Shown here one piece after another: positions 1 through 64,000 of a DNA stretch of 64,000 bases. Under the pieces are notes generated by a model. That model made no database searches. It saw only the letters and a program-made list of their open reading frames with translations, and was not told where the DNA came from. Both the position numbers and the translations under genes were made by a program. The stretch lies in assembly GCF_001677475.2 (NCBI RefSeq), contig NZ_CP015229.1; one strand, given 5' to 3'. This stretch comes from Escherichia coli. Its GTDB lineage: Bacteria; Pseudomonadota; Gammaproteobacteria; Enterobacterales; Enterobacteriaceae. Every line of letters starts with the position of its first letter. Position 1 is the stretch's first letter.

Positions 1-10699: not shown

Positions 10700-12748
10700 T
10701 CACACCAGACCGCAAACGGTCAGCAGTAAATCAATGACTTTGATACCAATAAACGGCACCAGCAGCCCACCCAGACCGTAAATCCATAAGTTACGGCGCA
10801 ACATGGCAGAAGCGGTAAGCGGTTTATAACTCACGCCTTTTAACGCCAGGGGAATCAAAAAGACGATAATCAAGGCGTTGAAAATGACCGCACTGAGAAT
10901 GGCGGAGTCGGGCGAATGCAGGCGCATGATGTTCAGCGCATTTAACTGTGGATACGTTGCCGCGAATGCCGCCGGAATAATGGCGAAGTATTTCGCCACA
11001 TCGTTGGCAATGCTGAAGGTGGTCAGCGAGCCACGGGTCATCAGCATCTGTTTGCCAATGTGCACCACCTCGATCAACTTGGTCGGGTTAGAGTCGAGAT
11101 CCACCATATTGCCCGCTTCTTTCGCCGCCTGAGTACCGGAGTTCATCGCTACCGCGACATCTGCCTGCGCCAGCGCCGGAGCATCGTTGGTGCCATCGCC
11201 GGTCATCGCCACTAAACGGCCTTCCGCCTGATACTGACGAATCAATGCCAGCTTGGCCTCCGGTGTCGCTTCGGCGAGAAAATCATCGACACCCGCTTCC
11301 GCAGCAATCGCGGCGGCAGTCAGACGGTTATCGCCGGTAATCATCACCGTTTTAATGCCCATTTTACGCAACTGCGCGAAGCGTTCTTTAATGCCGCCTT
11401 TGACGATATCTTTCAGCGCAATAACGCCCAGCACACGGGAACCTTCCACCACCACCAGCGGCGTGGCTCCCTGACGCGCAATCTGATCGACTTTTTGATC
11501 AACATCGGCTGGGAAGTGACCACCATTAGCCTCAACATGGCGGCGAATGGCATCGACAGAACCTTTACGGATCATGCGGTTGTCGATGTTGATCCCGCTC
11601 ATCCGGCTTTGCGCAGTAAACGGTACAAAGGTGGCATGGAGCGACTGCACATCGCGCTCGCGCAGGTTAAAACGCTGCTTGGCGAGGATCACAATACTGC
11701 GGCCTTCCGGCGTTTCATCAGCCAGCGAAGCCAGTTGTGCGGCGTCAGCCAGCGTTTTTTCATCCACGCCCTGCGCGGGGATAAACTCCGACGCCTGACG
11801 GTTACCGAGTGTGATGGTGCCGGTTTTATCCAGTAGCAGAACGTCAACGTCACCTGCCGCTTCAACTGCACGTCCGCTGGTGGCAATCACATTCGCGCCC
11901 AGCATCCGACTCATCCCGGCGACGCCGATCGCTGACAACAGGCCGCCAATAGTGGTTGGGATCAGACAGACCAGCAGCGCCACCAGTACCGTTACACTCA
12001 CTGCATTACCGCCCCACGCGGAAAACGGCCACAGCGTGGCGGTTGCCAGTAAAAAGACGATAGTCAGGGCAATCAGGAGAATGGTCAGGGCAATCTCGTT
12101 CGGCGTTTTGCGTCGCTGTGCGCCTTCCACCATCGCGATCATCCTATCCAGAAATGTCTCGCCGGGGTTAACGCTGCACTCAATCACCAGCCAGTCAGAA
12201 AGAATACGCGTGCCGCCAGTGACGGAGGCAAAATCGCCGCCGGATTCACGGATCACCGGTGCCGATTCCCCGGTGATGGCGCTTTCATCGACCGATGCCC
12301 CCCCTTCAATAACTTCACCATCGCAGGGGATAATATCGCCAGCTTCTACCAGTACGATATCGCCTTTACGCAGTTGATCGGCAGGTACTTTGTCCGCCGC
12401 AGCGCCATATTTCGGCTCACGCAGCTTGCGGGCAAAGGCAGTTTTTTTCACCCCTTTCAGACTGTTGGCCTGCGCTTTACTGCGGCCTTCTGCCAGCGCC
12501 TCGGCGAAATTAGCGAACAGTACGGTGACCCACAGCCAGCCGCTAATTGCCGCGCTAAACAGCGCATTGCCAGGCATCGCACCGCTTGCCATCGCGATGC
12601 TAATACAGGTGGTCAGCAGACTGCCGATCCAGACGATAAACATCACCGGATTGCGCCATTGCGCCTGCGGGTTTAATTTTTTCACCGCTTCTTTCAGCGC
12701 CTGAACGACAAGTGTTGGTTCGAATAGCGCCAGTTGTTTACGACTCAT
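10700..12748 (-). CDS. kdpB: K+-transporting P-type ATPase subunit KdpB (682 aa)
   Basis: [31 protein letters not shown]...; DKTGT phosphorylation motif; P-type ATPase. Confidence 0.95.
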
Positions 12749-12770
12749 ATTCAGTGCTCACTCAATATCA

Positions 12771-14444
12771 TCAGGAGAGATATTCCGCCACCGGACCAAG
12801 CGCCAGGGCAGGGATAAAGGTCAGTGCGCCAACCAGCAATACGGTGCCGATTAACAGGCCAACAAACAGCGGGCCGTGCGTTGGCAGCGTGCCGGAGCTG
12901 GCGGGTTGGCTCTTTTTACTCACCAGCGAACCGGCAATTGCCATCACCGGGATAATCACCCCGAAGCGACCGACAAACATGCAGAACGCCAGTAAACAGT
13001 TCCAGAACGGAGAGTTGGCGCTTAATCCGGCAAAGGCGCTGCCGTTGTTGTTAGCGGCGGACGACACGGCGTACAGCACTTCGCTAAAACCATGCGGGCC
13101 AGGGTTGAGCATGGCGCTACGTCCGGCGTCGGTCATCATTGCCAGCGCCGCGCCCATCAGCACCAGCGTCGGGGTGACCAGAATCGCCAGCGCGGTCAAT
13201 TTCATCTCGCGTACGTCGATTTTTTTACCCAGATATTCCGGTGTACGACCAATCATCAGCCCGGCAATAAACACCGCCAGCAGGACGAACAGCATCATGC
13301 CGTAAAGACCAGAACCGACACCGCCGAATACCACTTCACCAATTTGCATCAGCCACATCGGCACCATGCCACCAAGAGCGGTAAACGAATCATGCATCGC
13401 AATCACCGCGCCGCAGGAAGCCGCCGTAGTCACGACCGCAAACAGGCTACTGACCAGCACGCCGAAACGACTCTCTTTACCTTCCATATTGATGCTGCTG
13501 TCCGCGCCCAGTGCCAGCAGATGCGGATTACCCTGAACTTCTGCCCACATCACCACGCCTGTGCAGATGATAAAAATCACTGACATCGCCCACAGCAACA
13601 TGCGCCCCTGGCGGCGATCGCCCGCCACTTCACCAAAGGCAAAGCACAGCGCTGTTGGGATCAAGAAGATCGCCAGCATCTGCACGAAGTTGGTCAGTGC
13701 GGTTGGGTTTTCAAACGGATGCGACGAGTTGGCATTAAAGAAGCCACCACCGTTAGTGCCGAGCATCTTGATCGCTTCCTGAGAAGCCACCGGACCCATT
13801 GGTAACAGCTGTTTCGCTCCTTCAACGGTATTCACCGCCTGATAGGGCAGAAAGTTTTGCAGTGCACCTTGTTGAATAAAAAACAGTGCGATCAACAACG
13901 CCACAGGGACTAGCACCCATAACGTGATGCGTAGCAGATCGACCCAGGCATTCCCGAGTGTGCTCATGCTCTGGCGGGTAAATGCACGGATGAGGGCAAA
14001 AATCACCGCAATCCCGCTGGCGGCAGAAAGAAAGTTTTGCACCGTTAAGCCCGCCATCTGGCTGAAATAGCTCAACGTGGTTTCACCGCTGTAAGATTGC
14101 CAGTTGGTATTCGTGACAAAGCTGACGGCGGTATTCAGCGCCAGATCCCATGACAGTCCCGGCAACTGCTGCGGATTAAGCGGCAGATAGTGCTGACCGA
14201 GCAACATAAAAAACAGCACCGCCAGCCCCAGCATATTCAGGCCAAGAATGGCTGAGAGATACTGCTTCCAGTTCATCTCGCGGTCAGAGACGCCAAGCGC
14301 GCTAAAGAGTACGCGTTCAACGCCCGTCGTACCAGGAAGAGGAATATCATTAATCAGCCGCGCCAGCCCGCTGCCTAAAGGACGTGCCAGTACCATTAAC
14401 ACCAGTAAAAACGTGGCGATCAGTAAGAACCCTTGCGCAGCCAT
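12771..14444 (-). CDS. kdpA: K+-transporting ATPase subunit KdpA (557 aa)
   Basis: ORF 12771..14588 contains [38 protein letters not shown]; start chosen at MAAQGF (14444). Confidence 0.93.
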
Positions 14445-14533
14445 CAGAACGCCTCCGCATTGATCAGGGCATAAACCAGATAACCCAGTAATAAAAACAC
14501 CAGCAACACGCCGGCTATCACGCCTGCACTCAC
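14444..14533 (-). CDS. kdpF: KdpF small membrane subunit (29 aa, GTG start)
   Basis: Reverse strand GGAGG-N6-GTG AGT GCA GGC… gives (M)[32 protein letters not shown] overlap with kdpA start. Confidence 0.85.
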
Positions 14534-14611
14534 AGTGCACCTCCAGTGGCCTAAAAGTGATACCGGAAGGGTAGAATTCTGGCTGCAAAGATTTCGCAAA
14601 AATCTTCGGGC

Positions 14612-14640
14612 GGGATGTAAAAAAAGTATAAAAATGGCAA
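14612..14640 (-). promoter_or_regulatory. kdpFABC promoter with KdpE-binding box
   Basis: Reverse strand reads CATTTTTATACTTTTTTTACATCCCGCCCG about 80 bp upstream of kdpF, matching the KdpE operator as I recall it. Confidence 0.55.
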
Positions 14641-14845
14641 AAGCCATGATTTAACTGATGGTTAGTATTAATTTAACTTTTGTGTAACTTAATTACAGTG
14701 TGAATGTAAATAAACCATCAATAAGCAAAAATAAGTGGTCGGATGAGTAGTAAAATTACACAAAAGGCGGTACTATTTTCATCAGATAAACAAATTCATT
14801 TTTCCGGTGCCATTCACCGGGTAGATACAAAAGGGGGAGAAAAGT

Positions 14846-15052
14846 ATGGAACTCTACAGAGAATATCCTGCATGGCTTATCTTTTTACGCCGTACTTATG
14901 CGGTTGTAGCGGGCGTCCTGGCGCTGCCTTTCATGCTTTTCTGGAAAGACCGCGCCCGCTTTTACAGCTACCTGCATCGCGTCTGGTCGAAAACCAGCGA
15001 TAAACCGGTGTGGATGGATCAGGCCGAAAAGGCAACTGGTGATTTTTACTGA
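14846..15052 (+). CDS. ybfA: YbfA (DUF2517 small protein, 68 aa)
   Basis: [71 protein letters not shown]; preceded by AGGGGGAGAAAAGT RBS. Confidence 0.9.
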
Positions 15053-16054
15053 TTGCCTGCGCGTTTAAGCCAGCCTCGTATCAGGGGGCTGGTTTAGGCG
15101 TTTTGAATCAACGGGTTCCATGGTGTTGTTCATTTAATCACTGTTTTAGTATCAATTTTCAATAGTATCCTTTCATAGGACTACTCTGGATGCGTTCACC
15201 TTCATTGTCGCTCTAAGCAACTAGATCCTCAGAAATCTCCAGTTAGGTTGCATCCTTCCTTACACACTTTCCTGAAACTTCAGGGTAAGGTGAGAAAGCC
15301 GCCATCACTTTTTCTTATTCCAGCATCTAAATAAATTCCGAATTTTGCTATTAATATCGCTACCGCAATAAAAACAGATAGTAAAGAGAGTAATATATAC
15401 TTTAGTGATATGTTAAGAATAATTGATTGTTAACATATCTAATGGGATAAGATGTGTTTCTGTTAATGAAAATATTCAAGATTTATAGTTGATAATTAAA
15501 ATACACTCGATATCTCAGCCCTTTCTATGCAAGATGCAATTTTATAAGCTGTCCATTTTTTATATGGAGGCGGTAGCGTGTTTGTTACTCGTGATTTTAT
15601 TGGTATGGTGAATATGTTGGGATTGTTAAATACATAACGGCATATCAGTTCCGGTCATTGTAAATATGGGTAATTGCTTAATGTTATTAGTGATTACCGT
15701 TTGAAAGATAAAGAGTGCTGTAAAGCGGTGATAGACATTACATTCATGATTAAAAAACAGAACCTGTCAATAAATAATTCATTTATTAAAAAGGACGACT
15801 TCTATTATGACGGAATATTATCTCAATGAGACGGTTTGCAAATACAGAGCCAGTTTCTCCGGGGTAACGAGCAGGTGTACCAGTGTCAGGTGGCATTTGT
15901 ATTGCCGGGTGAGCGGGTCATGATGGCCTTCACCTACGCCCGAACCACACCGCTGACCCCGGCAGATATGACGCGCTGGGCTGAAATTAAAAAGAATCTG
16001 CGCTTCAGGATGCGGCAGGAAGCCGGGACGAATTAATCACACAGGGAACGGGAC

Positions 16055-19000
16055 ATGGAAGAGGCATTCTGGGCGGCAAGGCAGGGTGATGCCCTGCTGC
16101 ATACGTCGTTTATGGCAGATGTGCTGGGGGCAGTTGTAGAGGTTGCCGCCACAGCCCTGGTGGATGTTCTGGTTGTCGGAACCATGGCGGCGCTGGGCGG
16201 AGTTGAAGTGGCAACGCTGGGCTGCTCAACCATTTTAGCGATCGGTATAGCAACAGCGGTATTTATGTCGTATCAGGGCTGGAATGACCGAATCAGTAGG
16301 GAAAGTGAGCAACTGGCGAACTGGCTTTTCCCGCCTCAGATTGAAGGTTACATCCTCACCGGCTCTGGCGACACATGGATCAACAGCAAACCTGCCGCGC
16401 GGGCCGCGGCGACTGCGGCATCGCGGCAGGACATTGAGGCGCAGGAGGCGCAGGCGAAGGCGGAACAGGAAGAAGCGCAGCGTCAGGAGGATGCCAGAAC
16501 GTTCCTGGATGTGGCCGGGGAATATCTGGAAATGGCGGGGGCCATAGCCCTGGCGGTTAACCCGGTGACAGGGCCTGTGCTGATGTCCCGGGCGCTGCAC
16601 GACCAGCTCAGTACGGAAGAAGGGCGTTCTGAAATGGTGGATGGCGTGACACATTTTGTGTCGGAACTATGGCAGCCCACCGTGGCCAGTGCGGCCCCGG
16701 GCTCCACCCCGACCCCTGACGATAAAATCGACTGCCATAAACATCCCTCCTCACTGACGCAGTTTCTCGCACAAAAAAAAGCCGCCTTTCTGGATGACCC
16801 CCTGGGAACGGCCCTTAACCTGCTGAGTCCGGGCGGTATGCTGGAAACCGCCTTTCAGGGAGTGAATGCGGTTATTGGCAGCATCAGTAATCTGTTCAAA
16901 GGCGATGATGAACCGCCCGCAGCGGAATATATCGCGGAAGGCGCGCGGGATGTGCGTATCAACAGCCAGCCGGCGGCACGCAGCGGGGCACGCTGCACCT
17001 GCGAGGCCAGGGTGGTGAATGAGCCGGGGAACGGGGCGTTTGTGTCACCGGATGTCCGCATTGGCGGTCCGTTACTGGTGGTCAGGGATATCAGAAGCGG
17101 CAGGTCGCAGATAACCCTGGTGGCAACCGTGGCGCTGATGTTTCTTCGCCCGGGCAAAATGCTTTCTAAAATCGCCTGTTTTGCTGCCAGTGTCGGGATG
17201 GGGGTGATGACGCAGAAGGCCATCAGTGCCCTTCCGCATCCGGTCAATGCCGCCACCGGAGCCAAATATCTGGCCGATGACGATGATTTTGACTTCAGTC
17301 TGCCGGGCCACTTTCCGCTGGACTGGCAGCGCGTGTACAGCAGTCGTGACGACCGCACGGAAGGGATGTTCGGGCAGGGCTGGAGTGTAATGTATGAAGT
17401 CAGCCTCGAGCGCACGCCGGGTACTGCTGACGAAAACTGTATGACCTTTGTGTCGGGCATGGGACGACGTCTGGATATGGAGGCCGTGCTGCCGGGGAGC
17501 GGGTTTTACAGCCCCGGCGAAGGACTGGCAGTACGGCGGGGTGAGCAGGGGCACTGGCTTATCAGCAGCGATGACGGGCAGTTTTTTCTGTTTGAGGCCG
17601 ACCCGCGTCACCCGCAGCGCCAGCGGCTGAAAATGCTGGGCGACCGCAACAGCAACTGTCTGAATCTGTACTACGACGAGCTGGGGCGCATCACGCAAAT
17701 CAGCGGTGAACAGCAGCGTCCGTGCATCCGTCTGCATTATGAACTGGCGGCGCATCCCCGGCGGGTGACACAGATTTATCAGCATTTCCCTGAGATGGCT
17801 CCTTTACTGCTGCGTCGTTACCGCTATGACGAGGCCGGCGACCTGAACGGCGTGTACGACAGCACGGGGCACCTGCTGCGCGAGTTTGCTTACGACGAAA
17901 ACCACTGCATGACCCTGCACCGCCAGCCGGGCGGCGAAGGGTATTATTACCAGTGGGGCTGGTATGAAGGCCCGGATGACGCAGCGTGGCGGGTGACGGG
18001 GCACCACACGGACAGCGGTGAACAGTACCGGCTGGCGTGGAGCCTGGCGGCACGCAGGCTGTGCGTGACGGACGGGCTGGGGCGCACGCGTTATCATCAG
18101 TGGGACGCGCAAAATCAGGTGACGGCGTACCAGGACGAAGCCGGGCAGGTGACGACGTTCCGCTGGAGCGACGAAGAACGGCTGTTACTGGGAATGACCG
18201 ATGCGCAGGGCGGCAAATGGCGCTATGTGTATGACCGGCAGGGGCATATCACGGAGACGCACGACCCGCTGGGGCGGGTGGCACAGACACAGTGGCACCC
18301 GGTGTGGCACCAGCCGGAAACGGAGGTGGACGCGGCGGGGAACAGCTGGTGCTGTGAGTACGATGAACGCGGCAATCTTCTTGCGGTGACCGACCCGCTG
18401 CAGCAGAACACCCGGTATCAGTATGACCGCCACGGCCAGGTGGTGCAGATAACGGATGCGCGCGGGGGGAATAAATACCTTCAGTGGAACGAAGACGGGC
18501 AGCTCATGCGGCACACGGACTGTTCCGGCTCGCAGACGGCCTGGTTCTACGACGAACGCACGCGGCTGATACGGATGACAGACGCGCAGAGCCACAGCAC
18601 GCGCTACGGGTATGACGACAGCGGCCACCTGACGGAGGTGATACTGGCGGACGGCCGCACGGTGAATTACCAGTCGGACGCGGCGGGCAGGCTGGTGAAG
18701 TACACCAGCCCGATGGGGAGGATAACGCGCTGGCAGCGGGACGGGCAGGGCCGGGTGCGCAGCCGGACAGACGCGACGGGGCGCAGGACGGCGTTCGGGT
18801 ACGATGCCTACGGGCGTCTGGTCACGCTCACGAACGAGAACGGAGAAAGCTACCGGTTCCGCCATGACGTGCTGGACCGTCTGGCGGAGCAGATAAATCC
18901 GGACGGCTGCCGCCAGACGTACCGCTACAACGCGCTGAACGCGGTCACGGAAGTGGTGTTCACCGGGGACCGGGGCGGTGAAATCCGCCACCGGCTGGCA

Positions 19001-20737
19001 CGTGATGCGGCGGGCCGGCTCACGGCAAAGGAGACAGCCGATGGCCATACGGAATACGTCCATGATGCGGCAGACCAGCTACTGGAAATCCGCCGCCGAC
19101 GGTCGGATGCCGGGGAAACAGACGCACCGGAGATTATCCGTTTCAGTTACGACAGACTGGGGCGGATGCTGACCGAGGAGACGGCGCAGGGCGTCCTGAC
19201 CCATCAGTACGATGAACTCAGCAACCGGACAGCCACCACCTTTCCGGATGGCAGAACGCAGCGTCATCTGTACTACGGCAGCGGCCATCTCCAGCAGATA
19301 AATCTGGACCGGGAGGTCATCAGCGAGTTCACACGTGACGCCCTGCACCGGGAAGTGCTCAGAAGTCAGGGGCGACTGAGCACGCGGCAGCTTTATGACC
19401 CCGCCGGGCGGCTGAAGCGCAGGGAGACATACAGCGGGATGCGCGGGGTGGTACCGGAGACGTTCACGGACCGGCAGTACAGCTACAGCGGCGAGGATGA
19501 ATTGCTGAAGACGCGGCACAGCCGGCGGGGGGAAACGGATTACTTCTACGACCCCACGGGGCGCATCACGGCGTGCCGCTCGGAGGATGAGAGGTATCTG
19601 GCGAGCTGGCAGTACGACGCGGCGGGAAACCTGCTGGGGAGGCGCGCGGGGGAAAGGGCCACGGCAGAAAACAGCGTGGTGCCGTTCAACCGGCTGATGT
19701 CTTACCGTGGTGTGCACTACCGTTATGACGAATTTGGCCGGACGGTGGAAAAGGAGGGCCGGAGCGGCACGCAGAGTTACCGTTATGATGCGGAACACCG
19801 GATGGTGGAAGTGACGACAGCGCGGGGGACATACCGGTATGTGTACGATGCGCTGGGGAGGCGGACGGAAAAACAGCACATCAGCCCTGACGGTAAACCG
19901 TACAACCGGACGACATTTTTATGGGACGGAATGCGGCTGGCGCAGGAGAGCAGGCCGGAGGGAATAAGCAGCCTGTATATCTACAGCGACCCGGGGAGTT
20001 ATGAACCGCTGGCGCGGGTGGATAAGGCGGGCAAAGAGGGCCCGAACCGGATACTGTATTTTCACACGGATGTGAACGGTGCGCCGGAAGAGATGACGGA
20101 CAGTGACGGGAAAATCGTGTGGGAGACGGGGTATCAGGTCTGGGGTAACACGATACAGGAGAAGGACCACGGCGGGGTGGAGCAGAACCTGCGCTACCAG
20201 GGACAGTACCTCGACAGGGAAACGGGGCTGCATTACAATCTGCACAGGTACTATGATCCGGATGTCGGGCGGTTCATGGTAACGGACCCGATAGGGCTGG
20301 CGGGGGGACTGAATCTTTACCAATACTCACCGAATCCAATAAGTTGGATCGACCCGCTGGGATTAACAGGGGAGTGGGTTAATCCCAAAGATATTAATTT
20401 TTCTCAAAGAACAATATCACCTCATGATTATGCCGATATTATGCGTAATGGTGGTTGGGATTGGGACAGGTCTCCATTAAGAGTAATTGATATTGATGGG
20501 CAATTAGTTTCTTATGATAATAGGCGATTAGACGCAGCTCTAGAGGCCGGATTAGATAAGGTTAAAGTCATTAGAGTTGACCCTAATGCTCCTCATCCTG
20601 ACTCATCTACTGGAAAAACATGGTTACAAAAATTCCGAGAGAGATTTAGAGATCGAAGAAATATAAAGGCCGGTGGAATAGTACCAGATAAAGGATTAAA
20701 TTCTCGACCGGAAAGAACATCAAGAGGTTGCAAATGA
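16055..20737 (+). CDS. Rhs-family polymorphic toxin: prePAAR motif, hydrophobic segments, PAAR-like motifs, YD-repeat core, C-terminal toxin (about 20363..20734)
   Basis: 1560-aa ORF; N-terminus AARQGDALLH (AARxxDxxxH) then hydrophobic stretch, INSKPAAR and INSQPAAR motifs, second hydrophobic stretch; many YD repeats; core ends [40 protein letters not shown] followed by a 124-aa variable tail. Confidence 0.9.
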   Translation: MEEAFWAARQGDALLHTSFMADVLGAVVEVAATALVDVLVVGTMAALGGVEVATLGCSTILAIGIATAVFMSYQGWNDRISRESEQLANWLFPPQIEGYILTGSGDTWINSKPAARAAATAASRQDIEAQEAQAKAEQEEAQRQEDARTFLDVAGEYLEMAGAIALAVNPVTGPVLMSRALHDQLSTEEGRSEMVDGVTHFVSELWQPTVASAAPGSTPTPDDKIDCHKHPSSLTQFLAQKKAAFLDDPLGTALNLLSPGGMLETAFQGVNAVIGSISNLFKGDDEPPAAEYIAEGARDVRINSQPAARSGARCTCEARVVNEPGNGAFVSPDVRIGGPLLVVRDIRSGRSQITLVATVALMFLRPGKMLSKIACFAASVGMGVMTQKAISALPHPVNAATGAKYLADDDDFDFSLPGHFPLDWQRVYSSRDDRTEGMFGQGWSVMYEVSLERTPGTADENCMTFVSGMGRRLDMEAVLPGSGFYSPGEGLAVRRGEQGHWLISSDDGQFFLFEADPRHPQRQRLKMLGDRNSNCLNLYYDELGRITQISGEQQRPCIRLHYELAAHPRRVTQIYQHFPEMAPLLLRRYRYDEAGDLNGVYDSTGHLLREFAYDENHCMTLHRQPGGEGYYYQWGWYEGPDDAAWRVTGHHTDSGEQYRLAWSLAARRLCVTDGLGRTRYHQWDAQNQVTAYQDEAGQVTTFRWSDEERLLLGMTDAQGGKWRYVYDRQGHITETHDPLGRVAQTQWHPVWHQPETEVDAAGNSWCCEYDERGNLLAVTDPLQQNTRYQYDRHGQVVQITDARGGNKYLQWNEDGQLMRHTDCSGSQTAWFYDERTRLIRMTDAQSHSTRYGYDDSGHLTEVILADGRTVNYQSDAAGRLVKYTSPMGRITRWQRDGQGRVRSRTDATGRRTAFGYDAYGRLVTLTNENGESYRFRHDVLDRLAEQINPDGCRQTYRYNALNAVTEVVFTGDRGGEIRHRLARDAAGRLTAKETADGHTEYVHDAADQLLEIRRRRSDAGETDAPEIIRFSYDRLGRMLTEETAQGVLTHQYDELSNRTATTFPDGRTQRHLYYGSGHLQQINLDREVISEFTRDALHREVLRSQGRLSTRQLYDPAGRLKRRETYSGMRGVVPETFTDRQYSYSGEDELLKTRHSRRGETDYFYDPTGRITACRSEDERYLASWQYDAAGNLLGRRAGERATAENSVVPFNRLMSYRGVHYRYDEFGRTVEKEGRSGTQSYRYDAEHRMVEVTTARGTYRYVYDALGRRTEKQHISPDGKPYNRTTFLWDGMRLAQESRPEGISSLYIYSDPGSYEPLARVDKAGKEGPNRILYFHTDVNGAPEEMTDSDGKIVWETGYQVWGNTIQEKDHGGVEQNLRYQGQYLDRETGLHYNLHRYYDPDVGRFMVTDPIGLAGGLNLYQYSPNPISWIDPLGLTGEWVNPKDINFSQRTISPHDYADIMRNGGWDWDRSPLRVIDIDGQLVSYDNRRLDAALEAGLDKVKVIRVDPNAPHPDSSTGKTWLQKFRERFRDRRNIKAGGIVPDKGLNSRPERTSRGCK

Positions 20738-21168
20738 AAAATATTATTCAGTTATGGGAAGATGGTTTATTACCGATAAAAGATGCTATTTACTTTTCTA
20801 ACGGTGAATCTTTCCTTTGTAAAATAACATCTTACCCTACTCCTTGTATTGAGAAAAATGGTGAGTTTGATTTCTCTGCCTTTTATGAAAAAAATAAAGA
20901 TGAAGTTACTGATATTGATAAGTCTAGAGAAGTTAAATTAGCGAATAATTGCTATTGTTGCATTGGAGAAGGTAGTTATGGTTCTGAAGGATTTATCGCA
21001 TATCTCGATGAAAATAAAAACTTAGTTTGGGTTCTTTATTCCGAAGAATCTAATCCATTTATTAATATAACTGAATATACATCTGATATTATTATAGTAG
21101 AATCAAGTTCTAATATTAGACTAAGAATAAATATAAACAATCCAGTGGATTTAGAATTGGCATTTTAA
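20734..21168 (+). CDS. putative Rhs immunity protein for the main C-terminal toxin (144 aa)
   Basis: ATG overlaps the rhs stop (ATGA); sharp drop in GC relative to the rhs core; position immediately after the toxin; no recognisable domain. Confidence 0.7.
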   Translation: MKNIIQLWEDGLLPIKDAIYFSNGESFLCKITSYPTPCIEKNGEFDFSAFYEKNKDEVTDIDKSREVKLANNCYCCIGEGSYGSEGFIAYLDENKNLVWVLYSEESNPFINITEYTSDIIIVESSSNIRLRININNPVDLELAF

Positions 21169-21171
21169 ATA

Positions 21172-21208
21172 AAAAGCCGGGTGAAATTAAATCTTCCCGG
21201 CTTTTTTA
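21172..21208. terminator. intrinsic terminator closing cassette 1 (repeat-family hairpin)
   Basis: AAGCCGGG…CCCGGCTTTTTTATT; the same hairpin recurs after each immunity gene at about 25.8, 28.4 and 30.8 kb. Confidence 0.7.
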
Positions 21209-21212
21209 TTAT

Positions 21213-21542
21213 TTAACTCTCGTTCAGCACACTAAACATCCCGTTCCGCATCCCCTTAACCACCTGTTTAACCTGATAAAGTTCTTCCCGCAGCTCCTGC
21301 ACCTCGTCACTGTCAGCGATGATGGTCAGGTACCCCTCCGAAATCTTCACCGTGACACCCCGCCCGGTATCAAATCCCGCCTCAGCCAGCCAGTCGCCCT
21401 TGAGGTGCAGGCTGGGATGTTGTGAATAATACCGGGCTATACCTGTTGTGCGGTCCTGGTGGCGGGTTCTGACATAGCCGACTTTATAGCGGCGCTGGGT
21501 TTTGGAAATGGTGACTTCTGGCGTAATATCGTGTTCAGCCAT
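21213..21542 (-). CDS. SymE-family protein (type I toxin-like, AbrB/SpoVT fold), full length 109 aa
   Basis: …LHLKGDWLAEAGFDTGRGVTVKISEGYLTIIAD… aligns with my recollection of E. coli SymE (…[33 protein letters not shown]…); ATG start. Confidence 0.7.
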   Translation of the reverse strand: MAEHDITPEVTISKTQRRYKVGYVRTRHQDRTTGIARYYSQHPSLHLKGDWLAEAGFDTGRGVTVKISEGYLTIIADSDEVQELREELYQVKQVVKGMRNGMFSVLNES

Positions 21543-21781
21543 GATTAACTACTCCTGTTAGTTGCTTGTGGTGAGCGGCTGTTACAGGCGGCAACCTGTA
21601 GCAGTCGCGTTAAATATCAACGCATTACCTTCATTACCTGCTTCATCTTCTCCTGGGTGATCGCCATATCCAGAATACGGCAGATCACTTCCTGATCGTC
21701 TGCTTTAAGCTCATCAACCTGCTTACACAGTTCTTTTAACCGCTTGTTTTTTATATCGAAAACATCGCGGAAGAAGAAGGT

Positions 21782-31136: not shown

Positions 31137-31329
31137 GGTACAGTGGCGCTGTGTTTTGGAAATGATATTTTTGTATTTAACCTGCTGATTAGATAGTAAA
31201 ATAAACTTCGTGCAGATAGCTTACTTTATCAGGGTGTGGCGGTAGCGTATGAACTATGATGCGGTGGTTTCAGGAATGTACGTACAAAATCGATAGTACG
31301 ATCCTCCAATCAGGTAGATTTGCTGCCCT

Positions 31330-31734
31330 GATCCGATAGGGCTAAGAGGCGGGCTGAACCTGTATGCTTATGCGCCTAATCCGCTGAAATATATTGATCC
31401 ACTCGGATTAAAAAAAGAGCTCTGTAATGGAACTACTCGTGTGCGGCATTATACTAATCGTAAAGGTTCAAATGCGATTGCTGAAAGTGGGATAATTAAG
31501 GCGCATGATAACGGTCGTGTATATTTGGAACCTGCGAATAAAAAACCACTCAGTCAAGTAGACATAGAGGCGAAATATCAAATAGGTCGTGGGAAAGGTA
31601 GAGATTATGTGGATACAGATGTATCTAACGAGCAATTAGAGTGGGTAACAAACCCTCGATATCATATAGATGAATTGACTGTGAAAGGTGATATTATTCT
31701 TTCTGAAAATGCAAAAATAACTCGGCGTAAATAA
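31330..31734 (+). CDS. orphan Rhs C-terminal toxin cassette D (starts at the DPIGL core tail; no ATG, in-frame GTG at 31441)
   Basis: In-frame DPIGLRGGLNLYAYAPNPLKYIDPLGLKKELCNGTTRVRHYTNRKGSNAIAESGIIKAHDNGRVYLEP…; frame opens after a stop at about 31315. Confidence 0.65.
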   Translation, partial: DPIGLRGGLNLYAYAPNPLKYIDPLGLKKELCNGTTRVRHYTNRKGSNAIAESGIIKAHDNGRVYLEPANKKPLSQVDIEAKYQIGRGKGRDYVDTDVSNEQLEWVTNPRYHIDELTVKGDIILSENAKITRRK

Positions 31735-31735
31735 T

Positions 31736-32062
31736 ATGAATAAAAACAATGATGTAATTAATATACCCGGAAAGGATGCCCTTTATATTCTAAGTGAGGT
31801 AGAGTACATATTGATATCACTTAAGAATATTGCAAGGTATTATTTCAATGGTATAGAACAGAACGTTATTGATGATAAATTGTTGAATTCTTACTTTAAA
31901 GAAACCACTAAATTTATTGATGATAAAAATATTACACATCGATTGGCTGAAATAAGAAGGGTTATTACTGAAAATTTTAATACTGATCTTGGAGATGATG
32001 ATATGGATGATATTGAGAGAGAAATAGAAAAGATAAAATGTTGGGAGAAGCCGGGTGATTAA
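31736..32062 (+). CDS. putative immunity protein for orphan toxin D (108 aa)
   Basis: AT-rich ORF starting 2 bp after the toxin stop; acidic C-terminus. Confidence 0.65.
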   Translation: MNKNNDVINIPGKDALYILSEVEYILISLKNIARYYFNGIEQNVIDDKLLNSYFKETTKFIDDKNITHRLAEIRRVITENFNTDLGDDDMDDIEREIEKIKCWEKPGD

Positions 32063-32067
32063 TATAA

Positions 32068-32096
32068 AACGGGAAGGCATGTAGCCTTCCCGTTGA
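32068..32096. terminator. possible terminator hairpin after cassette D (weak T-run)
   Basis: CGGGAAGGCatgtaGCCTTCCCG followed by ttgag. Confidence 0.35.
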
Positions 32097-32127
32097 GCCT
32101 GTCAATCATTCTGTGTAAATGCCTTTC

Positions 32128-32583
32128 TCAGAAGTGACCGTCAAGGCAGTCCCCGAACTCGATAATAAAGCGACTCATGGCTATCCGCCAGTCCTGAAGT
32201 GGCATCGTCCATTTCTGTGAGGCTGACTGGATAGCCAGCCACACCACTTTTTTCACCGAGTCGTCTGTCGGGAACACTTTCCGTTTCTTTATCGCATGTC
32301 TGATGACGCTATTCAGCGATTCGATTGCGTTAGTGGTGTAGATAACCTTGCGGATCGCCTCCGGGTACACGAAGAAGGTGGCAACATTCGGCCAGTTTGC
32401 CCGCCAGCTGCGACTTATCTGCGGGTACCGTGCATCCCATTCCTTCCCGAACGCATCCAGCGCCTGCAACGTGCCTTCTTCCGTGGCTGCGCGGTAAACC
32501 TGTTTCAGGTCACGGGTTACCGCTTTATAGTCTTTCCACGCCACGAACCGCAGGCTGTTGCGTACCATGTGTACTATGCACAA
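32128..32583 (-). pseudogene. IS256-family (mutator-type) transposase, C-terminal fragment
   Basis: 151-aa ORF …VYPEAIRKVIYTTNAIESLNSVIRHAIKKRKVFPTDDSVKKVVWLAIQSASQKWTMPLQDWRIAMSRFIIEFGDCL; far shorter than an intact transposase; abuts H-repeat copy 2. Confidence 0.7.
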
Positions 32584-32597
32584 CTGGATCTGCGTCT

Positions 32598-33576
32598 CAG
32601 GGAAAGATCACGTAACGCTACTTTTTTGTACTAAATAATTGGCATTTTATGTTTAAAAATTGAGATATTCCTCATTACCTAAAGCTGTTTTTTTATTGCT
32701 TATACATGATCAAGTACTCCTTACATAATTAAGGAGAACAAAATGGAACTTAAAAAATTGATGGAACATATTTCTATTATTCCCGATTACAGACAAGCCT
32801 GGAAAGTGGAGCATAAATTGTCAGATATTCTACTGTTGACTATTTGTGCCGTTATTTCTGGTGCAGAAGGTTGGGAAGGTATAGAGGATTTTGGGGAAAC
32901 ACATCTCGATTTTTTGAAGCAATATGGTGATTTTGAAAATGGTATTCCTGTTCACGATACTATTGCCAGAGTTGTATCCTGTATCAGTCCTGCAAAATTT
33001 CATGAGTGCTTTATTAACTGGATGCAAGATTGCCATACTTCAGATGATAAAGACGTCATCGCAATTGATGGAAAAACACTTCGGCATTCTTATGACAAGC
33101 GTCGCCGCAAGGGAGCGATTCATGTCATTAGTGCGTTCTCAACAATGCACAGTCTGGTCATCGGACAGCTCAAGACGGATGAGAAATCTAATGAGATTAC
33201 AGCTATCCCTGAACTTCTTAACATGTTGGATATTAAAGGAAAAATTATCACAACTGATGCGATGGGTTGCCAGAAAGATATCGCAGAGAAGATACAAAAA
33301 CAGGGCGGTGATTATTTATTCGCTGTAAAAGGAAATCAGGGGCGGCTTAATAAAGCCTTTGAGGAAAAATTTCCACTGAAAGAATTAAATAATCCAGAGC
33401 ATGACAGTTACGCAATGAGTGAAAAGAGTCACGGCAGAGAAGAAATCCGTCTTCATATTGTTTGCGATGTCCCTGATGAACTTATTGATTTTACGTTTGA
33501 ATCGAAAGGGCAGCTATGGACAGAAACTACCTGACGTCAGTCCTTGCGGGGAGCGGGCTTTCGTAATCTTGCCCTG
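32598..33576 (+). mobile_element. H-repeat (ISAs1-family) element, copy 2, internally deleted (about 0.3 kb missing), no target duplication
   Basis: Same termini as copy 1 (CAGGGAAAGATCACG…CGTAATCTTGCCCTG); transposase ORF jumps from …FTFE to the element's final about 15 codons; flanks differ. Confidence 0.7.
32743..33534 (+). pseudogene. ybfD: H-repeat-associated transposase, truncated (263 aa; YbfD-like)
   Basis: N-terminal 250 aa about 95% identical to the copy at 26521; C-terminus replaced by [10 protein letters not shown] through the internal deletion; sits next to ybgA as ybfD does in K-12. Confidence 0.6.
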
Positions 33577-33651
33577 CTACAACAGGATTAACTTCACAAA
33601 CATCATTTACCAACGTCTACACTTACTCCTGTTAATATCTCAGGAGCAGTA

Positions 33652-34161
33652 ATGAATCAGCAACGATTTGATGACAGCACCCTAATCCGTATCTTCGCCC
33701 TTCATGAGTTACATCGACTGAAAGAACATGGCTTAACGCGCGGGGCGCTTCTCGATTATCACAGCCGCTATAAACTCGTCTTTCTGGCTCATTCCCAGCC
33801 GGAATACCGCAAACTTGGCCCGTTTGTGGCTGATATTCATCGGTGGCAAAGTCTGGATGACTATTACAACCAGTACCGCCAACGCGTAATTGTTTTGCTT
33901 TCTCACCCCGCCAACACGCGCGATCACACTAACGTTTTGATGCACGTTCAGGGATATTTTCGCCCACATATTGATTCCACAGAACGCCAGCAGCTGGCGG
34001 CGCTTATCGACAGTTATCGCGGTGGCGAGCAACCGCTTCTTGCGCCGCTGATGCGTATCAAACACTATATGGCGCTTTATCCTGACGCCTGGCTTTCAGG
34101 GCAGCGTTATTTCGAACTTTGGCCGCGTGTGATTAACTTGCGCCATTCAGGAGTTTTATGA
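33652..34161 (+). CDS. ybgA: YbgA (DUF1722 protein, 169 aa)
   Basis: ORF MNQQRFDDSTLIRIFALHELHRLKEHGLTRGALLDYHSRYKLVFLAHSQPEYRKLG…; overlaps phr start. Confidence 0.9.
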   Translation: MNQQRFDDSTLIRIFALHELHRLKEHGLTRGALLDYHSRYKLVFLAHSQPEYRKLGPFVADIHRWQSLDDYYNQYRQRVIVLLSHPANTRDHTNVLMHVQGYFRPHIDSTERQQLAALIDSYRGGEQPLLAPLMRIKHYMALYPDAWLSGQRYFELWPRVINLRHSGVL

Positions 34162-35576
34162 CTACCCATCTGGTCTGGTTTCGCCAGGATTTACGTCAGC
34201 ACGATAATCTCGCGCTGGCTGCCGCCTGCCGCAATTCGTCTGCGCGCGTGCTGGCGTTGTATATCGCTACCCCACGCCAGTGGGCGGCGCATAATGTGTC
34301 GCCGCGTCAGGCTGAACTTATCAATACACAACTTAATGCGCTGCAAAACGCGCTGGCGGAAAAAGGTATTCCTTTATTGTTCCGTGAAGTGGATGACTTT
34401 GTCGCCAGCGTCGAAATAGTTAAACAGGTGTGCGCGGAAAACCGCGTTACTCATCTTTTTTATAACTATCAGTATGAGGTGAATGAGCGGGCGCGGGATG
34501 TGGAAGTTGAAAGAGCGCTGCGTAACGTGGTGTGTGAAGGATTTGATGACAGCGTGATCCTGCCGCCGGGGGCGGTGATGACTGGCAATCATGAGATGTA
34601 CAAAGTCTTTACGCCATTTAAAAACGCCTGGCTGAAACGGCTGCGGGAAGGGATGCCGGAGTGCGTCGCTGCGCCAAAAGTACGTAGTAGTGGATCGATA
34701 GATCCCGCGCCATCCATTACGCTGAATTACCCTCGTCAGTCTTTCGATACTGCGCATTTCCCGGTGGAAGAAAAAGCGGCGATTGCGCAATTACGCCAGT
34801 TTTGCCAGAACGGTGCCGGAGAGTACGAGCAACAGCGAGATTTCCCTGCGGTAGAAGGCACCAGCCGTTTGTCCGCCAGCCTGGCAACGGGCGGGTTATC
34901 GCCTCGCCAGTGTCTGCATCGCCTGTTGGCGGAACAGCCGCAGGCGCTGGACGGTGGGGCCGGTAGTATCTGGCTTAATGAGCTGATCTGGCGCGAGTTT
35001 TACCGTCATCTGATAACGTATTACCCCTCGCTGTGTAAACATCGTCCGTTTATTGTCTGGACCGACCGCGTGCAGTGGCAGAGCAATTCCACGCATTTAA
35101 AGGCCTGGCAGGAAGGCAAAACGGGATACCCGATTGTTGATGCTGCCATGCGTCAGCTTAACAGCACTGGCTGGATGCATAACCGGCTACGGATGATTAC
35201 AGCCAGTTTTTTGGTGAAAGATTTATTGATCGACTGGCGCGAAGGTGAGCGATATTTCATGTCGCAGCTGATTGATGGTGATTTGGCAGCCAATAACGGT
35301 GGCTGGCAGTGGGCCGCTTCAACCGGAACCGATGCAGCGCCGTATTTTCGTATTTTTAATCCGACAACCCAGGGCGAGAAATTTGACTGCGAAGGCGAGT
35401 TTATCCGCCGGTGGCTACCAGAGTTGCGCGATGTACCAGGGAAAGCGGTGCATGAGCCGTGGAATTGGGCAGATAAATCAGGTGTGACGCTGGATTATCC
35501 GCAACCGATAGTCGATCACAAAGAAGCGAGAGTACGAACGTTGGCAGCGTATGAGGCGGCGAGGAAGGGGAAATAA
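34158..35576 (+). CDS. phr: deoxyribodipyrimidine photolyase (472 aa)
   Basis: ORF MTTHLVWFRQDLRQHDNLALAAACRNSSARVLALYIATPRQW…; photolyase/cryptochrome FAD-binding region WREFYRHL. Confidence 0.93.
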   Translation: MTTHLVWFRQDLRQHDNLALAAACRNSSARVLALYIATPRQWAAHNVSPRQAELINTQLNALQNALAEKGIPLLFREVDDFVASVEIVKQVCAENRVTHLFYNYQYEVNERARDVEVERALRNVVCEGFDDSVILPPGAVMTGNHEMYKVFTPFKNAWLKRLREGMPECVAAPKVRSSGSIDPAPSITLNYPRQSFDTAHFPVEEKAAIAQLRQFCQNGAGEYEQQRDFPAVEGTSRLSASLATGGLSPRQCLHRLLAEQPQALDGGAGSIWLNELIWREFYRHLITYYPSLCKHRPFIVWTDRVQWQSNSTHLKAWQEGKTGYPIVDAAMRQLNSTGWMHNRLRMITASFLVKDLLIDWREGERYFMSQLIDGDLAANNGGWQWAASTGTDAAPYFRIFNPTTQGEKFDCEGEFIRRWLPELRDVPGKAVHEPWNWADKSGVTLDYPQPIVDHKEARVRTLAAYEAARKGK

Positions 35577-35671
35577 CAGACGCGTCAGGCAATCTTGCCC
35601 GGATGCCGGATACTGCGTGATGAACTGCACCCCAAATGTTGGACATAATCTGACATCTGAAGGTGCAGTTT

Positions 35672-36189
35672 ATGAAACATTCATTTGAAGTAAAACTTGC
35701 CGCTGTAAATCATTACCTGGCTGGTCATGCAGGCATCATTTCTACGGCAAAACTCTTTCAACTTTCTCACACCAGCCTCTCACACTGGATTAATCTTTTT
35801 CTTCTTCACGGTCCTCGGGCACTGGATTGCAGACACAAGCGTAGCTATTCTCCTGAAGATAAACTTTGCGTGGTTCTTTATGCTCTCGGGCATTCTGAGT
35901 CTCTACCCCGGGTAGCTGCCCGGTTTAACATTCCCAGCCACAACACGGTTAAAAACTGGATAAAAGGCTACCGCAAATCTGGTAATGAGGCCTTTATCAG
36001 GCGCAGGAAGGAGAAAAGCATGACCCGTTCTGATGATACCCATGAAAACGAGGCAAACATGACGCCGGAAGAGATGAAGAATGAGCTGCGTTATCTTCGC
36101 GCAGAAAATGCATATCTGAAAGCCATGCAGGAGCATCTCCTGGAAAAAAAGCGCCAGGAGCTGGAGAAAAAACGAAAGTCATCCGGAGC

Positions 36190-36193
<4 letters not shown>
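35672..36193 (+). CDS. insJ: IS150 OrfA (InsJ, 173 aa)
   Basis: MKHSFEVKLAAVNHYLAGHAGIISTAKLFQLSHTSLSHWINLFLLHG…; helix-turn-helix plus leucine zipper typical of IS3 OrfA. Confidence 0.85.
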
Positions 36194-37052
<859 letters not shown>

Positions 37053-37158
37053 GAACGCCTTCTCCGGCTTGGCAAATAGTGCAAATTCAATATATTGCAG
37101 GGACATCCAGGCCTGATAAGACGCATTAAGCGTCGCATCAGGCATCGGTGCTGGCCTG

Positions 37159-38823
<1,665 letters not shown>

Positions 38824-38910
38824 TTAATATGTCAAAAGATTGGCTATCGACGAACAGGCGAGGTAACGCTATGTTAACGGAGTAGCTATCAGAATACGGA
38901 AGGCGCGAAG

Positions 38911-39654
38911 ATGAAAAACACCGAACTGGAACAACTGATTAACGAAAAACTGAACAGCGCGGCGATTAGTGATTACGCGCCGAATGGTTTGCAGGTGGAA
39001 GGCAAAGAGACGGTGCAAAAAATTGTTACCGGTGTCACTGCCAGCCAGGCTTTGCTCGATGAGGCAGTGCGTCTGGGCGCGGATGCGGTCATTGTGCATC
39101 ATGGCTACTTCTGGAAAGGCGAATCTCCGGTCATTCGCGGCATGAAGCGTAACCGTTTAAAAACGTTGCTGGCGAATGATATCAACCTGTATGGCTGGCA
39201 TTTGCCGCTTGACGCACATCCTGAACTGGGCAATAACGCACAGCTGGCGGCGTTACTGGGGATCACGGTCATGGGCGAAATTGAGCCGTTGGTGCCGTGG
39301 GGCGAACTGACTATGCCTGTGCCGGGACTGGAGCTGGCTTCCTGGATTGAAGCGCGTCTGGGACGTAAGCCGTTATGGTGTGGCGATACCGGACCTGAGG
39401 TGGTCCAGCGCGTCGCCTGGTGCACGGGCGGCGGGCAAAGTTTTATCGATAGCGCCGCGCGTTTTGGCGTGGATGCTTTTATTACTGGCGAAGTTTCTGA
39501 ACAGACCATTCATTCAGCCCGCGAGCAGGGATTGCATTTTTATGCTGCGGGTCACCATGCCACTGAACGCGGTGGTATTCGCGCATTGAGCGAGTGGCTG
39601 AATGAAAATACCGATCTTGATGTGACCTTTATTGATATTCCTAATCCTGCATAA
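38911..39654 (+). CDS. ybgI: YbgI, Nif3-family metal-binding protein (247 aa)
   Basis: ORF MKNTELEQLINEKLNSAAISDYAPNGLQVEGKETVQKIVTGVTASQALLDEAV…. Confidence 0.93.
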   Translation: MKNTELEQLINEKLNSAAISDYAPNGLQVEGKETVQKIVTGVTASQALLDEAVRLGADAVIVHHGYFWKGESPVIRGMKRNRLKTLLANDINLYGWHLPLDAHPELGNNAQLAALLGITVMGEIEPLVPWGELTMPVPGLELASWIEARLGRKPLWCGDTGPEVVQRVAWCTGGGQSFIDSAARFGVDAFITGEVSEQTIHSAREQGLHFYAAGHHATERGGIRALSEWLNENTDLDVTFIDIPNPA

Positions 39655-39676
39655 CGAATAATCAGAGGGATCGAAA

Positions 39677-40333
39677 GTGCAACGAGCGCGTTGTTATCTG
39701 ATAGGTGAAACGGCGGTAGTACTGGAACTGGAACCGCCGGTGACGCTGGCTAGCCAGAAACGGATCTGGCGACTGGCACAGCGTCTGGTGGATATGCCGA
39801 ATGTGGTTGAAGCCATTCCTGGCATGAACAATATCACAGTGATTTTGCGTAATCCTGAGTCGCTGGCGCTGGATGCCATAGAGCGTTTGCAACGCTGGTG
39901 GGAGGAGAGTGAGGCGCTGGAGCCGGAGTCTCGCTTTATTGAAATTCCGGTGGTTTACGGTGGCGCAGCCGGACCGGATTTGGCGGTGGTCGCGGCGCAT
40001 TGTGGATTGAGCGAAAAACAGGTTGTTGAATTGCACTCCTCCGTGGAATACGTGGTCTGGTTTTTAGGTTTTCAACCGGGCTTCCCGTATCTCGGGAGTT
40101 TGCCGGAACAACTACACACGCCACGGCGCGCTGAACCGCGCTTGCTCGTTCCGGCAGGTTCTGTCGGGATCGGCGGGCCGCAGACCGGTGTTTATCCGCT
40201 GGCAACGCCGGGTGGCTGGCAGTTGATTGGTCATACATCACTCAGCCTGTTTGATCCGGCGCGTGACGAACCCATCTTATTACGTCCGGGAGACAGCGTG
40301 CGCTTTGTACCCCAGAAGGAGGGAGTATGCTGA
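39677..40333 (+). CDS. pxpB: 5-oxoprolinase subunit B (PxpB/YbgJ, 218 aa)
   Basis: [58 protein letters not shown]…. Confidence 0.9.
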
Positions 40334-41252
40334 AGATTATTCGTGCGGGCATGTATACCACTGTGCAGGATGGCGGTCGTCACGGTTTTCGCCAGTCGGG
40401 TATCAGCCACTGCGGCGCACTGGATATGCCCGCGTTACGCATTGCTAACCTACTGGTGGGTAATGACGCCAATGCCCCCGCGCTGGAGATCACGCTCGGT
40501 CAGTTAACGGTTGAGTTCGAAACTGATGGGTGGTTTGCTCTGACGGGGGCCGGTTGCGAAGCGCGGCTGGATGATAACGCCGTCTGGACCGGCTGGCGCT
40601 TGCCGATGAAAGCAGGTCAGCGTTTAACGCTTAAACGCCCGCAGCACGGGATGCGCAGTTATCTGGCGGTCGCGGGTGGTATTGATGTTCCGCCGGTAAT
40701 GGGGTCATGCAGTACCGATCTCAAAGTGGGGATTGGTGGGCTGGAAGGCCGTTTACTGAAGGATGGTGACCGACTCCCGATGGGTAAATCGAAGCGTGAT
40801 TTTATGGAAGCGCAGGGCGTTTGCTGTGGGGCAACCGCATTCGCGCCTTGCCGGGGCCGGAATATCATGAGTTCGATCGCGCCTCGCAGGATGCATTCTG
40901 GCGTTCGCCCTGGCAGCTTAGTCCGCAAAGTAACCGCATGGGCTATCGCTTACAGGGGCAAATTTTAAAACGCACCACCGATCGCGAACTGTTATCTCAC
41001 GGTTTGTTACCGGGCGTGGTGCAGGTGCCACATAACGGGCAGCCGATTGTGTTGATGAACGACGCACAGACCACCGGTGGTTATCCGCGTATTGCCTGTA
41101 TCATCGAGGCTGATATGTACCATCTGGCGCAAATTCCGCTCGGTCAGCCGATTCATTTTGTCCAGTGTTCACTGGAAGAAGCACTGAAAGCACGGCAAGA
41201 TCAGCAACGTTATTTCGAACAATTAGCGTGGCGGCTGCACAATGAAAATTGA
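40327..41252 (+). pseudogene. pxpC: 5-oxoprolinase subunit C (PxpC/YbgK) with an apparent frameshift near 40820
   Basis: ORF 40327..40968 covers the N-terminal about 165 aa ([47 protein letters not shown]…EAQGV), then the protein continues in another frame (ORF 40821..41252: LWGNRIRALPGPEYHEFDRASQDAFWRSPWQL…); the two parts sum to the expected about 310 aa. Confidence 0.75.
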
Positions 41253-41976
41253 CCTGAACGCCGATCTGGGCGAAGGCTATGCCAGCGACGCAGAGCTATT
41301 AACGCTGGTTTCCTCTGCCAATATTGCCTGTGGATTTCATGCAGGCGATGCGCAAACCATGCAGGCTTGCGTGCGTGAAGCAATAAAAAATGGTGTTGCG
41401 ATTGGCGCTCACCCGAGTTTTCCCGACAGGGAAAATTTTGGGCGCAGCGTCATGCAGCTGCCGCCAGAAACCGTTTACGCCCAGACGCTGTATCAAATTG
41501 GCGCGCTGGCAACGATTGCCCGTGCGCAAGGCGGTGTTATGCGTCATGTCAAACCTCACGGCATGTTATACAACCAGGCAGCGAAAGAGGCACAACTGGC
41601 AGACGCCATCGCCAGAGCGGTATACGCTTGCGATCCGGCATTGATTCTCGTCGGGCTGGCGGGAAGCGAGCTGATTCGTGCAGGCAAGCAATATGGCCTG
41701 ACAACGCGCGAGGAAGTGTTTGCCGATCGCGGTTACCAGGCTGACGGCTCGCTGGTGCCGCGAAGCCAGCCAGGCGCGTTGATTGAAGACGAAGAACAGG
41801 CGCTTGCGCAAACGTTGGAGATGGTGCAACACGGCAGAGTCAAAAGTATCACCGGCGAATGGGCAACGGTCACGGCGCAAACGGTCTGCCTGCATGGCGA
41901 CGGCGAGCACGCACTGGCATTCGCCCGCCGACTACGCTCTACATTTGCCGAAAAGGGGATTGTTGTCGCAGCATAA
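41242..41976 (+). CDS. pxpA: 5-oxoprolinase subunit A (PxpA/YbgL, LamB/YcsF family, 244 aa)
   Basis: [71 protein letters not shown]…. Confidence 0.92.
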
Positions 41977-42011
41977 CCCCGTTTAATAAAGAATGAAAAA
42001 AGGATATCACC

Positions 42012-42803
42012 ATGCCTGAAGGCCCGGAGATCCGCCGTGCAGCGGATAACCTGGAGGCGGCGATCAAAGGCAAACCACTAACTGATGTCTGGTTTGCCTT
42101 CCCGCAGTTAAAATCTTATCAATCACAACTTATCGGTCAACACGTTACCCATGTGGAAACGCGTGGTAAGGCGTTGTTAACTCATTTTTCCAACGAATTA
42201 ACGCTCTACAGCCATAATCAGCTTTACGGCGTCTGGCGCGTGGTTGATACCGGCGAAGAGCCGCAGACTACGCGAGTATTGCGGGTAAAACTGCAAACGG
42301 TTGACAAAACTATTCTGCTTTATAGCGCCTCGGATATTGAGATGTTGACGCCGGAACAACTGATCACGCATCCGTTTTTACAACGAGTCGGCCCCGATGT
42401 GCTGGATCCGAATCTGACGCCGGAGGTGGTAAAGGAACGGTTATTGTCGCCGCGCTTTCGTAACCGTCAGTTTGCTGGATTACTGCTCGATCAGGCGTTT
42501 CTGGCTGGGCTTGGCAATTATTTGCGGGTGGAGATCCTCTGGCAGGTTGGGTTGACTGGAAATCATAAAGCGAAAGATCTCAATGCGGCGCAACTGGATG
42601 CACTCGCACACGCGTTACTGGATATTCCTCGATTTTCCTACGCTACGCGGGGGCAGGTGGATGAGAATAAGCATCATGGGGCGCTGTTTCGCTTTAAGGT
42701 TTTTCATCGTGATGGCGAACTGTGCGAACGCTGTGGCGGCATCATTGAGAAAACCACGCTGTCATCTCGCCCGTTTTACTGGTGCCCTGGCTGTCAGCAC
42801 TAG
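42012..42803 (+). CDS. nei: endonuclease VIII (263 aa)
   Basis: [37 protein letters not shown]…; N-terminal PEGPE catalytic motif and C-terminal zinc finger CERCGG…CPGCQ. Confidence 0.93.
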
Positions 42804-43846
42804 GCCGTACGTTTCGGCGCATAGGTTGAAATAAACCGCGCAATGGCTGGTCCCGTCAGCAAAATACTGAACAGGCGCAGGGTTTGCATCGCCATAATGA
42901 GCGCCATATCGGCATTGCTCCCTGCGGCGATGACCGCCACGGTATCAAGCCCGCCGGGGCTGGTGGCGAGGTAGGCAGTCATAAAATCAATGTGCATAAA
43001 TCGGGTCAGTCCCCACGCCATACCCGCACAAATAGCCAGCAGAGCAAAAATCGACAGCAGGATTTGTGGCAGTGGGCGCAATGCCCGCAGTAATATTTGT
43101 TTATCGAAACCAAGACCAATCCGCCAACCAATTGCCATATACGCCATCGCCAGCAGCCATTCTGGTAGTTCGATGGTGATGAGCTGACCAGACTGGAGCA
43201 CTGCGCCCGCCAGCATCGGGATGAGCATCGTGCCGGAAGGAAGACGTAGCAAGCATCCCGCCGTACCGGCAACGACCGCGAGCAAAATCGTAAGCAGGAG
43301 ATTAATGCTCACTGGCGGAAACCAGACGATCTGCTGGTTAACCGCTTCAGCGTTATCGCCCAGCATCATGCGGGTGACCAGAACAGCGGCCCCCGCGACG
43401 AACAGCACTCGCAGATATTGCATAAACGCCACCAGGCGAATATCTGCGCCGTAATCTTGCGCCATAGCGACCATTGCCGCCGCGCCGCCAGGAGAGGAAC
43501 CCCAGGCACCGGTATTTCCAGGCAATGAGCTATAGCGCACCAATAACCAACCCACAATGGCGCTGGAAAGCAGCGTTACCAGTAAAATTGCAAGCACGAT
43601 CGGCCAGTTGACGGCCAGGGTGGTGAGAATCGAACCAGTGAGGTTTTGCGCAATCATGCAGCCAAGAATGGCCTGGGCGGCGAGAAAAGCGGAGCGGGGA
43701 AGTTGCAGAGTAATTCCGCGCATACTAAAGATGATCCCGGCGATCATCGGCCCAAGTAATAGCGCCGCCGGGAGATGTACCGCGAGGAAACCAATAGAAA
43801 GGAGAAGTGATAGCACACATAACATTCCCCACTGCAAAACTGGCAT
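42800..43846 (-). CDS. abrB: AbrB (AidB regulator; putative membrane transporter, 348 aa)
   Basis: ORF 42800..43924 contains [44 protein letters not shown]…; start chosen at MPVLQW. Confidence 0.85.
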
Positions 43847-44076
43847 CCTTCGCTCCCTCATTATTTTCTCTTTGGTGTATCGATACAGCATAAAGAAAGC
43901 TGGGCCAGGAAAAAATAACAGCAATCAAGGAAAAGGGGAAAATCAGCAATTTTCTGAAAGAGATGCCCTTTCCGGCGGCAAAGGGCATCATGGTAAATCA
44001 GTTATAGTTAATCTTAAAAAGCACCACTGTATCGAAGGGGCCAGCCTCGATGGGGGTGCCTGCAATGGACGAAAGT

Positions 44077-45060
44077 TCAGCAGTATAGGTTTTTTTCGTA
44101 GATCAGCATATCGCTGGTGAAATCGGCGTATTCAGCATATTTATTGAATGTATAAGGCGAGGCGTTTTCATCTAGTAAACGTAGCTTCAGACCATTACCA
44201 ATCAACAATGCTTTATCCTCTTCAATCAATGTTTCTTCGGTATAAAACGAAGAGCTGACCTTAAATCCGTCGGTGCACTGGTCATTTTGTGATTTTGTCG
44301 TCTTAATACTGAATGTTTTCGACATTGTGTGGCGGCGAATATCCAGCAGATTAAATTTACCAAAATCAATCACCTGTGTTTCTGGTGAAATAGAAAAATT
44401 GACGCTGCAATCCAGTACACGAATGTTTTCCAGACCAGTAATATGGTATTTCAGGTTTTGGGCGGTAGGGTCTTCGTTAACGCTACCGGCACCATCAAAT
44501 TGCACGACGATGTAGTCGCTAAGCGTACTTTGATAATCATGCGGCGGCATTTCGCGAATCTTAACGTATAACCGCATACGAGCGAGAAAGGTTCGCGACA
44601 TGTGAATATTAGCGGGGTCACCCGAGCATATTTTGTTCTGCCAGCCCATCGCGATAAGCTGCTCAGGGGTATAAATGTTAATGTTCTTACTGTCGATACA
44701 CTGGTTGGTGTCGATGCGGCTTTTCCCCAGACTGGCATCGTAATCGACACCATTGTATGTCACGCCGAGTTGATAATAACGATCCTGTACCCCTGGGTAG
44801 GGGTTTACCCATGCGTAGACATGTTCGCTTTCAAAGTTGCCGTTGGTATTGTTGTCGCAATAGACGGGAATTTTAATATCGTCAGATTCCCAGATCTTAT
44901 CGCCGAGTTTGGCATTACCTGGCACAGCAAAGGGTTGAATCGCTTCCGATTTTTCTACCGTTCCGCCGGAAGTACCAAAATAGCAGTTCAGCGCTAGCGC
45001 AGACTTCAATGGTAGAAATAACAGACAGATGACGAGCAACAATCCTTTGCCAGTACTCAT
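44077..45060 (-). CDS. ybgO: YbgO, fimbrial adhesin-like protein
   Basis: ORF 44077..45102; start chosen at [23 protein letters not shown] (signal peptide) preceded by GGAGG; last gene of the ybgDQPO chaperone-usher operon. Confidence 0.8.
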
Positions 45061-45788
45061 TTCTTCGCCTCCACTGCTTGTAAACGGCAATGTCCGTTGC
45101 AATTGAGCGTCGTCATGCGTAACGCGCCGTAATCATCCATATAACCGAGATAAAACTGACTGCCGCTATAACTTCCGGTGTTTGTAATTACTGTACTAAA
45201 AGGCGCAACCATCACGGTTTTGAAGCCCGGGAGAACAGCTTGCTCATTTCGTCCCAGGTAGGCGATTGTCAGGTAATAGCCGGTCGGGTTTTTTAAGTTA
45301 AGTTGATTGCCCTGCTGGCTGACTTGTAACTGTAGCTCGACTTTTTCTCCTGCTTTCTTGCGTAACGCGGACGGTCTCCAGAACACCTTGATACGACTCT
45401 GGATGGCGACCTGCAGAACGGCATGACTGCTGTTTTTTTCTGGGGAGGGAGGAATTTCACGCATATTGTAGAAAAATAGCGTTTCGCGATCGCCAGGTAA
45501 TTTCGCGGTCGAGGCTTGCTTGACTATCCGCACCTGCGTTGTTGCTTTCGGTTCCAGACGTTGTATCGGTGGCAGGGCGACCAGAAGATCGTCGCTTTTC
45601 TCCCCTTTTTCATTTTCGAGCCAGGAATAAGCGAGGTAGGGGAGTTTATCGCTACGATTATCCACTCGCAGGCTGGTGGCTTTATCATTAGCGTTAAACA
45701 CAATGCGAGTGCGATCGGGTTGTAGCGCAGCGTAGCTGCACAGACTGGCAATCAACAACAAAAGGGGAAGTCCTTTCATAAATGTCAT
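45057..45788 (-). CDS. ybgP: YbgP, periplasmic fimbrial chaperone (PapD-like, 243 aa)
   Basis: [59 protein letters not shown]…. Confidence 0.88.
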
Positions 45789-45803
45789 TTTTCATTTCCT
45801 TAA

Positions 45804-48263
45804 TTAATGACAAGGTAAAATCAGGCGATTTGCGGTGTCTTCCATATGTTCAGGAAGATGGATCGAGCAACGCTGGCTATCACCCCAGACCACGGTAAAT
45901 TGTTGATTTTCAGCGACTCCACTTAACCAGGCGTGTCCTTCCTCGCCAACCATCCCCACGCTAATGCCGCTATCATTCTGACGGATATCCGCACCGAGGG
46001 GAGGGAACTGACCGCTGGCGTTGCGAATGATGACGTTAACGTTATTACCGGAACGGGAAGCCAGCGATTTGTAACCTATCGCGCCTTCAATCCACGTTTC
46101 TTTGATAACGTTTTCTGCCACTGTTACGCCGTCGGGTAAGTCATTCATGTTCACCGCCACGGTGGAAGGCTGATAACTGGAAATCAACGGCACCACCGCA
46201 ATGCCAAAATGGTTGGTGTAGTCGAGATTGCCCTGAACCGGAATATCTGCCACGCCATCGGTACTGACCATCAGACGTGGTTCATTGGTGGAGCTGCGAC
46301 GATGGAACGCCGCACCATATTGAGTTGCCGTGAAAGAACCGCTCCAGCTGCTGCTGACGGAACTGTAATCATTGGCGGCATAGGTACCAGAAATATCCCA
46401 CTCACCCGCTGAACTCAGGTGCTGATAGTTACCGCTCACCTGGGCGCCATTGTCAGGACGGTCGGATTGCAGCCCGGCAGACATGCCCCAGCTATTACGT
46501 TCATCCAGCGTATCGTTCCACGACATGCGGTGCGTGGTGCTGTTACTACTGTTTTGCATGTCATAGCCGACTCGACCACCGTTACCGACAGGTAATGAAA
46601 TCGACAGGTAAATCTGGTTGTCGCGATCTTTGTCTTCGTAGTGGGTTGTGTTGAATGACGTCGAGATCGATATATCTTTCCAGTCACCGATATCAATATT
46701 AAAACCTGCCGTTATGTTGGCGGTCGTGGAGGTATTTGCGTTCCACCAGGTCTGATGTAACAGGTTGGCGTACAGGTTGAGGTTCAGAGGGGTTATCGGT
46801 TGGCCTACTGATAAGCTGATCGTCTGTTTTTCGTCTTGTGCATCGTTGTCGTTGTATTTGTGATCCAGATAGTTGGCGTAGCTGTGAAAATGACGATCGG
46901 AGAAGCGATAAGCAGCGAGTGAAATCGTACTATTTGTGGCGTCCACTTGTTTGCTGTAATTGAAACGGTAGCTTAAGCCCCGCTCGTCCTGCTGGGTATC
47001 AAATTGGCTACTGGCCCAGGTGACATCAAACGACAATGCACCAAGCCAGAGTATATTTTGCCCGATACCCATTGCGGCAGAATGGTAGTCGTCACCCGAA
47101 ATCAGCAGGCCGCCGTACAGCGAGGTATTTGACAGCATCCCCCAGGAAACTTCATTGCTAAAAAAGGTTTCATTTTCAGTTTGATGAGACATAGATGTTC
47201 GCGGCTGACCGGCAGCAAGTTTATAGCGAACCTGCCCCTGACGCGTAAGGAAAGGCGTCGATGCTGCCGAAACCTGGAAATTCTTCACCCGACCATCTTC
47301 TTCCGTCACTTTGACATCCAGCGTACCCTGGACGGACTGATTAAGGTCATCAATAATAAACGGGCCTGGCGGGACTTTTTTCTGATAAATAACTCGCCCC
47401 GAATGACTTACGGTGACAGTGGCGTTGGTTTGCGCGATACCGCTGATTTGTGGGGCGTAGCCGCGTAGCTCCCACGGTAACATCCGATCGTCACTTGCCA
47501 GTGCCGCGCCGGTATAAGAAAAGCCGTCGAAAATATTGGAACTGAAATCCGTTTCACCAAGGGTTAATTTTGAACCTAATTGCGGTAATGGACGAAAAAG
47601 ATAGGTGCGTGATATTTCGCCTGACTGTTCATGGTTATCATCGCTATCGGTCTGATTCAATTGGTAATCACTGCGTAAACGCCATGCTCCCGCGTTAATT
47701 CCGGCTGTTCCATAGGCGTTCAGGTTAGTGCTGTTGCTACCATCCTGTGGGCGGTAGCTGCTTGCAAACAGGTTGTAGTCCATCAGGACGCCGGCGACAC
47801 CCTCTTTCCATGTTGAGGGGGGAGTCCAGTTATCTGAGTGCCACGCCAGCCAGGCTTGTGGAATAGTGATATTCAGTTGCTGGCTAGCCTGATCAAAAAT
47901 GAAGAGAATTTCAGGCCGGGAGCTAAAATCGACGCACTGGTTTAACCGTGGTAACGACTGACGAACTTCAGGTTTTAAACCAAATTTATCTACCAGTAAA
48001 TCATTAATACACGGAATGGTTTGGTCACCGTTCTTTTTCCAGTCAATTTTTTGTCCGTTACTGATTTGGTTGTTATTTACTGCAACGCTAACAAAATATT
48101 CACCGGGAACAATGCCCCCTTTTTCCTTTAATAATGAAATATCAATGCGATCTCGCATCGATTTATCGAGGACATTCAGGTTGAATTCGACCGCCAATGC
48201 GGAAGGCATCGCCATGACCAGGCAGGATATAAAAGAGAGTCGATAAATATTCACGGTGTCCAT
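45804..48263 (-). CDS. ybgQ: YbgQ, outer-membrane fimbrial usher
   Basis: ORF 45804..48305 (833 aa); likely start at MDTVNIYRLSFISCLVMAMPSALA; usher family by size and operon position. Confidence 0.85.
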   Translation of the reverse strand: MDTVNIYRLSFISCLVMAMPSALAVEFNLNVLDKSMRDRIDISLLKEKGGIVPGEYFVSVAVNNNQISNGQKIDWKKNGDQTIPCINDLLVDKFGLKPEVRQSLPRLNQCVDFSSRPEILFIFDQASQQLNITIPQAWLAWHSDNWTPPSTWKEGVAGVLMDYNLFASSYRPQDGSNSTNLNAYGTAGINAGAWRLRSDYQLNQTDSDDNHEQSGEISRTYLFRPLPQLGSKLTLGETDFSSNIFDGFSYTGAALASDDRMLPWELRGYAPQISGIAQTNATVTVSHSGRVIYQKKVPPGPFIIDDLNQSVQGTLDVKVTEEDGRVKNFQVSAASTPFLTRQGQVRYKLAAGQPRTSMSHQTENETFFSNEVSWGMLSNTSLYGGLLISGDDYHSAAMGIGQNILWLGALSFDVTWASSQFDTQQDERGLSYRFNYSKQVDATNSTISLAAYRFSDRHFHSYANYLDHKYNDNDAQDEKQTISLSVGQPITPLNLNLYANLLHQTWWNANTSTTANITAGFNIDIGDWKDISISTSFNTTHYEDKDRDNQIYLSISLPVGNGGRVGYDMQNSSNSTTHRMSWNDTLDERNSWGMSAGLQSDRPDNGAQVSGNYQHLSSAGEWDISGTYAANDYSSVSSSWSGSFTATQYGAAFHRRSSTNEPRLMVSTDGVADIPVQGNLDYTNHFGIAVVPLISSYQPSTVAVNMNDLPDGVTVAENVIKETWIEGAIGYKSLASRSGNNVNVIIRNASGQFPPLGADIRQNDSGISVGMVGEEGHAWLSGVAENQQFTVVWGDSQRCSIHLPEHMEDTANRLILPCH

Positions 48264-48313
48264 ACCTGATAAATATTTGAAGAAAGGCGACGATGACGCC
48301 GCCAAAGTGATAC

Positions 48314-48880
48314 TTATTTATAATCCAGTACGTAGGTCGCATTCGCCGTAACTGCGCCTGGTGTTACGGGCGTAGCCTGATCAATTTGTTCCATCCACGC
48401 AAAGAAATTTAACGTTTGTTCGCTGGAGGTTGGTGCCAGGTCGATATCTGGAGTAGCGTTGCCTAAAACGATATTGGTTTGATCTTTATTCATTAAACGC
48501 ACGCCGACACCAGTCGCTTCACCCGTGCTGGTGTTGTTGAGAATCGGATCTGCGCCGGTGGTTTTCGCTGAGCTGTCAAAGGTGACTGCAACTTTAGAAA
48601 TCTTGCCGCCGGAACCGTTGTTAGAGTTTTCCAGATCGCAGTTGACTAAGCGCAGGTCGACAGCAACGGCATCGCTGTGATGCGACTGATTAATGTGGCT
48701 GGTGGTCACCTGACCGAGTTCAACCTCTTTATCAATATCATCCTGATGTATTTCACACGGTGCTTCAATAACTTCACCTTTAAAGTGAATTTCACCGGAT
48801 CCTTCATCAGCCGCATAAACAGGTGCAGTGAACAGCAGAGATACGGCCAGTGCGGCCAATGTTTTTTGTCCTTTAAACAT
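48314..48880 (-). CDS. ybgD: YbgD, fimbrial major subunit-like protein (188 aa)
   Basis: ORF 48314..48967; start chosen at MFKGQKTLAALAVSLLFTAPVYA (signal peptide) with AAGGA RBS. Confidence 0.85.
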   Translation of the reverse strand: MFKGQKTLAALAVSLLFTAPVYAADEGSGEIHFKGEVIEAPCEIHQDDIDKEVELGQVTTSHINQSHHSDAVAVDLRLVNCDLENSNNGSGGKISKVAVTFDSSAKTTGADPILNNTSTGEATGVGVRLMNKDQTNIVLGNATPDIDLAPTSSEQTLNFFAWMEQIDQATPVTPGAVTANATYVLDYK

Positions 48881-49268
48881 AGCTGAGTCCTTTAAATAAT
48901 GAGATAGAGTGTTGCGAGGCAAGAATATATTAACTGACAGTTGAATGTATTTGGTTTTATTTAACAATATTAAAAAGCTTGTTATATAAAGAATGGAATA
49001 ATTGAGTGCATAAATTTATTGTTTAATGAGATGAAGGATGGGGGGGATGGATATGCATAATTTTCATTGGGTTAACAATGCTACCGGCAGGAAAGTATAA
49101 AAATAAACTTATCATTCTGCTCAGTATGTGACTTGTCATATTTTTTCACCTTATTAATGGGTATTTGCATCTGGTTTAATTTTTACAATTTATTATGTTC
49201 AGCCATATAAAAAAGAACCCGCTCTATTAAAGGCGGGTCCGGAAAGTAAACGGCTTAGCAATCAACCA

Positions 49269-50552
49269 TTAACGCTTGATATCGCTTTTAAAGTCGCGTT
49301 TTTCATATCCTGTATACAGCTGACGCGGACGGGCAATCTTCATACCGTCACTGTGCATTTCGCTCCAGTGGGCGATCCAGCCAACGGTACGTGCCATTGC
49401 GAAAATGACGGTGAACATGGAAGACGGAATACCCATCGCTTTCAGGATGATACCAGAGTAGAAATCGACGTTCGGGTACAGTTTCTTCTCGATAAAGTAC
49501 GGGTCGTTCAGCGCGATGTTTTCCAGCTCCATAGCCACTTCCAGCAGGTCATCCTTCGTGCCCAGCTCTTTCAGCACTTCATGGCAGGTTTCACGCATTA
49601 CGGTGGCGCGCGGGTCGTAATTTTTGTATACGCGGTGACCGAAGCCCATCAGGCGGAAAGAATCATTTTTATCTTTCGCACGACGAACAAATTCCGGAAT
49701 GTGTTTAACGGAGCTGATTTCTTCCAGCATTTTCAGCGCCGCTTCGTTAGCACCACCGTGCGCAGGTCCCCACAGTGAAGCAATACCTGCTGCGATACAG
49801 GCAAACGGGTTCGCACCCGAAGAGCCAGCGGTACGCACGGTGGAGGTGGAGGCGTTCTGTTCATGGTCAGCGTGCAGGATCAGAATACGGTCCATAGCAC
49901 GTTCCAGAATCGGATTAACTTCATACGGTTCACACGGCGTGGAGAACATCATATTCAGGAAGTTACCGGCATAGGAGAGATCGTTGCGCGGGTAAACAAA
50001 TGGCTGACCAATGGAATACTTGTAACACATCGCGGCCATTGTCGGCATTTTCGACAGCAGGCGGAACGCGGCAATTTCACGATGACGAGGATTGTTAACA
50101 TCCAGCGAGTCGTGATAGAACGCCGCCAGCGCGCCGGTAATACCACACATGACTGCCATTGGATGCGAGTCACGACGGAAAGCATGGAACAGACGGGTAA
50201 TCTGCTCGTGGATCATGGTATGACGGGTCACCGTAGTTTTAAATTCGTCATACTGTTCCTGCGTCGGTTTTTCACCATTCAGCAGGATGTAACAAACTTC
50301 CAGGTAGTTAGAATCGGTCGCCAGCTGATCGATCGGGAAACCGCGGTGCAGCAAAATACCTTCATCACCATCAATAAAAGTAATTTTAGATTCGCAGGAT
50401 GCGGTTGAAGTGAAGCCTGGGTCAAAGGTGAACACACCTTTTGAACCGAGAGTACGGATATCAATAACATCTTGACCCAGCGTGCCTTTCAGCACATCCA
50501 GTTCAACAGCTGTGTCCCCGTTGAGGGTGAGTTTTGCTTTTGTATCAGCCAT
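49269..50552 (-). CDS. gltA: citrate synthase (427 aa)
   Basis: [81 protein letters not shown]…. Confidence 0.96.
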
Positions 50553-51260
50553 TTAAGGTCTCCTTAGCGCCTTATTGCGTAAGACTGCCGGAACTTAAAT
50601 TTGCCTTCGCACATCAACCTGGCTTTACCCGTTTTTTATTTGGCTCGCCGCTCTGTGAAAGAGGGGAAAACCTGGGTACAGAGCTCTGGGCGCTTGCAGG
50701 TAAAGGATCCATTGATGACGAATAAATGGCGAATCAAGTACTTAGCAATCCGAATTATTAAACTTGTCTACCACTAATAACTGTCCCGAATGAATTGGTC
50801 AATACTTCCACACTGTTACATAAGTTAATCTTAGGTGAAATACCGACTTCATAACTTTTACGCATTATATGCTTTTCCTAGTAATGTTTGTAACAACTTT
50901 GTTGAATGATTGTCAAATTAGATGATTAAAAATTAAATAAATGTTGTTATCGTGACCTGGATCACTGTTCAGGATAAAACCAGACAAACTATATGTAGGT
51001 TAATTGTAATGATTTTGTGAACAGCCTATACTGCCGCCAGGTCTCCGGAACACCCTGCAATCCCGAGCCACCCAGCGTTGTAACGTGTCGTTTTCGCATC
51101 TGGAAGCAGTGTTTTGCATGACGCGCAGTTATAGAAAGGACGCTGTCTGACCCGCAAGCAGACCGGAGGAAGGAAATCCCGACGTCTCCAGGTAACAGAA
51201 AGTTAACCTCTGTGCCCGTAGTCCCCAGGGAATAATAAGAACAGCATGTGGGCGTTATTC
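50553..51260. promoter_or_regulatory. gltA / sdhCDAB-sucABCD divergent promoter region
   Basis: About 700-bp AT-rich intergenic region between divergent gltA and sdhC; function assigned from knowledge of the locus, sites not individually resolved. Confidence 0.5.
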
Positions 51261-51650
51261 ATGATAAGAAATGTGAAAAAACAAAGACCTGTTAATCTGG
51301 ACCTACAGACCATCCGGTTCCCCGTCACGGCGATAGCGTCCATTCTCCATCGCGTTTCCGGTGTGATCACCTTTGTTGCAGTGGGCATCCTGCTGTGGCT
51401 TCTGGGTACCAGCCTCTCTTCCCCTGAAGGTTTCGAGCAAGCTTCCGCGATTATGGGCAGCTTCTTCGTCAAATTTATCATGTGGGGCATCCTTACCGCT
51501 CTGGCGTATCACGTCGTCGTAGGTATTCGCCACATGATGATGGATTTTGGCTATCTGGAAGAAACATTCGAAGCGGGTAAACGCTCCGCCAAAATCTCCT
51601 TTGTTATTACTGTCGTGCTTTCACTTCTCGCAGGAGTCCTCGTATGGTAA
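51261..51650 (+). CDS. sdhC: succinate dehydrogenase cytochrome b556 subunit SdhC (129 aa)
   Basis: ORF 51246..51650 contains [38 protein letters not shown]…; start chosen at MIRNVKK. Confidence 0.93.
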
Positions 51651-51991
51651 GCAACGCCTCCGCATTAGGACGCAATGGCGTACATGATTTCATCCTCGTT
51701 CGCGCTACCGCTATCGTCCTGACGCTCTACATCATTTATATGGTCGGTTTTTTCGCTACCAGTGGCGAGCTGACATATGAAGTCTGGATCGGTTTCTTCG
51801 CCTCTGCGTTCACCAAAGTGTTCACCCTGCTGGCGCTGTTTTCTATCTTGATCCATGCCTGGATCGGCATGTGGCAGGTGTTGACCGACTACGTTAAACC
51901 GCTGGCTTTGCGCCTGATGCTGCAACTGGTGATTGTCGTTGCACTGGTGGTTTACGTGATTTATGGATTCGTTGTGGTGTGGGGTGTGTGA
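51644..51991 (+). CDS. sdhD: succinate dehydrogenase membrane anchor SdhD (115 aa)
   Basis: [55 protein letters not shown]…. Confidence 0.95.
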
Positions 51992-53757
51992 TGAAATTGC
52001 CAGTCAGAGAATTTGATGCAGTTGTGATTGGTGCCGGCGGCGCAGGTATGCGCGCGGCGCTGCAAATTTCCCAGAGCGGCCAGACCTGTGCGCTGCTCTC
52101 TAAAGTCTTCCCGACCCGTTCCCATACCGTTTCTGCGCAAGGCGGCATTACCGTTGCGCTGGGTAATACCCATGAAGATAACTGGGAATGGCATATGTAC
52201 GACACCGTAAAAGGGTCGGACTATATCGGTGACCAGGACGCGATTGAATATATGTGTAAAACCGGGCCGGAAGCGATTCTGGAACTGGAGCACATGGGCC
52301 TGCCATTCTCGCGTCTTGATGATGGTCGTATCTATCAACGTCCGTTTGGCGGTCAGTCGAAAAACTTCGGCGGCGAGCAGGCGGCACGTACTGCGGCGGC
52401 TGCTGACCGTACCGGTCACGCACTGTTGCACACCCTTTATCAGCAGAACCTGAAAAACCACACCACCATTTTCTCCGAGTGGTATGCGCTGGATCTGGTG
52501 AAAAACCAGGATGGCGCGGTGGTCGGTTGTACCGCACTGTGCATCGAAACTGGTGAAGTGGTTTACTTCAAAGCTCGCGCTACCGTGCTGGCGACTGGCG
52601 GGGCAGGGCGTATTTATCAGTCCACTACCAACGCCCACATTAACACTGGCGACGGCGTCGGCATGGCTATCCGTGCAGGCGTACCAGTGCAGGATATGGA
52701 AATGTGGCAGTTCCACCCGACTGGTATTGCCGGTGCGGGCGTACTGGTCACCGAAGGGTGCCGTGGTGAAGGCGGTTATCTGCTGAACAAACATGGCGAA
52801 CGCTTTATGGAGCGTTATGCGCCGAACGCCAAAGACCTGGCGGGCCGTGACGTGGTGGCGCGTTCCATCATGATTGAAATCCGTGAAGGTCGCGGCTGTG
52901 ATGGTCCGTGGGGGCCACACGCAAAACTGAAACTTGACCACCTGGGTAAAGAAGTTCTCGAATCCCGTCTGCCGGGTATCCTGGAACTCTCCCGTACCTT
53001 CGCTCACGTCGATCCGGTGAAAGAGCCGATTCCGGTTATCCCAACCTGTCACTACATGATGGGCGGTATTCCGACCAAAGTGACCGGTCAGGCGCTGACT
53101 GTGAACGAGAAAGGCGAAGATGTGGTTGTTCCGGGGCTGTTTGCCGTTGGTGAAATCGCTTGTGTATCGGTACACGGCGCTAACCGTCTGGGCGGCAACT
53201 CGCTGCTGGACCTGGTGGTCTTTGGTCGCGCAGCGGGTCTGCATCTGCAAGAGTCTATCGCCGAGCAGGGCGCACTGCGCGATGCCAGCGAGTCTGATGT
53301 TGAAGCGTCTCTGGATCGTCTGAACCGCTGGAACAACAACCGTAACGGTGAAGATCCGGTGGCGATCCGTAAAGCGCTGCAAGAATGTATGCAGCATAAC
53401 TTCTCGGTCTTCCGTGAAGGTGATGCGATGGCGAAAGGGCTTGAGCAGTTGAAAGTGATCCGCGAGCGTCTGAAAAATGCCCGTCTGGATGACACTTCCA
53501 GCGAGTTCAACACCCAGCGCGTTGAGTGCCTGGAACTGGATAACCTGATGGAAACGGCGTATGCAACGGCTGTTTCTGCCAACTTCCGTACCGAAAGCCG
53601 TGGCGCGCATAGCCGCTTCGACTTCCCGGATCGTGATGATGAAAACTGGCTGTGCCACTCCCTGTATCTGCCTGAGTCGGAATCCATGACGCGCCGAAGC
53701 GTCAACATGGAACCGAAACTGCGCCCGGCATTCCCGCCGAAGATTCGTACTTACTAA
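51991..53757 (+). CDS. sdhA: succinate dehydrogenase flavoprotein SdhA (588 aa)
   Basis: ORF 51979..53757 contains [52 protein letters not shown]…; start at MKLPV overlapping the sdhD stop. Confidence 0.95.
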
Positions 53758-53772
53758 TGCGGAGACAGGAAA

Positions 53773-54489
53773 ATGAGACTCGAGTTTTCAATTTATCGCT
53801 ATAACCCGGATGTTGATGATGCTCCGCGTATGCAGGATTACACCCTGGAAGCGGAAGAAGGTCGTGACATGATGCTGCTGGATGCGCTTATCCAGCTGAA
53901 AGAGAAAGATCCCAGCCTGTCGTTCCGTCGCTCCTGCCGTGAAGGTGTGTGCGGTTCCGACGGTCTGAACATGAACGGCAAGAATGGTCTGGCCTGTATT
54001 ACCCCGATTTCGGCACTCAACCAGCCGGGCAAGAAGATTGTGATTCGCCCACTGCCAGGTTTACCGGTGATCCGTGATTTGGTGGTAGACATGGGACAAT
54101 TCTATGCGCAATATGAGAAAATTAAGCCTTACCTGTTGAATAATGGACAAAATCCGCCAGCTCGCGAGCATTTACAGATGCCAGAGCAGCGCGAAAAACT
54201 CGACGGGCTGTATGAATGTATTCTCTGCGCATGTTGTTCAACCTCTTGTCCGTCTTTCTGGTGGAATCCCGATAAGTTTATCGGCCCGGCAGGCTTGTTA
54301 GCGGCATATCGTTTCCTGATCGATAGCCGTGATACCGAGACTGACAGCCGCCTCGACGGTTTGAGCGATGCATTCAGTGTATTCCGCTGTCACAGCATCA
54401 TGAACTGCGTCAGTGTATGTCCGAAGGGGCTGAACCCGACGCGCGCCATCGGCCATATCAAGTCGATGTTGTTGCAACGTAATGCGTAA
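53773..54489 (+). CDS. sdhB: succinate dehydrogenase iron-sulfur subunit SdhB (238 aa)
   Basis: ORF MRLEFSIYRYNPDVDDAPRMQDYTLEAEEGRDMMLLDALIQLKEKDPSLSFRRSCREGVCGSDG…; Cys clusters for three Fe-S centres. Confidence 0.96.
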   Translation: MRLEFSIYRYNPDVDDAPRMQDYTLEAEEGRDMMLLDALIQLKEKDPSLSFRRSCREGVCGSDGLNMNGKNGLACITPISALNQPGKKIVIRPLPGLPVIRDLVVDMGQFYAQYEKIKPYLLNNGQNPPAREHLQMPEQREKLDGLYECILCACCSTSCPSFWWNPDKFIGPAGLLAAYRFLIDSRDTETDSRLDGLSDAFSVFRCHSIMNCVSVCPKGLNPTRAIGHIKSMLLQRNA

Positions 54490-54501
54490 TTAAATGTTGA
54501 T

Positions 54502-54520
54502 GCCGGGGAAATCCCCCGGC
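54502..54520 (+). other. stem-loop in the sdhB-sucA intergenic region (no T-run; possible RNA processing or attenuation structure)
   Basis: GCCGGGGaaatCCCCCGGC perfect hairpin directly after the sdhB stop. Confidence 0.4.
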
Positions 54521-54689
54521 TATTCAGGAAATCTTTAAAAACTGCCCCTGACACTAAGACAGTTTTTAAAGGTTCCTTCGCGAGCCACTACGTAGACAAG
54601 AGCTCGCAAGTGAACCCCGGCACGCACATCACTGTGCGTGGTAGTATCCACGGCGAAGTAAGCATAAAAAAGATGCTTAAGGGATCACG

Positions 54690-64000: not shown

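Follow-up and report, generated by a model that had tools for sequence, protein, structure and literature searches.

A Class I prePAAR Rhs Toxin Gene of Escherichia coli Beside the Remnants of Its Spike and Chaperone Genes

Introduction

How might a toxin built for type VI secretion leave its producer when no intact chaperone gene stands beside it? The question is raised by an rhs gene lying between ybfA and ybgA in a 64,000-nucleotide stretch of Escherichia coli DNA (contig NZ_CP015229.1), which in its entirety is referred to here as the window. An earlier note had described the product as an effector with a prePAAR motif and with hydrophobic stretches on both sides of its PAAR motifs, had assigned it to class II, and had seen neither a chaperone gene upstream nor secretion genes in the vicinity. 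Two classes of prePAAR effectors have been defined: class I groups the Rhs-type proteins of more than 1000 aa with one transmembrane region (Ahmad et al. 2020, PMC7773334), and class II groups proteins of about 450 aa that have no Rhs cage, carry transmembrane segments on both sides of the PAAR domain and share a GxxxxGxxLxGxxxD motif (PMC7773334). A class I effector is further expected to have an Eag (DUF1795) chaperone gene in its genome, commonly just upstream, and to be exported and to kill in dependence on Eag, VgrG and the secretion apparatus. Here, we analyze the architecture of the protein, the sequence upstream of its gene, and the corresponding loci of related genomes, and weigh the ways in which such a gene could be maintained.

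Results

The N-terminal Delivery Module

The start codon of the rhs gene is that of the RefSeq coding sequence in strains AR_0077 and CT265. NCBIfam recognizes RHS_core, YD_repeat_2x and Rhs_assc_core in the product, and Pfam recognizes RHS_repeat thirteen times and RHS; together with the motifs below, these domains bear out the description of the protein as a type VI secretion effector of the Rhs family with a prePAAR motif, a transmembrane region and a PAAR domain. Residues 77-481 are homologous to Pseudomonas protegens RhsA (PDB 7q97; E=6e-56) and also to Photorhabdus Tre23 (7pq5). The gene and the elements of its delivery module are:

16055..20737, plus strand: rhs, class I prePAAR Rhs effector (open reading frame, 1560 aa)
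16073..16102, plus strand: prePAAR motif AARQGDALLH, residues 7-16 (motif search, homologue alignment)
16103..16273, plus strand: single N-terminal transmembrane region, residues 17-73, predicted Eag-binding site (hydropathy)
16343..16408, plus strand: first PAAR segment, residues 97-118, with INSKPAAR at 109-116 (Pfam, alignment)
16409..16924, plus strand: variable insertion within the PAAR domain, residues 119-290, acidic and helix-prone where it begins
16925..17089, plus strand: second PAAR segment, residues 291-345, with INSQPAAR at 302-309 (Pfam, alignment)
17111..17239, plus strand: linker, residues 353-395, predicted seal peptide and anchor helix (alignment to RhsA)

In an alignment of 16 homologues W6, A7, A8, R9, D12, L14 and H16 are nearly invariant, so the prePAAR motif, which the earlier note had read correctly, is not a product of chance; it aligns with the prePAAR of Tre23, residues 33 onward. 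The first hydrophobic stretch, placed by that note at about residues 20-75, is likewise real. When the whole protein was scanned, the Kyte-Doolittle 19-residue mean reached 1.5 or more only at residues 17-73, and the Hessa-scale sums were lowest in windows 52-70 (0.35 kcal/mol) and 30-48 (3.3 kcal/mol), all transmembrane calls being those of these two simple hydropathy scales rather than of a trained predictor. This transmembrane region is identical to that of an Rhs protein encoded next to ansP whose Eag is intact. It has the look of a swappable cassette, there being two alleles of residues 28-90.

The PAAR domain follows the transmembrane region and is split by some 170 aa. Both PAAR-like motifs noticed earlier fall within it: the Pfam PAAR_motif model (PF05488) matches residues 291-321 (model positions 39-69, E=1.9e-5) and residues 97-118 (model positions 8-29), the latter match being weak alone (E=1.7). 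The first segment aligns to RhsA and Tre23 and has invariant columns across the homologues, and the second aligns to RhsA from residue 131 onward and also to Tre23. The intervening insertion can be aligned to RhsA in part, and two blocks of it are missing in the Caballeronia and metagenome homologues. An AlphaFold2 model of residues 1-480, computed from the 16-sequence alignment, had a mean pLDDT of 33.6, too poor to confirm the PAAR fold.

The Stretch after the PAAR Domain and the Class of the Effector

The second hydrophobic stretch, reported at residues 355-390, does exist, but weakly. Residues 353-391 peak at 1.2 on the Kyte-Doolittle scale, score 6.4-6.7 kcal/mol on the Hessa scale and contain R365, K368 and K372; the stretch fails both hydropathy criteria and is not transmembrane-like. 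The linker aligns with RhsA ...KGKFLSNLPCMLMAGVNSFVVSQ...ASTH/PVHAATGAK (a slash marks the cleavage site) and ends at a predicted N-terminal autocleavage site, H395/P396, where ALPH/PVNAATGAKYLADDDD of the window Rhs lies opposite ASTH/PVHAATGAKVLGADDD of RhsA. In RhsA, a seal peptide (268-275) and an anchor helix (289-302) are found inside the cocoon, and the cleavage site is H304/P305 (PMC8765631). The class I archetypes, namely P. protegens RhsA and the Rhs homologues found in Salmonella enterica, have this stretch too. The features of N-terminal autocleavage of the RhsA/Tre23 type thus appear to be present, namely the predicted site, the anchor helix and a DUF6531 cork.

Judged from its sequence, the protein belongs to class I, with a prePAAR motif at the extreme N-terminus, one predicted transmembrane region before the PAAR domain and none after it, and an Rhs cage. 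The assignment to class II has to be abandoned, since the protein has 1560 aa, an Rhs cage and no second transmembrane-like segment, and a motif search of the protein found no GxxxxGxxLxGxxxD. [quoted passage not shown]

The Cocoon, the Toxin Tip, and the Candidate Immunity Gene

The remainder of the gene, and the gene that follows it, comprise:

17237..17473, plus strand: plug or cork domain DUF6531, residues 395-473 (Pfam PF20148, E=5.9e-19)
17789..20032, plus strand: Rhs/YD-repeat cocoon, residues 579-1326 (NCBIfam RHS_core, Pfam RHS_repeat)
20132..20365, plus strand: Rhs-associated core and C-terminal autoprotease motif (TIGR03696 at residues 1360-1437, E=1e-28)
20366..20734, plus strand: C-terminal toxin domain, residues 1438-1560 (123 aa), ParB/sulfiredoxin fold, Tox-ParBL1-like
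20728..21168, plus strand: candidate immunity gene, 146 aa, overlapping the rhs stop by 10 nt (position, open reading frame)

The plug carries a conserved acidic run, DDDD (408-411), and aligns with the RhsA cork including its DDD at 318-320. Ten YD_repeat stretches (NCBIfam) go with the cocoon region, and the autoprotease motif reads DPIGL(x17)DPLGL at residues 1411-1437. The toxin domain gave no significant sequence match in Pfam, NCBIfam or the PDB (best Ntox47 E=0.11; best PDB E=0.13). Its AlphaFold2 model has a pLDDT of 94.6, and the top 50 PDB matches that Foldseek returned for this model all belong to the ParB/Srx superfamily. The motifs NFSQR and SYDNRR are common to 58 toxin homologues, among which S13 is nearly invariant (at least 90% of them) and N52-R53-R54 is invariant, these toxin positions being S1450 and N1489-R1491 of the whole protein. 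These homologues are found on Rhs and HINT scaffolds across phyla; the type is rare in E. coli, A34 being the only other E. coli genome with the toxin, and there the candidate immunity gene accompanies it. NCBIfam gave no meaningful family for the toxin, the immunity protein, the intact Eag or the eag remnant described below. Farther downstream, orphan rhs tips and immunity genes follow one another in an array.

Remnants of vgrG and eag Upstream

Between ybfA and rhs the earlier note had seen only an AT-rich gap of 1 kb. The spacer proper occupies part of this interval, and the remnants of two genes follow it:

15053..15724, no strand: AT-rich spacer between ybfA and the island (GC 33-40%, absent from K-12)
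15725..15757, plus strand: vgrG 3'-end remnant, codons for AVIDITFMIKK, about 33 nt (nucleotide match)
15807..16036, plus strand: eag (DcrB/DUF1795 chaperone) pseudogene (pairwise alignment to the intact 453-nt eag)

Homology to K-12 stops at 15056. Ten other E. coli genomes that share the arrangement have the spacer at 98-99% identity, and in strain EC554 the identity is 93% over spacer positions 64-529. A scan of 14700-16300 for promoters and terminators found one promoter-like site (15750-15778) against 3.6 expected from shuffles, and no convincing promoter in the AT-rich spacer; as the sites are fewer than in the shuffles, the scan is uninformative on expression.

Positions 15727-15836 match the end of vgrG, the intergenic spacer and the start of eag in the ansP-locus operon (L002 19672-19785; 75% identity, E=6e-18), whose VgrG ends in AIDVAFMTKK. 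Of the eag gene there remain the first 30 nt including the ATG (15807-15836) and the last 200 nt (15837-16036); the 223-bp internal deletion between them causes a frameshift, and 18 nt separate the end of the pseudogene from the rhs start codon. PGAP annotates the remnant as "DcrB-related protein, incomplete" in AR_0077 and other genomes. The intact paralogue matches Pfam DcrB (PF08786) over residues 19-137 (E=1.1e-18), and the remnant retains codons 1-10 and, in a shifted frame, those for residues 85-150; on this alignment it is homologous to an Eag gene and cannot encode the whole DcrB-fold domain, which has about 150 aa. A mini-chaperone made from the 66-aa TTG reading frame (15836-16036) or the 38-aa ATG reading frame (15807-15923) was considered and rejected, because neither contains residues 11-84 of the DcrB domain.

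The earlier note was therefore right that no functional Eag is encoded in cis. A DUF1795 gene directly upstream, which it had named as evidence against its reading, is nonetheless there as a deletion pseudogene, and in one strain, EC554, the eag of this ybfA locus is intact. What stands at this ybfA/rhsC chromosomal site is the remains of a vgrG-eag-rhs module. Since its chaperone gene in cis has been crippled by deletion, the toxin must rely on helpers encoded elsewhere or be silent.

Related Loci and the ansP Operon

The arrangement of a truncated eag before rhs occurs in 169 of 5426 complete E. coli genomes. Of the 212 genomes that show any homology to eag, 199 have a full-length copy, so that at least 156 of the 169 must possess one. 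In the loci inspected, the full-length gene is part of a vgrG-eag-rhs operon adjoining ansP, in the order vgrG, DcrB-related gene, Rhs. Over residues 1-1418 the ansP-locus Rhs and the window Rhs share 98.9% identity, and their N-termini are identical. In MDR_56, which has both copies, these agree at 440/440 positions over residues 1-440 and at 958/960 over residues 441-1400, and the first 100 residues of the window Rhs are identical to both (100/100).

No interruption of the rhs reading frame is seen in the window or in 8 of the 10 inspected relatives with a truncated eag, all of which have the same deletion junction. Independent frameshifts, at different positions, interrupt the ybfA-locus Rhs of 13P477T and 2014C-3338. 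At the ansP locus the Rhs of MDR_56 and of 13P477T is frameshifted just before its toxin, and the ybfA copy of MDR_56 is consequently alone, among the Rhs of this family seen there, in having an uninterrupted toxin. The division of labour in that genome looks complete for the genes inspected, with the helpers and a frameshifted rhs at ansP and an intact toxin at ybfA. Across the relatives inspected, at least six different immunity genes follow the ybfA-locus Rhs. No complete genome in the collection searched has the same 19-kb island, the best match covering 69% of it at 94% identity; the flanks of the closest complete genomes are 97-98% identical, with at most 69% of the island covered.

T6SS Genes

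The absence of T6SS genes near rhs, remarked on earlier, holds for the window: no core gene was recognized in its 64 kb, as judged by reading frame sizes and by synteny with the annotated flanks of CT265, which covers only part of the window, the remaining flanks being judged by reading frame sizes alone. Probes for tssK and tssM of T6SS-1 match 51 of the 60 closest genomes, and the cluster itself, at the argA/amiC (metV) locus, was seen in E166. A weak extra match in the probing also pointed to the T6SS-1 of the argA/amiC locus. The other nine genomes matched none of the T6SS-1, Sci-1-type or T6SS-2 probes, a set that left out the aai-type T6SS-3; they are nine of the 17 genomes whose best match is the ybfA-locus copy itself. 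At high identity, the probes from the Sci-1-type cluster of 55989 and from the aspV T6SS-2 cluster matched almost none of the 30 closest genomes listed, and the aspV site of CT265, the closest genome, holds a CP4-like island and no T6SS.

Discussion

Loading in trans and Its Alternatives

The reading that we consider probable is that of a class I prePAAR Rhs T6SS effector whose vgrG and eag in cis have been destroyed and which, if it is delivered, is loaded in trans. The architecture and the pseudogene are observed in the window itself, and the paralogous module and T6SS-1 in related genomes. The transmembrane region would be shielded by the EagR chaperone of the paralogous vgrG-eagR-rhs operon next to ansP, the toxin would then be mounted on the VgrG of that operon, and the T6SS-1 apparatus encoded at argA/amiC (metV) would fire it. 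Recombination between the two rhs loci would preserve identity throughout the loading module (residues 1 to about 1400) and leave the toxin tips different. For this to happen, the window's own strain would have to carry the helper genes, rhs would have to be transcribed, and loading in trans would have to work, all of which we infer. Chaperones encoded away from their effectors have precedents in P. protegens EagT2/Tne2 and Shigella SF3490/SF0266 (PMC7773334). We suggest, more tentatively, that a single ansP-adjacent VgrG/EagR pair may serve two Rhs effectors at different chromosomal sites; on that reading the chaperone and spike genes at the second locus became dispensable and decayed. Counting against loading in trans are the nine genomes that matched none of the T6SS probes used and the loss of the vgrG promoter, and the independent frameshifts in two relatives point to relaxed selection on the ybfA copy.

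These same observations would suit a silent and decaying reserve copy, unexpressed and unexported since the loss of vgrG, promoter and eag, which we think rather unlikely. Such a copy might persist through a recent deletion in each lineage or through refreshment by recombination with the active ansP-locus copy; alternatively, the locus might owe its retention to the immunity genes and to a role as a reservoir of toxin tips for C-terminal displacement. The eag pseudogene and the vgrG remnant, the frameshifts of 13P477T and 2014C-3338, the 9 of 60 probe-negative genomes, an AT-rich upstream region whose promoter candidates do not exceed chance, and the orphan tips and immunity genes arrayed downstream, as is usual in storage loci, are all consistent with it. 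However, the 4.7-kb reading frame is uninterrupted in the window and in eight of ten inspected relatives that share the same old deletion junction, and strains have different toxin and immunity tips at ybfA, a sign that turnover of a full-length effector gene continues there. MDR_56, with its ansP copy frameshifted and its ybfA copy uninterrupted, also speaks against decay, but in 13P477T the ybfA copy is itself frameshifted. It is very improbable that the toxin and immunity pair has a T6SS-independent role as a toxin-antitoxin-like or stress module inside the producer. Some close genomes do combine an intact Rhs with no match to the T6SS probes used, and the accessible part of one report claims a T6SS-independent role for Salmonella rhs elements (PMC7043789), but a delivery module (prePAAR, transmembrane region, PAAR, plug) conserved to the residue would be unexpected if export were irrelevant. 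A hybrid Rhs of class II topology, with transmembrane segments on both sides of the PAAR domain and independent of an Eag chaperone, is hardly credible: two hydrophobic stretches do flank the PAAR motifs and no intact eag lies in cis, but the second stretch (1.2 Kyte-Doolittle, 6.4-6.7 kcal/mol against 0.35 for the real helix) is conserved among the class I archetypes and corresponds to the seal and anchor inside the RhsA cocoon, the class II motif is absent, and the eag remnant, with the intact-eag allele at the same locus, indicates that the lineage was Eag-associated.

Implications

Before an Rhs gene with no apparent chaperone is called chaperone-independent, a search should be made for pseudogene remnants and paralogous helper operons, and a moderately hydrophobic stretch after the PAAR domain of an Rhs effector should be read as the intracocoon seal and anchor and not as a second transmembrane segment. 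Loading in trans, if true, would show a way for E. coli to add toxins with no extra copies of the spike and chaperone genes. The toxin tip of ParB/Srx fold, uncharacterised, phylogenetically widespread and rare in E. coli, could merit biochemical study.

Comparison with Known Systems

K-12 RhsC (b0700) occupies the same insertion site, between ybfA and ybgA, and its locus likewise has an Rhs repeat core, ISAs1/H-repeat elements and orphan tips downstream. In contrast to the window Rhs, RhsC starts MSGKPAARQGD and has neither prePAAR motif nor transmembrane region; the two align at about 31% identity in the repeat core only and belong to different Rhs clades, which upholds the earlier impression of an N-terminus unlike that of K-12. 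The K-12 locus has neither the AT-rich spacer nor an eag remnant.

The Rhs proteins of the E. coli vgrGO1-eagR-PAAR-Rhs islands belong to the same protein family as the window Rhs. According to the accessible parts of the sources, vgrGO1 and eagR are needed for delivery of the Rhs-CT by T6SS1 (Ma et al. 2017, as given in PMC6730261; 10.1101/2024.03.05.583533), and Rhs genes without VgrG or helper neighbours have also been noted (PMC6730261; STEC O22:H8 preprint, 10.1101/2024.03.05.583533). Unlike these islands, the window copy lies at the ybfA/rhsC site and retains mere remnants of vgrG and eagR, an arrangement that we found described in no paper. The paralogous E. coli Eag is colinear with SciW (6xrr/6xrb), residues 32-124 against 35-127, although weakly (E about 2e-3).

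The Salmonella enterica Rhs homologues match the full length of the 400-aa N-terminal query from the window Rhs at 59% identity and show the same layout. We take the homologues matched to include Typhimurium Rhs1 (SL1344_0286). According to the literature, Salmonella Typhimurium Rhs1 lies within the SPI-6 T6SS cluster, whereas around the window rhs no T6SS core gene was recognized in 64 kb.

Tox-ParBL1 is described as having a ParB fold, a conserved N-terminal Ser, and [NT][RT][RT] in place of DGHHR (Zhang et al. 2012, PMC3482391). Compared with this published description, the window toxin has a predicted ParB/Srx fold, a Ser in NFSQR and N-R-R in SYDNRR, and the classical DGHHR motif is absent. 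To the ParB-fold CDI toxin ToxB (bioRxiv 10.64898/2026.05.05.722872) it is likened by fold class only.

P. protegens RhsA shares with the window Rhs the order of prePAAR, one transmembrane region, split PAAR, seal peptide and anchor helix, then the H/P site followed by PV.AATGAK and an acidic run in a DUF6531 cork, and finally an Rhs cocoon, a DPxGL autoprotease and a small toxin. The PAAR insertion of the window Rhs is about 80 aa longer and its toxin is unrelated. [quoted passage not shown]

Architecture of the Rhs protein

The window covers the E. coli chromosome around kdpFABC-ybfA, a site that carries rhsC in K-12. The features of the locus are:

15053-15724: AT-rich spacer, absent from K-12 (homology stops at 15056)
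16055-20737, plus strand: rhs ORF, 1560 aa, with the start codon of the RefSeq annotation of near-identical loci
20366-21168: toxin tip (residues 1438-1560) and candidate immunity gene
20728-21168: candidate immunity ORF, 146 aa

Much of what the earlier note had read in the N-terminus was borne out. The prePAAR signature, AARQGDALLH, lies at residues 7-16, and since its residues are nearly invariant among the 16 homologues compared, it is not a chance match. Both PAAR-like motifs are present (INSKPAAR, 109-116; INSQPAAR, 302-309), and Pfam recognizes PAAR_motif at 291-321 (E=1.9e-5) and a weak N-terminal PAAR piece at 97-118. An insertion of variable sequence, about 170 aa long, splits the PAAR domain; two insertion blocks are absent from some distant homologues, and this split, too, is a feature of the family. 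Hydropathy was judged by simple scales (Kyte-Doolittle and a Hessa-type insertion scale) rather than by a trained TM predictor. On both, the proposed hydrophobic stretch at residues 17-73 is strongly hydrophobic: no other segment of the protein reaches a Kyte-Doolittle mean of 1.5 over 19 residues, and it holds the two best Hessa-type windows (52-70, 0.35 kcal/mol; 30-48, 3.3 kcal/mol). An AlphaFold2 model of the N-terminus gave no usable fold (pLDDT 33.6). Beyond it come DUF6531 (395-473, Pfam), RHS_core with ten YD-repeat stretches and thirteen Pfam RHS_repeat matches, and the Rhs-associated core (1360-1437), which contains the autoprotease motif DPIGL...DPLGL (1411-1437).

The assignment of this protein to class II did not survive. 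Class I, as defined by Ahmad et al. 2020 (PMC7773334), comprises large Rhs proteins (~1200 aa there) with a single TMD region before PAAR, whereas class II proteins, at ~450 aa, lack the Rhs cage, have PAAR flanked by TMDs on either side and are marked by a GxxxxGxxLxGxxxD motif. The window protein has 1560 aa and a Rhs cage, and lacks that motif. The second hydrophobic stretch of the earlier note (about 353-391) does exist, but its Kyte-Doolittle mean peaks at only 1.2, its Hessa-type values are 6.4-6.7 kcal/mol, and it is broken up by R365, K368 and K372. An alignment to Pseudomonas protegens RhsA, the class I archetype, argues more decisively than hydropathy against a second TMD: in a PDB sequence search, residues 77-481, this stretch included, align to RhsA (7q97) with E=6e-56. 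In RhsA the corresponding region forms a seal peptide (268-275) and an amphipathic anchor helix (289-302) inside the cocoon, immediately before the N-terminal autocleavage site H304/P305, after which comes the DUF6531 "cork" (PMC8765631). The aligned sites read ...RPGKMLSKIACFAASVGMGVMTQKAISALPH/PVNAATGAKYLADDDD in the window protein and ...GKGKFLSNLPCMLMAGVNSFVVSQ...ASTH/PVHAATGAKVLGADDD in RhsA, the slash marking the cut. Salmonella enterica Rhs homologues, with 59% identity over the entire 400-aa N-terminal query, have the same layout as the window protein. We take these to be the family of Rhs1, which was co-crystallised with the Eag chaperone SciW. Judged by its sequence, the window Rhs is a class I and not a class II protein.

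A deleted chaperone gene upstream of rhs

The earlier note had found no Eag (DUF1795) gene upstream; a broken one is there, revealed by reading the upstream DNA in all frames, so that the surprise of a missing chaperone vanishes. An ATG at 15807 opens the peptide MTEYYLNETV, and a 66-codon ORF in another frame stops at 16036, leaving 18 nt to the rhs start. Compared with the intact 453-nt DcrB-related gene of a related genome, this pseudogene keeps nt 1-30 (27/30 identical), has then a 223-bp deletion that puts it out of frame, and resumes with the gene's last 200 nt, identical save beside the junction. The intact gene matches Pfam DcrB/DUF1795 (PF08786, 1.1e-18), and its product matches SciW (6xrr/6xrb) weakly but colinearly. 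RefSeq labels the stretch "DcrB-related protein, incomplete" in eight of ten inspected relatives and an incomplete hypothetical protein in the other two. Further upstream, 15727-15836 resembles the final vgrG codons, the spacer between vgrG and eag, and the start of eag (75% identity, E=6e-18), the window peptide AVIDITFMIKK corresponding to the VgrG C-terminus AIDVAFMTKK*. With remnants of both genes before rhs, the locus is the stump of a vgrG-eag-rhs module. In strain EC554 this site runs from ybfA through the spacer and an ISEc1 element to an intact eag (150 aa) and rhs; the window form is therefore a deletion derivative. A promoter scan of the upstream region was uninformative on rhs expression.

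Distribution and the paralogous operon at ansP

In 169 of 5426 complete E. coli genomes, 80% or more of the 2.6-kb ybfA-spacer-remnant-rhs stretch lies together in one place. Homology to eag of any kind is found in 212 genomes, 199 of them with a full-length copy, and at most 13 of the 169 can consequently lack one. Wherever the locus was inspected, the full-length gene belongs to an operon of vgrG, the DcrB-related gene and rhs adjoining ansP. Over residues 1-1418, the Rhs of this operon and the window protein share 98.9% identity. In strain MDR_56 the ybfA- and ansP-locus proteins agree at 440/440 positions over 1-440 and 958/960 over 441-1400, diverging only in the toxin, and the window protein matches both at 100/100 over residues 1-100, including the predicted Eag-binding TMD. 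Relatives carry an identical paralogous loading module with its helper genes intact.

Two sharply different TMD alleles exist at residues 28-90 (window 16136-16324), with ~40/63 residues changed and the rest of the N-termini near-identical (loci L010, L011, L012 and L016 of related genomes). The window shares its allele with the ansP locus; EC554 (eag intact), 13P477T, 2009C-3133 and 2014C-3338 carry the other one at ybfA. The Eag of EC554 differs from that of the ansP locus by 3 residues only.

The spacer is 98-99% identical in ten compared relatives with the same arrangement. The kdpB-kdpA-ybfA flank (window 11000-15050) is 97-98% identical to ten E. coli genomes, and the best coverage of the island by any complete genome in the collection is 69%. 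We observed also that the flank is ~97% identical to K-12 over the part compared, and the spacer 99% identical to most of the ten genomes. As the flank reaches only 97-98% against 99% for the spacer, the window's lineage is not represented among complete genomes, and the island looks, from these comparisons, to be horizontally shared.

Maintenance versus decay

Secretion genes in relatives were sought with T6SS gene fragments joined to a locus-specific anchor sequence, the places matched being counted per genome. Almost none of the 30 closest genomes listed had fragments of the Sci-1-type cluster of 55989 or of the aspV T6SS-2 cluster. The tssK and tssM fragments of T6SS-1, taken from the cluster adjoining argA/amiC in strain E166, matched 51 of the 60 closest genomes, among them CT265, the closest of all. 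The remaining nine (among them AR_0077, VCSW7, ETEC1738 and Res13-Lact-PER13-34) matched none of the T6SS-1, Sci-1-type or aspV T6SS-2 probes. All nine have two places matching the eag-rhs anchor, and the ybfA-locus Rhs is intact in the four inspected.

Ten relatives with the truncated eag were inspected besides the window. Eight of them keep an intact Rhs ORF (AR_0077, CT265, Res13-Lact-PER13-34, VCSW7, ETEC1738, 2009C-3133, APEC E14033 and MDR_56), and the immunity gene behind it varies, with six or more kinds among the intact copies (MafI-family, barstar-family and several hypothetical proteins). These intact reading frames and varied immunity genes favour the view that the ybfA-locus rhs is an effector gene still in use. 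Decay nonetheless occurs too, since the ORF is independently frameshifted in the other two relatives, 13P477T and 2014C-3338, at two different positions, and some relatives have no detected T6SS.

In the ansP-locus rhs of MDR_56, a poly-G run that lies between the two DPxGL motifs (~11720-11745 of locus L019) carries a +1 frameshift, which leaves the toxin-bearing frame out of frame; the annotated 1458-aa protein, found also in 13P477T (locus L002), has neither the second DPxGL motif nor the toxin. A sequencing error in the homopolymer, decay or phase variation may account for this.

The toxin tip and the downstream island

The toxin tip and the 146-aa ORF have no significant sequence match in Pfam, NCBIfam or PDB, and are found in only one other complete E. 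coli genome of the 5426, A34. The toxin's 58 homologues are spread over many phyla (Salmonella, Serratia, Pantoea, Streptomyces, Ruminococcus on a HINT scaffold, Gilliamella and others) and have in common the motifs NFSQR and SYDNRR, with R15 and Y50-R54 invariant and N11 and S13-Q14 kept in at least 90%. The AlphaFold2 model is confident (pLDDT 94.6), and its best 50 Foldseek matches in PDB all belong to the ParB/sulfiredoxin superfamily (sulfiredoxin, ParB, Noc, SbnI, serine kinase, KorB), with modest E-values, from 1.4e-3, and TM-scores of ~0.4-0.56. A ParB/sulfiredoxin fold is confidently predicted from this model.

Downstream lie further modules:

21213-21542, 25837-26070, 28453-28695 and 30903-31136, all minus strand: SymE-like type I toxin genes or fragments
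25060-25790, 27727-28391, 28746-30815 and 31441-32062: orphan C-terminal tips of Rhs proteins, each with a small candidate immunity ORF behind it
26376-27667 (complete) and 32598-33534 (partial): ISEc1/ISAs1 copies interspersed among the orphan tips

Among the orphan tips is a 590-aa fragment of an Rhs core that has DPxGL motifs and a toxin of its own. The SymE-like genes or fragments lie on the opposite strand, one behind the main rhs-immunity pair and one behind each of three of the four orphan modules, a pattern that recurs in the RefSeq annotation of relatives. A GC-rich block (59-68%, window 21700-24950) in the otherwise AT-rich island contains ORFs (21782-22861, 22937-23941, 23613-24095) that are fragmentary and DNA-primase-like or resemble a frameshifted tyrosine recombinase of the XerC kind; related blocks come after an Rhs gene in EC554, at its ybfA locus, and after Rhs genes in other genomes.

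Comparison with known systems

The window rhs is an effector of a known kind, at a secondary locus from which the helper genes have been deleted. In strains that have the helpers, EagR from the ansP-locus operon would shield the TMD (residues 17-73), prePAAR and PAAR would seat the protein on the VgrG of that operon, and T6SS-1 would fire it. The N-terminal fragment would be cut at the predicted site H395/P396 and held on by the anchor helix, and the toxin, cut off after DPLGL at residue 1437, would be set free in the target cell. This loading in trans and the ParB-fold toxin are the sole parts that might repay experiments. A chaperone encoded away from its effector has precedents in P. protegens EagT2/Tne2 and Shigella SF3490/SF0266 (PMC7773334). 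The review literature (PMC6730261) describes vgrGO1 and eagR as required for delivery of E. coli PAAR-Rhs toxins, and also notes Rhs genes without vgrG/eagR neighbours. As for the toxin, its conserved Ser and its N-R-R motif agree with how Tox-ParBL1, a family defined in silico, has been described (PMC3482391), and ATPase activity has recently been reported for a CDI toxin with a ParB fold (bioRxiv 10.64898/2026.05.05.722872).

Follow-up and report, generated by a model that had tools for sequence, protein, structure and literature searches.

What does the C-terminal tip of the Rhs protein encoded in this part of an Escherichia coli genome do, and what is the role of the AT-rich open reading frame (ORF) that follows it? 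We considered these questions for a stretch of 64,000 nucleotides (contig NZ_CP015229.1; hereinafter, the window), in which a preliminary description of the sequence had noted a likeness of the tip to ParB. According to the ORF list, the full-length rhs gene (1560 aa; 16055..20737, plus strand) and the downstream gene both retain fully intact reading frames. The Rhs N-terminus contains a prePAAR-type motif, AARQGDALLH (plus strand, computed position aa 7–16), hydrophobic helices, and a weak PAAR match, followed by the YD-repeat shell and the RHS-associated core; the NCBIfam matches within aa 1–500 are RHS_core and T6SS_PAAR_dom, the latter being weak (E = 6.8e-5). The protein thus displays the set of features of a prePAAR Rhs effector of a type VI secretion system (T6SS), that is, AARxxDxxxH, the PAAR region, albeit with a weak E-value, the YD-repeat shell, and a core ending in DPxGL. 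The AARxxDxxxH motif was reportedly described by Ahmad et al. in 2020 as class-defining for such effectors. In E. coli A34, the counterpart carries the annotation of RHS repeat-associated core protein.

The conserved core ends in DPLGL (20351..20365, plus strand, aa 1433–1437, computed position), which belongs to the PxxxxDPxGL autoproteolysis motif and marks the core/tip boundary; the TIGR03696 Rhs_assc_core match terminates at the same residues, and here begins a drop in the GC content, which is 0.615 for the core, 0.387 for the tip, and 0.278 for the downstream ORF. Since the core ends in DPLGL, the tip starts at aa 1438 (nt 20366) and comprises 123 residues (20366..20734, plus strand, aa 1438–1560), in agreement with the start at 20363 and the residue range of about 1437–1560 given earlier. 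The tail peptide on which the likeness to ParB had been based, RVIDIDGQLVSYDNRRLDAALEAGLDKVKVIRVD, is found exactly at aa 1476–1509 (nt 20480–20581).

The tip has two conserved motifs, conservation being assessed on 98 family representatives clustered at 50% identity. The first one, INFSQR (20393..20410, plus strand, aa 1447–1452), lies just before the first helix and holds, as conservation indicates, the family-specific Ser/Thr-Gln pair; it is located roughly at the position of ParB Box I, the alignment in this region being of low confidence. In the tip numbering, N11, S13, Q14, and R15 are invariant across 31 close homologues, and among the representatives, position 13 is occupied by Ser in 90% and Thr in 5%, position 14 by Gln in 94%, and S13, Q14, and R93 are all conserved at 90–94%. 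The second motif, D-N-R-R (20516..20527, plus strand, aa 1488–1491), lies at the N-terminus of the helix 52–60 and, judging by the hhalign columns, conservation, and the modelled secondary structure, probably corresponds to ParB Box II G-E-R-R, known as the phosphate-binding GxxR P-motif. Its residues are nearly invariant (D51, 98%; N52, 99%; R53, 95%, with Thr in 3%; R54, 100%), with the DNTR variant present in homologue P0207. Towards its C-terminus, the tip features a further conserved segment, TW..KF..RF.D.RN..GG.VP..GL...P, and apart from D51, no conserved His/Asp/Glu cluster is seen among the 98 representatives.

The fold is detected by comparison of profiles. The family profile aligned by hhalign with 121 Spo0J-type ParB N-domains yields a probability of 82.5% (P = 9.8e-6) and a score of 35.9, compared to 11.5 ± 2.2 (maximum 20.2) for 150 column shuffles and 12.2 for the reversed alignment, that is, about 11 SD above the shuffles. 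The alignment reproduces the correspondence proposed in the preliminary description: in the aligned core, Y-D-N-R-R-L-x-A-A-x-x-A-G-L of the tip is superimposed on a 14-residue ParB segment, with D-N-R-R falling on Box II G-E-R-R. Both Box II arginines are retained (95% and 100%), Asp stands in for Gly in 98% of the representatives, and the helix of the model starts at residue 52. Moreover, the tip is similar in three dimensions to solved members of the ParB/sulfiredoxin (Srx) fold superfamily, and the best structural matches include ATP- and CTP-using enzymes and switches, namely, Srx, SerK, SbnI, KorB, and PadC.

Single-sequence searches of Pfam, NCBIfam, and PDB (phmmer) with the tip yielded only noise, such as Ntox47 (over the end of the Rhs core), levansucrase, and MHC; neither Pfam ParBc (PF02195) nor ParBc_2 (PF08857) matched the tip or any of the 31 family members scanned singly, no other family emerged from the per-member Pfam scans, and the precomputed ParB Pfam domain is absent from all database homologues. 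SETMAR and gastrodianin, retrieved by the family profile from PDB sequences, are chance matches to the YDNRR word, and the global mode of hhalign produced a meaningless alignment. Because single-sequence and per-member Pfam scans miss ParBc, the ParB/sulfiredoxin-fold domain of the tip is placed outside PF02195. Neither Box I QPR nor Box III can be recognised in the tip, the low-mact hhalign extension there having near-zero confidence; given this and the replacement of the Box II glycine by Asp, the ParB-like pocket could be remodelled for another ligand. The likeness to ParB holds for the motif and the fold, but extends neither to a ParBc match nor to the Box II glycine. The combination named in advance as contrary to it, no ParB/Srx match along with a confident assignment to a different toxin family, was observed in neither of its parts.

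Judging from its sequence, the tip most probably belongs to the Tox-ParBL1 family, whose reference protein is NGK_2271 from N. gonorrhoeae; the assignment follows the published family signature. This family was predicted by Zhang, de Souza, Anantharaman, Iyer, and Aravind (2012, Biol Direct 7:18), who tied it to ParB only by profile–profile comparison (HHpred, 93% to 1vz0), as is the case here. Its signature comprises an N-terminal Ser/Thr that classical ParB lacks and the [NT][RT][RT] motif, which usually reads N-R-R and corresponds to DGHHR in Tox-ParB (Zhang et al., 2012); S13 and N52 R53 R54 of the tip match both. The listed carriers of Tox-ParBL1 are RHS, HINT, filamentous, LXG/WXG, and MafB proteins (Zhang et al., 2012), and C-terminal placement on RHS, HINT, and filamentous carriers is common to both; the homologues of the tip are found C-terminal to RHS, PT-HINT, intein-like/HINT, or other long carriers (1900–2500 aa). 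Also shared is the range over Proteobacteria, Actinobacteria, and Firmicutes, plus eukaryotic relatives; we observed the domain in these three phyla, Bacteroidetes, and Verrucomicrobia. A scan of genome contigs with a narrow peptide pattern, V[ST]YDNRRL[DLM], recovered close relatives only and no Neisseria locus.

The ORF at 20734..21168 (plus strand; 144 aa, pI 4.31, GC content 0.278) is, based on its sequence and genomic context, the dedicated immunity gene of the Rhs tip toxin, as had been suggested: an immunity homologue lies directly 3′ of the toxin gene in all 32 of the 32 toxin loci examined, from five phyla, and orphan copies occur among Imm8 and ComJ genes in immunity-gene islands of Gilliamella. 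A chance ORF in AT-rich DNA is ruled out by 53 homologues, a predicted model with pLDDT 95, and the conserved synteny. The ATG at 20734 overlaps the rhs stop codon in a shared ATGA, and a Shine–Dalgarno-like AAGAGG, read from the sequence, is located within the rhs end, 6 nt 5′ of this ATG (20722..20727, plus strand). The model of the protein is all-beta with propeller-like blades, the conserved residues forming the pattern GEGSYGSEGF...W..Y.E.SNPF, and a 144-aa E. coli protein in the database (P0059) is 100% identical to it. Pfam, even at E ≤ 10, and NCBIfam gave no match for this protein, and its profile retrieved nothing from PDB sequences. The protein is acidic and the toxin is basic (pI 9.66), the family medians being 4.6 and 9.3, respectively; a pair of this kind also suits a nucleic-acid-targeting toxin, which speaks against an NTP-dependent one. 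In the interval between the immunity gene and a convergent SymE-like ORF, RNA folding reveals a GC-rich hairpin between an A-run and a T-run (21171..21212, no strand assigned; −16.6 kcal/mol, z = −3.4 versus shuffles), which looks like a bidirectional intrinsic terminator and was missed by the consensus terminator scan because of its long loop.

Taken as a whole, the locus is best explained by the Rhs tip being an NTP-dependent antibacterial toxin of the ParB/Srx fold with a cognate immunity protein, a reading that we hold at a probability of about 60%. Alongside the fold, the motif correspondence, the family breadth, and the gene linkage observed here, we infer the toxicity, nucleotide binding, chemistry, and cellular target of the tip as follows. 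By precedent from the family, the tip would be held within the YD-repeat shell, freed by cleavage after DPLGL, and delivered via T6SS, with the prePAAR motif, the PAAR region, and the N-terminal transmembrane helices all indicating this route and a cytoplasmic destination in neighbouring cells. There, D-N-R-R and the conserved S-Q-R loop would bind a nucleoside triphosphate, and the cause of toxicity would be an NTP-dependent reaction (hydrolysis or phosphoryl transfer) rather than the cleavage of DNA. The producer would be shielded by the co-translated immunity protein, presumably binding the toxin and occluding its pocket.

Judged by its analogy to ToxB, a CDI toxin of the ParB fold, the tip is most likely an NTP-dependent enzyme, with a DNase as the main rival. 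ToxB binds and hydrolyses ATP, and the motif arginine is required for its toxicity; DNA is left intact, and no SOS response follows (10.64898/2026.05.05.722872). More generally, proteins of the ParB-CTPase fold bind CTP, ATP, or GTP via the GxxR motif (PMC12704722), and nucleotide users are among the top structural matches of the tip. The analogy is a distant one, as ToxB comes from the other, PF02195-positive clade with GNHR; beyond ToxB, we found no experimentally characterised Rhs, T6SS, or LXG ParB-like toxin in the literature. A further, tentative suggestion is that the ParBL1 toxins form a separate enzymatic branch of the ParB/Srx fold with new NTP-dependent chemistry, neutralised by an uncatalogued immunity family of incomplete beta-propellers. 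The invariant Ser/Thr-Gln loop and Asp at the glycine position of GxxR would then create the activity, e.g., phosphorylation or nucleotidylation of a conserved target in the cell or synthesis of a toxic nucleotide, as opposed to simple ATP/CTP hydrolysis or DNA cleavage.

It is possible, with a clearly lower probability than that given to the NTP-dependent toxin, that the tip is a metal-dependent DNase or another nuclease, whose ParB-like pocket hydrolyses phosphodiester bonds of DNA or RNA in the target cell. The nuclease role was favoured for both Tox-ParB and Tox-ParBL1, because nucleases predominate among polymorphic toxins and ParB domains have been found in nucleases that are restriction-modification-like (Zhang et al., 2012), and ParB-motif tips are labelled DNases in a 2025 survey of Rhs proteins; the isoelectric points of the pair and the cytoplasmic target implied by prePAAR Rhs delivery agree with this role. 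The historical grounds for the nuclease label of ParB domains are weak, however, and ToxB, the one ParB-fold toxin tested, neither cleaved genomic DNA nor induced SOS. Moreover, the most conserved residues of the tip, N-R-R and S-Q, match phosphate-binding positions of NTP-binding relatives and not a recognisable nuclease metal site, and besides D51 there is no conserved His/Asp/Glu cluster. Of the two functions listed for ParB-like domains in the preliminary description, nucleases or CTP-binding modules, the former is not to be assumed, ToxB being an ATPase and leaving DNA uncut.

The state of the upstream region raises the question of deployment. In the window, no intact gene for an Eag (DUF1795/DcrB-related) chaperone lies directly upstream of rhs: compared to strain A34, where eag is intact (151 aa), the first ~10 codons of the eag-type gene (ATG at 15807) are joined out of frame to its last ~66 codons, and NCBIfam yields no match for this remnant. 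Due to this internal deletion, Rhs delivery in this genome may be impaired. One might go further and suppose that the locus has ceased to function as a weapon here, the pair being kept undelivered as a decaying or addiction-type (toxin–antitoxin-like) module. The out-of-frame eag remnant fits this supposition, as do the rarity of the toxin–immunity pair, present in one of 5426 complete E. coli genomes, and the frameshift in rhs of A34, which alone among the complete E. coli genomes shares the tip and in which eag is intact; Rhs elements can act as type II toxin–antitoxin modules in Salmonella (PMC7043789). We consider it unlikely, as the 1560-aa frame of rhs and the immunity gene are wholly intact; besides, it concerns deployment rather than the identity of the domain and is compatible with the NTP-dependent toxin. 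Finally, a non-catalytic binder, which would stoichiometrically tie up a nucleotide or attach to an essential protein or to DNA in the way of the scaffold-type PadC, is very improbable: although PadC, which binds CTP without hydrolysis, is among the structural matches, the ParB-fold survey allows scaffolds or noncatalytic binders (PMC12704722), and ToxB turns over slowly (about 300 per hour), the very few effector molecules that arrive upon secretion favour catalysis, and the polar residues S13, Q14, D51, N52, R53, R54, and R93 are nearly invariant, as is typical for active sites.

The prediction of ParB-fold toxins dates from 2012, and only in 2026 was the ToxB clade shown to be ATP-dependent and non-nuclease. 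The locus studied here probably represents the other predicted clade, ParBL1, in a compact and intact form native to E. coli; its tip is missed by recent PF02195-based surveys because it is invisible to Pfam ParBc. The locus offers residues that are clear candidates for catalysis, along with an immunity partner in strict linkage whose family has no Pfam or NCBIfam entry, and bears on the cellular target and on whether NTP-dependent killing is general to the ParB/Srx fold. Work on ParBL1 would also put right the “DNase” labels given automatically to Rhs tips with a ParB motif.

With the N-terminal CTPase domain of canonical ParB/Spo0J, as well as with sulfiredoxin, SerK, and SbnI, the tip shares, column for column, the strand–turn–helix element with xxRR followed by A-A-x-x-A-G-L. 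It differs from ParB/Spo0J in that HTH, the dimerisation domain, and the ParA-binding motif are absent, in Asp replacing Gly of GxxR, in the lack of recognisable Box I QPR and Box III, and in the additional conserved C-terminal segment; its predicted role is that of a toxin, in contrast to the segregation switch or metabolic enzymes.

CdiA-ToxB/iToxB (Kaljevic et al., bioRxiv preprint, 10.64898/2026.05.05.722872) resembles the locus in organization. In both, a ParB-CTPase/Srx fold makes up the warhead at the C-terminus of a polymorphic toxin, without DNA-binding or dimerisation domains and with the conserved Box II P-motif arginine; both feature a small immunity gene directly downstream and are enriched in Enterobacterales. 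The ATP binding and hydrolysis have been demonstrated for ToxB only. ToxB is PF02195-positive, has G-N-H-R, and is placed on CdiA after VENN (T5SS), whereas the tip is PF02195-negative, has D-N-R-R and S-Q, and is placed on Rhs after DPxGL (T6SS); the immunity protein looks unrelated to iToxB. It also departs from the partners given for Tox-ParBL1, Imm-SUKH or Imm44, which are associated with the family but do not define it (Zhang et al., 2012), as it belongs to neither of these and represents an uncatalogued all-beta family.

The rhs gene of the window (16055..20737, plus strand, from the ORF list; a 1560-aa Rhs protein) is flanked by kdpFABC-ybfA on one side and ybgA-phrB on the other, the site occupied by rhsC in E. 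coli; the best identity of the kdpA-ybfA segment to complete E. coli genomes is 97.9%. The N-terminus carries a prePAAR-type motif, AARQGDALLH, behind which come hydrophobic helices and a weak match to PAAR, and the Rhs core ends, by computed position, with DPLGL (aa 1433-1437, nt 20351-20365, plus strand). Everything after DPLGL constitutes a variable tip of 123 residues (nt 20366-20734, plus strand), and the GC content, 0.615 for the core, is down to 0.387 here and to 0.278 for the following ORF. The latter encodes 144 aa on the plus strand, starts with the ATG at 20734, shares an ATGA overlap with the stop of rhs, and has AAGAGG just ahead. The preliminary description of the tail and of this ORF was correct, coordinates included, and the peptide it quoted matches Rhs aa 1476-1509 exactly.

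The same description likened the tail to a ParB/sulfiredoxin-fold domain and aligned its D-N-R-R with the G-E-R-R of ParB Box II. Direct sequence searches fail here: the tip alone had no match in Pfam, NCBIfam or PDB (phmmer), no member of the tip family matched a Pfam family, and the family profile yielded nothing beyond chance word matches among PDB sequences. Both proposals are nevertheless supported, the fold by structural matches and profile alignment, the motif by the latter. The solved structures matched by the tip (scores in brackets) are Atu1540 (2hwj, 7.7), Arabidopsis sulfiredoxin (6ky4, 7.4), KorB (8qa8, 6.8), SbnI (5ujd, 6.7), PadC (6ryk, 6.5), the free serine kinase SerK (5x0b, 6.4), human sulfiredoxin (1yzs, 5.6), pNOB8 ParB (5k5d, 5.2) and Spo0J (1vz0, 4.1), with BrxU and Osa further down. 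Foldseek against AFDB50 retrieved Salmonella Rhs tips 98% identical to the E. coli one, remoter relatives named “ParB/Sulfiredoxin domain-containing protein” in UniProt, and eukaryotic matches from a rotifer, Noctiluca and Picea. Aligned by hhalign with 121 Spo0J-type ParB N-domains, each PF02195-positive, the tip family gave a probability of 82.5% (P 9.8e-6, score 35.9), compared with 11.5 +/- 2.2 for 150 column shuffles (maximum 20.2) and 12.2 for the reversed alignment. The confident part is limited to the core, PLRVIDIDGQLVSYDNRRLDAALEAGLDKVKVIRVD paired with a 37-letter ParB stretch, the extension to Box I and Box III being unreliable; D-N-R-R therefore falls on the Box II G-E-R-R.

The tip has 58 homologues in a 90%-clustered database, and its family comprises 761 representatives at 50% identity with E<=1e-3, 71 of them at E<=1e-30. 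Among 98 near-full-length representatives, the most conserved positions (numbered within the tip) are S13 (90%; T in 5%), Q14 (94%), G45 (94%), D51 (98%), N52 (99%), R53 (95%; T in 3%), R54 (100%), L55, A57 and A58 (93-94%), and R93 (91%); the S-Q and D-N-R-R residues are under purifying selection. Tox-ParBL1 was described as a toxin family with a predicted ParB fold, tied to ParB by HHpred only (93% to 1vz0), a conserved N-terminal [ST] and a “[NT][RT][RT], mostly R” motif, carriers of the RHS, filamentous, HINT, LXG or MafB types, and relatives in eukaryotes (Zhang et al., 2012). All four features are found in the tip or its family. By this published description of the family, whose reference protein is N. 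gonorrhoeae NGK_2271, the tip is a probable member of Tox-ParBL1.

The domain also occurs away from its usual C-terminal position: in P0207, three tandem copies showing the motif variants RFSQRS and DNTR accompany a signal peptide, P0162 has a single mid-protein copy upstream of a subtilisin-like protease region, and the copy in P0233 (3255 aa) is internal, with FTQRS and LDNRR.

An E. coli protein in the databases is identical to the 144-aa product, which has 53 homologues sharing the strongly conserved signature GEGSYGSEGF...W..Y.E.SNPF and matches nothing in Pfam or NCBIfam. In HMM searches over every fetched locus, all toxin loci had an immunity homologue directly 3' of the toxin domain and in the same orientation. 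In the scan of species-representative genomes it adjoined the toxin in 28/28 loci, including those of Snodgrassella, Pantoea, Serratia, Saccharothrix, Amycolatopsis, Streptomyces, Kutzneria, Lysinibacillus, Caulobacteraceae, Limisphaerales, Bacteroides, Flavobacterium, Capnocytophaga and Bacillota; the same adjacency was seen beyond the scan in E. coli A34 and in Ruminococcus, Streptomyces and Gilliamella loci. The tip is basic and the 144-aa protein acidic (pI 9.66 vs 4.31; family medians 9.3 vs 4.6). The adjacency and the orphan copies among other immunity genes uphold the proposed role as cognate immunity gene. On its 3' side lies a hairpin (21171-21212) that has A- and T-runs at its flanks. 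Toxin-less orphan copies stand in small-gene islands of two Gilliamella loci (L002 and L003, 1-7300) beside genes for Imm8, ComJ, DUF2750 and a Cys_rich_CPCC protein, a heterogeneous polyimmunity locus, and in Streptomyces sp. 2131.1 (L020, 3375-4394) one toxin tip is followed by two tandem immunity paralogues.

The pair is present in 1/5426 complete E. coli genomes (strain A34, 95.6% identity) and is commoner in Salmonella. In Rhs/T6SS families the toxin is encapsulated in the YD shell, autoproteolysis occurs after DPxGL, and PAAR-mediated T6SS delivery leads to the target cytoplasm, as would hold for this tip. In the window rhs is intact, as is the immunity gene, whereas the upstream gene for an Eag-type (DcrB-related/DUF1795) chaperone is an internally deleted remnant (15807-16036): the ATG and the first ~10 codons (MTEYYLNETV) run on, in a different frame, into the final ~66, with roughly 225 nt lost relative to the gene preceding rhs in A34. 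The prePAAR Rhs may thus lack its chaperone, and delivery of the toxin may be compromised in this genome. A34 shows the reverse (NZ_CP028741.1, L001, 3396-8969), eag being intact and rhs annotated as frameshifted.

Convergent to the immunity gene, and sharing its hairpin, is a SymE-like ORF (21213-21542, minus strand; NCBIfam endoribonuclease SymE, E 4e-11, below the curated cut-off), an arrangement annotated alongside many E. coli Rhs loci. The high-GC segment 21782-24900 (0.59-0.72), foreign to its AT-rich surroundings, looks like an insertion, since ybgA directly follows SymE in A34; it contains a 359-aa ORF matching no NCBIfam family and a XerC-like tyrosine recombinase seemingly split over two frames (22937-23941, 23613-24095). 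Farther on (26521-27654, 28746-30515, 32743-33531), two ISAs1-family transposase genes, the second apparently truncated, enclose an Rhs fragment with YD repeats, an RHS-associated core (aa 394-471) and its own ~119-aa tip, presumably an orphan toxin module.

Box II arginines grip nucleotide phosphates in ParB, KorB, Srx, SerK and ToxB, a CdiA-borne ParB-fold toxin (PMC12704722; 10.64898/2026.05.05.722872), and the ligands of ParB-fold proteins are CTP, ATP or GTP (PMC12704722). ToxB is an ATPase that requires the motif arginine for toxicity, cleaves no DNA and elicits no SOS response (10.64898/2026.05.05.722872). Because of these properties we favor a model in which the tip would act as an NTP-dependent enzymatic toxin; we give the mechanism roughly even chances. 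A DNase, the original authors' preference (Zhang et al., 2012), is a serious though less likely rival, and the charge pattern of the pair suits nucleic-acid targeting. As suggested by the family-specific Ser/Thr-Gln and by Asp in place of Gly in GxxR, the chemistry may differ from both models. The fold and the toxin–immunity role are very likely, and the full reading, with an NTP-dependent mechanism, has a probability of about 0.6.

The ToxB clade, characterised only lately, is PF02195-positive, has G-N-H-R, and is borne by CdiA after VENN; the tip lies outside it. The Rhs module itself has an ordinary architecture, its tip coming from a predicted, experimentally untouched ParB-fold toxin family and its immunity protein from an uncatalogued family.

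Follow-up and report, generated by a model that had tools for sequence, protein, structure and literature searches.

What does a shortened H-repeat without a target duplication, lying against a piece of an unrelated transposase gene directly before ybgA, tell us about the history of an RhsC-type accessory island in Escherichia coli? We addressed this question within a 64,000-nucleotide stretch of contig NZ_CP015229.1 (assembly GCF_001677475.2), hereafter called the window. A preliminary description of the locus, made from the letters of the DNA, had seen here nested IS debris at the right boundary of the island, and with it a sign of repeated IS activity and decay.

The window holds two H-repeat copies, the first of which (26377–27667, plus strand) is an intact ISEc1 of 1291 bp with a 378-aa ORF, as delimited by self-BLAST, HMM matches and its empty site. 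Its transposase spans the ISAs1 model NF033564 end to end (positions 1–314 of 314; 415.8 bits at a cutoff of 70) and matches positions 3–200 of 200 of Pfam DDE_Tnp_1. A perfect 10-bp target duplication, GGGGAAATCC, flanks the element at 26367–26376 and 27668–27677. Together with its duplications, copy 1 takes up 26367–27677 and splits the coding region of an orphan Rhs C-terminal toxin. The corresponding empty site, in which the flanks are joined with one GGGGAAATCC, is contiguous in 45 E. coli genomes, where it lies within the part of an Rhs protein that forms the C-terminal toxin. Taken together, copy 1, its duplication and the verified empty site amount to direct sequence evidence that ISEc1 transposes; a genome paper of 2011 described H-repeat transposition activity as not observed (PMC3032704).

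The second H-repeat, an ISEc1 derivative of the ISAs1 family, occupies 32598–33576 on the plus strand according to self-BLAST, HMM matches and terminal repeats, and runs from CAGGGAAAG at 32598 to CTTGCCCTG at 33576. The preliminary description had staked its account on this copy not being full-length, and it measures indeed 979 bp as compared to the 1291 bp of copy 1. In the self-BLAST alignment of the two copies, 32595–33509 aligns to 26374–27287 (95.5%) and 33510–33576 to 27601–27667 (94%), while 313 bp of copy 1, corresponding to H-repeat positions 912–1224, find no match in copy 2; the internal deletion had been put at about 0.3 kb. Comparison of the copies with each other and with K-12 places the deletion junction at 33509..33510 (plus strand), where H-repeat position 911 is joined to position 1225. 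The junction is bordered by the imperfect short repeats GAAAGGGC and GAAAAGC, as is usually seen after slippage or illegitimate recombination. Both ends of the element are intact, the left terminal repeat CAGGGAAAGATCACG and the right terminal repeat CAGGGCAAGATTACG matching at 13 of 15 positions and occurring in both copies. The two 10-bp flanks, ATCTGCGTCT on the left and CTACAACAGG on the right, are dissimilar, so the absence of a target duplication, noted beforehand, holds as well.

The consequences of the deletion for the encoded protein are readily seen. The ORF list and its translation give a truncated YbfD-like transposase ORF (32743..33534, plus strand) with a complete DDE_Tnp_1_assoc domain; since 313 cannot be divided by three, the reading frame changes at the junction and the ORF stops after 263 codons. 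Copy 2 thereby covers positions 1–221 of 314 of the ISAs1 transposase HMM NF033564 (294.9 bits, cutoff 70) and positions 3–139 of 200 of Pfam DDE_Tnp_1, and its ORF has lost the C-terminal portion of the transposase core with a 10-residue stretch in it. In the ISfinder description of the ISAs1 family, target duplications measure 8–10 bp. Both copies match the transposase model of the family and carry imperfect terminal inverted repeats starting with CAGGG. The full family length of about 1.2–1.5 kb together with a complete DDE transposase is found in copy 1 and not in copy 2, and copy 2 likewise has no direct duplication of 8–10 bp. ISEc1, i.e. the H-repeat, is thus matched by the transposase family, the CAGGG termini, the 1291-bp length and, in copy 1, a 10-bp target duplication, whereas copy 2 is a 979-bp deletion form with an incomplete transposase core and no such duplication. 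With 979 bp and an incomplete DDE domain, copy 2 is therefore a defective derivative and not an autonomous member of the ISAs1 family.

The element on the left side of copy 2 is an IS1414-like remnant of the IS256 family (32095..32597, minus strand), recognised by Pfam and NCBIfam matches and by DNA homology to other copies. Its ORF (32128–32583, minus strand) matches positions 253–377 of 379 of the Mutator-type transposase family PF00872 (Transposase_mut; E=1.4e-31) and positions 214–336 of 338 of the NCBIfam IS256 model NF033543; the score of 132.7 bits for the latter lies under the cutoff of 150 bits because the sequence is a fragment. These matches agree with the original reading as a C-terminal transposase fragment on the minus strand, and the remnant as a whole proved slightly larger than reported. 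Homology to IS1414 and to other IS256-like copies begins at 32095, 33 bp to the left of the earlier start, and position 32095 is thus the outer end of the IS256-like element. What is retained is this outer terminus and the last ~156 transposase codons, while the N-terminal ~60% of the transposase and the inner end are missing, their place being taken from 32598 onwards by the H-repeat; accordingly, the pair of terminal inverted repeats and the target duplication of a complete IS256-family element are not present. Compared to IS1414, the remnant shows about 81% nucleotide identity over about 495 bp, outer end included. It belongs to the same transposase family and represents a distinct element, of which the C-terminal third is left. 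We searched for an intact copy of this element, and the closest relatives seen (96–97% identical, on plasmids) are all truncated pseudogenes. On the inner side its homology ends at 32597, exactly against the H-repeat terminus at 32598, so that the two elements do abut as described.

Outside the IS256-like terminus and directly abutting it lies a GC-rich hairpin with an 11-bp stem (32068–32094), placed between the stop codon of the preceding immunity gene and the IS end and terminator-like on the minus strand. It was the sole feature in a promoter and terminator scan of 31900–33800, which gave nothing above shuffled expectation. Further to the left follow a 108-aa putative immunity gene (31736–32062) and an orphan Tox-ART-HYD1 toxin tip (31441–31734). 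A SymE-like type I toxin ORF (30903–31136, minus strand; Pfam SymE_toxin, E=8.8e-10) is found inside the orphan toxin array, and an Rfam scan of 25000–38000 returned no families and no SymR-like RNA.

On the right, copy 2 ends 75 bp upstream of the start codon of ybgA (33652..34161, plus strand), the first backbone gene beyond the island, which is matched over its full length by NCBIfam PRK10167 (346.7 bits) in agreement with the annotations of matching E. coli genomes. That the locus marks the right boundary of the island could be settled with genomes in which the site is empty. In Ecol_276 and E105, ybfA is followed by 100 bp and then by ybgA with nothing between them, and the island stands in place of a 57-bp spacer with a terminator-like hairpin present in these genomes. 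In about 27% of genomes, a figure based on an evenly spaced genome sample from which Ecol_276 and E105 were inspected, the alignment with the window does not begin before 33614. The right boundary thus falls at 33613|33614, and the alignment with the empty sites assigns the 37 bp that follow the H-repeat (33577..33613, plus strand) to the island as its last specific sequence. The RhsC-type accessory island between ybfA and ybgA accordingly extends from 15058 to 33613 (~18.6 kb), both boundaries now being fixed to the base by the empty-site genomes.

Some observations concern the backbone beyond this point. The flank of the island (33614–35569) is unusually polymorphic: ybgA and phrB show 95.4% and 93.8% identity to strain E5, and their best match among 5426 E. 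coli genomes reaches about 97%. For sucA in the same window, the best E. coli match shows 99.1% identity. Between phrB and dtpD, at 35570–37110, the window is about 1.5 kb longer than E5 owing to an insertion, which sits in REP-like sequence, starts 7 bp before the phrB stop codon and carries IS3-family orfA/orfB genes (35663–36193 and 36298–37020).

Is the 0.3-kb deletion a product of decay in this genome? The K-12 locus, with which a comparison had been proposed from the outset, answers in the negative. It consists of three tandem H-repeats, namely ybfQ, which comprises the 5' 380 bp of an H-repeat, ybfL, a full-length H-repeat with a stop at codon 18, and ybfD, which starts at H-repeat position ~21–25. 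K-12 ybfD (b0706), the last of the three tandem H-repeats of RhsC and named H-rptC3 by Hill and co-workers, is about 94–95% identical to copy 2 and has the same endpoints of the 313-bp deletion, the same right terminus and right flank, and the same position and orientation upstream of ybgA. The two differ on the left, where the first ~20–24 bp of ybfD are missing and the gene is fused to the right end of ybfL, whereas in the window the left terminus is complete and borders on the IS256 remnant; moreover, the K-12 ORF stops at codon 254 (253 aa), whereas that of the window runs to 263 aa. From the identical deletion, right terminus and right flank it follows that copy 2 is an orthologue of K-12 ybfD at least on its right side, the left junction not being shared. 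The proposed comparison thus holds for copy 2 and ybfD. It does not extend to ybfQ as a counterpart of the IS256 fragment, which we rejected since ybfQ is the 5' 380 bp of another H-repeat; a likely annotation confusion with the IS256 remnant is thereby corrected.

The same deletion is widespread. A 60-bp probe centred on the deletion junction, used with a threshold that excludes half-matches, detected the junction in 3094 of 5426 complete E. coli genomes (57%) at 3096 places, all of them annotated as ybfD, and K-12, E5 and strain 104 carry the same deletion endpoints and right flank. Since it occurs in so many genomes at one locus, the deletion is old and has been inherited at a single place. 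The deleted copy has never been amplified despite having both ends intact, and the loss of the 313 bp is not decay local to this genome. Of the repeated IS activity and decay first proposed, the activity stands, as several independent IS events are visible, whereas the 0.3-kb deletion is shared with K-12 ybfD and hence not specific to the genome studied here. A different situation is met in O157:H7 NE1127, where the H-repeat next to ybgA (6160–7450 of the extracted locus) is full-length and undeleted. It contains an internal stop codon, its left terminus is a variant one, and on the right it is flanked by 81 bp of different sequence; from about 33595 on, O157:H7 is again homologous to the window. 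Being undeleted and differently flanked, this H-repeat is not a ybfD relic.

If the deletion is old, the complete left end, the IS256 remnant beside it and the unlike flanks of copy 2 need an explanation of their own, and strains E5 and 104 provide a likely one. In strain 104 the neighbour of the IS256 remnant is an H-repeat of full length that carries a frameshift (copy A) and lies 5.6 kb upstream of ybfD; the DNA between copy A and ybfD holds additional Rhs fragments as well as a further ISEc1 and orphan toxin/immunity pairs. In E5 (NZ_CP104521.1) the remnant directly abuts the deleted copy, as it does in the window. Here, the E5 copy shows 0 differences to the upstream copy A of strain 104 over positions 1–600, and 0 differences to strain 104 ybfD over positions 601–911 and 1225–1291. 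The E5 copy is thus an exact left/right chimera, i.e. the crossover product, of the two strain 104 copies. An independent instance of the same process is observed in O111:H8 99.1145 and E15, whose single ybfD copies carry markers of K-12 ybfL (C2) on the left side (Q18*, D28G, C35F, G43S and D101N) and markers of K-12 ybfD (C3) on the right side (E219K and I235T), and which are therefore ybfL/ybfD chimeras. Among the genomes inspected, the right flank of ybfD is constant and its left neighbour varies, being the IS256 remnant, ybfL, ybfQ, ybfC or an Rhs fragment.

The window shares with E5 the order of orphan ART-HYD1 toxin tip, immunity gene, IS256 remnant, deleted H-repeat, ybgA and phrB, and is colinear with it over 31330–35569 (4.2 kb; 94–98% identity by segment). 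Differences concern ybfD, which is frameshifted near codon 200 in E5 whereas the window ORF is open up to the deletion, and the toxin tip, which forms the expressed C-terminus of the main Rhs protein in E5 and is an orphan in the window. Since the window has the E5 arrangement, homologous recombination between H-repeat copies offers the best explanation for the lack of a target duplication in copy 2. We suggest the following course of events. An old H-repeat next to ybgA lost 313 bp by deletion between short imperfect repeats and has since been inherited vertically at this place as ybfD. In E5, and probably in the window as well, an upstream H-repeat that abutted the IS256 remnant then underwent ordinary homologous recombination with the ybfD relic. 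Such a crossover removes the intervening DNA, in strain 104 a 5.6-kb array of orphan toxin modules, and leaves a single hybrid copy that has kept its left end, carries the ybfD deletion and lies between flanks that do not match. A crossover point in copy 2 itself was sought and none could be mapped, the window copy being about 4% diverged from every comparison copy to about the same extent. It probably arose by the same crossover as the E5 copy, or the arrangement may simply be inherited. Overall, we assign a probability of about 85% to the explanation that the locus consists of two dead IS remnants, one of them the old ybfD relic, brought into their present form by H-repeat recombination.

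Other routes to this arrangement have to be weighed. Copy 2 might have transposed into the site in an already deleted, non-autonomous form, mobilised in trans, with its target duplication since eroded; both of its terminal repeats are intact, and the intact ISEc1 5 kb away is a possible source of transposase. Against this route, which we consider hardly credible, stand the two 10-bp flanks, which bear no similarity to each other, the right flank, whose position is the same in K-12, E5 and strain 104, in contrast to a left flank that varies from genome to genome, and the restriction of the deleted form to one locus (3096 places in 3094 genomes). Recombination between an upstream H-repeat and the ybfD relic is thus retained for the missing duplication. 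The origin of the IS256|H-repeat junction itself is a separate matter. With 72 genomes, E5 included, this junction is rarer than the deletion junction. An uninterrupted IS256-like relative continues with CTGCGTCTCCGGGGAGACGG, whereas the window continues with CTGCGTCT|CAGGGAAAGATC, where CAGGGAAAGATC is the exact left terminus of the H-repeat. As the break falls exactly at this terminus, it was made by an end-specific reaction of the H-repeat. This could have been an insertion of the H-repeat into the IS256-like element, the other half of which would later have been lost, or an adjacent deletion proceeding from the H-repeat end. An insertion should have generated a reciprocal junction, in which the right end CTTGCCCTG of the H-repeat is followed by AGCTGCGTCTCCGGGGAGACGG; in the 5426 genomes, the combination of the H-repeat right end with AGCTGCGTCT and the rest of the IS256-like element was found 0 times. 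The term nested, as applied to this debris, is hence unproven, although IS debris it is. In an H-repeat-mediated adjacent deletion, i.e. an intramolecular transposition, the two elements would never truly have been nested, and both the position of the junction, exactly at the H-repeat terminus against interior IS256 sequence, and the lack of a reciprocal junction in 5426 genomes would be accounted for. Both facts, however, fit equally well with an insertion whose other half was lost via H-repeat recombination, a process documented at this locus. Insertion and adjacent deletion are therefore equally possible as far as the data go, and we rate the adjacent deletion at somewhat below even odds.

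A further question is whether the relic, present in more than half of the genomes, serves as a gene. YbfD could be a domesticated, truncated transposase that has kept its N-terminal DNA-binding domain and is of use to the host or to the element family, for example as an inhibitor of H-repeat transposition; its retention beside ybgA would thereby be accounted for. In line with this, neither the window ORF (263 aa) nor that of the K-12 allele (253 aa) is interrupted ahead of the deletion, the DDE_Tnp_1_assoc domain is retained in full, the locus is found in 57% of genomes, and the pairwise dN/dS among deleted copies is 0.15. On its face such a low value suggests constraint, but gene conversion from active copies can give the same value. 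Since the copies are demonstrably mosaic with active elements, dN/dS is uninformative here; we therefore rejected it as a sign of constraint and used counts of private substitutions instead. Hereof, the ratio of synonymous to nonsynonymous changes is 2:5 for the window copy and 6:9 for K-12 ybfD (C3), as compared to 3:1 and 2:1 for two intact H-repeat copies. Moreover, a stop breaks the ORF in 7/2, O111:H8 and E15, while E5 has a frameshift in it and MB51 an IS1A insertion; in strain 104, ybfD is flagged by PGAP for a frameshift and an internal stop, and about 27% of genomes do without the whole island. Domestication thus appears improbable, and a shade less probable still is the more specific notion that truncated YbfD has been kept to bind H-repeat ends, damping ISEc1 transposition or recombination in Rhs arrays. 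If true, this would make YbfD a naturally occurring inhibitor of transposition with a single fixed locus. Given the missing C-terminal core and the independent disruption of the ORF in many strains, we conclude instead that ybfD is a pseudogene.

In conclusion, the feature is real and had been described correctly and interpreted correctly in outline, but it is ordinary and belongs to known biology. K-12 annotations have included the ybfD relic for decades, and dozens of genomes already list the arrangement with the IS256 remnant as pseudogenes. On its own the locus matters little; what we add to the preliminary description is the recombination explanation for the missing duplication, the exact boundaries of the island and the population figures. 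As genes the two elements do nothing for the cell, and their consequence is structural. Hereby, H-repeat copies serve as movable stretches of homology through which the orphan toxin/immunity array is reshuffled and pruned, with the ybfD copy as its fixed right anchor, and the locus provides a documented case in which Rhs orphan-toxin arrays are remodelled by H-repeat recombination rather than by transposition itself.

Follow-up and report, generated by a model that had tools for sequence, protein, structure and literature searches.

A 7-bp deletion turns pxpC (ybgK) into a lineage-specific frameshift pseudogene in Escherichia coli

The window, that is, the whole stretch of E. coli DNA analysed here, is 64,000 nucleotides long. 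It contains a row of genes on the plus strand that begins with ybgI (38911..39654) and is closed by an intact nei, coding for endonuclease VIII (42012..42803). Between them lie pxpB (ybgJ, 39677..40333), pxpC (ybgK, 40327..41252) and pxpA (ybgL, 41242..41976), all in the same orientation. Both pxpB and pxpA are intact, and the exact PxpB protein is widespread. The order pxpB-pxpC-pxpA is retained together with its overlapping stop and start codons: the stop codon of pxpB overlaps the start of pxpC, and the start of pxpA overlaps the normal stop of pxpC by 11 nt. The locus is the same as that of E. coli K-12 pxpC (ybgK; PDB 5DUD), and dtpD, the ybgI-pxpB-pxpC-pxpA-nei row and abrB are found in the same synteny. 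However, while the K-12 gene is an ORF of 310 aa, the window copy lacks the bases AAACAGC and is left with a 213-aa product and an untranslated remnant.

The pxpC pseudogene measures 926 bp, as against 933 bp for the normal gene. Its zero frame (40327..40968, plus strand) encodes 165 native PxpC residues followed by 48 out-of-frame residues, and is terminated by a premature TAA at 40966-40968. The C-terminal remnant lies out of frame on the same strand (40818..41252) and comprises 144 aa, corresponding to PxpC residues 167-310; in a mechanical ORF listing this half appears as 143 aa starting from a TTG at 40821 (40821..41252). When intact PxpC was used as a tblastn query, residues 1-165 were placed at 40327..40821 and residues 167-310 at 40818..41249. 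The deletion junction is located between 40821 and 40822, and the AAACAGC that is gone comprises codons K166 and Q167 and the first base of L168. When the window copy is aligned to the intact E. coli pxpC of L001, this loss is the sole indel, a gap of 7 columns, and it is accompanied by 9 substitutions. By megablast, 40327..41252 shows 98.3% identity to the annotated pxpC of complete genomes, the 7 gap columns being counted; outside the gap, the closest copies from complete genomes agree with it at 917 of the 926 aligned bases.

The first-pass annotation had recognised a pxpC (ybgK) gene disrupted by a frameshift, with an N-terminal part of 165 aa and a C-terminal part of 143 aa in separate frames that meet near 40821, and had estimated that about 7 bp were missing. 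The identity of the gene and its disruption are borne out by the ORF listing, megablast, the alignment and tblastn; the coordinates and sizes were right, and the alignment with the intact gene fixes the loss at exactly 7 bp. The peptide given there for the intact protein, EAQGVKQLLWGNRIR, also agrees with intact PxpC.

In the alignment, no homopolymer, direct repeat or microhomology flanks the junction, whose context is GTT/TGC. A slipped-strand origin was considered and discarded, because neither microhomology nor a repeat is present there; the mutational mechanism is a simple small deletion. Putting the 7 bases back yields a 310-aa PxpC that matches exactly the common intact allele, which occurs on at least 1000 contigs and bears the name "5-oxoprolinase subunit PxpC". 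Therefore, the deletion is the only lesion, and pxpC is free of secondary decay. Instead of a single uninterrupted ORF of about 310 aa, the gene has a frameshift after codon 165 and an early stop which, judging from the sequence, make the window pxpC a pseudogene of the family and not a functional member.

The break falls within a single Pfam domain, PF02626 (CT_A_B), of which the N-terminal half of pxpC covers profile positions 2-139 and the C-terminal half positions 155-260 of 261. The E-values are 3.8e-51 for the N-terminal half, 6.1e-40 for the C-terminal half and 1.2e-94 for the repaired protein, which also matches the YbgK chain of PDB 5DUD with E = 5.7e-214. Homology to PxpC thus extends over the whole length, as seen with PF02626, with 5DUD and with the exact named allele. 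With a break midway through its only CT_A_B domain, PxpC, and with it the PxpABC 5-oxoprolinase, would most probably be inactive in the window lineage. A complex of YbgJ and YbgK (PxpB and PxpC) has been documented (PMC3790201). The summary of Niehaus et al. (2017) given in PMC13274462 states that pxpA, pxpB and pxpC are each required for the removal of 5-oxoproline in Bacillus subtilis; the same summary gives phosphorylation of 5-oxoproline as the assumed role of PxpB and PxpC, and opening of the ring as that of PxpA. The genetic requirement has been shown for PxpC in B. subtilis and for the pxpABC cluster in Corynebacterium glutamicum, both of them organisms other than E. coli. The loss of PxpC and of 5-oxoprolinase that had been predicted at the outset is well supported by the break inside the domain and is consistent with the B. 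subtilis genetics.

The two halves of pxpC could also be made separately, as the 213-aa product and as a second polypeptide restarted at the TTG at 40821 or at the ATG at 40938, and reassemble as an active split PxpC. Both halves keep significant Pfam matches, and in related contigs an ORF of 104 aa for the C-terminal part, starting from the ATG at 40938, is predicted by gene callers. However, the protein is cut inside one compact domain, the 48-residue out-of-frame tail would probably disturb folding, and no Shine-Dalgarno-like sequence precedes either the TTG at 40821 or the ATG at 40938. Moreover, a start at 40938 would drop residues 166-206, and no other lineage conserves the split. We regard an active split PxpC as very unlikely.

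The distribution of the deletion was studied among complete genomes, drafts and read assemblies. Megablast with 40327..41252 finds an annotated pxpC in 5,423 of 5,426 complete RefSeq E. coli genomes, and in each of the top-listed complete-genome records the 926-base query spans 933 bases. An 80-mer across the junction has no ungapped match in the 5,423 genomes, the best match being of 92% and the 7-bp gap being always present; as a direct difference in sequence from all of these genomes, the junction raises no question of chance. A junction 26-mer gave 0 matches in the species representatives of GTDB. The chromosome of the window itself is apparently not part of the complete RefSeq E. coli set. 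The exact 213-aa product (P0001) is found on other public contigs, 16 according to the contig index and 11 according to the cluster table. The deletion is present in L002, a Logan assembly of the SRR24434776 reads (99.985% identity with the window across 6,642 bp), and in two NCBI drafts, L008 (GCA_033745465.1; 100% identical over 5,735 bp) and L010 (GCA_018682865.1; 99.983% identical over 5,735 bp). Each draft represents other similar places as well, 16 in the case of L008 and 3 in that of L010, the sequence comparison covering L008 and L010 themselves. In L008, the interval between pxpB and pxpA has no recorded pxpC product, which is what one would expect had pxpC already been annotated there as a pseudogene.

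These data bear on the possibility that pxpC is in reality intact and that its gap was introduced in sequencing, as the first-pass annotation also allowed, or in assembly. The absence of the junction from all complete RefSeq E. coli genomes would fit such an error, as would the location of a further frameshift of the window, that of ybgO, in a T7 homopolymer. However, a clean loss of 7 bp away from homopolymers is not a typical platform error, and the same deletion recurs in independent drafts and in a read assembly that are almost identical to the window, its exact frameshift product being present on the 16 contigs mentioned above. The T7 run of ybgO is likewise common to L008 and L010. The deletion is confined neither to one assembly nor to an error-prone context, and the error explanation, which is in effect refuted by these observations, has hardly any probability left. 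A programmed -1 ribosomal frameshift giving near-full-length PxpC can be dismissed as practically negligible: although two frames are open throughout 40800..40968, so that a -1 shift anywhere there would produce a continuous protein of about 308 aa, no X_XXY_YYZ slippery heptamer occurs in the zero frame upstream of the stop, programmed frameshifts are conserved while this junction is absent from the 5,423 genomes, and the junction itself stems from a recent deletion, the gene being normally a single ORF.

Contigs that encode an identical PxpA (P0016) include two, L009 and L011, in which pxpC is an intact gene of 310 aa. Over the stretch of about 4 kb from ybgI to nei, L009 and the window are separated by only 4 SNPs and the 7-bp indel. 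The closeness of this intact relative points to a deletion that is recent on one E. coli haplotype and has been transmitted clonally. However, outside the operon L009, which is the closest relative with an intact pxpC, has a mosaic sequence, with a divergence of 0.7-0.9% over 5.7 kb that is found chiefly in abrB and ybgO, and precise dating of the deletion is therefore not possible.

The window lineage seems to be poorly represented among the complete RefSeq E. coli genomes. Over 30000..54000 of the window (24 kb), the best complete E. coli genome shows about 97% identity and covers about 90%; it is chiefly the variable rhs and ybg fimbrial regions that lower the identity. For the flanking core genes kdp, sdh and suc, the identity to the single reference locus that was aligned is 97.6-98.3%. 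A decaying, Shigella-like genome was suspected from the best match of about 97%, but this idea was dropped, as the window proteins correspond to the GenBank E. coli entries ANO87881-ANO87903 and the neighbouring genes are largely intact. In the comparison with the reference, 33 of 35 neighbouring orthologues in the window are undisrupted; therefore, the assembly is not riddled with frameshifts.

In the 17.4 kb aligned to the reference, just one further indel disrupts a gene, namely ybgO, which codes for a fimbrial protein on the minus strand (approximately 44001..45102). The indel is a 1-bp insertion that gives a run of T7, where L007, L009 and L011 have T6; the run ends at about 44090, and the 353-aa reference protein is split at about residue 322. 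Since L008 and L010 also carry T7, this insertion has been inherited together with the pxpC deletion.

A complex rhs region occupies 16055..33534 of the window. It contains a full-length rhs gene (16055..20737) for a protein of 1560 aa, the exact sequence of which has been seen on one contig only, and an orphan piece of an rhs C-terminus (28746..30518). On the minus strand there are several ORFs, or remnants of ORFs, for SymE-like toxins, at 21213..21542, at 28453..28695 and at approximately 25840-26064 and 30906-31130. Transposase genes are represented by an intact ISEc1/ISAs1 copy (26521..27657), a second, truncated one (32743..33534) and a fragment of the IS256 family (Transposase_mut, 32128..32583). 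At about 21800..25000, within the AT-rich part of the region, there is a GC-rich block (58-68% GC) in which a tyrosine recombinase is split by a frameshift, the PF00589 halves being located in the ORFs 22937..23941 and 23613..24095. A related element of 5.5 kb encodes a DNA primase, a XerC-like recombinase and an HTH protein. Among 5,426 complete E. coli genomes this element is found in just 62, mostly with about 91% identity, and its median copy number per genome is 4. The block in the window looks like a shortened and decayed copy of this rare multicopy mobile element.

Other pxpC frameshifts have been detected in public E. coli assemblies. Those of the P0002/P0004 type and of the P0003 type lie within about 40 bp of the window junction and share its out-of-frame tail and premature stop; however, they are independent 1-bp deletions on different haplotypes, whereas the window deletion removes 7 bp. 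In L003-L006, four contigs from four samples, 1 bp is deleted from a TGGGGC run a few bases downstream (positions approximately 2505-2510), and the P0003 allele has lost a T from the TT dinucleotide in GCCTTGCC, further downstream. The GGGG-run allele was searched for in the complete RefSeq E. coli genomes and is absent from them. In L003, nei is also split, into ORFs of 116 aa and 134 aa. The 104-aa orphan ORF of the C-terminal part of pxpC is called on 622 contigs. Inactivation of pxpC recurs at low frequency in E. coli. A mutational hotspot at codons 166-178 was considered and set aside: clustering of the proteins at 90% groups the products by their common tail, so that alleles brought together by the same out-of-frame tail do not demonstrate a hotspot, and their clustering is at least partly an artefact.

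The window allele resembles the lineage-specific frameshift pseudogenes of core metabolic genes known in E. coli and Shigella, in which a small indel that inactivates a conserved core gene is carried clonally and the operon is otherwise intact. Large-scale decay of the genome is not in evidence here: besides the rhs/IS region, ybgO is the sole other frameshifted gene among the 35. The observation is confirmed, and pxpC is here an ordinary lineage-specific frameshift pseudogene of a well-characterised gene at its normal locus.

The frameshift could also affect the genes downstream. The ribosome-binding site of pxpC is strong (AAGGAGGGAG), the Shine-Dalgarno sequence upstream of pxpA is weak and nei has a reasonable one of its own. 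Ribosomes translating the frameshifted pxpC would stop 274 nt ahead of the pxpA start. The overlap of this start with pxpC and the weak Shine-Dalgarno sequence make it possible that pxpA depends on coupling to pxpC, a dependence that the frameshift would remove, and translation of pxpA may be reduced through the lost coupling. An operon structure with nei as the last gene is part of the background for this row of genes. In the ybgI-nei interval, no promoter-like site was found on the plus strand, and the title of Gifford and Wallace (2000), cited in PMC6467930, fits an operon that ends in nei; both are compatible with the suggestion that ybgI to nei might form a single transcription unit ending in nei. 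Polarity exerted by the pxpC stop could possibly reduce the expression of nei.

Taken as a whole, it is very probable that a genuine 7-bp deletion of AAACAGC frameshifted pxpC in one E. coli lineage, was inherited vertically and abolished PxpC function. In the course of events that we propose, the loss of AAACAGC at codons 166-168 has shifted the reading frame and been passed on vertically within that single lineage; the deletion, its inheritance and the division of the domain are demonstrated by the sequences, and the loss of activity and the polarity are inferred. From a normal, strong ribosome-binding site, a 213-aa product would be made that joins the first half of CT_A_B to 48 unrelated residues. 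Neither the PxpB-PxpC complex nor the ATP-dependent PxpABC 5-oxoprolinase would then be functional, and 5-oxoproline, which forms spontaneously, would no longer be recycled to glutamate. The early stop of the ribosomes may lower the translation of pxpA, and less transcription might possibly reach nei. A more speculative proposal is that the loss of 5-oxoprolinase was selected and not neutral in the window lineage and, separately, that lower levels of Nei subtly alter the repair of oxidised pyrimidines. The other pxpC frameshifts and the 104-aa orphan ORF on 622 contigs could hint at a recurrent, possibly adaptive inactivation, although we consider this proposal unlikely.

For the organism, loss of function through the genuine deletion would mean that the window lineage is predicted to be devoid of the only known E. 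coli 5-oxoprolinase. As a predicted consequence, 5-oxoproline may accumulate or be excreted and may not serve as a nitrogen source. The pxpC gene should carry a pseudogene label here, the importance of the finding beyond annotation being slight. Because the 7-bp deletion is absent from all complete RefSeq E. coli genomes, it can be used as a convenient clonal marker for the lineage.
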